From: Bacillota bacterium
GTDB taxonomy: Bacteria; Bacillota_I; Bacilli_A; RF39; UBA660
Reading direction: 5' to 3'
Assembly: GCA_015059445.1 (NCBI GenBank)
Contig: SVAK01000005.1
Coordinates: 4,757 to 68,756 of the forward strand
Length of the DNA stretch: 64,000 nt
Within the stretch, counting starts at the first letter, position 1. Each line of letters opens with the position of its first letter. Of this stretch, positions 1-64,000 are shown piece by piece. Made by a program: the position numbers and the translations under genes. The notes under the pieces are model-generated. The model worked only from the letters and a program-made list of their open reading frames with translations, had not been told where the DNA came from and made no database searches.

Positions 1-57
1 ATGGAAATAGTTTAGAAGAATTTACAAGAAATAATTTAATTGATAAGGATGAAATAA

Positions 58-2187
58 ATGAAAGATAAAGAGATTAATTTTGAGGAAGTATTTAGTAGAT
101 TGAAATTTACGGAAAAATACGTGTTAACTAAAATTAGAGAAGCATATGAATTTGCTAAAGAAGAACATGAAGGTTTAAAAAGATTAAGTGGTGATGATTA
201 TATCACTCATCCGCTTCACGTGGCTAATATCTTGATTGATTTAAATGTAGATGAAGTTACTATTATTGCGGCAATACTTCATGAAGTTTTAAATAATGGC
301 AAGATTGCTACTAAAGAAATATTAGAAGAACGATTTGGGGAAGAAGTTGCCAAAATAGTAGATAGCGTTTCAAAAATAAATAAATTAGAATTAATGGACG
401 AAACTGAATCAAGTGCTAGATATTTAAGAAAAGTTTTAGTAGGTCTTGCTGAAGATCCTAGAGTTTTATATATTAAGCTTGCTGATAGGCTTCATAATAT
501 GCGTACTAATTGGGCTATTAAAGAAGAGAAGCAAAAAGATAAAGCTAAAGAAACTATGACAGTGTTAGTACCGATTGCTCATCGCTTAGGTATTAATTCA
601 ATTAAAAGTGAATTAGAAGATATTTGTTTAAGAGTATTAAAACCAGATGTATATCAAGATATTTTAGAAAAATTAAACAAAACCACTATGGAACTCAACG
701 ACAATTTATTAGAAATGAAAGATAATTTATCCCATTTATTAAATGAAAATGATATTAATCATAAAATTAAAGGTAGAGTTAAAAGTGTATATAGTATTTA
801 TAATAAACTTAATAATGGTCGAAAATGGAGCGATATTTATGATATTTTAGCACTACGCATTTTTGTAGATAGAGAAACAGATTGTTATGCTGTGATAGGT
901 CTCATTCATTCTAAATATCGTCCTGTACCAAAAAGATTTAAAGATTATATAGCTAATCCTAAAGAAAATATGTATCAAAGTCTTCATACCACTGTATTTG
1001 GCAATGATGGAGAGGTTTATGAAGTTCAAGTTAGAACTTATGAGATGGATGAAATTGCAGAAAAAGGTATTGCTTCCCATTGGTCTTATAAAGAAAAGGG
1101 TTCTAAAAAAGTTCAAGCATTAATGGAACAAAAATTAGAAATGTTTAGAAATATTATTGAAACGAATAGCGACGAAAGTGATGCTTCTTTTGAAAGTGCG
1201 ATGAATAATGATTTATTAGGAGAACTTATTTATGTCTTTACACCAAAGGGTGACGTAATCGAATTACCAAAAGATTCAACTCCAATAGATTTTGCTTATC
1301 GTATTCACAGTGGAGTTGGAGACACAACAGTTGGAGCTATAGTTAATGATAATATTGTTCCGTTATCATATGCACTTCAAAATAATGATATAGTCAAAGT
1401 TATTACCAATAATAATGCTACTCCTAATCAAGATTGGTTAAATTTTGTAAAAAGTGGTCAAGCAAAAACTAAAATAAAATCTTACTTCAGTAAAAAAGAT
1501 CGAGAAGGTTACATTGAAAAAGGAAAAAATATCTTAGAAAAAGAAATCAGAAAAAGAAAACTTTCAATTAATGAAGTTTTAAGTGATAACAATTTGAATA
1601 AGATTTATAAAGATTTAAAAATGGATTCTTTAGAAGAACTGTATTTATCTATAGGTTCTTTGAGATACACTGCTGGTTATATCATTAATTTGACTACAGA
1701 AGATAAACAAAATTTAGATGATATTTTAATAGAAAAAATAAAACCTGTCACCAACATTTATCATAGTAAAGATGATGTAATCATTGATGGTAATACAAAT
1801 ATTATGTATTCATTAGCTAAATGTTGTAAACCAGTTAAGGGTGACGAAATAATTGGTTTTATTACTAAAGGTGAAGGCGTATCTGTACATAAAACAAATT
1901 GTATGAATACTAAAACAAAAGAAGATAGACTGATTAAAGTTGAATGGAATGATAAAGCAGATAATACCTATTTAAGTGATATAACTGTTTTAGTAAATAA
2001 TTCTAACTTCTTAATGGATTTAATAACTGAATCAACAAAGGAAAAAATTCATATAGCAGAAATGCGTAATAAGGATTCTGAAAAAGGCACTATTTGTAAT
2101 CTTACAATTAAGGTTAAAAATAAAGAAGAATTAGAACATTTTAAAAATCAAGTAGCTAAATTTAAAAATGTTAAGGTTGTGGAGTAA
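58..2187 (+). CDS. relA: bifunctional (p)ppGpp synthetase/hydrolase RelA/SpoT
   Basis: 709 aa; HD hydrolase motif HPLHVANIL, RLHNMRT, synthetase core, C-terminal TGS/ACT-like region; RBS AAGGATGA upstream. Confidence 0.9.
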   Translation: MKDKEINFEEVFSRLKFTEKYVLTKIREAYEFAKEEHEGLKRLSGDDYITHPLHVANILIDLNVDEVTIIAAILHEVLNNGKIATKEILEERFGEEVAKIVDSVSKINKLELMDETESSARYLRKVLVGLAEDPRVLYIKLADRLHNMRTNWAIKEEKQKDKAKETMTVLVPIAHRLGINSIKSELEDICLRVLKPDVYQDILEKLNKTTMELNDNLLEMKDNLSHLLNENDINHKIKGRVKSVYSIYNKLNNGRKWSDIYDILALRIFVDRETDCYAVIGLIHSKYRPVPKRFKDYIANPKENMYQSLHTTVFGNDGEVYEVQVRTYEMDEIAEKGIASHWSYKEKGSKKVQALMEQKLEMFRNIIETNSDESDASFESAMNNDLLGELIYVFTPKGDVIELPKDSTPIDFAYRIHSGVGDTTVGAIVNDNIVPLSYALQNNDIVKVITNNNATPNQDWLNFVKSGQAKTKIKSYFSKKDREGYIEKGKNILEKEIRKRKLSINEVLSDNNLNKIYKDLKMDSLEELYLSIGSLRYTAGYIINLTTEDKQNLDDILIEKIKPVTNIYHSKDDVIIDGNTNIMYSLAKCCKPVKGDEIIGFITKGEGVSVHKTNCMNTKTKEDRLIKVEWNDKADNTYLSDITVLVNNSNFLMDLITESTKEKIHIAEMRNKDSEKGTICNLTIKVKNKEELEHFKNQVAKFKNVKVVE

Positions 2188-2189
2188 GA

Positions 2190-2633
2190 ATGAAAGTAGT
2201 TATTCAAAGAAGTTTATATAGTAATGTAGTAATTGAGAATAAAGTCTTTAATGAAATATCCAATGGTTTAGTTATATTTTCTTGTTTTACTGAGGGAGAT
2301 ACAACAGAAGATATTAGTTACATAATAAAAAAAATTACTAATTTAAGAATTTTTGACGATGAAGATGGAGTTATGAACAAAAGTATATTAGATACTGATG
2401 GACATATATTATCAATAAGTCAATTTACATTATATGCTGATACTAAAAAAGGTAATAGGCCAAGTTATATTAAAGCATTAAATGGGCTAGAATCTATTAA
2501 ATTATATGAATTATTCAATGAAGAATTAAATAAAATAGTACCAACTGTTACAGGTATATTTGGAGCTGATATGAAAGTGAATATTACTAATGATGGCCCT
2601 GTAACGATAATAATAGATAGTAAAAATAAATAA
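2190..2633 (+). CDS. dtd: D-aminoacyl-tRNA deacylase
   Basis: 147 aa; SQFTLYAD and NDGPVT motifs typical of Dtd; translationally coupled to relA as in Firmicutes. Confidence 0.85.
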   Translation: MKVVIQRSLYSNVVIENKVFNEISNGLVIFSCFTEGDTTEDISYIIKKITNLRIFDDEDGVMNKSILDTDGHILSISQFTLYADTKKGNRPSYIKALNGLESIKLYELFNEELNKIVPTVTGIFGADMKVNITNDGPVTIIIDSKNK

Positions 2634-2644
2634 ATTTTGATAAA

Positions 2645-2676
2645 ATAATCCTACCTAAAAGTGGGATTATTTTTAT
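2645..2676 (+). terminator. rho-independent terminator after dtd
   Basis: 10-bp stem ATAATCCTAC/GTGGGATTAT (one G-U) followed by TTTTTAT. Confidence 0.5.
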
Positions 2677-2933
2677 GAAAAAAAGTTTACTCAAAAATAA
2701 AGATTTATGCGCTAAATGTGGTGAAAAATGTTTCAAAGCGAGAGGCTGTATATATTTTGTAACAGATTTTGAAAGTATGAAGTTTGATTATTTAGAAAGC
2801 ATACTAGATACTGGTAGAGTTTCTATAAAAGCTCAATTACATTTCACTTTCAATTAAATAAAATTAATAGAATTTCTTATATTATTGACAATAGTTTCTA
2901 ACTTTATTAAAATAAATTTAGGAGGATTTTAAA

Positions 2934-3821
2934 ATGGTAGTTATAAATAATTTTGATTTGGAGAGAGTGATTTTAGCTAAAAAATGTGCTGAGGCATTAG
3001 GTTTAAAAGAAATTCCATCAATTCTATATGAATTCGGTGTTAATGTTTCAGAATTACCTGAAGATACTAAGGCTAAAATCTCAGGCAGTATTCCAGAAAG
3101 TAGTTTATTAAGTATGGGGCTTGTATATAAATATAATGGAACTTTAACTTTTATTAATTCAAATGGACATACAATGGTTGTGCCGTCTTGCAATGTTATT
3201 GAAAATCTATTAAAAGAATGTGGTTATTTAATTTGTGATTACGGGAAGTCTGTACCCCCTATGGAAAATTCTGCTCAAGATTCTTATAGTTATAAGAGAG
3301 AATTAGAAAAATATAGAAAAAAATATACTTTACCACAAGAATTAGCAGAGCAAATATATAGACAAGAAAATACTGCATATTCTTCTAGTTTTAGTGATGA
3401 GTATGCGTACGATGTTTTTGATAGAAAATATTATAGAGGAGGTCTAATAGGAGCAGAAGATTCTAGAGCCATTGCTGAAGTTTCGGACTTACGAAGCAAA
3501 GTTATTAGAATTTTACTTTCTTTTCATAATGGAACTCCGGATTTGTCGCATAATGCCCTAAATGTTTTAACCATAGAAGATTATCTTTTATATGTTAAAG
3601 AACATAACATTTTATGTGATAAAATATATTATGCTGATAATGGTTTGTTTAAGGTATTTTACAGAGAACAGTTAGATGCTAGAGCAAGAAAAGAAAAGGC
3701 AGCTGCACTTGCGGCTCGGCCTACTATTTCTGGTCTTAATGCAAATGGAGATCTTACAACAGATCCCAATCAAATTGTTTCTCATGAGACCGTTATTAAT
3801 CCCGGAAACCCTAAAAGATAA
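2934..3821 (+). CDS. hypothetical protein (295 aa)
   Basis: long ORF with strong RBS AGGAGGATTTTAAAATG; no recognisable motifs. Confidence 0.5.
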   Translation: MVVINNFDLERVILAKKCAEALGLKEIPSILYEFGVNVSELPEDTKAKISGSIPESSLLSMGLVYKYNGTLTFINSNGHTMVVPSCNVIENLLKECGYLICDYGKSVPPMENSAQDSYSYKRELEKYRKKYTLPQELAEQIYRQENTAYSSSFSDEYAYDVFDRKYYRGGLIGAEDSRAIAEVSDLRSKVIRILLSFHNGTPDLSHNALNVLTIEDYLLYVKEHNILCDKIYYADNGLFKVFYREQLDARARKEKAAALAARPTISGLNANGDLTTDPNQIVSHETVINPGNPKR

Positions 3822-3974
3822 TATTTATAAAATATCACAAAATATCAAACTTCGTTTGTTAAAACGAGGTTTGATATTAGTTAAATTAATAAATATAATG
3901 CTGTTTTTAAATAAAGGAAAAATATCAATTTCTGAATAATTATTGACTAAATTTTCAATTCGTAATAAAATAAA

Positions 3975-4175
3975 GACATATAAATTTTCTATGGAAAGAA
4001 AAGTAGTTTATTAAAAAAAGTTAGCAGCGAAGACGGTTGGTGAGAAAGTCGAACGAGTTAATAGATGAAGACACTTTCATAATTAGAAACGCATAGTTAG
4101 CGATAAAATTAGAGACCTAGAAGTAAGGTGGTACCGCGATAAATTTCGCCCTTACGCTTCTAGGTCTTTTTTAAA
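3975..4175 (+). promoter_or_regulatory. T-box riboswitch leader upstream of hisS
   Basis: promoter TTGACT-17-TAAAAT at 3943-3971; T-box consensus AAGGTGGTACCGCG at 4124-4138; terminator stem GAGACCTAGAAG/CTTCTAGGTCT followed by TTTTTT ending 4172. Confidence 0.6.
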
Positions 4176-4190
4176 GAAAGAAGGAATAAA

Positions 4191-5453
4191 ATGATAACTA
4201 AACCAAAAGGAACTACAGATATTACAGGAAATGATGCACTTCTTTGGGAATATGTAAATCAAGTAGTAAGTACTATGGCTCAAACTTATAATTATGAATT
4301 TATAAGAACTCCAGTTTTTGAATCAAGTGAATTATTTCATAGAAGTGTTGGTGAAACTTCTGATATAGTTCAAAAAGAAACTTATGATTTTAAAGATAAA
4401 GGAGATAGGAATTTAACATTAAGACCAGAGGGAACTGCTGGTGTTGTAAGAAGTTATATTGAAAATAAATGTTATGCGGAGCCGGATGTAAAAAAATACT
4501 ATTATAACGAGACTATGTATCGTTATGAAAGGCCACAAACTGGAAGAATGCGTGAATTTACTCAATTTGGTGTAGAAGTGCTTGGAAGCAATGATCCCTT
4601 AGTAGATGCCGAAGTAATTAGTTTCCAATATTATATTTTAAATGCACTACATATTGAAAATTTACAAGTAAACATCAATTCTTTAGGTGATGCTGAGTCA
4701 AGACTTAACTATAAAGAAGCACTAGTTAAATATTTAGAGCCACATATCAATAATTTATGTGAAGACTGTAGAGAAAGATTTAAAACTAATCCGCTTAGAA
4801 TATTGGATTGCAAAGTTGATGCGGATAGCGAAATACTTAAGAATGCTCCTAAAACAATTGACTATTTAAATAAAGAAAGCAAGGAAAGATTCGAAACTGT
4901 TTTAAAATACTTAGACATTTTGGATGTAGACTATGAAGTTAATCCAAGAATAGTAAGAGGTCTTGACTATTATGATCATACCGTGTTTGAAATAGTATCA
5001 TTAGATAATATGGATACCAAGGCAAATGTTTTAGGCGCTGGTGGTCGTTATAATAAACTGATTAAAGAATTAGATGGCCCTGAATCTTACGGTATCGGTT
5101 GGGCTTGTGGTATGGATAGAATTATTAATATGTTAAAAGAAATCAATTTATATAAAGATGTAAAAAAACAAGTAGAATGTTATGTAATGTATGTTTCTGA
5201 AGAAGAAAAAATGTATGCATTAGAAATTACTCAAAATTTAAGATTAAATGGAGTTGTTACGGAGACAGATTGTTTAAATAAAGGATTAAAAGGGCAATTT
5301 AAACAAGCTGATAGATTAAATGCAAAATTGTTGGTTATTTTAAATAATGAAGATTTAAGTAAAGGCTTGGTAAATATCAAAGATAATGCCACAAAAGATG
5401 AAGAAAAAGTAGATTTAGATGAAGTAGTAGAACAAGTTATTGGTAGATTATAA
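4191..5453 (+). CDS. hisS: histidyl-tRNA synthetase
   Basis: 420 aa class II aaRS; motifs RPEGTAGVVR, FQFGVEVLG, GGGRY typical of HisRS. Confidence 0.9.
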   Translation: MITKPKGTTDITGNDALLWEYVNQVVSTMAQTYNYEFIRTPVFESSELFHRSVGETSDIVQKETYDFKDKGDRNLTLRPEGTAGVVRSYIENKCYAEPDVKKYYYNETMYRYERPQTGRMREFTQFGVEVLGSNDPLVDAEVISFQYYILNALHIENLQVNINSLGDAESRLNYKEALVKYLEPHINNLCEDCRERFKTNPLRILDCKVDADSEILKNAPKTIDYLNKESKERFETVLKYLDILDVDYEVNPRIVRGLDYYDHTVFEIVSLDNMDTKANVLGAGGRYNKLIKELDGPESYGIGWACGMDRIINMLKEINLYKDVKKQVECYVMYVSEEEKMYALEITQNLRLNGVVTETDCLNKGLKGQFKQADRLNAKLLVILNNEDLSKGLVNIKDNATKDEEKVDLDEVVEQVIGRL

Positions 5454-5479
5454 GAATAGAAAGAAGGAGGACGTAAATA

Positions 5480-6859
5480 ATGGATTTAAGAGATTTATTT
5501 AAAAACTTAGATGAATATTTAAACAAGGAAATTACTATTTGTGGATGGATTCGAAATCATCGCGATCAAAAAACTTTTGGTTTTATTGATTTTTCAGATG
5601 GAACTTGTCATGAACATTTACAAGTTGTATATAATAACAATTTAGAAAATTTTGAACAAATAACAAAATTTTCTTTAGGGAGTGCAATTGAAGTAACCGG
5701 CACTTTAGTAGAATCGGAGGGAACTCAAGATTACGAATTAAAAGCTACTAAGGTAACACTTTTAGGTGATTGTCCTGGCGATTACCCACTTCAAGCTAAG
5801 GGAAGACCAACAAGAGAATTTTTAAGAGAAATAGCTTATTTAAGACCTAGAACTAATTTATTTCAAGCAGTTTTTAGAGTAAGAAGTGTGGCAGCATACG
5901 CTATTCATAAATATTTTCAAGATAGAGGATATGTTTATGCACATACCCCATTAATTACAACAACAGACTGTGAAGGTTCTGACCAAATGTTTAAAGTAAC
6001 TACTTTAGATTTTAATAATTTACCTAAAGATAAAGATGGAAAAGTAGATATGACTAAAGATTTGTTTAGTAAACAATCATATATTACTGGAACAGGGCAG
6101 CTCCATGGAGAGGCGATGGCGATGGCGTATAAAAAAATTTATACTTTTGGGCCAACATTTAGAACTGAAAAATCAAATACCAAAACTCATGCTAACGAAT
6201 TCTGGATGATTGAACCAGAAATAGCTTTTTGTGATTTAAATGGCTTAATGGATATTGAAGAAGAAATGTTAAAATTTGTAGTTAAATATGTGTTAGATAA
6301 TTGTTTAGGCGAAATAGAATTCTTTGATAAATTTGTTGAAAAAGGATTAAAAGAAAAATTAACAAAATTAGTGAATTCGGAATTTGTTAGAATTTCTCAT
6401 CATGATGTGATTGATATTTTAAAAAATGCCGACATTAAATGGGAATTTGCTCCAGATTATGGTGAAGATATTGCTAAAGAACATGAAAAATATATTACTG
6501 AATACTTTAATGGGCCAGTATTTATTACTAATTGGCCAAAAGATATTAAAGCTTGGTATATGAAAGTTAACGAAGATGGAGAAACCGTGGCAGCTGTAGA
6601 TTTAGAAGTTCCTGGTGCTGGGGAACTTATGGGTGGTTCTCAAAGAGAAGAAAATTACAAAAAATTATTACAAAGAATGGAAGAAATGGGTGTAGATAAG
6701 GAACCGGTTGAATGGTTCTGCAATTTAAGAAAATTTGGAGGATGTGTTCACTCTGGTTTTGGAATGGGATTTGAAAGATTGCTTATTTATCTTACAGGAG
6801 TAGAAAACATTAGAGATGTTATACCATTCCCAAGAACTCCAGGTAATTGTGAATATTAA
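5480..6859 (+). CDS. asnS: asparaginyl-tRNA synthetase
   Basis: 459 aa class IIb aaRS; FRTEKSNTKTHANEFWMIEPEIAF; C-terminal GFGMGFERLL...FPRTPGNCEY characteristic of AsnRS. Confidence 0.8.
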   Translation: MDLRDLFKNLDEYLNKEITICGWIRNHRDQKTFGFIDFSDGTCHEHLQVVYNNNLENFEQITKFSLGSAIEVTGTLVESEGTQDYELKATKVTLLGDCPGDYPLQAKGRPTREFLREIAYLRPRTNLFQAVFRVRSVAAYAIHKYFQDRGYVYAHTPLITTTDCEGSDQMFKVTTLDFNNLPKDKDGKVDMTKDLFSKQSYITGTGQLHGEAMAMAYKKIYTFGPTFRTEKSNTKTHANEFWMIEPEIAFCDLNGLMDIEEEMLKFVVKYVLDNCLGEIEFFDKFVEKGLKEKLTKLVNSEFVRISHHDVIDILKNADIKWEFAPDYGEDIAKEHEKYITEYFNGPVFITNWPKDIKAWYMKVNEDGETVAAVDLEVPGAGELMGGSQREENYKKLLQRMEEMGVDKEPVEWFCNLRKFGGCVHSGFGMGFERLLIYLTGVENIRDVIPFPRTPGNCEY

Positions 6860-6869
6860 GGAGAAGTTT

Positions 6870-8159
6870 ATGGAAAGAAGTTTAATTAAAAATTTAGAAG
6901 AAAATAAGTTAAGTAAAATATCAGGGGTAGTATCTAAAATAAGAGATACTAAATATATGGTATTTATAATGTTAAAAGATAGAAGTTCTTTTATCCAAGT
7001 ATCTATTGATAAAAACGAACAATCAAAATTAGCTGACAAAGCCTTAGAAATTACAACTGGAAGTATTGTAGCTTTTGAAGGAGAAATGAAGTATTCGGAA
7101 TACGTAAAAAATGGTGGCAAAGAATTTATTCCTTCTTCAATAGAAATTATTTCTCTAGCAGAAACTATTCCTTTGGAAGAAAATGCTAATTCGGACACAA
7201 AGTTGGACTATAGATGGCTAGACTTAAGAAACGATAAGAATGAATATACTTTTAGAATTCAATCGGCTTTTATTGAGTATATGAGAGAATATTTATATAA
7301 AGAGGAATTTACAGAAATTCACACACCTAAATTATTAGGAACAGCATCTGAATCTGGGAGTGATGTATTTGAAGTAAAATACTTTGATAGAAAAGCTTAT
7401 CTTGCACAAAGCCCTCAATTTTATAAACAAATGGCGATTGCTAGTGGACTTGAAAGGGTATTTGAAGTAGCACCGGCTTTTCGTGCCGAAAACTCCAATA
7501 CTAATCGTCATTGTACGGAATTTACTTCATTTGATGTAGAGTTAGCTTATATTAATTCGTTTTACGATGTAATGCATCTAGAACAAGAAATGTTAAAATA
7601 TGCATTAGGAAAATTAAAAGAAAATTATGGAGACATTATTAAAGAAAGATATGATATGGAAATTATCGTACCGACTGGTGACTTTCCAGTGATTAAATTG
7701 GAAGATTTATTAAGTGAATTGAACAGAAGATATGGCTATGTTATTCCAGAAGGCGATATTGGTGATATGAATGCAGAGACTGAAAAACTAGCATATAAAT
7801 ATGCAATGGAGGAATATAATTCAGAGTTCTTATTTGTTACAGATTTTAAAAAGGAAAAAAGAGCATTTTATCATATGAGAGAAAATGATATTCCTCAGGG
7901 ATATGACTTAATTTGGCGTGGCATGGAAATTACTACCGGTGCTCAAAGAGAGCATAGATATGAAAAACTATGTAATCAAGCTAAAGAAAAAGGCCTTGGT
8001 AAAGATGTCGAATTCTATTTACAATTCTTTAGATATGGTTGTGCTCCGCATGGTGGATTTGCTATTGGTGTAGATCGCTTGACTTTGTTATTGCTTGGGT
8101 TTGATCACATTAGAGATGCTCAATTTATCTTTAGAAATCCAAGTAGATTAAATCCATAG
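6870..8159 (+). CDS. aspS: aspartyl-tRNA synthetase, type 2 (archaeal-like, probably non-discriminating)
   Basis: approx 430 aa from ATG 6870 (RBS AAGGAGAAG); FRAENSNTNRHCTEFTSFDVELAY, GGFAIGVDRL, C-terminal RLNP; immediately upstream of gatCAB. Confidence 0.75.
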   Translation: MERSLIKNLEENKLSKISGVVSKIRDTKYMVFIMLKDRSSFIQVSIDKNEQSKLADKALEITTGSIVAFEGEMKYSEYVKNGGKEFIPSSIEIISLAETIPLEENANSDTKLDYRWLDLRNDKNEYTFRIQSAFIEYMREYLYKEEFTEIHTPKLLGTASESGSDVFEVKYFDRKAYLAQSPQFYKQMAIASGLERVFEVAPAFRAENSNTNRHCTEFTSFDVELAYINSFYDVMHLEQEMLKYALGKLKENYGDIIKERYDMEIIVPTGDFPVIKLEDLLSELNRRYGYVIPEGDIGDMNAETEKLAYKYAMEEYNSEFLFVTDFKKEKRAFYHMRENDIPQGYDLIWRGMEITTGAQREHRYEKLCNQAKEKGLGKDVEFYLQFFRYGCAPHGGFAIGVDRLTLLLLGFDHIRDAQFIFRNPSRLNP

Positions 8160-8171
8160 AAAGGAGTTATC

Positions 8172-8468
8172 ATGAGTAAATTTACTAAAGAATTAATTAA
8201 TGATTATGCTGAAAAATTACTTATCGGATTAACTGATGAAGAAACCGATATCATTTTAGAAGAATTTGATGTTATTGAGCAGAATATGGAACTTATAGCA
8301 AATATACCCAATATTAGTGAAGTTTCTCCAATGACTCATACCCTAGATAATTTTGAATTTATCTTAAGAGATGATGTTAAAGAAGAGGGTATAGAAGTAG
8401 ATAAATTATTACAAAATTGTGATAAAACTTGCGGTAGAGAAGTAGAAGTACCAAAGGTGGTGGGCTAA
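8172..8468 (+). CDS. gatC: Asp/Glu-tRNA amidotransferase subunit C
   Basis: 98 aa, position and size upstream of gatA with overlapping stop/start. Confidence 0.8.
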   Translation: MSKFTKELINDYAEKLLIGLTDEETDIILEEFDVIEQNMELIANIPNISEVSPMTHTLDNFEFILRDDVKEEGIEVDKLLQNCDKTCGREVEVPKVVG

Positions 8469-9931
8469 TGTATACAACTAAAACCATAGAAGAATTACAC
8501 GAATTACTAATAAATGGGGAGATAACTAGTAAAGAATTAGTTCAAGAATCGATAGATAAATCTTATAAAATTAAAGAGATTTGTAATGCTTTTGTTACAA
8601 TTATAGACAATCCTAAAGAAGGAAATGTTGCAGAAGAATTGCTTTCTGGTATTCCTTATGGAATAAAAGATAACTATTCTACCGAAGGAATACTTTCTAC
8701 TGGTTCATCAAATACCCTAAAAGATTATATACCTTTCTTTAGTGCTACAGCAGTCAAAAACTTAGAAAAGCATGGTGCGATAGCAGTTAACAAAACTTCA
8801 ATGGATGAATTTGGTATGGGCGGTACAGGTACTACATGCCATACGGGTATTGTAAGAAACCCATGGAATTTAAATCATATTACAGGCGGTTCTTCGGCCG
8901 GAAGTGCTGCTGCTGTCGCTGCTGGCGTATATCCATATGCATTAGGAAGCGATACTGGTGATTCAATTAGAAAGCCGGCTGCTTATTGTGGAATAGTAGG
9001 TTATAAACCTACATATGGAATGATTAGTCGTTATGGTTTATTTCCTTATGCATCTAGTTTAGATCATTGTGGTTGCTTAACACGTTCAGTTAAAGACGCA
9101 GCTATTGTGGTTGATGCTATGAAAGGTATTGATGTTAAAGATCAAACTAGTTGGGATTCAAGTCATATTCATTTATATGAACGTATTAATGGTAATATAG
9201 AAGGGAAAAAATTATTTTATATAAAAGAAATAGTTAATATAGAAAATTATCCTAACGCTTCAGATAAATTAAAAATTCATTTAGATAATTTCCAAAAAAG
9301 TTTAGATTTATTAAGAAATAAAGGTGCGCAAATTGAAGAGGTCAGCATTGATGAAAATTTAATTAAAGCTATACCAAGTGTTTATGAATGTATTTCGCGT
9401 GCTGAAGCGACTAGTAATATGTCTAATTTAACTGGAATTAGTTTTGGTCCTAGAGGAAATGGCAAAAATATAGTAGAAATGATGAAAGATTATCGTACTA
9501 ATGGATTTTCTTCAATGATTAAAAGAAGATTTGTAGTAGGAGCTTTTGTACTACAAAAAGAAAATCAAGAAAAATATTTTGTTAATGCTCAAAGAGTAAG
9601 AAGATTATTGGTGGATAAAATGAACAAATTATTTGAGAATTATGATGCTTTAATAATGCCAGTTAGTACTGGTTATGCTCCCACAATTGATGATAGCAAG
9701 GATGGCATCACAAATGAAGAAACTATTGTTTTAGAGGAACATTTACAAATAGGTAATTTTGGCGGTTTTCCATCAATCACAATTCCTAATGGATTTATAA
9801 ATAACTTACCAGTGGGAATTAATATTACTGGCAAATGTTATGATGATGAAAATGTACTAAACATAGCATATGCTTTAGAATGTGAAATGCCTTATAAAAA
9901 TCAAGTGGCTAAATTAAAGGAGGATAATTAA
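8468..9931 (+). CDS. gatA: Asp/Glu-tRNA amidotransferase subunit A (amidase)
   Basis: 487 aa amidase signature GGSSAGSAAAVAAG, KDN motif. Confidence 0.9.
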   Translation: MYTTKTIEELHELLINGEITSKELVQESIDKSYKIKEICNAFVTIIDNPKEGNVAEELLSGIPYGIKDNYSTEGILSTGSSNTLKDYIPFFSATAVKNLEKHGAIAVNKTSMDEFGMGGTGTTCHTGIVRNPWNLNHITGGSSAGSAAAVAAGVYPYALGSDTGDSIRKPAAYCGIVGYKPTYGMISRYGLFPYASSLDHCGCLTRSVKDAAIVVDAMKGIDVKDQTSWDSSHIHLYERINGNIEGKKLFYIKEIVNIENYPNASDKLKIHLDNFQKSLDLLRNKGAQIEEVSIDENLIKAIPSVYECISRAEATSNMSNLTGISFGPRGNGKNIVEMMKDYRTNGFSSMIKRRFVVGAFVLQKENQEKYFVNAQRVRRLLVDKMNKLFENYDALIMPVSTGYAPTIDDSKDGITNEETIVLEEHLQIGNFGGFPSITIPNGFINNLPVGINITGKCYDDENVLNIAYALECEMPYKNQVAKLKEDN

Positions 9932-11361
9932 TGGGAAAATATAAAGCAGTCATTGGCTTAGAAATGCATTGTGAATTAACAAGTAATTCTAAAGTCTTTT
10001 CAAGTGCTGAAAACTCATATTGTGATACCCCTAATTCTAATGTTAGCCCAATAGATATGGCTTTTCCGGGGACTCTTCCTATAGTTAATAAGGAATGTAT
10101 TAAAAAATCTTTGATGGCTTCTTTAGTACTTAATTGTACCCAACCAGAATTTATGTATTTTGATCGTAAAAATTATTATTATCCAGATTTACCTAAAGGT
10201 TATCAAATTACACAAATGCACGCTCCGGTTGGGGTCAATGGTAAAATTACCATTGATGTAAATGGGGTAGAAAAAGAAGTTGAAATTTTAGATATTCACT
10301 TAGAAGAGGATACAGCTAATTTAAATCATTTTGATGATATAAGTTTAATTGATTATAATCGCGCTGGTGTGCCTTTACTGGAATTAGTAACAGCACCATG
10401 CATTAACTCAGCTGAAGAAGCTTTAACATTTTTAGAATATATGTGTCGAGTTTATCGTTATTGTGATATATCTGATGCTGATACAAAAAAGGGGCAAGTT
10501 AGATGCGATGTTAATGTATCTATTATGAATGAAGATGATACTGAATTTGGTACTAAAGTGGAAATTAAAGGTGTAAATTCATTTAGTAATGTAGTTGATG
10601 CTATTAATTATGAAATTAAAAGGCAAACAGAACTTAAAGATGCCGGAAGATATCATGAAGTAGAACAAGAAACTAGGCGTTTTGACGAAGAAACTGGTAC
10701 TACAATTCGTATGCGTAGTAAAGTTGATGCTATAGATTATAAATACTTTGTAGAACCCAATATTCCTAAATACAGGATTGATTCATCTTGGGTAGAAAGT
10801 ATTAGAGAGTCCATTCCGATGCTTCCAAGAGAGAGAAAGATAATGTATATTAAAAATTTTGGACTATCAGAATATGATGCAAATATTATAATCAAAGAAA
10901 AAGAGTATGCTGATTATTTTGAAGAATGTATTAAATTAGGAATGAATGCCAAAAATGCCGCAAATTGGTTAATTGTTCAAATTATTGCTTATACAAATAA
11001 GTTTGAATTAAAACTAAAAGAATTTTATTTAACGCCACCACTATTAAATCAAATAATATCTGAACTTGACAAAGGAACTATTTCTTCAAAGCAAGCTAAA
11101 GAAATTTTTAATAAGTCTTTAGAAGAAAATAAAGAACCTAAAAATTATATTACAAAAGATAATGCTCAAATATCTGATAAAAATATTTTAATAGAAATAA
11201 TCGATAAAATATTAATAACTAATGAAACGCAAGTTAATGATTATAAAAATGGAAGAACTAACCTTTTTGACTATTTTGTAGGTCAAGTCATGAAAGAAAC
11301 CAAGGGTAAAGCTAATCCTCCAATGGTAAAAGAAATATTAAAATCAAAGCTTGAGGACTAA
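9931..11361 (+). CDS. gatB: Asp/Glu-tRNA amidotransferase subunit B
   Basis: 476 aa; N-terminal IGLEMHCEL, GatB/YqeY C-terminal domain. Confidence 0.9.
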   Translation: MGKYKAVIGLEMHCELTSNSKVFSSAENSYCDTPNSNVSPIDMAFPGTLPIVNKECIKKSLMASLVLNCTQPEFMYFDRKNYYYPDLPKGYQITQMHAPVGVNGKITIDVNGVEKEVEILDIHLEEDTANLNHFDDISLIDYNRAGVPLLELVTAPCINSAEEALTFLEYMCRVYRYCDISDADTKKGQVRCDVNVSIMNEDDTEFGTKVEIKGVNSFSNVVDAINYEIKRQTELKDAGRYHEVEQETRRFDEETGTTIRMRSKVDAIDYKYFVEPNIPKYRIDSSWVESIRESIPMLPRERKIMYIKNFGLSEYDANIIIKEKEYADYFEECIKLGMNAKNAANWLIVQIIAYTNKFELKLKEFYLTPPLLNQIISELDKGTISSKQAKEIFNKSLEENKEPKNYITKDNAQISDKNILIEIIDKILITNETQVNDYKNGRTNLFDYFVGQVMKETKGKANPPMVKEILKSKLED

Positions 11362-11366
11362 TGCTT

Positions 11367-11393
11367 AGAAGACATTTTGTCTTCTTTTTTTTA
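11367..11393 (+). terminator. rho-independent terminator after gatB
   Basis: AGAAGAC-ATTTT-GTCTTCT then T8. Confidence 0.6.
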
Positions 11394-11444
11394 TTCTATC
11401 TAAAAAATCAAGTTTATGGTATTATGTTATTAAGGTAGATAGAT

Positions 11445-12695
11445 ATGAAAAAAAATATTATAAATAGTTGTATTGTATTTTTAATAATAATTGAAATTAT
11501 TAGTTTGTTGTTTGCATACAAAGCGCTAACTAGTAAAAGTGATTTTGGATATATTGAACAAAAAAATATGGAAAATGGAAAATTATTTGCATTAATGTTG
11601 GAACAACCGAATGGTTTATATAAAGAAAGTGTTAATAAAAAATGGCCTAGTACTGGATATAAGTATAATAGTAGTTTGTCGGGTTGTATGGATAAGAATG
11701 GTAATGTTGTAAATGGGGTTTTAAGTTATGATGAAAACACTAGAGTTACACGTGTAAATACAACTGAGACATTACAATGCTATTTATATTTCGATTTAAG
11801 AGGATAAGCATATGCGATATATTCTCAGGATGAAAATTCATTAACTTTTATTAGAAGCAAAATAGCGCCCGTTGAAGGTAATACGTTTAATAATAAGACT
11901 ATAACCAAGGTATTTAGTGGCTTTGAAGAAAAAACTTATGTTTCTAGTTCAGTTCCTTGGCGCAGCTATGCTAAAAGAATAAAAACGGTAGTTGTTCAAG
12001 ACGAAACAATCCCTATTAGTACTACCTATTGGTTTAATGATTTTACAACATGCACATCGTTTAATCTCAAGAAATTAAATGTTTTTTTAGTAACCAACAT
12101 GTCATATATGTTTGCTAATGCAGGATACGATGTTACGACAATTGAATTAGATTTATCCGGATGGGATACTTCTAACGTAACTAATATGTCAAATATGTTT
12201 TTTGCTACTGGAACTTATGCGACTTCATGGAATATTGGAGATTTATCTAATTGGGATACTGCAAAAGTTACAAATATGTCATATATGTTTTTAAGCGCTG
12301 GTTATGATGCCACAACATGGAACATCGGTAATATTGGTAATTGGAACACATCTAATGTTACTAATATGTCATATATGTTTTATCAAGCCGGATACGGAGC
12401 GACAACATGGAATATTGGAGATTTATCCAAATGGAACACATCTAATGCAACAGATATGTCATATATGTTTGATCAAGCTGGATATTATGCTGCAACATGG
12501 AATATTGGGGATTTATCCAAATGGAATACTTCAAAAGTCACCGATATGAAAGGTATGTTTAATCTTGTAGCAGTCAACGCTGATTCTTGGCGAACTATAA
12601 ATTTATCTAGTTGGGATGTTTCACAAGTTATTTTTTATGATAATTTTAACGTTAATTCTGCGGATAAAGTTATTGCGCCTATTTTCTCTAATTAA
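11445..12695 (+). pseudogene. DUF285-repeat surface protein interrupted by a single in-frame TAA (11805-11807)
   Basis: ORF 11445-11807 (N-terminal TM + approx 90-aa domain) and ORF ending 12695 are in the same frame; the 97 codons between the TAA and the first ATG (12099) contain no stop and no start; C-terminal part has 6-7 repeats of WNTSNVTNMSYMF..AGY.ATTWNIGDLS (DUF285/Mycoplasma lipoprotein repeat). Confidence 0.55.
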
Positions 12696-12730
12696 AACGA
12701 TTCACACCATATGTTGAATCGTTTTTTTAT
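12696..12730 (+). terminator. rho-independent terminator
   Basis: AACGATTCA-loop-TGAATCGTT then T7. Confidence 0.6.
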
Positions 12731-12790
12731 TTTGAAGACAATATTCGACATTTTTTTAAAAGTATGTATGTTATATTAATTTTAGGTGAT

Positions 12791-13228
12791 ATGATGAAAA
12801 AATTAATGTTGATAGGGCTTTCAATTACAGCAGGATTTTTATTTACATTTTTTATATTAAATAAAAAAAATATTTATGCCAAAGAAGAATATATGATTTT
12901 TGCGTTTCAAGTTGGTGCTTTTGAAAAATATGATAATGCAATTGATTTTAGTGAAAAACTTCCTTCTTCTATAATTATAAAAGAGGGAAAACTATATAAA
13001 ATATATGTAGCATTATATAATGATATAGATATAGTAAATAAAATGATTGTATATTTTGAAAATAATAATATTAATATTTACTTAAGAAGCATTAAAGTGG
13101 GGAAAGAATTTTATACTAATTTAGTAAACTATGAGCAAATAATAAATAGTTCTAAAGATGTAAATGTTTATAATCAAGTAAATCAAAGTATATTAAATTT
13201 ATATATAGAAAGTATAAATAATGATTAA
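12791..13228 (+). CDS. membrane-anchored SPOR-like domain protein
   Basis: N-terminal TM; FAFQVGAFEKYDNAIDFSEKL...GKLYKIYVALYNDIDIVNKM resembles SPOR fold signature. Confidence 0.45.
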   Translation: MMKKLMLIGLSITAGFLFTFFILNKKNIYAKEEYMIFAFQVGAFEKYDNAIDFSEKLPSSIIIKEGKLYKIYVALYNDIDIVNKMIVYFENNNINIYLRSIKVGKEFYTNLVNYEQIINSSKDVNVYNQVNQSILNLYIESINND

Positions 13229-13862
13229 ATTAATTAAGGAAAACTATTTGTTTTTGTTCTTATTTGTTTTAATTGTTTTGAAAGACCCAATTTATAAATT
13301 ATTTACATTAGAAGAAAAAGTTTATAATACTACTCAATGTCAATTTTTAGAAGATGATTATAATAAATTATTAGAATTTAGTAAAATAGATTTAATATAT
13401 GAAAGCAATTATGTTAATTCTTATATTATTTACAAAGATATTTACAATTATATGAATGAAATTACTATAAGAGGAGGAAGAGACTTAAATTTTAAGAACA
13501 ACCCTGTAATTTATGATAATACTTTGATTGGAGTTATCGACAAGGTAAATCAAAATAGTAGCATAGTTAAATTAATCACCAATAAAAATAGTAAGATATC
13601 AGTTAAAATAAATGAAGAAATTGGAATCTTAGAATATAAAAAAGGCAATTTAATAGTAAGCAATATTAGTAATTATAGTAATATTTCTATTGGAGATTCC
13701 ATCTACACATCAGGACTTGGTAACATTCATGAGAATATCTATATTGGAGAAGTGAAAAATATTGAGTTAGATAATAAAAATATTGAAAAAATAATTACTG
13801 TAAATCACAAATTAAACATTAAAAATATTGATTATATAACAGTTTTAAAGGAGAATGTATGA
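13221..13862 (+). CDS. mreC: rod shape-determining protein MreC-like
   Basis: 213 aa, N-terminal TM, C-terminal GDSIYTSGLGNIHENIYIGEV resembles MreC GD.VVTSGLGG.FP.GL.IG.V; position upstream of mreD-like and spoIVFA/B-like genes. Confidence 0.6.
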   Translation: MIKLIKENYLFLFLFVLIVLKDPIYKLFTLEEKVYNTTQCQFLEDDYNKLLEFSKIDLIYESNYVNSYIIYKDIYNYMNEITIRGGRDLNFKNNPVIYDNTLIGVIDKVNQNSSIVKLITNKNSKISVKINEEIGILEYKKGNLIVSNISNYSNISIGDSIYTSGLGNIHENIYIGEVKNIELDNKNIEKIITVNHKLNIKNIDYITVLKENV

Positions 13863-14248
13863 TTTTTTTATTGTTGTTATTAGATGTTTTAGTAAATAAT
13901 TTTACTTCTTATTCATCTTATTTTTTTATTGTATATTTGTATAATAAGTCATACAAATATTACTTATTAACGGGTTTAACCTTAGATTTTATTATATTTA
14001 ATAATTTATTCTTAAATACTATCTTATTATCAATTATTTACTTAGTTAATAAAATTTTTAAAGATTTAAATAAGAATAATTTTTATAACTATATTTTTAT
14101 TATTATATTTAATTATTTGCTATTTATTATTTTAAGTAATATATTAATGCGCAATTCAATATCGAATACTTTAATACTTTTAGGTAGCAATCTTGTTATT
14201 AATATTATGTTTTATGTTTTATGTTATAGAACTTGTAAAAGAATATAA
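13859..14248 (+). CDS. MreD-like polytopic membrane protein
   Basis: 129 aa, 4-5 hydrophobic helices, overlaps mreC stop; assignment by position only. Confidence 0.35.
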   Translation: MIFLLLLLDVLVNNFTSYSSYFFIVYLYNKSYKYYLLTGLTLDFIIFNNLFLNTILLSIIYLVNKIFKDLNKNNFYNYIFIIIFNYLLFIILSNILMRNSISNTLILLGSNLVINIMFYVLCYRTCKRI

Positions 14249-14285
14249 CATGTGTTATTATATTTTTCTGATTTTGAGGGATATT

Positions 14286-15245
14286 ATGAGAAAGTGTATT
14301 GAGGGTATCAAAAAAGTAATTTATGATCAAGTTAAATTAAATCGATTATGTTTAACTGGAATAAGATTCTCTGAACATCAAAAAACTTATTTTTGGACTA
14401 ACGAAAATATTGCAGCATATCTTGATTTAGTTGATTTTGAAGGAAAAGACAGCGCTTTGGCTGTACTTGCCTCTGGTGATCAAACATTTAATTTGATTAC
14501 AAAAGGCATTGCTAACATCGATACTTTTGATACTAATAAATTTACAGAGTATTTTGCTTTGGGATTTAAAAGAGCATTAATTTTAAAGTACAATTATCAA
14601 GAATTTTGTATAATTACGCAAATATTAAGAAATCCGCGCCTTACTAAAGAAGAGTTAAATGAAGTGTTCATCGGATTATTTCCATTTATGGAACTAAAAC
14701 ATCGCATATTTTGGCAACAAATTTTAGATTATAATTATCAAATTCAACAAGAATTTGGAACTAACTTGAATTTGTTAGGAATACTTTCATTAGAAAAATT
14801 ATCTAATCGTAGTATGTATAGTTTATTTTTTAATAATTACTTAAAAGATGAGGAAAGTTATGAATTTTTAAGAAGTCAATTAGGGTTAGCTAATATTTCA
14901 TTCACTTATTCTAATGCCATAGATTTACCAAGAGTTTTTTCAAAATCTTATGATTTCATTTTACTCTCTAATATATTAGATTATTTTTATAAAAGTTTAG
15001 GCTGTAATTGGGATTATGAAGAACTTCAAAAATATGAACAGCAACTAGAACCTTTATTAAATGATGATGGAGTTATATTTCTCCATTATGCCATGGCATG
15101 CTTGAAAGACTCTAAAATTTTTAGAAATAAAATTATAAATAGTTCAAAAGTAAATATTGGCGATCTAGTAAATGAGGAGTTTATTACTTTGCCTCCTTTT
15201 TGCGGTACTACTAATGGAATGATTTTAAAAAGAGTAACCAAATAG
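14286..15245 (+). CDS. uncharacterised Rossmann-like family protein, paralog 1 (possible SAM-dependent transferase, DUF3419/BtaA-like?)
   Basis: start ATG 14286 (RBS GAGGGAT); motifs YFWTNENI, LASGDQTFNL, IDTFDTN, GFKRALILKY, FWQQILDYNY, YDFILLSNILDYFYK, GMILKRV shared with three other paralogs. Confidence 0.7.
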   Translation: MRKCIEGIKKVIYDQVKLNRLCLTGIRFSEHQKTYFWTNENIAAYLDLVDFEGKDSALAVLASGDQTFNLITKGIANIDTFDTNKFTEYFALGFKRALILKYNYQEFCIITQILRNPRLTKEELNEVFIGLFPFMELKHRIFWQQILDYNYQIQQEFGTNLNLLGILSLEKLSNRSMYSLFFNNYLKDEESYEFLRSQLGLANISFTYSNAIDLPRVFSKSYDFILLSNILDYFYKSLGCNWDYEELQKYEQQLEPLLNDDGVIFLHYAMACLKDSKIFRNKIINSSKVNIGDLVNEEFITLPPFCGTTNGMILKRVTK

Positions 15246-15257
15246 AAGGGATTAATT

Positions 15258-16226
15258 GTGACACAAATTATAAAAATAGCTAAAGAAATAATCAAAAAAC
15301 AAGTTGATAATCATTATGTTGGTCATGGTGATGAATTTTTGCGTGCTCATAAAGTGTATCCATGGACCAATGAAGATATAAATACTTATTTGAAACTAGC
15401 CGATTTTAACGATAAGGATAGCGCTTTATCTGTACTTGCTAGCGGCGATCAGCCTTTTAATTTAGTAACTAATGGTATATTAAATATAGATACATTTGAT
15501 ATAAATCCTCTTTCGGAATATTATTCGTTAGGATTAAAACGAGCTTTAATTTTAAAATATGATTTTGATACTTTTAATGGTATATTAAATATATTGTATA
15601 ATCCTTGGACAAGCATTGATGTTATAACTTCACTAATAAAATCATTATTTCCTTATATGGAAAGAAAGCATAAAAACTTTTGGGAAACTATCCTGGATTA
15701 TAATTATAAATATCAAAAAAGGAATGGAACATTACTAAATATAATTTTATTGTTAACACTTCAAACCAAACAAGAACAAAATGAACTAAATAATTATTTA
15801 ATGTTGCGACAAAATTATGAATTATTAAGAAGCAGATTAGCTTCGTCAAATATATCTTTTAGGTGCACCAATGCTCTAAATTTAGGAAATACATTTAAAA
15901 GAAAATATGATCTTATTTTGTTATCTAATATATTAGATTATTTTTATAAATATTTAGGTCCTCATTGGAATTACAATAAACTTCAAGAATATGAAAAAAG
16001 TTTAGAAAATCTTGGTGAATCTGATGCTATAATTTTTTTACATTACATTTTACATTATTTAAAAAATAACAAACAATATAGAATTAGTATTATAGATAAT
16101 TGTGCTATAAATCCTGCAGATTTAACGGATGAACAATTAATCACTTTGCCATCAGGAACTTCCGTTAATCACGGAATGATTCTAAAGAGGGTAGATAATT
16201 GTCAAAAAGAAGATTTTATGTTATAA
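15258..16226 (+). CDS. uncharacterised Rossmann-like family protein, paralog 2
   Basis: GTG start with RBS GAAGGGA; same motif set (YPWTNEDI, LASGDQPFNL, IDTFDINP, YDLILLSNILDYFYK, GMILKRV). Confidence 0.7.
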   Translation: MTQIIKIAKEIIKKQVDNHYVGHGDEFLRAHKVYPWTNEDINTYLKLADFNDKDSALSVLASGDQPFNLVTNGILNIDTFDINPLSEYYSLGLKRALILKYDFDTFNGILNILYNPWTSIDVITSLIKSLFPYMERKHKNFWETILDYNYKYQKRNGTLLNIILLLTLQTKQEQNELNNYLMLRQNYELLRSRLASSNISFRCTNALNLGNTFKRKYDLILLSNILDYFYKYLGPHWNYNKLQEYEKSLENLGESDAIIFLHYILHYLKNNKQYRISIIDNCAINPADLTDEQLITLPSGTSVNHGMILKRVDNCQKEDFML

Positions 16227-16250
16227 TACATCATCGATTGAAGGGGTAGT

Positions 16251-17198
16251 ATGGAGCATTATATTAAAGGTGCTAGACATTTAATGGCCACTCAAATGAA
16301 TTGTAATGCCATTAGAAACTGCGAAAAATTATTTACCGAATTTTCAAAAGCTTATTATTGGACTAATGAGAATATACGAGCTTATTTGGAATTAATAGAT
16401 TTTGAGGGAAAAACTAATGCATTAACTGTTGCAGCTAGTGGCGATCAAGCCTTTAACTTGATAACTAATGGAATCATAAATATTGATACTTTTGATACAA
16501 ATGCTTTATCAGAATTTATTGCATTTGGTTTTAAACGCGCCATGATCCTAAAATATTCTTATAATGATTTTATAAATGTGATGATTTTATTGAGATCTGA
16601 TAATTTATCACAAGAACACATAAATTCTATCATTAGTGATTTGTTGCCATATATGGAATCAAGGCATCAAGTTTTTTGGCGTACAGTTCTAAACTATAAT
16701 AAACAAGCCCAAAACTATTATTGTACAAATTTAAATTTAATTAGAATGCTAACTTTAGATAATAAATTCATTCCACAATATAATGACTATTTACTGGATG
16801 AATTACATTATGAAACACTAAGAAAAAGATTAGGTAATGCTAATATTACCTTTAAATGTGTTAATGCAAAAGATTTAGGAAGGGAATTTACTAGTCAGTA
16901 TGATTTAATATTGTTATCAAATATTTTAGATTATATGTTTAATGATTGGGGACGTCATTGGGATTATCATAAATTAGCAGAATACGAAAGAGAACTAGGA
17001 ATCATTTTAAAACCTGATGGAGTAATTTTCTTAAATTATATTTTTACATATGTTGTTGGCCAAAATGATCCTAATATGCTTTTTCCACTTTCTTCAGTTA
17101 CCAAAGAAAATTTAACAGACGAAGAGATTCATAAAATCCCTAAACTTGATAATTCAAATGAAGTTGATGGAATGATTTTGAAAAGGATACAAAAATAA
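16251..17198 (+). CDS. uncharacterised Rossmann-like family protein, paralog 3
   Basis: RBS AAGGGG; same motif set (YYWTNENI, AASGDQAFNL, IDTFDTNA, YDLILLSNILDYMFN, GMILKRI). Confidence 0.7.
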   Translation: MEHYIKGARHLMATQMNCNAIRNCEKLFTEFSKAYYWTNENIRAYLELIDFEGKTNALTVAASGDQAFNLITNGIINIDTFDTNALSEFIAFGFKRAMILKYSYNDFINVMILLRSDNLSQEHINSIISDLLPYMESRHQVFWRTVLNYNKQAQNYYCTNLNLIRMLTLDNKFIPQYNDYLLDELHYETLRKRLGNANITFKCVNAKDLGREFTSQYDLILLSNILDYMFNDWGRHWDYHKLAEYERELGIILKPDGVIFLNYIFTYVVGQNDPNMLFPLSSVTKENLTDEEIHKIPKLDNSNEVDGMILKRIQK

Positions 17199-17218
17199 TC
17201 GAATAACTACCAAAGTAA

Positions 17219-17505
17219 ACAAAGACACTTTTGTTTATGACTGTCTTAGCAGAATATTTTGCCTTAGGAACTAAAAGGCTGCAATATAAAAATACAAATA
17301 TACGGATTTTCTGCATATTATGAAAAATAATATGTTCTGATAGTACAAGTCTTGATGAATTTTCTGATATGGTTTAATCTCTTCATTGTTGGACGACTCT
17401 CGTGTTCACTTTGAAGATTTACGAAAAGAAGAGATAATCACATTATCAAGAAGCTCATTTGAACAACAAACTATAATACTTAGAATGTTTAGTAATAAAG
17501 TGTAA
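17219..17505 (+). pseudogene. decayed remnant of a fifth paralog of the same family
   Basis: 17249-17290 translates AEYFALGTKRLQYK (cf. TEYFALGFKRALILKY of paralog 1); 17380-17505 translates ...DLRKEEIITLSRSSFEQQTIILRMFSNKV* (cf. C-terminal DLTDEQLITLPS...GMILKRV); interrupted by stops. Confidence 0.5.
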
Positions 17506-17545
17506 ATAAATTAATACAAGAGGAATATACTTTAGTGGTGAACAT

Positions 17546-18157
17546 ATGAACATTGATGACTACACAAAAGTAACGCATAAAAGATTTAGCATTGATGATA
17601 GGGAAAGTGAAGAAAAGAAGATTAAATATTTAAAAAATTTAATAACTAGAACATTACTAAGTATAATTTTAGTATTAAGCGTAAGTATATTTATAAAAAT
17701 AGATAGCAATAATGTTTTATTAATTGATGAATATGTATTTCAAGATTCATTAGAATTTACTAAAATAAATAATTGGTATCAAGATAATGTAGGCAAGATT
17801 ATTCCTAATTTAAATACTAATACTACTCTAGTTTTTAACAGCGATGAATTAAAAAATAGTGTCTACTCTGATTATTTGGATGGCGTAAAAATTGAGGTGG
17901 ATAAAAGTAGTCCAATTTCTTTATTAAGTGGTGGAATAGTAGTCTTTATCGGTGAAAAAGAAGGTTATGGAAACACTTTAATTTTACAAGGAAATGATGG
18001 CATTGATTACTGGTATGGAAATATTACTAACCTAAATGTCAATTTATATGATTATTTAGAAAAAGATACGTTAATAGGTGAAAGTGAAAATAATTATTTA
18101 TATTTAGTCTTACAAAAAGATGGTAATTATATAGGTTATGAAGAATATCTTAAATAA
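17546..18157 (+). CDS. SpoIVFA-like membrane protein with degenerate LytM (M23) domain
   Basis: 203 aa, one TM (LLSIILVLSVSIFIKI), C-terminal GIVVFIGEKEGYGNTLILQGNDGIDYWYGN...IGES resembles M23 fold but lacks HxxxD/HxH catalytic His; directly upstream of and overlapping an M50 protease gene, as spoIVFA-spoIVFB. Confidence 0.5.
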   Translation: MNIDDYTKVTHKRFSIDDRESEEKKIKYLKNLITRTLLSIILVLSVSIFIKIDSNNVLLIDEYVFQDSLEFTKINNWYQDNVGKIIPNLNTNTTLVFNSDELKNSVYSDYLDGVKIEVDKSSPISLLSGGIVVFIGEKEGYGNTLILQGNDGIDYWYGNITNLNVNLYDYLEKDTLIGESENNYLYLVLQKDGNYIGYEEYLK

Positions 18158-18905
18158 GTTTAAAATTAATAACTATACATATCTTTTTCTAATTATTTGT
18201 GCGCTATGTGGTTATATTAAAAATATAACTGTTATTTTTGTAATTTGTCTAATTCACGAATTAGGGCATGTTTTTTTTATTAATTTATTTAAATATAAAA
18301 TTATTAGTATCGAATTGCTGCCTTTTGGAGGATTTACAACCATCGACAAAAGAATAAATACAAATATAAACAAAGATATTATTATTGCTTTTGGTGGGAT
18401 TTTCTTTCAATTGATTTTAATGTTAGTAGTATACTTATTTAAAAATGATTTCAATGTTATCACTTATAACATAATTATTAAATATAATATTATTTTGCTG
18501 GTTTTTAATTTTATACCAATAATACCCTTAGATGGCAATAATATATTGCACTTAATATTAGAAAAAATATTTTCTTACCATTTATCCTATTATATAAATT
18601 TTATTATCTCAATAATTAGTTTAATTATATTTGTAGTTATCAATTATATATATAGTTTTGATAATTACTTTATTATTTCTTTTTTAATATATAAAAGTGT
18701 GATGTATATTAAAAATTATAAATATATTAAAAAAAGGTTTTTATTAGAAAGATATTTATATGATTTTAAGTATAGAAAAATAGAAAATAATACCCAAAAT
18801 ATTAACTCATTAAAAAAAGAAGTTTTACATTATTTTAAAGAAAACAATAAATACATTAAAGAACAAGAAAAAATCAAAAAATTATTTTCACAGAATAATA
18901 TATGA
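18138..18905 (+). CDS. M50 family site-2 protease (SpoIVFB-like)
   Basis: 255 aa polytopic; HExxH in TM (LIHELGHVFF) and NFIPIIPLDGNNILH (LDG motif) diagnostic of S2P/M50. Confidence 0.7.
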   Translation: MKNILNKFKINNYTYLFLIICALCGYIKNITVIFVICLIHELGHVFFINLFKYKIISIELLPFGGFTTIDKRINTNINKDIIIAFGGIFFQLILMLVVYLFKNDFNVITYNIIIKYNIILLVFNFIPIIPLDGNNILHLILEKIFSYHLSYYINFIISIISLIIFVVINYIYSFDNYFIISFLIYKSVMYIKNYKYIKKRFLLERYLYDFKYRKIENNTQNINSLKKEVLHYFKENNKYIKEQEKIKKLFSQNNI

Positions 18906-18959
18906 TTGCAAAAATTTAAAACTTAAGATATGATATAAATCACAAAAAGGATGATACAT

Positions 18960-19925
18960 ATGTATAAAACTATTTTTCAAGCCAAAAGAATTATTAAACA
19001 ACAGGTTAGAAGTAATATGATAGATATTCCTAATAGCTTTTCAAACTATCAGAAAGGATATTTATTTACAAATGAAAACATAAATGGATATTTAAATATA
19101 GCAAATATTAAAGAACATTCAAGCGCTTTAACAGTTACTAGTAGCGGAGATCATGCTTTTAACCTAGTCGGTCAAGGAATTTTAGATATTGATACATTTG
19201 ATATAAATTATTTGTCAGAATATATAGCATTAGGTTTAAAAAGAGCAATGATTTTAAAATATAATTATTACGAGTTTCTTGCAATAACATTAAAATTTAT
19301 GAACAATATCTCATTAGAAGAACTAACAGATATAATTAACGATCTTTTACCTTATATGGAACGCAAACATCGCATCTTTTGGACTAAAATTCTTAATTAT
19401 AATTATAAATTACAAAAACGAAGCAAAAACCCTTTAAATCTAATTCTCTTATTATGTTGCGGAATACCTTCTCCAATGATACATATTTACAATAATGCGT
19501 ATTTGCTAGATGAATATTGTTATCAACAATTAAGAAGAAATTTAGGTAATGCTAATATCACTTTTACTCAAACTGATGCAATAATGTTACCAGAAGTTTT
19601 TAAGGGAAAAGAGTATGATTTGATACTTTTATCCAATATTCTCGATTATTTTTCCCAACATTGGGATGAAGAATGGAGTTACAACCGTCTAGAGGAATAT
19701 TTAGCTTCTTTAGAAGGTGTCGCTAAAGAAGAGGCAATTATATTTATAAAATATATTTTTGACTATAAAATTAGAGGTATAGAGGCAACTAAATGTTTTA
19801 GAGGATCTAACGTGTCTAGAAGTGATATAACGGATGAATTCACTATAATTTTTGATAATGTTTACACAGAATATGAAAATGCTATGATTTTTAGAAGAGT
19901 AAGAAAACAAGAAATTGACAAATGA
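18960..19925 (+). CDS. uncharacterised Rossmann-like family protein, paralog 4
   Basis: ATG 18960 (RBS AAAAAGG, 9-nt spacing); motifs YLFTNENI, TSSGDHAFNL, IDTFDINY, GLKRAMILKY, YDLILLSNILDYF. Confidence 0.7.
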   Translation: MYKTIFQAKRIIKQQVRSNMIDIPNSFSNYQKGYLFTNENINGYLNIANIKEHSSALTVTSSGDHAFNLVGQGILDIDTFDINYLSEYIALGLKRAMILKYNYYEFLAITLKFMNNISLEELTDIINDLLPYMERKHRIFWTKILNYNYKLQKRSKNPLNLILLLCCGIPSPMIHIYNNAYLLDEYCYQQLRRNLGNANITFTQTDAIMLPEVFKGKEYDLILLSNILDYFSQHWDEEWSYNRLEEYLASLEGVAKEEAIIFIKYIFDYKIRGIEATKCFRGSNVSRSDITDEFTIIFDNVYTEYENAMIFRRVRKQEIDK

Positions 19926-20020
19926 GCTAATTTTTGATAAAATTAAGACGTTTTAAGTCATTTCGTAAAAAACCGCACTAAAGAGGTTATAAGTTTCTAA
20001 AAACACCTTAAGGGCGCGAC

Positions 20021-20350
20021 TTGAATCAAAAATATATAAGGAGGTATGAAATGAAAGCTATATTCGTTACAGGTGGAAAACAATATTATGTTGCTGAAGG
20101 TGATGTAATCTATGTTGAAAAATTGAATGTTGAAGCAGGTGAAACTGTAAAATTTGATGAAGTTTTATTTGTTGATGGTGTTGCTGGAAATCCAGTAGTA
20201 GCTGGAGCAACAGTTGAATGTAAAGTAGAAAAACACGGAAAGAACAAAAAAGTTGTTGTTTTCAAATATAGACCTAAAAAGAAATATCGTAAAAAACAAG
20301 GACATAGACAACCATATACTAAACTTGTTGTTACAAAAATTAGTAAATAA
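20021..20350 (+). CDS. rplU: 50S ribosomal protein L21
   Basis: [25 protein letters not shown], 109 aa. Confidence 0.95.
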
Positions 20351-20352
20351 TT

Positions 20353-20646
20353 ATGATTAAAGTAAAATACAGTAATAAATTCATTAAAATTAGTGGTCAT
20401 GCTGATTTTAATGATTATGGAAAAGATATTGTTTGTGCTTCAGCATCAAGTATTGTCTATACGACTATTAATGGTATTTTAAATATTAATATAAATGCTA
20501 TTAAATATACTGATGAAAAAGAATTAGTTATTGAAATACTAAGTAATGATGAAATAACTAATAAACTTATTGGCAGTATGCTTGATTTACTAAAAGAATT
20601 AGAAGCGCAATATCCAAAGAATATAAAAATTAGTAAAGGAGAATGA
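20353..20646 (+). CDS. prp: ribosomal-processing cysteine protease Prp
   Basis: 97 aa between rplU and rpmA; GHADFN...DIVCASASS (His/Cys dyad). Confidence 0.8.
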
Positions 20647-20933
20647 ACATGTTATTTATAAAATTAAATATACAAAGATTTGCCCATGTTAAAGCTCAAG
20701 GTTCTACAAAAAATGGCCGTGACTCTAGAGGGCGCAGATTAGGCGCTAAATTATCTGATGGTCAAGTTTGTAGTGCTGGTGCTATAATATATCGTCAAAG
20801 AGGAACTAAGATTTATCCAGGTACTAATGTAGGGATGGGAAAAGACCATACTTTATTTAGTAAAATAGATGGTGTAGTAAAATACGAAAGATTAGGCAGA
20901 GATAAAAAGAAAGTAAGCGTTTACGAAGCATAG
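20643..20933 (+). CDS. rpmA: 50S ribosomal protein L27 (with Prp-cleaved N-terminal extension)
   Basis: N-terminal extension [13 protein letters not shown] then [15 protein letters not shown]. Confidence 0.95.
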
Positions 20934-20996
20934 TAAATGCTTTTTTTATTATAAAAAAACACGATAGTAATTCGTGTAATTTAATATAATTATAAC

Positions 20997-21632
20997 TTAT
21001 TTAAAAACTGCATCAACATAATATATTGGTCTGTTTTCTTTAAAATATTGTTTTTCAAAGTCAGTCATAATGTTTTCAATTTTATTTTCATCATGATGTA
21101 AATCTAAACTAATTCTCTCAAAAGAATACCAATATTGAGATAAACTTTCTAATGAATAAGCAAATAAACCTTTATTGTCGGTTTTTAAAATAATGTGTTT
21201 GTTTTTCTTAAAAATCTTATCATATAGTTTTAAATAACTTTCGTGAGTAAATCTTTTCTTTTCATCATGCTTTTTAGGCCATGGTTCAGAAAAAGTTAAA
21301 TATATAGTATCTATTTCTTTACCAAATATTTTATCGATCTCTCTAGCATCACAATTAATAAGTTTTAGGTTTTTTATAGAAGCATTTTGCAATTTTTCCA
21401 CTGCTGCAACCATTTGAGAATCATATAGTTCAATACCCACAAAATTAATTTTGGGGTATTTTTTGGCCATTTCAATTATAAAATTTCCTCTTCCCATTCC
21501 TAACTCTAAGCAAATTGGATTTTCATTTTCAAAAATTTTATTCCATTTATTTTTATTTTCATATGGATTATTAATTACATGCTTACTACTTTTAATAATT
21601 TTATCGGCATTTTTTATTACATTATAACGCAT
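20997..21632 (-). CDS. trmB: tRNA (guanine46-N7)-methyltransferase
   Basis: 211 aa; ICLELGMGRGNF..., FSEPWPKKHD... TrmB signature. Confidence 0.85.
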   Translation of the reverse strand: MRYNVIKNADKIIKSSKHVINNPYENKNKWNKIFENENPICLELGMGRGNFIIEMAKKYPKINFVGIELYDSQMVAAVEKLQNASIKNLKLINCDAREIDKIFGKEIDTIYLTFSEPWPKKHDEKKRFTHESYLKLYDKIFKKNKHIILKTDNKGLFAYSLESLSQYWYSFERISLDLHHDENKIENIMTDFEKQYFKENRPIYYVDAVFK

Positions 21633-21773
21633 TTTTTCACTTCCTAATATTTATTTTATCATGTTTAATAATATTAGTAAATTAATTTGTTTTTACTTAA
21701 TTTTATTCCAAAGTTATATTTATTAATTTAGATGAGTATGATATAATAAATTAGATAATAGGAGTTAAGTGTG

Positions 21774-23057
21774 ATGAAAAAATATATATTTGGATTTATA
21801 TGTGGCATTTTATTATTAATGCCATCTATAATTTCTGCCAAGAAGGTAACGTGTAGTAATGGCGACTATAATGCTACAATTGAAATTAACAAAGAAAAAA
21901 TAAACATAAATGAATTGGCAACGATTACCATAGATAGCGAATCAACCTATGAAATAGAATATAAAATTGCGGATAAGGATATTGCAAATATTAATGAAGG
22001 CGTAATTACAGCTTTAAAAGAAGGTAATACTACAATTAAAACAGAAATAACGTTTGCCGAAAATAGTAGTTGTATTGTCAATTTGCCAATCGAAGTTGTT
22101 TCAAATGATTCTTTATTAAAATCTTTGAACTTAGAAGAATTGGATATTAGTTCAGTATTTAAATCAGATAAATATGAATATGAAATCAATTTGCCTTATA
22201 ATTTTGAAAAAATTAACATTATTGCAGAGGCAAATAACTCTAATGCAAAAATAACTGGAGATGGAAGAAGATACTTAAACGAGGGAGTTAATGAATATGA
22301 AATAGTAGTTACTGCTACCGATGGATCAACTAGTACCTATAAAATTATAATTAATAGAGAAGAAGCAAATGAAGATGTAACTTTAAAAAGTTTGATAGTT
22401 GAAGGTTATGTATTAAGCCCAAAATTTGATAAGGAAACTTATAGATATACATTAAACATAGATAAAGCAATAGAAGAAATAACAATTCATGCAGAAACAG
22501 CTTATGAATTTGCAAAAATTAGAGGAACAGGAACATTTTCTGTAGCAACAGGCCAAAATACTTATTATATTATTGTTACTGCCGAGAATGGCAACGAAGG
22601 ACAATATGAAGTAGTTATCAATAAGAGTAATGGCACTAGTAGACTGGAAAGCTTAGAAATTGCAGGTATAAAACTAGATAGTGAATTCTCAAGCGATAAA
22701 TATATTTATTATATAGATATTAATAGTAATATAAAAACTTTAGACATTAAAGCTAAAGCTGTAGATAATGATCAAATAGAAATTATAGGTAATGAAAATC
22801 TCGATTATGGAAAAAATGAAATAATTATAAGAGTAACTGGTGAAGATAAATCTTCAACTACTTATAAAATCATTGCTAATAAATTAAATGCTGAGGAAGA
22901 GCAAAAAATTGAAAAAAATGATAAGTTACTCAAGATTTTATTAATCACATTTATAGTATCAATTATTATAATGATAACTGTTATAGGTATATTTTTAAAA
23001 AGAAATTATAAAAGAGAAGTTAATATAAATAAAAAGAGGAAGAATAAAAAGAAATAA
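21774..23057 (+). CDS. secreted, C-terminally TM-anchored protein with four cadherin-like beta-sandwich repeats
   Basis: signal peptide; approx 95-aa repeats with LKSL..L...F....Y.Y.I........I.......A.I.G.G........G.N...I.VTA.DGS.STYKI.I; C-terminal hydrophobic anchor plus KRRKNKKK. Confidence 0.6.
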   Translation: MKKYIFGFICGILLLMPSIISAKKVTCSNGDYNATIEINKEKININELATITIDSESTYEIEYKIADKDIANINEGVITALKEGNTTIKTEITFAENSSCIVNLPIEVVSNDSLLKSLNLEELDISSVFKSDKYEYEINLPYNFEKINIIAEANNSNAKITGDGRRYLNEGVNEYEIVVTATDGSTSTYKIIINREEANEDVTLKSLIVEGYVLSPKFDKETYRYTLNIDKAIEEITIHAETAYEFAKIRGTGTFSVATGQNTYYIIVTAENGNEGQYEVVINKSNGTSRLESLEIAGIKLDSEFSSDKYIYYIDINSNIKTLDIKAKAVDNDQIEIIGNENLDYGKNEIIIRVTGEDKSSTTYKIIANKLNAEEEQKIEKNDKLLKILLITFIVSIIIMITVIGIFLKRNYKREVNINKKRKNKKK

Positions 23058-23068
23058 TAGGTGATAGC

Positions 23069-24817
23069 ATGTTTGGTAAGATACTTTATATTAGCGATAA
23101 TATAGCACATGTAGAAAATAAAATGAATAGGGATGTTGCAGCAGATTTAATGAATATTCACGTTATATTTGAGGCAAAAGAGCAGCGAATTTTAGGAGAA
23201 GTTGTTGAGCTTAACGATGAGGTTGTAAAAATTAAATTTTTAGGAGAGTATCAAGAAAAAAAGTATTTAAATGGTGTTCTTAGAAAACCTTTACTTAACT
23301 CTGTTATTAGAATTATTAATGGAGAAGAGTTAATGGAATTAGTGGGGTCTTACACAGATAAGTCATTTATATTAGGAAATTCTGCTATATACAAGAATTT
23401 TAAAGTATGTCCTAGTATTAATTCGCTATTTTCTAACCACTTAGCCATATTTGGTAATAGTGGTTCTGGTAAATCGTGTGGTGTGGCTAGAATTATTCAA
23501 AATATTTTTAGCAATAATTTAGCGAACCCAGTAAATGCCAATCTATTTATTTTTGATGCTTATGGAGAATATAAAAATGCTTTTAAAAGTTTAAATAATA
23601 TAAATCCAAATTATCAATATAAATTTATTACTACTAATCCGGTTGATAAAGATGATTATTTATTAGATATACCCATCCATTTACTTAATTTAGATGACTG
23701 GGCGCTTCTATTGCAGGCAAGCAGTCATTCGCAATTACCTATTATTGAAAATACAATTAAATTAGCTAAGATTTTTTCGCAAGAAAATGAAGAAGCAAAA
23801 AAATTAAAAAATCATTTGATTGCTAAGGCTTTATTATCGATTTTATTCAGCAGCGAAACAACTGCGAATAAAAAAAATGAAATATTCACCGTAATAGAAG
23901 TATGTAATACTCCGGAATTTAATTTTGATAGTGTTATTCCAGGAATCGGATATACAAGAAGTTTTAGTGAATGTTTTGAAATAGATTCTCATGGTAATTT
24001 TGGTGAAAGTGTTTTAATAACTGAATATATATTAAAACACATTCTAGATGACAATACTAACTTTATAGAACCAGCAAATGCGTATTATACTTTAAACGAT
24101 TTTTCAAAGGCTTTAGAATTCACTTTAATTAGCGAAGGATTCCAACATAATGAAAATTTATATAGCGATTCAATTATATTAAAAGTAAGACTTAATACTA
24201 TAATAACTAGCAAAATCAGTAAATATTTTACTGGTAAAGAATATATATCTTTACATAATTATATAACTAAGTTAGTAATAAAAAATGATAAAAAGGCTCA
24301 AATTATAAATATTAATTTAGAAGATATAGATGATGTATATGCAAAAGTTATAGTAAAGGTTTTTGCTAGACTTATGTTTGAATATTCTAAAGGATTAGAA
24401 AAAAGAGCTAGTATTCCGTTCCATTTATTCTTAGAAGAAGCTCATAGATATATTCAAAAAGATAATGATACTTATTTGATTGGTTATAATATATTTGATC
24501 GTATTGCTAAAGAAGGACGCAAATATGGGGTTATATTAGATATTATCAGTCAAAGACCTGTGGAAATATCTGATACTGTTATCGCACAATGTTCTAATTT
24601 CTTAATCTTTAAAATGACTCATCCTTTAGATATCAAATATATTGAAGAAATGCTTCCAAATATATCTAGTGATATAGTAGAAAAACAAAAAATATTACAA
24701 CCAGGAACTTGTGTAGGCTTCGGTGGCGCTTTTAAAATACCTATGATAGTAAAATTAGAAATGCCAAATCCAATGCCATATTCATCAAACTGTGATGTAT
24801 CTAGTTGTTGGAAATAA
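23069..24817 (+). CDS. HerA/FtsK-superfamily ATPase (DUF87-like)
   Basis: 582 aa; Walker A LAIFGNSGSGKSCGV, Walker B FHLFLEEAHRYI, GRKYGVILDIISQRPVEISDTVIAQCSNFLIFKM typical of HerA-like ATPases. Confidence 0.65.
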   Translation: MFGKILYISDNIAHVENKMNRDVAADLMNIHVIFEAKEQRILGEVVELNDEVVKIKFLGEYQEKKYLNGVLRKPLLNSVIRIINGEELMELVGSYTDKSFILGNSAIYKNFKVCPSINSLFSNHLAIFGNSGSGKSCGVARIIQNIFSNNLANPVNANLFIFDAYGEYKNAFKSLNNINPNYQYKFITTNPVDKDDYLLDIPIHLLNLDDWALLLQASSHSQLPIIENTIKLAKIFSQENEEAKKLKNHLIAKALLSILFSSETTANKKNEIFTVIEVCNTPEFNFDSVIPGIGYTRSFSECFEIDSHGNFGESVLITEYILKHILDDNTNFIEPANAYYTLNDFSKALEFTLISEGFQHNENLYSDSIILKVRLNTIITSKISKYFTGKEYISLHNYITKLVIKNDKKAQIININLEDIDDVYAKVIVKVFARLMFEYSKGLEKRASIPFHLFLEEAHRYIQKDNDTYLIGYNIFDRIAKEGRKYGVILDIISQRPVEISDTVIAQCSNFLIFKMTHPLDIKYIEEMLPNISSDIVEKQKILQPGTCVGFGGAFKIPMIVKLEMPNPMPYSSNCDVSSCWK

Positions 24818-24935
24818 GAATATAGAAAGTTCTAAACTTTCTTTTTTTATATATACATTTTTCAAAATATGATAGAATGTTAAATATATAGAAGGAGAGG
24901 CAAATATATTTTTATCCTATAATAAAGGCAAATTT

Positions 24936-25361
24936 GTGTTTAATAGATATGTTATTATGTCCATACTTGCGAATTTGTTATTTGCAATAGCTATGTTTAT
25001 GAATATAAACATTTCTAATTATTTCAATATTGGAATATATACTTTTATAACTGTCTTTATACCAGCACTTTTAATATTTATAGCGGGAAGATATAAAATA
25101 AAAGATATAATTGATGAATTTAATAATTATGATAAAAAGAAATTTATTTTGGCGGCATTTATGTGGGCTTTAATGCTTATATCAGCAGTTAAAGCTTATC
25201 AATATGGCGAAATAATAATAGTATCCACCTTATTTGCTTTAACTTCTTTATTGAATTCTATTGTAGAATTTTTCTTTAATCGAGATTCAAAAGAGCTTAT
25301 AAAGAAATTAATTGTTTTTCTAGTTATTTTAATAGGAGTTTGTTTAATTAGGTTGTTTTAA
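24936..25361 (+). CDS. small 4-TM membrane protein
   Basis: 141 aa hydrophobic, GTG start after AAAGG. Confidence 0.4.
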   Translation: MFNRYVIMSILANLLFAIAMFMNINISNYFNIGIYTFITVFIPALLIFIAGRYKIKDIIDEFNNYDKKKFILAAFMWALMLISAVKAYQYGEIIIVSTLFALTSLLNSIVEFFFNRDSKELIKKLIVFLVILIGVCLIRLF

Positions 25362-25606
25362 AAAAATGTAAAGTAACTAGAAAAATATGTATAAAATAAA
25401 ATATATGTGGTATAATATAATTGCCTAGTAAAGGTAAGTTATTCATATAAAACCGACTATATTGATAATTTGGGGAACTAATTATTTGGTTGTGTTGAAT
25501 GCTAACATTTATGTTAGACTCCTAATGCCTTATATGTGTTCTACCACCTGCGATGCGCGGGATTTTATCAAATAACTTCCACTAGGTTTTTTTATGGGAG
25601 TAAAAT

Positions 25607-26278
25607 ATGTATAAGAGAATAATTAATTTAATTGGAGAAGAAAGCTTTACTAAAATAAAAAATACAAAAATTTTATTAGTTGGGGTTGGTGGAGTAGGTG
25701 GTTTTGCTTATGAAGCTTTAATTAGAAGTGGATTTCAAAATATAACTATTATCGACAAAGACAAAGTAGAAATAACAAATTTAAATAGGCAATTAGTAGC
25801 TACATTAGATACTTTAGATAAAGCAAAGGTAATTGTTGCTAAAGATAAAGCCTTGAGAATCAACGAGAACATCAAAATAACGGCGATAGAAGCATTTTTA
25901 GATGAAAATAATATAAAGACATTAGAAAAAGATTTTGATTACATTATCGATGCTTGTGATACTTTAAATGCTAAATTAGAATTAATTAAGTTTGCCAGTA
26001 TTAACAATATTAAAATAATCTCTTCAATGGGAGTTGGCAATAGATTAGATGCTAATCTTATTAAGATAACTAGACTTGATAAAACTTGTAACGATCCATT
26101 AGCTAAACGCTTAAGAAAATTAGTTAAAGAGAATAATTTAAATAATAAGATACCGGTTGTATGCAGTGAAGAATTACCATATAAAAAAGGAGAGGTAAAT
26201 TCAATGATTACATCTCCTGGTATTGCTGGCTTATTAATGGTAAATTATATTATAAACGATATTATTAAGCCTTATTAA
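25607..26278 (+). CDS. tcdA: tRNA threonylcarbamoyladenosine dehydratase (ThiF/MoeB fold)
   Basis: KILLVGVGGVGGFAYEALIRSG, NLNRQ, DPLAKRLRK. Confidence 0.75.
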   Translation: MYKRIINLIGEESFTKIKNTKILLVGVGGVGGFAYEALIRSGFQNITIIDKDKVEITNLNRQLVATLDTLDKAKVIVAKDKALRINENIKITAIEAFLDENNIKTLEKDFDYIIDACDTLNAKLELIKFASINNIKIISSMGVGNRLDANLIKITRLDKTCNDPLAKRLRKLVKENNLNNKIPVVCSEELPYKKGEVNSMITSPGIAGLLMVNYIINDIIKPY

Positions 26279-27242
26279 TTAAGAAGGTAGCTAAATTATT
26301 TGGATTTTCACCTTTACATACAATATTATGAATCAAAGTTATAAGAGGAATTTCAATTCCTTTTTTTTGTAACATTTTATATATTGAGTTTAATGTATAA
26401 TAGCCTTCTACTGTATTATTTTTTAAATATTCTTCAATTTGTTCATTATCTTTAGTGCTACCTATAACATATCCAAATGAATAATTACGACTCTTTGAAC
26501 TAGAGCAAGTTAAAAGTAAATCACCAACTCCTGCAAAAGATAAAATTGTTTTCTTTTTACCTCCTAATGCATAAATAATGTTTTTCATGTCATGCAAAGA
26601 TTCATTAATTAAAAATGCTTGAGTTGATTCAGAGTAGCCTAAACCTTTCAAAATCCCTGCAGCAATAGCAATAATATTTTTAATGCTGCCACATAATTGA
26701 ATTCCTATAATATCTTTTGATACACGAAGTTTTAACGTGTCATTAGCTAGGTTTTCTCTTACTAGATTAATTGTTTTTTTGTTTAGACCCGCAATAGCTA
26801 GTGCTGCTGGTTCATTATTTACCAAATCAATAGCAAATGTTGGTCCAGATATTACACTAATATTATTAGTTTTTAAAGTGTGTTTAACTATCTCAGATAA
26901 AGGGCTTAAAGTAGTATGTTCTATACCCTTAGAAGCAATACATAAAGGTGTTTTTTTATAATAAGGTAAGATATTTTCACAAACATTTAAAATATATTTA
27001 GCAGAAGTGATTAGAAATATTAAACCTGTATCTTTTAATGCTTTTTCATAACTATCAGTAACCATTATATTATCGGGAATTTCTACTTCCGGAAAAATAG
27101 AATTAAATTTATGCATTTTTCGAAAATTATCAGCTAAATCTGGATTCTCAGTCCATAACATAATATTGTTTTCTTTTCTTTTAGCTAACATTAAAGCAAT
27201 CCCTATGCTATAAGCACCAGTTCCTAATATTGTAATTTTCAT
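26265..27242 (-). CDS. gpsA: NAD(P)H-dependent glycerol-3-phosphate dehydrogenase
   Basis: MKITILGTGAYSIGIALMLA..., 325 aa. Confidence 0.9.
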   Translation of the reverse strand: MKITILGTGAYSIGIALMLAKRKENNIMLWTENPDLADNFRKMHKFNSIFPEVEIPDNIMVTDSYEKALKDTGLIFLITSAKYILNVCENILPYYKKTPLCIASKGIEHTTLSPLSEIVKHTLKTNNISVISGPTFAIDLVNNEPAALAIAGLNKKTINLVRENLANDTLKLRVSKDIIGIQLCGSIKNIIAIAAGILKGLGYSESTQAFLINESLHDMKNIIYALGGKKKTILSFAGVGDLLLTCSSSKSRNYSFGYVIGSTKDNEQIEEYLKNNTVEGYYTLNSIYKMLQKKGIEIPLITLIHNIVCKGENPNNLATFLINKA

Positions 27243-28447
27243 TTTTCATCTCTCATTTCTTTATAAATTCTATTTAGATTATTTTCAACTAAATTGTTCT
27301 TTGGTTGATAATACTTTGTTCCTTTTAATTTTTCGGGTAAATATTCTTGTTCTACCCAATCATTTTTATAATTGTGAGGATATTTGTAATCTGGACTTCC
27401 ATTTTTAATATGTTTAGGAATTGATCCAGATAAACCCTTGTGAATATCATTTAAAGCGTTGTCTAAAGCTAAATAAGCACTATTACTTTTTGGTGATAAT
27501 GCCATCTCTATGGCTATTGCCGCAATCGGAATTCGCGCTTCTGGAAGACCAACACGTTCGGCTGCATTAATTGCTGCATCAAGCCTTGGCCCTATGCCTG
27601 GATTAGCTAGGCCTATATCTTCATAAGCAATAACCGAAAGTCGCCTATAAATACTATCTAAATCTCCAACTTCTATTAATCTAGCTATATAGTGAAGTGT
27701 AGCATCAACATCACTACCACGAATAGATTTTTGTAATGCACTTAATACATCATAATGCCCATCCTCATTTTTATCATGAAAAAATGCTGGTTTAGAATTA
27801 ATACTTTTGACTGATTCTATACTCACTTCATGATCAGTAGCAGAATAATAAGATATTTCCAATAAGTTTAAAGCACTTCTTACATCGCCGTCTGATAAAG
27901 AAGCGATATAACTTAAAGTTTTATTATCTATTTTAATATCTTCTAACTCTTTAGTAGCTCTTTCTAATACTTTTACAATATCTTCTGCCCCTAGTTCATG
28001 TAATTCAAATATTTGAGAACGGCTTCTGATTGCTGGATTAATTTTATGGTATGGATTAATCGTAGTGAGACCAATCAAAATAATAGTGCCATTTTCAATA
28101 TATGGTAATAGTAAATCTTGTTTATCTTTATTCATACGATGAATTTCATCTACTACTAAAATTAAATCTCCATAAAATTTAGCTTCATCAATTGCCACAT
28201 CAAAATCTTCTTTTTTATTAATAGTGGCATTTAAAAACTTTGTTCTGATACCCAATTCAGCACTTAAAGCGTGAGCGATACTTGTTTTTCCTATACCTGG
28301 TTTCCCGTAAAATATCATGGAAAAAATTTTTTTACTTTTAACTAAATTAGTTAGTATTTTATTTTCTCCAATTAGATGTTCTTGCCCTACAACATCATCT
28401 AATTTTTGGGGTCTTAAAAAATCTGCTAAAACTTTCATATTAATCAC
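27239..28447 (-). CDS. rarA: replication-associated recombination protein A (AAA+)
   Basis: FYGKPGIGKTSIAHAL, LVVDEIHRMNK, MgsA C-terminal domain. Confidence 0.9.
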   Translation of the reverse strand: MINMKVLADFLRPQKLDDVVGQEHLIGENKILTNLVKSKKIFSMIFYGKPGIGKTSIAHALSAELGIRTKFLNATINKKEDFDVAIDEAKFYGDLILVVDEIHRMNKDKQDLLLPYIENGTIILIGLTTINPYHKINPAIRSRSQIFELHELGAEDIVKVLERATKELEDIKIDNKTLSYIASLSDGDVRSALNLLEISYYSATDHEVSIESVKSINSKPAFFHDKNEDGHYDVLSALQKSIRGSDVDATLHYIARLIEVGDLDSIYRRLSVIAYEDIGLANPGIGPRLDAAINAAERVGLPEARIPIAAIAIEMALSPKSNSAYLALDNALNDIHKGLSGSIPKHIKNGSPDYKYPHNYKNDWVEQEYLPEKLKGTKYYQPKNNLVENNLNRIYKEMRDEK

Positions 28448-28515
28448 TTAATTTATTATACCAAAAATAAGGGTAAGTGGAAATAATTTGTGTTATAATT
28501 GAGCTAGTGATGTAA

Positions 28516-29403
28516 ATGGAAAATGAAATAATATTAGACAATAATATCGAAACCTATTTAAGTTATTTAAGATACGAAAGAAAACTTTCTAAAAACACTT
28601 ATGAATCGTATCGTTATAATTTAATAAAAATATGTAATTTTTTTGGTCATAGCAAGTTGCTAAAACTAAATGAAGAGGATATTCGTTTATTTTTATATAA
28701 TTCAAAGGAAAGCAGCAAAACTAATGCTCATTATTTATCAGTATTAAAATCTTTTTATGATTATATGCTTGATTTAGAAAAAATTAATATTAATCCATGT
28801 GAAAATATCAAATCTCCCAAATTAGAAAAAAAATTACCTAAATTTTTAACGGAAGAAGAAGTTGATAAACTTCTTAATATTAGATGTAATAAACCAATTG
28901 ATTATCGTAATAAAGCAATGCTAGAGTTATTGTATGCTACAGGAATGCGAATCTCGGAACTCTTAAATTTACAACTATCAAACATTCATGAAGAAGAAGC
29001 GGTTGTTAAAGTAATGGGTAAGGGTAGCAAAGAAAGAGTTATTCCTATGAGTGATATTACCATTAAATATTTAAATTTATATTTGAAAGAATATCGTAAT
29101 TACATTTTAAAAACAAAACAATCAGAATATGTATTTATAAACTACAATGGCAGTAGAATGTCTCGACAAGGCTTTTTTAAAATATTAAAAAAACTTTGCG
29201 ATGAAACAGGTATTAAAAAAGAAATATCGCCGCATATTTTGAGGCATTCATTTGCCACCCATTTATTAAACAATGGAGCAGATTTAAGAATTATTCAAGA
29301 GTTATTAGGACACGAAAATATTACTACCACAGAAATTTATTCTCATATATCAAATGAAAAAATCAAAGAAGATTACTCAAAGCATCCTCATTATAAAGCA
29401 TAA
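28516..29403 (+). CDS. tyrosine site-specific recombinase XerC/XerD family (sole Xer in window)
   Basis: 295 aa; catalytic R (GMRISEL), K (KGSKER), HILRHSFAT, LGHENITTTEIYSH. Confidence 0.85.
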   Translation: MENEIILDNNIETYLSYLRYERKLSKNTYESYRYNLIKICNFFGHSKLLKLNEEDIRLFLYNSKESSKTNAHYLSVLKSFYDYMLDLEKININPCENIKSPKLEKKLPKFLTEEEVDKLLNIRCNKPIDYRNKAMLELLYATGMRISELLNLQLSNIHEEEAVVKVMGKGSKERVIPMSDITIKYLNLYLKEYRNYILKTKQSEYVFINYNGSRMSRQGFFKILKKLCDETGIKKEISPHILRHSFATHLLNNGADLRIIQELLGHENITTTEIYSHISNEKIKEDYSKHPHYKA

Positions 29404-29406
29404 AAA

Positions 29407-29437
29407 AAGAATGACAATATAACACCATGTCATTCTT
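29407..29437. terminator. bidirectional rho-independent terminator (xer / small ORF)
   Basis: AAGAATGACA-loop-TGTCATTCTT flanked by A6 and T3. Confidence 0.6.
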
Positions 29438-29450
29438 TTTAAGTAACATA

Positions 29451-29576
29451 TTATTTACTTTGGTTATTATTACGAGCTTTATTATTTGATTGAGACTTGT
29501 TGTTAGCTTTATTATTAGCTTGATTAGCTCTATTATTAGCTCTGTTATTATTTTTTTGACTATTACTATTTCTCAT
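29451..29576 (-). CDS. 41-aa Asn/Lys/Arg-rich low-complexity peptide
   Basis: perfect SD AGGAGGTAAGAAAA-ATG; MRNSNSQKNNNRANNRANQANNKANNKSQSNNKARNNNQSK; encoded by imperfect 12-nt tandem repeats ATTATTAGCT.. Confidence 0.3.
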   Translation of the reverse strand: MRNSNSQKNNNRANNRANQANNKANNKSQSNNKARNNNQSK

Positions 29577-29672
29577 TTTTCTTACCTCCTGCTATTATTA
29601 TGGTTGCTTTTCATTTATTAATACTTCTAAAAATTATAATTTTTTGGTAATAACTGGACATAATAATATTAA

Positions 29673-29699
29673 TTAGCACTAATTGTTGACAAGTGCTAA
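29673..29699 (+). promoter_or_regulatory. CIRCE (HrcA operator) overlapping the clpB promoter
   Basis: TTAGCACTA-N9-AAGTGCTAA vs consensus TTAGCACTC-N9-GAGTGCTAA; -35 TTGACA 29686-29691, 16 nt, -10 TATAAT 29708-29713. Confidence 0.7.
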
Positions 29700-29738
29700 T
29701 TAATGAGTATAATTATTGTTTAGAAGGGGATGATTTTT

Positions 29739-31829
29739 ATGAATGTAAATAATCAAGAAGAGAATGTATTAGAAAAATACGGTCGCAATATTAATGAAGC
29801 CGTAAATAATAGAAAAACCGATCCAGTTATTGGAAGAGAGGAAGAAATTAGAAGCATTACAAGAATTCTTTCACGCAAAACTAAAAACAATCCTGTTTTG
29901 ATTGGAGAACCTGGTGTCGGTAAAACTGCAATCGTAGAGGGACTAGTTCAAAGGATAATTAAGGGTGATGTGCCATCAAGTTTAAAAGATAAAACTGTTT
30001 GGGAACTTGATTTGGCCGCATTAATAGCAGGAGCCAAATATCGAGGAGAATTTGAAGAAAGATTAGAAAAAGTTCTACACGAAATTAAAAAAAGCGAAGG
30101 CAATATTATTATGTTTATTGATGAAATACATATGATTGTCGGCGCTGGGGCTTTAGAGGGCGCCATGGATGCTGGTAATATTTTAAAACCCTTACTTGCT
30201 CGTGGCGAAGTACATGTTATTGGGGCTACGACTTTAAAAGAATATCGTAAATATATTGAGAAAGATGAAGCACTAGAAAGAAGATTTCAAAAAGTAAAAG
30301 TATCAGAGCCAACAGTAGAAGACACTATTACTATACTAAGAGGTTTAAAAGAACGTTTTGAAGTTCATCATGGTGTATCCATTCAAGATAAAGCATTAGT
30401 TAGTGCTGCTGTTCTGTCAAATCGTTATATTACTGATAGATATTTACCTGATAAAGCAATAGATTTAGTAGATGAAGCCTGTGCTACTATTAGAGTTCAA
30501 ATGGACAGCGTTCCAACAACACTTGATGAATTAACCAGAAAAATCATGAGATTAGAAATCGAAAAAGAAGCTATTAACAAAGAGAAAGATAATTTAGCTA
30601 ATAAGAGGAAAGAAGAAATTGAAACCGAGTTAAACAATTTAAAAACTGAAGAAGCTAAATTAAAGGCACTATGGAATCAAGAGAAAGATAATTTAACAAA
30701 TATTAACAAGAAAAAAAGCGAGTTAGAAAAAGCTAGATATGAACTGGAAGTTGCAGAAAATAATTATGATTTAGAAAAAGCTGCTAAATTACGACATGGT
30801 GTTATTCCAGAACTAGAAAAAGAATTGACAAATGCTCAAAAAGAAAATAATAATAAACTATTAACTGATATTGTAACAAGCGATTATATTGCAGAGGTAA
30901 TATGCAAACTTACAAATATCCCGGTTTCTAAATTAATGAGTAGTGAAAAAGAAAAATTATTACATTTAGAAGATAATTTAAGAAAAAGAGTTAAAGGTCA
31001 AGAAGAAGCCCTAAGATTAGTTAGCAACGCTATTATTAGAAGTAGAAGCGGAATCAAAGATCCAAATAGACCAATCGGTTCCTTTATATTTTTAGGGCCT
31101 ACTGGAGTAGGGAAGACTGAAGTCGCTAAAAGTTTAGCATTTGAATTATTTGATGACGAACATCACATGGTTAGAATTGATATGTCTGAATACATGGAAA
31201 AATATTCTGTTTCTAGACTAATTGGCGCTGCTCCTGGTTATATTGGATATGAAGAGGGTGGCCAACTTACTGAAGCGGTCAGAAGAAATCCTTATAGCAT
31301 TGTATTATTTGATGAAATTGAAAAAGCCCATCCAGAAGTCTTGAATTTACTATTACAAATACTTGACGACGGAAGACTTACAGATTCTAATGGAAGAACA
31401 GTAGATTTTAAAAACACTATTATTATAATGACTTCTAATGTTGGTAGTGAGCATATATTAGAAGGGCGCCAAGAAAAAGTATTGAATGAATTACACCATT
31501 ATTTTAAACCAGAATTTTTGAACAGAATTGATGAAATTATAATGTTTAATAAATTAGAAAAAGCAGTTTTAATAGATATTTTAGATAAAATAATTAAAAA
31601 TATAGAATCATATTTAAAAGATAATGATATTCATATTAAATTATCAGACGATGCAGCTAAATACTTTGTAGATAATGGTTATGACGAAGCATTTGGAGCT
31701 CGTCCATTAAAACGATTTGTAACTAAAGAATTAGAAACCATTCTAGCTAAAAAATTAATTGATGGGAAGATTAAATATGGTGATACAATAAATATATTAC
31801 TAAAAGATAATAAGATTGTCATAGAATAA
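29739..31829 (+). CDS. clpB: chaperone ClpB lacking N-domain
   Basis: two AAA modules (GEPGVGKT; GPTGVGKT), long coiled-coil M-domain; start ATG 29739 preferred (RBS AGAAGGGGA 9 nt upstream). Confidence 0.9.
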
Positions 31830-31832
31830 TTA

Positions 31833-31862
31833 AAGATATAGTAAACAAAATTACTATATCTT
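31833..31862. terminator. bidirectional terminator between convergent clpB and zupT
   Basis: AAGATATAGTAA-ACAAAA-TTACTATATCTT. Confidence 0.6.
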
Positions 31863-32612
31863 TTAAAATGCAAAATGATTGAATAAAATCAATATTATCC
31901 CTAATAGCAACCCTAGATAAATAAATTTATCTTCTTTATAACTCAATGCTTTTGGTAGCATTTCATTTATAGCTAAGGTTATCATAATTCCTGCCACAAA
32001 TAATAAGACAATACTAATCATCAAATCATTAACATACCGTTTTAAAAATATAAATGCCAGAAATGCGCCTAAGGGTTCTGCTAATCCCGATAAAAACGTG
32101 TTATATAAGGCTTTTTTCTTAGAACCCGTAGCATAATAAATTGGTACTGCAATAGAAATGCCTTCAGGGATATTATGTAACATAATTGCAAAGGACAATT
32201 TAATGCCTAAGGTTGTATCTTTGACGCTGCCTATAAAAGTTGCAATACCCTCAGGAAAATTATGAAGCACTAAAGCAATCATACTCAATATTCCTAATTT
32301 ATATAAAGAATTATTTTTATTATTATCCATTAATTTATTAATAATTATTACCGATATAATACCAATTGTAAAAGAGAGCAGAGCAATAGTAATACCTGTA
32401 ATAAATTTGTAACTAACCATGACATTAAAAAAAGATGATGGCATTAAATCTGTTATGCTTATTCCAATCATTATAGCAATAGAAAAAGATAAACACAAAG
32501 AAATAAATTTATTAATTTTCTCTGGTTTGATATTAAAGAATATTAGTATTCCTCCGAGTAGAGTAGACATACCAGCTACAGTAGATATTAATAAAGCATT
32601 AACAGTATTCAT
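31863..32612 (-). CDS. zupT: ZIP-family zinc transporter
   Basis: HNFPEGIATF and HNIPEGISIAVP motifs, 8 TM. Confidence 0.8.
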   Translation of the reverse strand: MNTVNALLISTVAGMSTLLGGILIFFNIKPEKINKFISLCLSFSIAIMIGISITDLMPSSFFNVMVSYKFITGITIALLSFTIGIISVIIINKLMDNNKNNSLYKLGILSMIALVLHNFPEGIATFIGSVKDTTLGIKLSFAIMLHNIPEGISIAVPIYYATGSKKKALYNTFLSGLAEPLGAFLAFIFLKRYVNDLMISIVLLFVAGIMITLAINEMLPKALSYKEDKFIYLGLLLGIILILFNHFAF

Positions 32613-32785
32613 TTACTTCACCTAATAAAATGATATGTCAAATATAACTAAAACATTTACCACGGATAAAAAAATAAGTAAAAACTTATTTATATTATAT
32701 TACCAAAAGATATTAGAAGTAAAATAAATAGCCAAAATACAACAAATAAAATCATCGTTAGATAATAATTTTTTTCAAGGATGTT

Positions 32786-32813
32786 GGTTTACATAATATA
32801 GACGACTCTAAAT
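32786..32813. other. degenerate dif-like site (attL of prophage)
   Basis: GGTTTACATAA-TATAGA-CGACTCTAAAT: first 15 nt identical to 38402-38416; XerD-arm (rc TTATGTAAACC) intact, second arm degenerate. Confidence 0.6.
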
Positions 32814-32822
32814 GTAAAGAAA

Positions 32823-32852
32823 AAGACAGGTAGTATTACTTGTCTTCTTTTT
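32823..32852 (-). terminator. terminator of prophage leftward transcript
   Basis: AAGACAGGTA-GTAT-TACTTGTCTT (one G-U), U-tract on minus strand. Confidence 0.5.
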
Positions 32853-33009
32853 AAATTTTTAAACCTTGAAAAAAACCTTTTATCATTGCTTTTAATAGGT
32901 CAAATGCATTTTCAAATCCAACTACAAATCCAAACATCATAAAAATAGCAAATAGTCCAAATAAAATTAATATTATTTTTTTAATTATTTGGGTTAATAT
33001 TTTCCCCAT
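32851..33009 (-). CDS. 52-aa hydrophobic protein (prophage)
   Basis: MGKILTQIIKKIILILFGLFAIFMMFGFVVGF...; overlaps RHH gene end in another frame. Confidence 0.35.
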   Translation of the reverse strand: MGKILTQIIKKIILILFGLFAIFMMFGFVVGFENAFDLLKAMIKGFFQGLKI

Positions 33010-33157
33010 TATTTTTTACTTCCTTATTTTTTTCTAAGTATTTCATTAAAATAGTTACTATTAAATTATTTAAACTTCTATTTTCGTCAAGAGCTATTTT
33101 ATCTAGTTCTTTTTTTATTTCTTCGCTAGTTCTTAAAGTTATAATTACATTATTCAT
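32981..33157 (-). CDS. ribbon-helix-helix (CopG/Arc-like) regulator (prophage)
   Basis: 58 aa from ATG 33157 (RBS AAAGGA): MNNVIITLRTSEEIKKELDKIALDENRSLNNLIVTILMKYL; the longer TTG-initiated ORF in the track is probably an over-extension. Confidence 0.55.
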   Translation of the reverse strand: MNNVIITLRTSEEIKKELDKIALDENRSLNNLIVTILMKYLEKNKEVKNNGENINPNN

Positions 33158-33186
33158 TTCTCTTGTCCTTTCGTTGATATTATTAT

Positions 33187-33271
33187 ACTTGCATTTGTAT
33201 ACATAAGATACTTGCATTTGTATTCTTTTTGATATATAATGTATGCATACAAATGATAGCGTTTGTATAAC
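33187..33271. promoter_or_regulatory. operator array between divergent prophage genes
   Basis: ACTTGCATTTGTATAC (33187-33202) and ACTTGCATTTGTATTC (33210-33225) 23 bp apart, inverted copy GTATGCATACAAATG (33241-33255), GCGTTTGTATAAC (33259-33271); -10 TATATAAT 33233-33240. Confidence 0.45.
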
Positions 33272-33330
33272 CACAATTAACAAATCTTGTCCTTTTGTTT
33301 TTGTGGTCTTAGGACAAGAAAGGATAAAAA

Positions 33331-33495
33331 ATGAATAGGGAACAAAGAAGAAAAGTCTCTAAAAAAGAAAAACAGGAAAATTATGAAAGCATTATGTACT
33401 GGGTTAATAATTTAGAAAAGTTTATGGAATTAAGTAAAGAAGAACAAATAGAAGCCATAAACGAATTAAGAAAGGAAGCAGAAAAATGGAAATAA
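33331..33495 (+). CDS. 54-aa basic protein (prophage)
   Basis: RBS AAGAAAGGA; MNREQRRKVSKKEKQENYESIMYWVNNLEKFMELSKEEQIEAINELRKEAEKWK. Confidence 0.35.
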   Translation: MNREQRRKVSKKEKQENYESIMYWVNNLEKFMELSKEEQIEAINELRKEAEKWK

Positions 33496-33794
33496 AAATA
33501 GTATTAATAAATGCAATGAAATATAAGGACAAAGAAACAGGAATGCCAAAAGTTAGAATTGGTTATGTACCATTTGGAAAGGAAGCTTTAAGAAATGAAG
33601 AAAAATTTAAAGGTTTTACTGAACTTGGGGGATATACTGATAGAGTTGAAGTTTTAGAAGAATTAAAGGACAATGATTTTATGCAAGAAGCTACATTAGT
33701 TGGGGAAGAAATAACAAGCCCCAGAAACCCATTTAAAAAGACTATGAAGCTTACAAAATTAATTACAAAAAATGCGACTATTAGTTTACTATAA
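33486..33794 (+). CDS. prophage protein, 102 aa (candidate ssDNA-binding protein by position/size)
   Basis: ORF in prophage operon; function speculative. Confidence 0.35.
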   Translation: MEIKIVLINAMKYKDKETGMPKVRIGYVPFGKEALRNEEKFKGFTELGGYTDRVEVLEELKDNDFMQEATLVGEEITSPRNPFKKTMKLTKLITKNATISLL

Positions 33795-34095
33795 TCCAAA
33801 AAAAGATAAATTTGTAGTTAATTATAAAGAAGATCGACACCACCCATTAGAATTATTTACTTATAACTTTTATGGAAATTTAGTAGTTCAATATATATAC
33901 ATACTAGATAGAAAAGTTTTTTGGAACTATAAAAAATATTCTAAATACTATCACAAAAAATACAAAACCCCTCAACCTAGTTTAAGATATAGACTAGGAC
34001 AAAAAATAATAAATCTAGGAATGAAAGTAGCATTTGGATCAACTGATAGAAATGAATTTATAAAAGTAAATCAATGGTGGAATAAAAGGTATTAA
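33772..34095 (+). CDS. prophage protein, 107 aa, basic
   Basis: ORF in operon, overlapping start. Confidence 0.3.
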   Translation: MRLLVYYNPKKDKFVVNYKEDRHHPLELFTYNFYGNLVVQYIYILDRKVFWNYKKYSKYYHKKYKTPQPSLRYRLGQKIINLGMKVAFGSTDRNEFIKVNQWWNKRY

Positions 34096-34141
34096 CTGAT
34101 TAGTTAATATAGATAATAGGACAAGTAGAAAGGAAGTTGTC

Positions 34142-34348
34142 ATGGAAGGTACAACAGGTGCAGGAATGGCTGAATTTGTAACAAGTGTAGTTACTGGTGT
34201 AACTGGAGAAATCACACTAACAACAGTAGCAACAGTAGTAGCATCAATTATCGGTGCAGGTATCGTAGCAATATTCGCATGGAAATTTGCTCGTAAAGGT
34301 TATGCATTCGTTAAAAATGCTTTATCAGGAAAAGGCGGAAGAATATAG
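34142..34348 (+). CDS. major coat protein-like (pVIII-like), 68 aa
   Basis: RBS GAAAGGAAG; hydrophobic core TLTTVATVVASIIGAGIVAIFAW followed by basic tail KFARKGYAFVKNALSGKGGRI; followed by terminator as in Ff gVIII. Confidence 0.55.
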   Translation: MEGTTGAGMAEFVTSVVTGVTGEITLTTVATVVASIIGAGIVAIFAWKFARKGYAFVKNALSGKGGRI

Positions 34349-34354
34349 TCGGAG

Positions 34355-34380
34355 GGTGGTTGGAAAGCCACCTTTTTTTA
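34355..34380 (+). terminator. intra-operon terminator after major coat gene
   Basis: GGTGG-TTGGAAAG-CCACC then T7. Confidence 0.5.
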
Positions 34381-34401
34381 TTTTAGAAAGAGAGGTTAAT
34401 T

Positions 34402-34533
34402 ATGAACGAAGCAATGACATCATTTTTAGTATTGGTAGGTGCTAGTGCCCCATTTTCAATAGCTTGGGTATTTGGCATAAAAGCTTATAGATTTATAGTA
34501 AATGCTTTATCAGGAAAGGATGCTAGACTTTAA
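34402..34533 (+). CDS. second small coat-like protein, 43 aa
   Basis: MNEAMTSFLVLVGASAPFSIAWVFGIKAYRFIVNALSGKDARL; shares VNALSGK tail with the 68-aa protein. Confidence 0.4.
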   Translation: MNEAMTSFLVLVGASAPFSIAWVFGIKAYRFIVNALSGKDARL

Positions 34534-35216
34534 TGCAAGGTTATTTAACTAAAAAATTTAATTTATCTGACGGAGTAAAATCTACATATTGGAAAATTAA
34601 AAATAGAAATCCTGAAGAACTTGGTGAAAGAAACACTGGAATTCATATCTTTTGTGGTCCACAGGGTAGTGGTAAATCATTATCAATGATCCACTATGCT
34701 AAAGAGATTATTAAAGACCACCCAAAAGCAATAATTGTAACCAATATTGATTTACAATTTGAAATATCAAATCAAGTTGTTAAATATTCAAGTTTTGAAG
34801 ATTTTAAAATAGAAAATGGTATTTATGGAGTTATTTATATATTAGATGAAATTCATTTAATTTTAAATAGTTTAGAAAGTAAAGGAGTACCATTATCAGT
34901 AATTGTTGAATTATCACAACAAAGAAAGCAAAGGAAATTAATTTTAGGTACTTCACAAGTTTATTCTCGTATGGCAAAACCATTAAGGGAGCAAGTCAAG
35001 AGCTGTATTATTTGTAAAAATTATTTTGGTTGTTTTCAATTTAATTATTTAATAAATGCTTTTGAAACTGAAGAGGGAAGCGACGGAAAGTTAAAATATT
35101 CAAAGTTGAAAACTAGTTTCTTTTTTCATAGAAAGGAAGATTATACAAATTATGACACTTATAAAAAAATGGATTCCTATATTGGTATTAATAATAATAT
35201 TAGTTCCTATAACTAG
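34533..35216 (+). CDS. Zot-like / filamentous-phage assembly protein pI (P-loop NTPase)
   Basis: GIHIFCGPQGSGKSLSMIHYA Walker A; ILDEIHL Walker B-like; 227 aa. Confidence 0.65.
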   Translation: MQGYLTKKFNLSDGVKSTYWKIKNRNPEELGERNTGIHIFCGPQGSGKSLSMIHYAKEIIKDHPKAIIVTNIDLQFEISNQVVKYSSFEDFKIENGIYGVIYILDEIHLILNSLESKGVPLSVIVELSQQRKQRKLILGTSQVYSRMAKPLREQVKSCIICKNYFGCFQFNYLINAFETEEGSDGKLKYSKLKTSFFFHRKEDYTNYDTYKKMDSYIGINNNISSYN

Positions 35217-35577
35217 TGTAAAAGCTCAAAGTTATACTGCAGAAGATACATTGTTAAGTAGTAATGTCCATGATTATTTTAATAATTATTTTAACGGGAA
35301 TAAGTCTTATCAGTATTTTGGTTATGCTTGTGGAGATAGAACATGTTATTACGGAATAGATTCAGATCATAATTATGTAAATATTACTTATACAAGTACA
35401 AGTGGTTATGGTTATGATTATGTCATTTCTACAGGTGTAGACGAAAACTTTAGTGTATCAGGGTCAAATGTATTTAAAAAAGAAATAAACGATTCTAGAG
35501 TCATTTTAATGGCTTTAGCATTAATAACTGCGATTATAACTATTGCGGCAATGAATAGAGGTGTAGATAATGATTAA
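35152..35577 (+). CDS. prophage membrane protein, 141 aa
   Basis: signal/TM N-terminus and C-terminal TM; overlaps pI-like gene in another frame. Confidence 0.3.
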   Translation: MTLIKKWIPILVLIIILVPITSVKAQSYTAEDTLLSSNVHDYFNNYFNGNKSYQYFGYACGDRTCYYGIDSDHNYVNITYTSTSGYGYDYVISTGVDENFSVSGSNVFKKEINDSRVILMALALITAIITIAAMNRGVDND

Positions 35578-35688
35578 AAACATTTTAAGTAGTCTTACAG
35601 GATCATTTTTTAGGACAATAGGAAGAATACTTGCTTATGTGCTAATAGGTGGAATTATAGCTTATTTAGTAAGTTTAAAGGGGTAAAT

Positions 35689-37212
35689 ATGAAAAAATAT
35701 ATAAAATTTATAGTTTTGTTTTTATGTTTATTTATTTTTACAAGTAAAGTATCGGCTAAATCAAAAGAAATAACAGACGCAACATTTAATAATACTAATA
35801 TACCATATTCAATGAATTTAAATGCAAATGCAACAAACAGACCGTTATTCTATGTCACATTAGATTCAACTGATGCAATTAACTATAACTATGGTTATTA
35901 TAAAATATGCGGAACTGGAGAAATAAGCGTTACACAAGATGGAGATTGTACGGACGGATGTTTAGATAGCCAAATTAATAAAGTGTATGCCAAAAATGAA
36001 ACATGTACAGTAAATAATCAAGAAGGAAAAGTAACATATATATTTTTTACAATAAAACAATGGGAAGTTGGCAGTGGAACAACATCTATTTGGCAATTAA
36101 AAGATTATATGATATTTAAAAATATATCAACTAATAGTTCAAATTATAAAATTACTAATGTTGTATTATCAGATACTGACTTATACCCAACATTTGAACA
36201 AGCAAACGCGCAAAATGAAACTAATGATAAATTAGGAAGTTTAGAAGAAAGTATTCAAGATGGTTTTAATTCATGTAGTGAAAGTTATAATATATTTGAT
36301 CCAAGTGGAACATTATACAATGGAAAAGGTATTGGAAGTGATGGCTCAATAATAACTGATAGTACAGGGTCTTATTATGATTTATATATTAAAGTAGAGC
36401 CTAATACCACATATACATTATCAAATAAAAATGACGAAGAATTAAAAGGTGCTTGGTTTATTGTTTATTATGGAAGCTCTAAAAATTATTTATCAATGTC
36501 AAAATATGATACACCAGGTACTTCATTAACATTTAGCACTTCATCAAATGCACAATATGTAAGATTATATTCATATTTAAATTTAGCTAATGTAAATTCA
36601 CTTGAAAATATTATGATAGCAAAAGGTAGTACAAAAAAAGCATTTCAACCTTATGGAGAAGTTTGTCAAAATAAATTAGATACTCAAATTGACCAAAATC
36701 AAACAATAATAGACCAAAACGAAGAAACCAATAATTTAATTGGTGGCGAAAGCGATGATATTACAAGTAAATCTTGTGGTATGATTTGTAAATTAAAAGC
36801 CGTTATTAATTTTATAAACCCATTAAGTAAAGATTTCTTTGCTTATAAGTTAGTTGAATTAATGCTGAATATGTTAAAAAGTTTATTTATTCCAGAAGAT
36901 ATGGATTTTGTAACTAATTTTGTAGAAGCATTAGAATCAAAACTCGGTTTTATTGCTGCTATACCTGTAAAAATTATTGAATTTACAATGAGTCTAGCAA
37001 CTGCAACATGGAGTGAGTTTAAATCTATTCAACTTCCTAGTATATCTATATTTGGCTATAACTTTTGGAATGCTCAAGAAATAGATCTAACTGAAGCTAT
37101 AAATATATTTAAACCTTTTAAGTATGTAACTGATTGTATTTGTGTAGTTATTTGTGCTCAAACACTTAATAAATGGCGAGAAAAATTTACGGGAGGTGGC
37201 AGTGGTAAATGA
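35689..37212 (+). CDS. large secreted protein, candidate adsorption protein (pIII-like)
   Basis: 507 aa, signal peptide, Cys-containing N-terminal domains, hydrophobic C-terminal region. Confidence 0.45.
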   Translation: MKKYIKFIVLFLCLFIFTSKVSAKSKEITDATFNNTNIPYSMNLNANATNRPLFYVTLDSTDAINYNYGYYKICGTGEISVTQDGDCTDGCLDSQINKVYAKNETCTVNNQEGKVTYIFFTIKQWEVGSGTTSIWQLKDYMIFKNISTNSSNYKITNVVLSDTDLYPTFEQANAQNETNDKLGSLEESIQDGFNSCSESYNIFDPSGTLYNGKGIGSDGSIITDSTGSYYDLYIKVEPNTTYTLSNKNDEELKGAWFIVYYGSSKNYLSMSKYDTPGTSLTFSTSSNAQYVRLYSYLNLANVNSLENIMIAKGSTKKAFQPYGEVCQNKLDTQIDQNQTIIDQNEETNNLIGGESDDITSKSCGMICKLKAVINFINPLSKDFFAYKLVELMLNMLKSLFIPEDMDFVTNFVEALESKLGFIAAIPVKIIEFTMSLATATWSEFKSIQLPSISIFGYNFWNAQEIDLTEAINIFKPFKYVTDCICVVICAQTLNKWREKFTGGGSGK

Positions 37213-37484
37213 TACTAGAAGCATTATTCGGACTAATTACGGGTATTATTAATTTAATACCATTTGAACTTCCTAGTTTACCTGATAAGTTTCAAACAAC
37301 ACTAGATTTTATTTTTGACGGAATTACGAGTTCATTAGGTATTATAGATATGTTTATTGATTTAAAATTCTGGATTACCTGTGCAGTAGCAATGACTATT
37401 ATTTATAACATTAAGCATATTTGGAACGGAATTGTATTCTGTATTAACTTAATACCAAGTGTAAATGTTAGTTATTGGAATTAA
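37209..37484 (+). CDS. prophage membrane protein, 91 aa (pVI-like?)
   Basis: two hydrophobic helices; overlaps preceding stop. Confidence 0.35.
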   Translation: MILEALFGLITGIINLIPFELPSLPDKFQTTLDFIFDGITSSLGIIDMFIDLKFWITCAVAMTIIYNIKHIWNGIVFCINLIPSVNVSYWN

Positions 37485-37630
37485 TTTTAACCCTTGGGAG
37501 TTAATTGTTAGCAATGCTAACAATTAAGGGTGCAAGGGTAATAGCCATTCGGCGAATGAGAAAAAGTTAACCTTTCTACTTGACTAAAGGTTAACTTAAC
37601 CGAATTTTTTAAAAATGAAAGGGTAGTTAT

Positions 37631-47703: not shown

Positions 47704-49011
47704 TTAACTCACTTTATGTCCAGTCGCAAAATAACTACTTCCTTTATTTGTGTAAAAAACATCGTTTGCTAAATCATACATTCCAACTTCACTATCAGAT
47801 TTTCTATAACATGGTACCAAGTCAATTTTTAGTGTATCATTTTCATAAAATTGAAGATAGAAGATTTTTGCACTTGAAAATGACCCTATAGTTCCATTTG
47901 TGTTCATCCCGAATACAATCATATTGTGTGGTGTTGTAAAATCAGTTCCATTCTTTTCATTTGTTGAAATTTCTTGATTATCAATATATAATGTTGCTTT
48001 GTTTTTAACTAATGTATGTATTTCTGAATCAATTGTTGTATCTGTTAGCTCTGATTGATAATATACATTAAAATACTTTCGGGATGAAGAGAATCCTCCC
48101 CAGTTAAAACTGTAAAAATTTGTAGTAATGAAAGCCCCAGAACCAAACAAACCGCTACCCTTAGTAGTATCAATTATTTGATATTTTGCTCTTGTTATAG
48201 TATCTTGATTAGCTTTAAAATCAAGTTCTAAATATTGCGTTCCATTACTTTCAATATATTCCACTTCTTGATATTCATCAGGTAATCTGTGTTCTATTTG
48301 AGCGCTACTATTCACCAGTAGGCTAATAGCCGCCGCAAATTGTTGGCCCTCAGTAGTATTATCGAATGTTTCATCATGTTCTGCCCCATTGTAAGCTTCG
48401 GCATCACCTTCATAGTAATCTACCCATAAATATACTTTATAGATAATAGTAGTTTTATTGCTTATACTCGAGCTATCAATCACATACGAAGTTCTAGTTG
48501 CATAATCTCTTATAGCTTCCCTAGCATCTAAATCATTATTTAAACTGGTATATGCAGCACCAATTTCTAAAGGAGTTAAATTGCTCAGATAATCTTCGGA
48601 CACAAACGTTGATTCAGATTCAATTGTTCTAGTAACGCTTGTTCTAATTTTATTATCAGATATATATCCAGTATTATTAGATAATGAAGTTATTGCTAAG
48701 GTATAATCAACATCCGCTATATTTTCTGCACAATTATTAGTTACTTTAATAGTAACTGGTGTAACATTAGCTAATGCAAACTCATCAGTAATGGGATAAT
48801 TATAATCTAAATTTATAATAGTATTTTCTTCACTGTAAGAAATATCAAAGCAATCAACTGATGCTGCTAAATTAGTAGGGGTGCTCGAATTAGACGTTTG
48901 GGCCTTAAAATAAGCAAATGTAATAGTAACGCCCGCTAATATTAATATAATAACAAAAAGAATAGCATATACAATATATGCATTTATCTTTGTTTCTTCG
49001 TTGTTGTTCAT
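47704..49011 (-). CDS. N-terminally anchored surface protein, Thr/Ser/Asn-rich
   Basis: 435 aa; TM AYIVYAILFVIILILAGVTITFAY. Confidence 0.5.
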   Translation of the reverse strand: MNNNEETKINAYIVYAILFVIILILAGVTITFAYFKAQTSNSSTPTNLAASVDCFDISYSEENTIINLDYNYPITDEFALANVTPVTIKVTNNCAENIADVDYTLAITSLSNNTGYISDNKIRTSVTRTIESESTFVSEDYLSNLTPLEIGAAYTSLNNDLDAREAIRDYATRTSYVIDSSSISNKTTIIYKVYLWVDYYEGDAEAYNGAEHDETFDNTTEGQQFAAAISLLVNSSAQIEHRLPDEYQEVEYIESNGTQYLELDFKANQDTITRAKYQIIDTTKGSGLFGSGAFITTNFYSFNWGGFSSSRKYFNVYYQSELTDTTIDSEIHTLVKNKATLYIDNQEISTNEKNGTDFTTPHNMIVFGMNTNGTIGSFSSAKIFYLQFYENDTLKIDLVPCYRKSDSEVGMYDLANDVFYTNKGSSYFATGHKVS

Positions 49012-49099
49012 AATATCACCCTATACCATATTCTAAAAATATTATAATATATTTGTTTTAATTTAGCAACAACGAAAAAGAATAGCAAAATTATATTTG

Positions 49100-50374
49100 C
49101 TATTCCTTAAATTCAAATATATATTCAAGAATTTGAACCTCATCTCCACGTTTTGCTCCTAGTCTTTCAAGTTCTGCTTCTACTCCCATCCCCCGAAGTT
49201 TTCTCGCAAAACGAAGTACTGCTTCATCTTCATTGAATCTGGTCATGTTAAATAATTTTTCTATTTCTTCGCCTTTAATAACCCATACGTCTCCGTCTTT
49301 TTCAATCGTATAAGGTTTTTCTTCTTTAAATTTGAAAACCATATGGCTTTCAAATTCATTTTCATTATAAAGGTGTTCTGAATTGACTTCATCTAATTTA
49401 TCAGCCACAAACTCTAGCAACTCATTTATTCCTGTATTGTTCATAGCGCTTATTGAAAATACTAACTTATCTGGATAAACTTTTTTAAATTCCTCCAAAT
49501 TTTCATCAAATCCTTCAATATCCATTTTATTTGCTACGATTATTTCAATTTTATTACTTAATTTATCACTATATTTATCTAATTCGTTACGAATTACTTG
49601 ATAATCCTCAACAGGATTTCTACCTTCTATACCGCTCATATCGATTATATGACATAAAATTCTAGTGCGCATTGCATGGCGTAAAAATTTATCTCCAAGC
49701 CCTACGCCTTCGCTAGCACCCTCAATTAAACCTGGTAAATCTGCCATCACAAATGTACGATGATCTTGTAACTTTACTACACCTAAATTTGGTGAAAGTG
49801 TTGTAAAATGATATGCAGCGATTTTAGGCTTTGAAGCACTTATTTGTGAAAGCAATGTGCTCTTGCCCACTGATGGGAGACCAACTAATCCAACATCTGC
49901 AAGCATTTTCAACTCACACTTAATTAATCGAATTTCTCCAGGCTCACCCTTTTCACTAAATTTGGGAGCTGGATTATCATGAGTAGCAAATGATTTATTC
50001 CCTTTACCTCCACGACCACCTTTAGCAATGATTACGCTTTGCTCTTCTCTTACTAAATCAGCTATGACTAATCCTGTATCTAAATCTGTAATAGTGGTTC
50101 CTAAAGGTACTTTAATAATTACATTTTCAGCATTTGAGCCATATTTATTTGAGCCTTTACCATTAACACCCTTATTACCTTTAATTATTTTCATATAACG
50201 TAAATCAATTAATGTTTTTAGACCTTTGTCAACTGTAAATATTATGTCTGCACCATGTCCTCCATTTCCGCCATCTGGTCCTCCCATTGGCACACATTTT
50301 TCGCGACGAAAAGAAGTACATCCGTCACCCCCAGTACCTGCTACAACTTTTAATATAATTTCATCTACAAACAT
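49100..50374 (-). CDS. obg: GTPase Obg
   Basis: MFVDEIILKVVAGTGGDGCTSFRREK, Gly-rich Obg fold, G1-G4, C-terminal OCT domain. Confidence 0.9.
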   Translation of the reverse strand: MFVDEIILKVVAGTGGDGCTSFRREKCVPMGGPDGGNGGHGADIIFTVDKGLKTLIDLRYMKIIKGNKGVNGKGSNKYGSNAENVIIKVPLGTTITDLDTGLVIADLVREEQSVIIAKGGRGGKGNKSFATHDNPAPKFSEKGEPGEIRLIKCELKMLADVGLVGLPSVGKSTLLSQISASKPKIAAYHFTTLSPNLGVVKLQDHRTFVMADLPGLIEGASEGVGLGDKFLRHAMRTRILCHIIDMSGIEGRNPVEDYQVIRNELDKYSDKLSNKIEIIVANKMDIEGFDENLEEFKKVYPDKLVFSISAMNNTGINELLEFVADKLDEVNSEHLYNENEFESHMVFKFKEEKPYTIEKDGDVWVIKGEEIEKLFNMTRFNEDEAVLRFARKLRGMGVEAELERLGAKRGDEVQILEYIFEFKE

Positions 50375-50462
50375 AATAAATCACCATCCACATTATATCA
50401 CAAAATCTTCAAAATGGTTATTTAGTATATAATTTTAAATGAATTTATGCTATTATTATACT

Positions 50463-50984
50463 ATGAAGAAGATAATAATTATAATATGCACATTTTTTTT
50501 GATAGTAATCATTGCTATGGCTGGAATATACATTTTTAAAGATAATTATATTTCTTGTGAAGAAGCTAAGAAAATAGCCATGGATTATGTTTCCAATAAA
50601 AACAATGAATATACATTTAATAGTATAGAATTTACGGAGAATAATAATACTTATGTATATACGTTAACTTTTACTGATAACATTAATTTTTATACTTATA
50701 AAATAAATGCTAAAAATAAAAGTATAATCTCTTCCAAGAAGGAATCATTAACAAATAATAAATCTTACATGAATGAAGAAGATATTCTAAATATAGTATT
50801 TGAGTATGCAAAATTAAACAAAAATCACTGTAACCTAATATCTAATATAGTAATACTCGAAGATGGTATTCCATTTTATAATACTGTGTTCTTCTATAAT
50901 AATATAAGATATGAATATAAAATTAATGCTTTTACCGGCTCAATTATTTCCGTCATCAAACTTAATGAAAATGCAACAGAATAA
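50463..50984 (+). CDS. membrane-anchored protein with two PepSY-like modules
   Basis: TM then repeated EYTFNSIEFTE / YEYKINAFTGSII pattern. Confidence 0.4.
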   Translation: MKKIIIIICTFFLIVIIAMAGIYIFKDNYISCEEAKKIAMDYVSNKNNEYTFNSIEFTENNNTYVYTLTFTDNINFYTYKINAKNKSIISSKKESLTNNKSYMNEEDILNIVFEYAKLNKNHCNLISNIVILEDGIPFYNTVFFYNNIRYEYKINAFTGSIISVIKLNENATE

Positions 50985-51035
50985 CTTGCATTTTTTTTAT
51001 ACCTAGGTTATAATTTTTATTGTCAATTGATTAAT

Positions 51036-51111
51036 GTCTCCTTAGCTCAGTTGGTAGAGCAACTGACTCTTAATCAGTGGGTCTAGGGTTCGAATCCCTA
51101 AGGGGACACCA
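51036..51111 (+). tRNA. tRNA-Lys (anticodon CTT)
   Basis: cloverleaf: acceptor GTCTCCT/AGGGGAC, anticodon stem ACTGA/TCAGT, loop CTCTTAA, T-loop TTCGAAT, CCA encoded. Confidence 0.85.
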
Positions 51112-51121
51112 TTTATGAAAA

Positions 51122-51153
51122 CAAAAATCTAGAAATAAAACTCTAGATTTTTT
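51122..51153. terminator. bidirectional terminator
   Basis: AATCTAGA-AATAAAAC-TCTAGATT flanked by A/T tracts. Confidence 0.5.
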
Positions 51154-51155
51154 AT

Positions 51156-51779
51156 TTATCTATATTCTGAAAAGTCAACTACTTCACTTTCATCTGGTTC
51201 TTCTTCAAATTCTATCTTCTGTAATTTAGAAGATGACTTACCAGCTCCATCTGTTATAGTATATAAAATCCAATATTGATCTATATATTGCGATTTTTTT
51301 ACTTCGTGATAAATTATGTGAGTAATTTCATAATCATTTGTGTCTTCAATGATTTCTAAATGTTTATAATTTATATCATCGATACCTACTACTTTGTATA
51401 CTTCTTCATGATATTTAATTATTGGTGTGGCTATGTCATTTGGATTATTGATATCATTTACCCAATGAATTTTTCTACCAGACGCAATCCAGCCTTCTGT
51501 ATCTTTAAATTCTATCTTATACCAATAATATGCACTACTTTCCATATTAATTTCTAATACTTTATAAATTTCGCCTTTATATACTTTACCTAACTCTTTA
51601 CCATTTGTACTAGCAATGCTTCGAACATTAATCGGATCATCATGTATAATTTCAACATACCACCCTTTTTTTATTTCTTCGATTCTTTCCTTTTCTTTCA
51701 AATCTTTTATATAAAAATAACCAAAAACACCACCAGCGCCCAAACAAACAAATAATAAAAATATAAATAATTTCTTCAT
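51156..51779 (-). CDS. hypothetical membrane-anchored protein
   Basis: 207 aa; N-terminal TM MKKLFIFLLFVCLGAGGVFGYFYI. Confidence 0.45.
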   Translation of the reverse strand: MKKLFIFLLFVCLGAGGVFGYFYIKDLKEKERIEEIKKGWYVEIIHDDPINVRSIASTNGKELGKVYKGEIYKVLEINMESSAYYWYKIEFKDTEGWIASGRKIHWVNDINNPNDIATPIIKYHEEVYKVVGIDDINYKHLEIIEDTNDYEITHIIYHEVKKSQYIDQYWILYTITDGAGKSSSKLQKIEFEEEPDESEVVDFSEYR

Positions 51780-51894
51780 TATTTACCACCTTTCAAAGAA
51801 ATTATATCATAAAAATAAAATTTTTTCTAAAATATTAAAAAATCGCTTGCTTTTTTTTAATATTTATTATACAATTTACTAGACGTGACATAAT

Positions 51895-51971
<77 letters not shown>

Positions 51972-51982
51972 TTATATGTTAT

Positions 51983-52059
51983 GGCCCGTTGGTGAAGCGG
52001 TTTAACACACATGCCTTTCACGCATGCATACATGGGTTCAAATCCCGTACGGGTCACCA
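51983..52059 (+). tRNA. tRNA-Glu (anticodon TTC)
   Basis: GGCCCGTTGGTGAAGCGGTT...loop CTTTCAC...TTCAAAT...ACGGGTCACCA; near-identical to Bacillus tRNA-Glu. Confidence 0.9.
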
Positions 52060-52069
52060 ATTAGCAATT

Positions 52070-52096
52070 AACGAACTTAAAGGTTCGTTTTTTTAT
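52070..52096 (+). terminator. terminator after tRNA-Ile/Glu pair
   Basis: AACGAAC-TTAAAG-GTTCGTT then T7. Confidence 0.6.
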
Positions 52097-52456
52097 TGTT
52101 AGAAATATGTACAAATATAACAACTATTTATTTTTTTAGAAACTGTGTTAAGATAACCAAGCAAAAGGTGATTTGATGAAAATTTGGAAGAATTTAAAAA
52201 AGTTGAACTCCAAACTCAAAAAATACAGCTTTTAGAAGGCAAAAATAGTTTTTTACAAAAACTTAAAATAATCGGTCCTGCAATGTTTGACCCAGAATAT
52301 TATGCGCAAGATAAAGACATGCCAATTAGAACGTTAGCAAAAGAATTATTAGATAATGAAAATAAACTTAATAAATAATAAGTTTATTTTTTTATACCAT
52401 TTTCAACGGAAGTTTAGTAATCATTAATAAAAAAACACACACTGTAATAAAGTGTG

Positions 52457-53329
52457 CTATAATGCATAAAAGTAAATAGCAAAAAAGAAAAAGATACTTG
52501 CTAATAAACAAAATATATGGAAAATTGAGTGCATATATTTATGTTTTTTTCCAACGCCATATATAACTGCTCCCAAAGTATAAGTTATACCCCCTAGAAG
52601 CGTTATTAATATTCCGGTGTGATGCATACTATTCCATAAAGTTTTGAAGCTAAATATAATACACCATCCCATAAATAAGTATAATATCATTGAAATTACT
52701 TTAAACTTTTTTAAATCTATTGAGTTTAAAATAATACCAATAATAGCTAGGCACCAGACAATACCAAATATTGTCCACCCTAATTTAGGAGGTAATGTTA
52801 ATAATACCATTGGTGTATAGGTTCCTGCAATCAGTAAGAAAATTGAACAATGATCAAATATTCTAAATACTCTTTTAGCATTATTAGGTTTAAAAGAATG
52901 ATATAAGCACGACATTAAATATAGAATAATGGAAGTTATACTATAAAATAAAATCGAAAACAATTCAATCCATGAATCAGATTTCAATACGCATAATATA
53001 AGCGCCGTTATAGAAAGTAATACTCCAAACCCATGAGATATAGCATTAATTAATTCTTCACCCAATTTATATTTGGGAAGTTCTATTTTTTTATCAAGTT
53101 TACGATAATCTTTTTTATATTCTTTAATTAATGAATATAAATCACCTAAACTATTAATACAAATTTCATAATTCTCAGACTCGTCGTTAGTAAAGCCTTT
53201 TACTTCCTCACTTTTTTCTAATAAGTCACTCATAATTTCTTCTTTCAATTCTCTTATTTCTTTGGTGTTCTTTACCTTTTTGAATTTTTTGTTTAGAAAA
53301 TTTTCAAATTTATCTTTCATTAGTATCAC
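52457..53329 (-). CDS. hemolysin III / PAQR family membrane protein with approx 70-aa N-terminal extension
   Basis: EELINAISHGFG, CLYHSF, FDHCSIFLLIAGTYTP, 7 TM. Confidence 0.7.
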   Translation of the reverse strand: MILMKDKFENFLNKKFKKVKNTKEIRELKEEIMSDLLEKSEEVKGFTNDESENYEICINSLGDLYSLIKEYKKDYRKLDKKIELPKYKLGEELINAISHGFGVLLSITALILCVLKSDSWIELFSILFYSITSIILYLMSCLYHSFKPNNAKRVFRIFDHCSIFLLIAGTYTPMVLLTLPPKLGWTIFGIVWCLAIIGIILNSIDLKKFKVISMILYLFMGWCIIFSFKTLWNSMHHTGILITLLGGITYTLGAVIYGVGKKHKYMHSIFHIFCLLASIFFFFAIYFYAL

Positions 53330-53645
53330 CTAGTAATAGCTTATCCAAAATAATTCTATTATTTTGCCATTCTTTCTTTTTAGTATTTAGATATTCTTTT
53401 CCTTCTTCTGTAATTTTATAATATTTTCTTCGTGCACTATTATTATCATCACTCCAGTAAGAAGTAATTAATTTTTCTTTTTCCATTCTTTTAAAAGCCA
53501 AATAAATAGTTGCATCCTTAATATCCATTTTATTATTTGTTTTCATTATTATATGCCTTGATATCTTATAGCCATAAGAATCACTTTCCGACAAGACATT
53601 TAATATAATAGCGTCGGTAAACCCCCTTAAAATTTCGGCATTCAT
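53310..53645 (-). CDS. PadR family transcriptional regulator
   Basis: LRGFTDAIILNVL..YGYKI...ATIYLAFKRMEKEKLI. Confidence 0.75.
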   Translation of the reverse strand: MNAEILRGFTDAIILNVLSESDSYGYKISRHIIMKTNNKMDIKDATIYLAFKRMEKEKLITSYWSDDNNSARRKYYKITEEGKEYLNTKKKEWQNNRIILDKLLLGDTNER

Positions 53646-53783
53646 ATTATTCTCCTTTATATATATAATGACATTACATATATATTATCATATGTCTAAA
53701 ATAATTACAATATTCACTTATATTTATACTATTAAATTTTGAAATTCCATTATCATTGCCTTTGTTTTTTCCGTTGAGCATTT

Positions 53784-53817
53784 AAAAACAAGCATATTTT
53801 AAACCATGCTTGTTTTT
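53784..53817. terminator. hairpin terminator downstream of valS
   Basis: AAACAAGCAT-loop-ATGCTTGTTT with T7 on plus side. Confidence 0.45.
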
Positions 53818-53820
53818 TTA

Positions 53821-56247
53821 TCATTTATTTTCTACTTCTTCTAAATTTAATTCGATATTATTAACTTTGTAATCTTTATCTACTGATTTAATATTTAAAT
53901 TTTCAATAAATAAAGTGGCTTTAAAATCTTTAATTGAAGCATTAATTGCATCTTCCAATTCTTTATTTAAACTTAAATCTAAATTTTTAATTGGAGTTTT
54001 TAATGAAACATTATTATTCGTTTTTTCTCCTCTTGCTTGACTTATTATGTCCATAATTAAATTTCCATTTTTAATTTCAGATTCAAAACTAAATTCAAAA
54101 GGCTTAATTTCCGTAATATGAACAGATTTTTGATTTTTAAATAATTCTTGGTATATTTCTTCTGTAATGAATGGGAAGAAAATACTGAAATCTTGTAATA
54201 ATTTATAAAGCATTATATAAATTGTTTTTTGACCAGAATATCTAGGAATATCACCAAACTCTTCAGGTCTATATAATCTATGTTTAACGATTTCAATATA
54301 GTTATCACAGAAATTCCAGAAGAATTTTTCCAGAGTGTTTAAAGCTAATCCAACTTCATATTCATCTAAATATTTAATAAATCCTATTTCCATTTCTTGG
54401 AAACTTCCTAAAATCCATTTATCAATATATTCATAATCATTAAATTCTTTATCTTCGTAATCTGCTAAGTGCATTTCAATAAATTTAGAAACATTCCAAA
54501 TTTTATTAATTAATTTTTTACCTCGGAGTAGTGTTTCTTCACTAAATACTATATCAGTACCTAGCCTTCCCGAACCTGCCCAATAACGAATTACATCAGC
54601 TGAATATTGTGCAATTAAGTCAATCGGTTCAACTTTACTATTACCTTTACTCTTACTAATTTTTTCTCCTTTATTAGCCATAACAAATCCTGAAATCATT
54701 ACATTGTCCCAAGGCCTTTGGCCAAAGTGATAGAATGATTTTACGATTGTATAGAAATCCCAAGTTCTAATAATTTCTGAAGCATTTGTTCTTAAACTCA
54801 TTGGTTTTAAAATATCTTCATAATTTTTTTCTTCACCATATCTCATATTGATAAGTGGTGTCACAGATGAAGTTGCCCAAGTATCCATAACATCAGTTTC
54901 TGGACTAAACTCTGCACATCCACATTTTGGACATTTATCAGTATGTGGACTATCAACTAATGGATTAACTGGTAAATCTTCTTTTCTTGCAAAAATTGGT
55001 TCACCACAGTCTTTACAATACCACACTGGGAACGGAACACCAAAATATCTTTGACGAGAAATACACCAGTCCCAGGCAACATTATTAACCCATTCATCAT
55101 ATCTATTATGCATGTGTTCTGGATGCCATTTAATTTCATTTCCGATTTTAATGAAATCTTTTTTATGATTCATAATATCTATAAACCATTGATTCATTAC
55201 TGAATATTCTACTTCTTTTCCGCATCTTTCATGTGTTTGAACTTCGTGTTCTAATTCTTCTATTTTTACAATATATCCGCCATTTTGCAAATCTTCTACT
55301 ATTTGTTTTCTTGCTTCTTTAATTTTTAATCCACCATAGTTAGGTACTGAGTCCGATATTCTTCCATCTTCAGTAAATATGTATTTTAATGGTAAATTAT
55401 ATTTTTTCCACCATTCTATATCTGTTTGATCTCCAAAAGTGCAGCACATAACAATGCCTGTTCCTTTGTCAATCGCAACTTTTTCATCGCCCATAATTGG
55501 CACTTCTACATTTACTACTGGAATACTTGCAGTTTTACCAATTAGGTGTTTATGTTTTTCATCTTCCGGATTAACAAATACACATACAATTGCTGGCAAT
55601 AATTCTGGCCTTGTAGTTGCTATTGTGAACTCTTCCTCATCTTCAACTGTTTTAAAATTAACATAATTAAATGTTGTTTTAATAGTTTTTGTTTCTAATT
55701 CAGCTTGAGCAATTGAAGTTAAACATTCGTTACACCATAATGCTGGACTTTCTTTATGATAACAATGTCCTTTATTAATTAAATCTAAAAAAGATAATTG
55801 ACTTACTTTTATTGTTGAGGAACTAACTGTTTTATAATGAATATTCCAATCTGTACTAACTCCCATTTTACTAAATAATTCTTGGAAGTCTGCTTCATAT
55901 TTATCAGTTGTATCATAACATAATTTTGAGAATTCTTCTCTTCCAATTTCAGCAGCTTTTTTACCTTGTTCTTTTTCAACTAATCTTTCGCTAGGTAATC
56001 CATTATCATCAAATCCAAATGGATAGAAAATATTATATCCTCTCAATCTTTTGTATCTAGCAATCATTTCAGTTTGTGAATATGAGAATATATGTCCAAT
56101 ATGAATATTACCACTTACTGTTGGAGGTGGAGTATCAATAGAATAAACTTCTCTATTATCTGGTTTAAATTCATATACATTGTTGTCTTTCCAATAATTT
56201 AACCATTTTGTTTCTTTTTCTTGCGCATTATATTTTTTATCTAACAT
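53821..56247 (-). CDS. valS: class I aminoacyl-tRNA synthetase, most likely valyl-tRNA synthetase of archaeal/eukaryal-like type
   Basis: 808 aa; HIGH region IDTPPPTVSGNIHIGH, ARYKRLRGYNIFYPFGFDDNGLPSE, KMSKS-like KISKSKGN; T-box leader upstream. Confidence 0.65.
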   Translation of the reverse strand: MLDKKYNAQEKETKWLNYWKDNNVYEFKPDNREVYSIDTPPPTVSGNIHIGHIFSYSQTEMIARYKRLRGYNIFYPFGFDDNGLPSERLVEKEQGKKAAEIGREEFSKLCYDTTDKYEADFQELFSKMGVSTDWNIHYKTVSSSTIKVSQLSFLDLINKGHCYHKESPALWCNECLTSIAQAELETKTIKTTFNYVNFKTVEDEEEFTIATTRPELLPAIVCVFVNPEDEKHKHLIGKTASIPVVNVEVPIMGDEKVAIDKGTGIVMCCTFGDQTDIEWWKKYNLPLKYIFTEDGRISDSVPNYGGLKIKEARKQIVEDLQNGGYIVKIEELEHEVQTHERCGKEVEYSVMNQWFIDIMNHKKDFIKIGNEIKWHPEHMHNRYDEWVNNVAWDWCISRQRYFGVPFPVWYCKDCGEPIFARKEDLPVNPLVDSPHTDKCPKCGCAEFSPETDVMDTWATSSVTPLINMRYGEEKNYEDILKPMSLRTNASEIIRTWDFYTIVKSFYHFGQRPWDNVMISGFVMANKGEKISKSKGNSKVEPIDLIAQYSADVIRYWAGSGRLGTDIVFSEETLLRGKKLINKIWNVSKFIEMHLADYEDKEFNDYEYIDKWILGSFQEMEIGFIKYLDEYEVGLALNTLEKFFWNFCDNYIEIVKHRLYRPEEFGDIPRYSGQKTIYIMLYKLLQDFSIFFPFITEEIYQELFKNQKSVHITEIKPFEFSFESEIKNGNLIMDIISQARGEKTNNNVSLKTPIKNLDLSLNKELEDAINASIKDFKATLFIENLNIKSVDKDYKVNNIELNLEEVENK

Positions 56248-56261
56248 CTTTATCTCCTTCT

Positions 56262-56470
56262 TTTACCAAATAAAAAAGATAATACCAAAGGGCGAGTTTC
56301 CCCGCGGTACCACCTTTATTGTTTCTTTAAATTATAACGCATTTCTGCTTTCATACTCCATTGCAACAAATATATTATTTCTTTGTTAGTTTGCACCTTC
56401 CACTAACTCTCTTTAAAATACTTTAATATATTCCTCAACTTCTTAATATGAATTTTCTATATTTTAACAA
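56262..56470 (-). promoter_or_regulatory. T-box riboswitch leader of valS
   Basis: rc of 56302-56314 = GGTGGTACCGCGG (T-box consensus) about 60 nt upstream of start codon. Confidence 0.5.
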
Positions 56471-56475
56471 AAATT

Positions 56476-57405
56476 TTAACTAAGTTCAATACTTTCTATT
56501 ATTTCATTATTTGATTTAATATTTATCTTATTATCTTCTTTTTCTAAACTAATTTTGCCTGGAATATTTGAAAGAGGAATACTTTTTAAATAATTTTTAC
56601 CTAAATCATCATAAATCAGTAAGAAAAGATCTGTAACTATTCCAATATATTTATCTTCTAGAATATAATCTTGTATATTATAATTTGTTAAATATTCATA
56701 ATTTTCGTAACTATATATTCTCACTCTATCAGTGTTTTTGCTAAACACATAGTTATTATTATATTCTACTATTGGGTCATCTATTTCACCTGTAAGCGCA
56801 TTGTTAGTATTATCTACAAGATACCATTTACTATCTTTGAAAACAATAAATTTATCTATGTTCAATATACCGTCAACACTCAAATTATTTCTGCTAATTC
56901 CAATAAAATCATATTCAAAGGACAAAACAGAACTTAAAGTGTTTCCGATGCTAAGAACCCCCCACAAGCCTTCATTATTTTGAATAATATATGCATTATT
57001 CTCTAATGTTGTATTGTAATTTTTTATTGTTTTGTAAGATTGTAAAGTTGTACCATTATTTACATCATATAAGTAGATTAAAGCACCATCAGTTATAAAA
57101 GTATATTTATTATCTACGATTGAAACTTTCTTCAAATTTCCATCTTTGTAATAGTTAATGCCATAAGCACCATCATCAATTGTCGGAGCACTAAGTTCAC
57201 ATATTTCGGTTTGACATTCGTACTTGCTTAAAAACTCATCTTTTTCATCATAAAACCATAAATGACCTTTATATACCAAATTATGACCTGGATTCTCTTC
57301 TAATAGATTTTTATCATCTTTAAAAATAAATCCAATAATGGTTAAAGGGAGAAAAATACATAATAGTACAATAATTGTAATAAAAACAGGCTTTTTATTT
57401 TTCAT
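56476..57405 (-). CDS. N-terminally anchored hypothetical protein (Tyr/Asn-rich, beta-rich)
   Basis: 309 aa, TM PVFITIIVLLCIFLPLTIIGFIF. Confidence 0.45.
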   Translation of the reverse strand: MKNKKPVFITIIVLLCIFLPLTIIGFIFKDDKNLLEENPGHNLVYKGHLWFYDEKDEFLSKYECQTEICELSAPTIDDGAYGINYYKDGNLKKVSIVDNKYTFITDGALIYLYDVNNGTTLQSYKTIKNYNTTLENNAYIIQNNEGLWGVLSIGNTLSSVLSFEYDFIGISRNNLSVDGILNIDKFIVFKDSKWYLVDNTNNALTGEIDDPIVEYNNNYVFSKNTDRVRIYSYENYEYLTNYNIQDYILEDKYIGIVTDLFLLIYDDLGKNYLKSIPLSNIPGKISLEKEDNKINIKSNNEIIESIELS

Positions 57406-57407
57406 GA

Positions 57408-59351
57408 CTATTCTCCTTCTTCCACAGAAGGCTCAGATTCTGTGGAAGGTAATTCTACTACTTCTTTGCCATTTTTATCATATCGATAATTATTACCATT
57501 TGTAATAATTTCAAATCCGTTAGTAAAGTCGATTTCAAACTCGTTACTAGCAACTTCAACATCATTTTCTAAAATCCCTAAAACACTATCATACTTGTAA
57601 ACATTCAATTTATTTCCAGTAATCCCAACATAATATTCATCGAATATTTCAATGTAACTAAACTCATTACTTATTTTAGTAAAAGCATTGTTATATATAC
57701 TATAAGAATTATCTATATTTATTAATAAATAATAATCTCCTTTAGATTGAATACTTTTATATTTAAATCCAACTTTACCAACTACTTTTTCGCTATTAAT
57801 TTCTAAAATGCCATAGTTCCCTATATTATTCCCTGTGGCTGCTTTAGCAATTATAAAAGATGCACTTGTATATAAATGTTTAACTGATGAATTCACTTCG
57901 CTTTGATTTATTATTTCTATACTAGAATATGTTCCTTTGCTTTTCTTTTCTTTTATATCATATAAGTAGTATTTAGCATTTTCGGTTTTGGGATTATCAT
58001 AAATAAACACATATTCATTATTATAAATTCCACTTATACCTTTATCATTGCTATATAAATTACAACTTGCTAAAACACTCTCTGCACTTATAAGATTATT
58101 TTCATTTATACAATCGTAAGTACCTAATACATCATCTTTCTCGTCGTCGCTATAGAAATATAATTTACCATCAAAATAACTTATATAACTTAGTTTGCTA
58201 CTTACTTCTCCTTCTAATAAATTAACTTCTTTACTATTTTCTCCAATAGTTATTATTGCAATATTATCTTCTACTTCTATTTCATAAGATTTTTTTGTTT
58301 CAATTAATTTATTATTTTCATCATAAACATATTTTTTTACATAATTAGAATTCTCTAATCTTATACCATCTTCATATAATTTATCTAAATTCTTATTTTT
58401 TAAATATAATCTGTTCCCTTTAACAAAAGCAATAACATTGTTATGTAACGATATATAGTCATAGTCACTTAACAATTCTTCAAAATCATAACTATATAAA
58501 TTATATGTATTGCCCTTAATTGCTACTATAAATTCTTCATTTGCGCTCATTACATTCGCTTTAATATCTTCACTTAATTTTTTACCTTCGCTATTAATAA
58601 TATAATAATCATCTTTATCTTGAGCTAATAATAATACTAAATCACTATTTAAAATTCCTAAATTATCGTATGATGGTCTAATTAAATATTCAAATCCTTC
58701 TGATGTTATTTCTATCAAACCATACTTACTATCTGTATCTTCAATAACCACTAAGTTTTTTTCTGTATCATATGATTTTACTGTTTTTAAATCCAAATCG
58801 CTTTCTTGTTTGTCCATATTATATAAACTAATTTTAGCTTCATCATAAATAAACACAAAATTATCTATATAAATTTGGCTATTTTTTTCAATTTCTTCGC
58901 CAGTTTTTTTGATACTTGTTACACGATCAAACTCATCACTCGAAAAATCTAACTTAGCTACATAACATTTTTCTGCGTCTTTATCAATGCATTCGTATGT
59001 TCCGATTTCTCTTTCGTTTTTGTCTAAGAAAATTAATTTTCCATTTTCATAACGATAATTATCTTTTTCAAGAATAACAGGCTCTTCAGTCGGAACTTCT
59101 GGGCCTTTTTCATTTTTAAATATTATAAAATAAATACATACAGCAATAATCAAAAGAACCACTACGATTATACCAATAATTATTCCCGTTTTTGCTACTT
59201 TAGATAAATCATCCCATTTTTCTTTAAGACTATTTTTGTTTTTTTGAGGGGCTGTTGGTTTATTTGCAATTACTTCCTCAACTTTAGGACTATTTTCTGT
59301 ATCATCACTACTTATTTCAATAATTTCATTATCATAATTAAAATCATTCAT
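57408..59351 (-). CDS. membrane-anchored hypothetical protein, 647 aa
   Basis: TM at approx residues 55-78; adjacent to and co-oriented with previous gene. Confidence 0.45.
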   Translation of the reverse strand: MNDFNYDNEIIEISSDDTENSPKVEEVIANKPTAPQKNKNSLKEKWDDLSKVAKTGIIIGIIVVVLLIIAVCIYFIIFKNEKGPEVPTEEPVILEKDNYRYENGKLIFLDKNEREIGTYECIDKDAEKCYVAKLDFSSDEFDRVTSIKKTGEEIEKNSQIYIDNFVFIYDEAKISLYNMDKQESDLDLKTVKSYDTEKNLVVIEDTDSKYGLIEITSEGFEYLIRPSYDNLGILNSDLVLLLAQDKDDYYIINSEGKKLSEDIKANVMSANEEFIVAIKGNTYNLYSYDFEELLSDYDYISLHNNVIAFVKGNRLYLKNKNLDKLYEDGIRLENSNYVKKYVYDENNKLIETKKSYEIEVEDNIAIITIGENSKEVNLLEGEVSSKLSYISYFDGKLYFYSDDEKDDVLGTYDCINENNLISAESVLASCNLYSNDKGISGIYNNEYVFIYDNPKTENAKYYLYDIKEKKSKGTYSSIEIINQSEVNSSVKHLYTSASFIIAKAATGNNIGNYGILEINSEKVVGKVGFKYKSIQSKGDYYLLINIDNSYSIYNNAFTKISNEFSYIEIFDEYYVGITGNKLNVYKYDSVLGILENDVEVASNEFEIDFTNGFEIITNGNNYRYDKNGKEVVELPSTESEPSVEEGE

Positions 59352-59524
59352 ATGTTTACTCTCCTATATTCTGAAATTATTATAACATAATTTTTAACGA
59401 ATAAAAAGAAAAATGCCGAAGTATTTTCTTGCATAACCTCATATTTTAATTTTTATTTATCTAACATTAAATTTAACGCTTAATCAAAAAAGAATGATTG
59501 GTCCATCTTCAAAGTTATAATTAT

Positions 59525-61711
59525 TCAAATATGCAATGGTTCCACATCGATTTCTAAATTTGCCTTTAGATTATTAACAAAAATGCTATCTAGGTATTTT
59601 AAAGCAATAGATAATTTATTATCAAAACGATATTTGACAACAATCTGAAAGCGATAATTATTATTAAATTTGAACAAACTTGCTGTAGTTGGTCCCAATA
59701 CAACTGACGAATCGTTAACATTTTTCTTTAAATAATCAGATACTTTAGTAGCGTTTTCTAATGCCTCATTATAATCTTTTGAGATAACTTTTAAACTAAC
59801 TAAATAATAATATGGTGGATATTTTAAAATTTTTCTAATATTCATTTCATAATTATAAAAGCTATTAAAATCATTATTTTGTACACATTTTAAAACAAAA
59901 TTATCCGGATTATAAGTTTGAATTACGACATTACCTTTTAAATTGCTTCTTCCTGCTCTGCCACTTGCTTGATATAAAAGCGCAAAAGTTTTTTCATTAC
60001 TTCGAAAATCTGGAATATTTAAAGAGCTATCTGCGTTTAGTATTCCTACTAATGTAACATTGGGAAAATCTAAACCTTTGCTAATCATCTGGGTTCCTAA
60101 TAATATATTATATTTTTTGTTACGAAAATCCTCAATGATTCTTTCGTGAGCACCTTTTTTACTAGTAGTATCTTGGTCCATTCTAATAATCTTAGCATCT
60201 TTAAATAAATTATTTAATTCTGATTCTACTTTTTCTGTACCAAGCCCTAAATAATTTAATCCATCTTCATGGCAATTTGGACATTTTTCTTCTTTTCTTG
60301 TCACATAACCACAATAATGACATCTTAAATTATTAGTAGATTTATGATAAGTCAAAGTAATATCACAATTTGGACACTTATAAGTAAAACCACAATTAGA
60401 GCAATTAATCGTAGTAGAATATCCCCTCCTATTAAGTAGTATTATAACTTGCTCATCTTTACTTAACACATCATTTATTCTATTGATTAAATTTTCACTA
60501 AAAATAAAATTTCTTTTTTTTATTTCCTCTACCATGTCTACTATCTCAACATTTGGTAAAGTTCCTGTCCCGGCTCTTTTTGTTAAAAGAATATGCTGAT
60601 AGACGCCTTTTATTGCTCTTGCTCTTGATTCTAAAGTTGGAGTAGCACTTCCTAAAACTAAAGGAGCATTATGAGATTTACATCTTTCTTTAGCTACATC
60701 AATGGCATTGTATCTTGGTGTATTATCTTGTTTATATGTATCACTATGTTCTTCATCTATAATAATTATTCCAATATTTTTTAAGGGTGTAAATATTGCT
60801 GAACGAGTTCCAATGACAACTTTAACTTCACCCCTAATAATTTTTAAGTATTCATCGTACTTTTCACCATTAGACAAAGCACTATGAAAAATAGCCACCG
60901 AAGAACCAAACCAATCATAAAATCTATCAACAATTTGCATTGTTAAACTAATTTCTGGAACTAATAAAATTGCTGTTTTGCCTTGCATAATACAATTATC
61001 TATTAAATTTAAATAGACTTCAGTTTTACCAGACCCAGTTACACCTTCTAATAAAAAAATATTATTGTCATTACAATTACTAATAATATCAAAAGCATTT
61101 TGTTGCTCTGCATTTAATTTATGTTTCTTTGTTTCTTTATTTATATTTTTATTAATACGATATTCTTGTTCTTTGACTTCTTTAATTAACTCTTTTTCTT
61201 TTAAAGATTTTATAACACTTGCTGAATATTCTTTTTTTAAAACCCTCTCTTTTTCTAAAAGAATACTTAATAAAGCACTTTGTTTATTAACTTTGTTATA
61301 ATTATTCAAATAAGCTTTAATTTCATCTTTACTTTTATTTAATTCTAAATAAGTTTTGTAAAAGTTAAAATCTATATTATTATCTTTGATTTTTAACGAA
61401 CTAGGAAGCATTGTTTGATAAGCGCTAATTAAGGGGCAAAGAGTTTTTTCATGAATATATTTTCCTAAGTCCATTAACTCTTTATTTAATATTAATTCTT
61501 TATCTACTATTTCAATAAGTTCTTTTAATTCATAAGAAGCATTGTATATATCTATAATATTCATGACAAATCCATTTATTATTTTATTTCCAAAAGGCAC
61601 TTTTACCTTCATTCCAACATTGATTATACCTTTTAAATTTTGAGGAATTACATAAGTAAAATATTTATCTATCTTTTTCGTTGGATATTCAATTAATATT
61701 TCTGCATACAT
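59525..61711 (-). CDS. priA: primosomal protein N' (PriA helicase)
   Basis: LLEGVTGSGKTEVYL, DEEH, Cys4 zinc finger CSNCGFTYKCPNCD...CHYCGY. Confidence 0.9.
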   Translation of the reverse strand: MYAEILIEYPTKKIDKYFTYVIPQNLKGIINVGMKVKVPFGNKIINGFVMNIIDIYNASYELKELIEIVDKELILNKELMDLGKYIHEKTLCPLISAYQTMLPSSLKIKDNNIDFNFYKTYLELNKSKDEIKAYLNNYNKVNKQSALLSILLEKERVLKKEYSASVIKSLKEKELIKEVKEQEYRINKNINKETKKHKLNAEQQNAFDIISNCNDNNIFLLEGVTGSGKTEVYLNLIDNCIMQGKTAILLVPEISLTMQIVDRFYDWFGSSVAIFHSALSNGEKYDEYLKIIRGEVKVVIGTRSAIFTPLKNIGIIIIDEEHSDTYKQDNTPRYNAIDVAKERCKSHNAPLVLGSATPTLESRARAIKGVYQHILLTKRAGTGTLPNVEIVDMVEEIKKRNFIFSENLINRINDVLSKDEQVIILLNRRGYSTTINCSNCGFTYKCPNCDITLTYHKSTNNLRCHYCGYVTRKEEKCPNCHEDGLNYLGLGTEKVESELNNLFKDAKIIRMDQDTTSKKGAHERIIEDFRNKKYNILLGTQMISKGLDFPNVTLVGILNADSSLNIPDFRSNEKTFALLYQASGRAGRSNLKGNVVIQTYNPDNFVLKCVQNNDFNSFYNYEMNIRKILKYPPYYYLVSLKVISKDYNEALENATKVSDYLKKNVNDSSVVLGPTTASLFKFNNNYRFQIVVKYRFDNKLSIALKYLDSIFVNNLKANLEIDVEPLHI

Positions 61712-61827
61712 AAAAATTCTCCCAAATAAATTATAAAATATAAATTAAAAAAAAGAAATAGCCGAAACTATTTCTTCTAACTTTAATCTTAAGAAAAACT
61801 CGTCCAAATTTTAAATAAGATATAATA

Positions 61828-63768
61828 TTATCCTTGAGGCTTTACAACATATGGATTGTCTTTGGTTCCTGTTCCCTGAGAGATTTCTATATTGCTTTTT
61901 AAATTAATGACAGGGCGAATGCCTCCGGTAGAACCTACACTATTATCAGACAAGCCGCCATTTGCACTAATTTTACCAACATAGCTTTGTATATAGTTTG
62001 GAGTAAACCACATCGGAGTCATCGTCCAATAACTCTGACCAGTATATAAATAGTATAATTTATTTACAGTATAATCATCGCCTCCTGCAAAAGAAGCTTC
62101 ATCAGCAGTGATTAATGCAATTGGATACTTTAAATTACCATTACTAACTTTAAATTCATCAGTACTTTGAGGACAAATTAGAGATGGGGCATTGTTATTC
62201 AATACTTGTGTATAAGGATTATAATAAGTTTTTGACGATAATAAATATCCATCTCCTCTGTTCAAACTTCGATCATTGCAAAAAGTTTCATCACTTAAAT
62301 AATCACTCAGCAAATATCCTGTATCATCAGTTTTATTAAGAATGTTATTTTCATACCAAGTATCTACTTTGGACTTTACAGTCGAATCATATTGGTTTGT
62401 TAAAGTGCTTTCGTATGTTTTGGAACTATTTGAAATATAATAAGCTTTTGCTTGAGAAGAATTAACATATTCTTTTAAATGTAATACAACATTACATTTA
62501 GATCCAGGACTAGTTTTAACACATGTATAAGGATATTTTTCAATTACTTCTTCATACACATCGCTCCATCTTCCACTCATTATCATTTTATCTTGGTCCA
62601 GTTGAAATCTTCCATCCTCCGTCTTAACATAACCTTCACCATAATAATAAATATATCCATGATTAATGTCCTTATAAGTTATTAGTTCGCTAGTTTCTCT
62701 TTCTTCAAAATTAGCGCCATACTTATACCCAACATATGTTGGATCCCAACCTTTGGAATTAAATAAACTAGTTTCAATAGAGGTATCTTTTCCGGTGGCG
62801 TCAGTTGATGTACCAGAATAAATCATTCTAATACTTCCATTGCCATTAATTCTTATTATTCTCCAGATAAAGCCAGCATAAGAAACATAATTATTTTTAA
62901 CAGCGCCGCGATAAAAATAACTTGTGCCCTCTTCGTCTAAAGTAGCATACAATCCAATTTCTGAATCATAAGAATCTATTTGCTTATACGTTGAAACGTT
63001 TTTTGAAGTTATCGATTGGATTATTTTAGTCCCTGTGTCTTCGATACTATAACCTGATATTTGATATATACTAGCACAAAGTCCCCATTCATTACCACAA
63101 GTATAATAATCTAAATAATCATCTGTTATAAGATCTGGAAGAAGTGTATTTTTGAGGCGATAATAACCAGTACTTTCATCAAAATAATAGCTTTTAGCTA
63201 CCATTATCTTACCTGATGTAGTTATGGGCGTGGTGAGTGAACTTGTTTGCTCTTGATAATATATCGTAGGTGCTAATTTTGAAGTTGTAGCATCGCCTTT
63301 ACTTTCTATATGTTCAATTGCTTCTTCTACATCAAATGAATAGTCTTCCATTACCAAAAGGCAATCTTTTAAATTAGTTATTCCCCTATCCATGCAAAAA
63401 TCACTTTCAGATATAATATCAAAATATAAATAACAATATGAGGCTTGAGTAACATTCATTTTTACTATATTATTTCTATATTTTATTTCTTGTGCTATTT
63501 CTTCACCATCATGATTATAACAAACAGATTTATCTGGATTGAAAATATAGCCATTTTCTTTTTTAGGCAATTCTTTACCTTCGTATTCTGTATAATTTCC
63601 TTCCAAATCACCAATCATTACTGCAAACATATTTGAAATGTTTTCGCTATTATTATTTAGTTGTTCAGTATAAATAGCTTTATCTTGAAAAATTGATATA
63701 TTCCAAAACAAACATATTGTTACTACAATTATTAACATTCCTAATATTATTTTTTTATTAATATCCAT
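61828..63768 (-). CDS. N-terminally anchored surface protein sharing an N-terminal module with the DUF285 protein
   Basis: 646 aa; TM; residues approx 45-118 align with 11445 ORF product and end in the same CYLYFD motif. Confidence 0.5.
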   Translation of the reverse strand: MDINKKIILGMLIIVVTICLFWNISIFQDKAIYTEQLNNNSENISNMFAVMIGDLEGNYTEYEGKELPKKENGYIFNPDKSVCYNHDGEEIAQEIKYRNNIVKMNVTQASYCYLYFDIISESDFCMDRGITNLKDCLLVMEDYSFDVEEAIEHIESKGDATTSKLAPTIYYQEQTSSLTTPITTSGKIMVAKSYYFDESTGYYRLKNTLLPDLITDDYLDYYTCGNEWGLCASIYQISGYSIEDTGTKIIQSITSKNVSTYKQIDSYDSEIGLYATLDEEGTSYFYRGAVKNNYVSYAGFIWRIIRINGNGSIRMIYSGTSTDATGKDTSIETSLFNSKGWDPTYVGYKYGANFEERETSELITYKDINHGYIYYYGEGYVKTEDGRFQLDQDKMIMSGRWSDVYEEVIEKYPYTCVKTSPGSKCNVVLHLKEYVNSSQAKAYYISNSSKTYESTLTNQYDSTVKSKVDTWYENNILNKTDDTGYLLSDYLSDETFCNDRSLNRGDGYLLSSKTYYNPYTQVLNNNAPSLICPQSTDEFKVSNGNLKYPIALITADEASFAGGDDYTVNKLYYLYTGQSYWTMTPMWFTPNYIQSYVGKISANGGLSDNSVGSTGGIRPVINLKSNIEISQGTGTKDNPYVVKPQG

Positions 63769-64000
63769 ATTGTACCTTCTCTATTTTTCTACATTGATTA
63801 TATAATAGTTTTATTTTCCAAGTCAATATTACATTATCTGTGAAATTCTGTTTCTTTTGTTAAAACCATTTGTTGGAAATATCACAGTTACTGCTAGAAG
63901 GCGCTGGCGTCGCTAAATCAACCTTTACAATCGTTGGTAATTGAAATGCAGACCCAAAAGTTAAACAACAACCAATTTGCAGATTCTTAATTCTTTCTAT

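Follow-up and report, generated by a model that had tools for sequence, protein, structure and literature searches.

Organization of the array

Four same-strand paralogs at the mreCD-rplU locus of an uncultured gut bacterium code for proteins that match DUF3419 (PF11899), the family of BtaA, and the reading that we favor on balance is that they form a battery of soluble SAM-dependent alkyltransferases, transcribed together and diversified in the acceptors they use, within a compact, lineage-restricted DUF3419/BtaA branch. The genes lie in a 64-kb window, the whole stretch of DNA that was analyzed, and were first recognized in an initial annotation made without database searches. All four ORFs are intact on the + strand, with 42-50% protein identity and 90+ invariant columns (Table 1). 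The proposed start sites are backed by ribosome-binding sites, with GAGGG 7 nt upstream of the paralog 1 ATG at 14286 and AAGGATGA ahead of the paralog 4 ATG at 18960, and database gene calls agree; paralog 1 is identical to a database protein (P0008). None of the four proteins has a membrane segment, their maximal 19-residue hydropathy being 0.8-1.7 versus 2.3-2.6 for the membrane neighbors, and the N-terminal ~30 residues vary across the copies. The motifs listed in the initial annotation mostly hold, although paralog 4 has YLFTNENI and AMIFRRV, and paralog 3 has GMILKRI.

Table 1. Genes and gene remnants at the locus, with positions in the window
Feature	Coordinates	Strand	Evidence and remarks
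mreC	13221..13862	+	Pfam MreC, 90.5 bits; upstream neighbor in the same terminator-free block
mreD-like membrane protein	13859..14248	+	Named from position (after mreC in relatives) and hydrophobicity (KD19 2.52); zero matches in Pfam search
Paralog 1	14286..15245	+	319 aa; compact DUF3419/BtaA-like SAM-dependent transferase (predicted); PF11899, 30.1 bits; core motifs all intact
Paralog 2	15258..16226	+	322 aa; GTG start; PF11899, 39.1 bits
Paralog 3	16251..17198	+	315 aa; PF11899, 38.1 bits; core motifs intact; groups with L003_5 of a relative
Decayed fifth copy	17218..17484	+	Frame-shifted pseudogene with stop codons and internal deletion; family HMM and tblastn
M23 peptidase-domain protein, SpoIVFA-like by synteny	17546..18157	+	Pfam Peptidase_M23, 41.8 bits
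M50 site-2 protease, SpoIVFB-like by synteny	18138..18905	+	Pfam Peptidase_M50, 60.1 bits
Paralog 4	18960..19925	+	321 aa; PF11899, 38.2 bits; separated from paralogs 1-3 by the M23/M50 pair
rplU-prp-rpmA	20051..20933	+	Precomputed Pfam L21p, Peptidase_Prp and L27; end of terminator-free block

The suspected decayed fifth copy is real, with frame-shifted, stop-containing pieces matching the family HMM in two + frames. Segment 17218-17386 matches family-profile positions 77-132 and segment 17380-17484 matches positions 278-314, each at 16-18 bits; the remaining frames of the region score ~0 bits, and three of the paralogs give weak collinear tblastn matches. The remnant is therefore a copy that has lost a large internal part.

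No terminator-like sites were seen on the + strand between 11385 and 20915, the first hairpin after 11385 lying at 20915-20942, and gene spacing within arrays is short or overlapping. Because no terminator interrupts this block, the array appears, from a simple pattern scan, to be co-transcribed with mreCD, the M23/M50 pair, and rplU-rpmA. Promoter-like sites were not above chance in a scan of this AT-rich locus, and Rfam gave no leader or riboswitch there.

Relationship to DUF3419 and BtaA

The proposed resemblance to DUF3419/BtaA has become a measured match, with all four proteins scoring 30-39 bits against PF11899 (gathering score 28.2) and 77 of 85 family members matching it (best E 1.4e-13). 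Generic methyltransferase models are far weaker, at 1e-4 or worse, compared with 1e-9 to 1e-13 for DUF3419. The PF11899 match is significant mainly over profile positions 8-118 of 385, which counts against our preferred reading. We therefore do not transfer BtaA chemistry confidently to these proteins, given also a sequence identity to BtaA of ~13% and an hhalign probability of ~30%. NCBIfam searches gave only sub-threshold ovoA_Cterm matches, on the strand 3-4 segment.

For the hhalign comparison, the canonical DUF3419 profile comprised eight genuine proteins, one of them a BtaA from a btaA-btaB operon; the S. meliloti Ak57 btaA is seemingly frameshifted, and the R. leguminosarum gene was used instead. 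The two profiles align over 293 collinear columns (E 6e-4, probability 29%), with family positions 14-327 on BtaA positions 7-398 and every motif block paired; the family profile aligns weakly to a single BtaA sequence (E 0.19), and the eight-sequence profile improved this. The pairs, given as window family and BtaA, are Y..TNENI and YPQIWEDP, ASGD[QH] and GSGGCN, IDTFDxN and IDVVDLNP, LGLKRA and LxLKxAA, NYL..E.Y..LR and P.YL..ENY..IR, and YDxILLSNIxDY and DRYILLDAQDWM. The canonical invariants E50, G74, and D92 pair with family invariants E39, G63, and D81, and in both groups a helical cap interrupts the Rossmann core between strands 2 and 3. In contrast, the window family has Asp in the strand-1 loop where BtaA has Gly (ASGD[QH] versus GSGGC), and the invariant BtaA D335 after strand 4 pairs with the family invariant N224, a conservative change.

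The four proteins are not BtaA orthologs, as identity is ~13%, ~90 cap residues are missing, and there is no btaB partner. They are ~320 aa, compared with ~415 aa for BtaA, and the family as a whole (305-335 aa) does not have the ~400-aa BtaA architecture, the ~90 missing residues being a BtaA insert in the alignment. Hosts also differ: the canonical DUF3419 proteins that we sampled come from rhizobia, a Bacteroidota species, and Brevibacillus, with algae in the literature, whereas the window family is found in gut Bacilli, as 1-24 tandem paralogs.

Fold and conserved core

The class I SAM-binding fold proposed in the initial annotation is borne out by a confident AlphaFold model (pLDDT 94.8), which has a class I SAM-dependent Rossmann-like alpha/beta fold with a helical cap. 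Residues S62-G63-D64 and D81, invariant in 85 sequences, fall where predicted strands 55-59 and 76-81 end, providing two class I hallmarks, a loop with glycine following strand 1 and an acidic residue closing strand 2. The predicted cofactor core comprises an NE motif before strand 1, the S-G-D loop, the acidic residue of IDTFDxN ending strand 2, the LGxKRA helix, and L-S-N-I-x-D-Y after strand 4. All four window copies keep these core motifs and vary in the N-terminal helix, parts of the cap, and the C-terminal sheet. No solved structure matches the whole architecture of core and cap. Neither the family profile, nor BtaA, nor the canonical DUF3419 profile drew a meaningful match from PDB sequences, so DUF3419 is without a sequence-detectable solved structure.

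These features suggest four catalytically competent class I transferases, in which a common cofactor-binding Rossmann core would be combined with a differing N-terminal helix, cap parts, and C-terminal sheet. Each copy would use SAM to alkylate an O or N nucleophile of its own particular acceptor, which may be a small molecule, a lipid, or an envelope or spore component, and the array would thus be a co-expressed enzyme battery with diversified specificity. The group moved would most likely be 3-amino-3-carboxypropyl, as in BtaA, or otherwise methyl. More tentatively, SAM-dependent 3-amino-3-carboxypropyl transfer could have its first large radiation in this family, each copy decorating a different acceptor; we include aminopropyl transfer as an alternative because an Asp is invariant in the cofactor loop.

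Distribution and evolution of the family

Clustering at 50% identity gives ~2,800 clusters for the family, which occurs only in uncultured anaerobic gut Bacilli; a scan of viral contigs (IMG/VR) found no relatives. It is thus lineage-specific, but it is not always at this locus. Copy number in related bacteria ranges from 1 to 24, with a single copy the commonest state in the clade. The same position between mreD and the M23 gene is occupied by 1-5 copies in at least 13 genomes of related uncultured gut Bacilli, and the number at this slot ranges from 0 to 5. Other relatives carry a single gene beside ylbD/ylbE or obg, or a member beside a radical-SAM gene, and in RGIG3081, 24 divergent copies, all intact ORFs, are inserted between gap and pgk. 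The array is therefore routine in the clade, which lowers the novelty of this particular one, as the initial annotation had said that it would. We found no recurring functional neighbor across the related loci. The only methyltransferase gene near family loci, in the window and ~60 related loci, is trmB.

The claim that the family is actively turning over holds over long timescales but not recent ones, because the paralogs are old and have recognizable orthologs in other genomes, and both array and remnant are identical to the window in two near-identical contigs from other metagenome samples (L001 and L002). L003_1 is an ortholog of paralog 1 (57% identical), and paralog 4 has an ortholog in L008 at the same post-M50 position (48% identity). 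The window copies show neither long near-identical DNA repeats nor gene-conversion tracts, their coding similarity being only 60-77%; the family has probably been amplified through old tandem duplications.

The window and L002 have only two differences in 21 kb, so that comparison says nothing on selection, which we measured between RGIG3081 and RGIG1752. Array orthologs there have dN/dS of 0.12-0.26 versus 0.03-0.04 for flanking genes; the copies are under purifying selection, yet they are evolving faster than every neighboring gene. Some array members have dS far below that of the flanks, which suggests exchange.

Alternative functions

That the genes code for ordinary SAM-dependent methyltransferases, such as methylases with which a herbivore-gut bacterium would act on small molecules or xenobiotics, with the DUF3419 link a matter of ancestry and not of chemistry, is a genuine possibility, if not one that we would expect. 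Structural neighbors are overwhelmingly methyltransferases, which weakens our preferred reading, and small-molecule class I enzymes (NNMT, TehB, INMT, TmtA, PMT) resemble the window family in their Rossmann core, in the acidic residue that closes strand 2, and in the 'xxNAxxL...YDxIhh' pattern of strands 3-4. However, whole-protein TM is at most 0.39 and the cap between strands 2 and 3 sets the window family apart; DUF3419 outscores the other profiles by a wide margin; and the N-terminal NE motif and LGxKRA helix are DUF3419-specific, being common to BtaA and not to standard methyltransferases. Aminopropyltransferases also rank unusually high among the structural neighbors for so small a class, although the window proteins have neither a Pfam Spermine_synth match nor the GGGDG and D-x-x-D-P signatures of spermidine/spermine synthases (PF01564). 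We think it improbable that the proteins are true BtaA equivalents, making diacylglyceryl-homoserine-type phosphorus-free membrane lipids from diacylglycerol. BtaA is the only characterized DUF3419 member, the alignment to it is collinear, and BtaA is likewise soluble and lacks a membrane segment; but no btaB-type N-methyltransferase adjoins the genes in the window or ~60 related loci, the missing cap and low identity set them apart, and 4-24 divergent paralogs per genome fit poorly with a single lipid head-group reaction. The btaA and btaB genes are adjacent in Rhizobium, Sinorhizobium, and Chondrinema.

Tandem non-identical paralogs, copy-number variation, pseudogene remnants, faster evolution than the neighbors, and the low dS suggesting exchange would all suit strings of resistance or immunity genes, each diverged copy neutralizing a different toxin or antibiotic. 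The organizational analogue is in Firmicutes, where strings of non-identical esaG immunity genes lie downstream of T7SS toxins, as described in PMC9484751, and these too are same-strand tandem arrays of diverged paralogs, with varying copy number and remnants. We nonetheless regard this as very unlikely: there is no adjacent toxin, secretion, or bacteriocin gene, the arrays sit within housekeeping operons, PADLOC gave zero defense matches, the family is missing from viral contigs, the single-copy state prevails in the clade, and the invariant, catalytic-type core favors catalysis over binding alone. Least credible of all is that the genes replace MinCD, or control the division site or sporulation septum. 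In B. subtilis, minCD lie between mreD and spoIVFA/B, and the array's place matches this, as the initial annotation pointed out; at least 13 genomes conserve the position, the window has no min genes, as claimed, and a MinD-type deviant Walker A motif is found nowhere in its 64 kb. The correspondence is nevertheless positional only, since in L012 mreD abuts the M23 gene directly, with neither min genes nor a family member there, and other relatives have the genes at unrelated loci. The proteins have a SAM-dependent transferase fold, unrelated to the MinD ATPase or MinC, and we found no evidence for a Min-like role; we rejected Min replacement on fold and variable genomic position.

Significance

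Few enzymes transfer the aminocarboxypropyl arm of SAM, and predicting them is difficult (PMC11869996); BtaA, the sole characterized DUF3419 protein, is without a solved structure. The branch described here is compact, confidently modeled, and highly diversified, with thousands of natural variants, and therefore offers a tractable entry to DUF3419 chemistry and to the basis of acceptor specificity. That core operons (mreCD-rplU, gap-pgk) harbor dozens of co-oriented paralogs under constraint points to an unrecognized, apparently important capacity for small-molecule or envelope modification. Were the family an aminocarboxypropyl or aminopropyl transferase radiation, uncultured gut Bacilli would be a large reservoir of rare group-transfer chemistry; were its members ordinary methyltransferases, the finding would shrink to a lineage-specific gene-family expansion. 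The hosts are small-genome uncultured gut Bacilli related to Mycoplasmatales.

Membership in DUF3419 and relation to BtaA

The initial annotation had pointed to a likeness to DUF3419/BtaA proteins, and this proved sound: all four paralogs pass the Pfam PF11899 threshold (30 to 39 bits versus 28.2), and DUF3419 is matched by 77 of the 85 aligned family members, with generic methyltransferase models weaker by orders of magnitude. Membership in DUF3419 is already known in an automated sense, and there is no functional name among the 120 matches listed. BtaA, which catalyzes SAM-dependent 3-amino-3-carboxypropyl transfer in betaine-lipid synthesis, has few known counterparts with that chemistry (PMC11869996, PMC10491745). 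For comparison we used genuine DUF3419 genes from annotated records, with Rhizobium leguminosarum and Chondrinema supplying btaA-btaB operons. The profile-profile alignment of the family with this set runs collinearly for 293 columns (E 6e-4, probability ~30%), and every motif block is paired: Y..TNENI in the family with YPQIWEDP in BtaA, ASGD[QH] with GSGGCN, IDTFDxN with IDVVDLNP, LGLKRA with LxLKxAA, NYL..E.Y..LR with P.YL..ENY..IR, and YDxILLSNIxDY with DRYILLDAQDWM. The family invariants E39, G63, and D81 align with E50, G74, and D92, which are invariant in canonical DUF3419, and invariant N224 is aligned to the BtaA invariant D335. Identity to BtaA is ~13%, and BtaA has ~90 more residues in its helical insert.

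Two observations concern canonical DUF3419 genes. In locus L062 (S. meliloti Ak57, CP090106.1) btaA is apparently frameshifted, being an unannotated 246-aa ORF with tblastn matches in two pieces; the record, though labelled pSymB, measures 3.7 Mb and resembles a chromosome given the wrong label. A divergent canonical-length DUF3419 paralog in Rhizobium sp. plasmid pMK-2 (L070, positions 1680-5158) adjoins a 'CoF synthetase' gene and an MBL-fold hydrolase gene, not btaB, a context which hints that Proteobacteria too hold DUF3419 members outside betaine-lipid synthesis.

The window locus

Four intact forward-strand ORFs had been described, and an ORF check bears them out; their start codons are backed by ribosome-binding sites and by independent database gene calls. 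The four proteins share 42 to 50% pairwise identity with more than 90 invariant columns, and none has a membrane segment, in agreement with their description as soluble. The decayed fifth copy is genuine and sits in the 347-bp gap 3′ of paralog 3, where collinear pieces in two forward frames correspond to profile positions 77-132 and 278-314 (16 to 18 bits each) and the remaining frames score ~0 bits against the family profile; its middle third is gone, and stops and frameshifts are present. Among the neighbors, MreC, the M23 peptidase-domain protein, and the M50 site-2 protease are confirmed by Pfam; the ORF named mreD has no match in Pfam and is assigned by position and hydrophobicity alone. 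Downstream of the array region lies rplU-prp-rpmA. A JGI metagenome contig from the same organism differs from the window by one mismatch in 20,960 bases, and an NCBI 'Firmicutes bacterium' MAG likewise matches.

Features of the window (forward-strand coordinates)
Feature	Position	Strand	Description
DUF285-repeat ORF	12099-12695		198 aa, Mycoplasma-type repeats W[ND]TSNVTNMSxMF; Pfam DUF285, 149 bits
Paralog 1	14286-15245	+	intact ORF
Paralog 2	15258-16226	+	intact ORF
Paralog 3	16251-17198	+	intact ORF
Decayed fifth copy	17218-17484	+	frame-shifted pseudogene
Paralog 4	18960-19925	+	intact ORF
Sigma-70-like site	19915-19943		strong; TTGACA-17-TAAAAT with TG
rplU upstream region	19926-20050		
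Cadherin-like-domain protein	21771-23057		N-terminal hydrophobic segment, C-terminal membrane anchor
DUF87/HerA-like ATPase	23069-24817		follows the cadherin-like-domain gene
Tyrosine recombinase	28516-29403		XerC/D type
Run of small ORFs	33300-38450	+	includes 34533-35216, 35689-37212, and 37631-38446

A scan of the window revealed no forward-strand terminator-like sites between 11385 and 20915. The sigma-70-like site belongs to the rplU upstream region, which has no match to the Rfam L21-leader at the gathering threshold.

Distribution and genomic contexts

An exhaustive profile search returned 2,844 clusters (50% identity) at E <= 1e-3, 311 of them at E <= 1e-30. Members were found only in MAGs of uncultured gut Bacilli, sampled from goat, sheep, rabbit, chicken, and human sources, and none on viral contigs. 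Record labels, including 'Mycoplasma sp. CAG:776', 'Tenericutes', 'Erysipelotrichaceae', and Candidatus Caccenecus, suggest that the hosts may belong to the fast-evolving orders related to Mycoplasmatales (PMC10868615).

We mapped all copies in 61 loci to define context classes. In the arrangement mreC-mreD-[family]n-M23-M50-(family)-rplU, n is one in nine genomes, two in L022 and L008, three in L015 and the window, four in L023, and five in L003; in L012 the M23 gene abuts mreD with nothing in between. Single copies also lie in ylbD-ylbE-family-spoVB-like (several loci), in proS-secG-family-obg (L006 and L028), and after a radical-SAM gene (L074), and large arrays of 6 to ~19 and of 24 copies occur in L054, L048, L047, and the MAG RGIG3081. 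As to whether the family is lineage-specific and always at this locus, it was found only in uncultured gut Bacilli, and in relatives it also occupies ylbD/ylbE, obg, radical-SAM, and gap-pgk sites. The initial annotation had also named recurrence in relatives as a check on novelty, and since the mapped loci show arrays across the clade, the window array is routine, a modest instance of a clade-wide phenomenon. The papers found to mention DUF3419, like the further literature searches, yielded nothing on the compact subfamily, its restriction to uncultured gut Bacilli, or tandem amplification to 24 copies.

Age and constraint of the copies

Judged by sequence comparison, the duplications are old, with orthologs recognizable across genomes: paralog 1 is 57% identical to L003_1, paralog 4 is 48% identical to the post-M50 copy of L008, and paralog 3 is orthologous to L003_5. 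Neighboring genes in the same genome pairs are 64 to 97% identical, and the family orthologs are far more diverged than every one of them.

The largest array, in RGIG3081 (contig JAFSEY010000011.1, loci L050 and L046), has 24 intact same-strand copies spanning 22.3 kb, with gap on one side and pgk-tpiA on the other. Downstream is a gene judged Spo0A-like by eye only. Pairwise identities of the copies are 27 to 62%, with a median of 36%. Compared with the MAG RGIG1752 (L047), the other of the two species with giant arrays, array orthologs have dN/dS values of 0.12 to 0.26 versus 0.03 to 0.04 for flanking genes, indicating real but relaxed constraint on the family proteins. About 9 of the 24 copies lack a reciprocal ortholog, and many array orthologs have dS of 0.07 to 0.45 versus 0.9 to 1.4 for flanking genes, which could reflect recombination or recent exchange of array segments, or binning artefacts and chimeric bins. 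Pseudogene fragments are present in L047 and the window.

Fold and putative activity

In the family fold, a ~115-residue helical cap separates strand 2 from strand 3, and the cap pocket is lined by N224, D227, and Y228. Foldseek matches are limited to the Rossmann core of NNMT, TehB, INMT, and OvoA (TM <= 0.39), so no solved structure was found with the whole architecture, and PDB sequence searches from the family or canonical DUF3419 detected no entry. Variable residues are concentrated at positions 1-30, 101-130, 151-180, and 231-322, with 31-100 and 217-228 near-fixed. Aminopropyltransferases, whose SpeE motifs we checked on solved sequences, have the Asp of GGGDG where the family has the invariant Asp of its S-G-D loop, and both have polar or acidic residues after strand 4; as the register agrees only to about one residue, this amounts to a likeness rather than a test.

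A conserved cofactor-type core within an enzyme fold, ORFs that are intact and under purifying selection, and close packing on one strand lead us to lean modestly toward a model of co-expressed SAM-dependent alkyltransferases with copy-specific acceptors. Each copy would be active, the variable cap and C-terminal sheet would pick a different acceptor per copy, and the array would be expressed along with the envelope, sporulation, and ribosomal genes around it. As to the group transferred within this model, we weigh two options roughly evenly. Homology to BtaA, the DUF3419-specific N-terminal motif common to the family and BtaA, and the high rank of aminopropyltransferases argue for the propylamine arm (aminocarboxypropyl, or aminopropyl should the loop Asp keep the carboxylate out), whereas the bulk of structural neighbors and the replacement of Asp by Asn after strand 4 argue for methyl.

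The homology to BtaA could also be read as true BtaA function, which is unlikely because no btaB adjoins the family in the window or in ~60 related loci, the cap is truncated, and paralogs are many. A string of immunity genes is possible but unsupported, there being no toxin neighbor and no match in PADLOC. Given the fold and a genomic position that varies among relatives, a Min-like role can effectively be dismissed.

Other features of the window

The DUF285-repeat ORF lacks an evident signal peptide and could represent part of a larger surface protein. A second DUF87 gene, besides that following the cadherin-like-domain gene, is located outside the window on a contig of the same organism. 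In the run of small ORFs, one product is an assembly ATPase of Zot type (Pfam Zot, 22.4 bits; threshold 20.3), another a rolling-circle Rep (REP_ORF2-G2P, 58.5 bits), and a 507-aa ORF has no match in Pfam. The run resembles an integrated element of filamentous-phage or plectrovirus type and is positioned at the cumulative GC skew peak, where gene orientation flips from forward to reverse, probably the replication terminus, and the nearby XerC/D-type recombinase suggests integration at a dif-like site.
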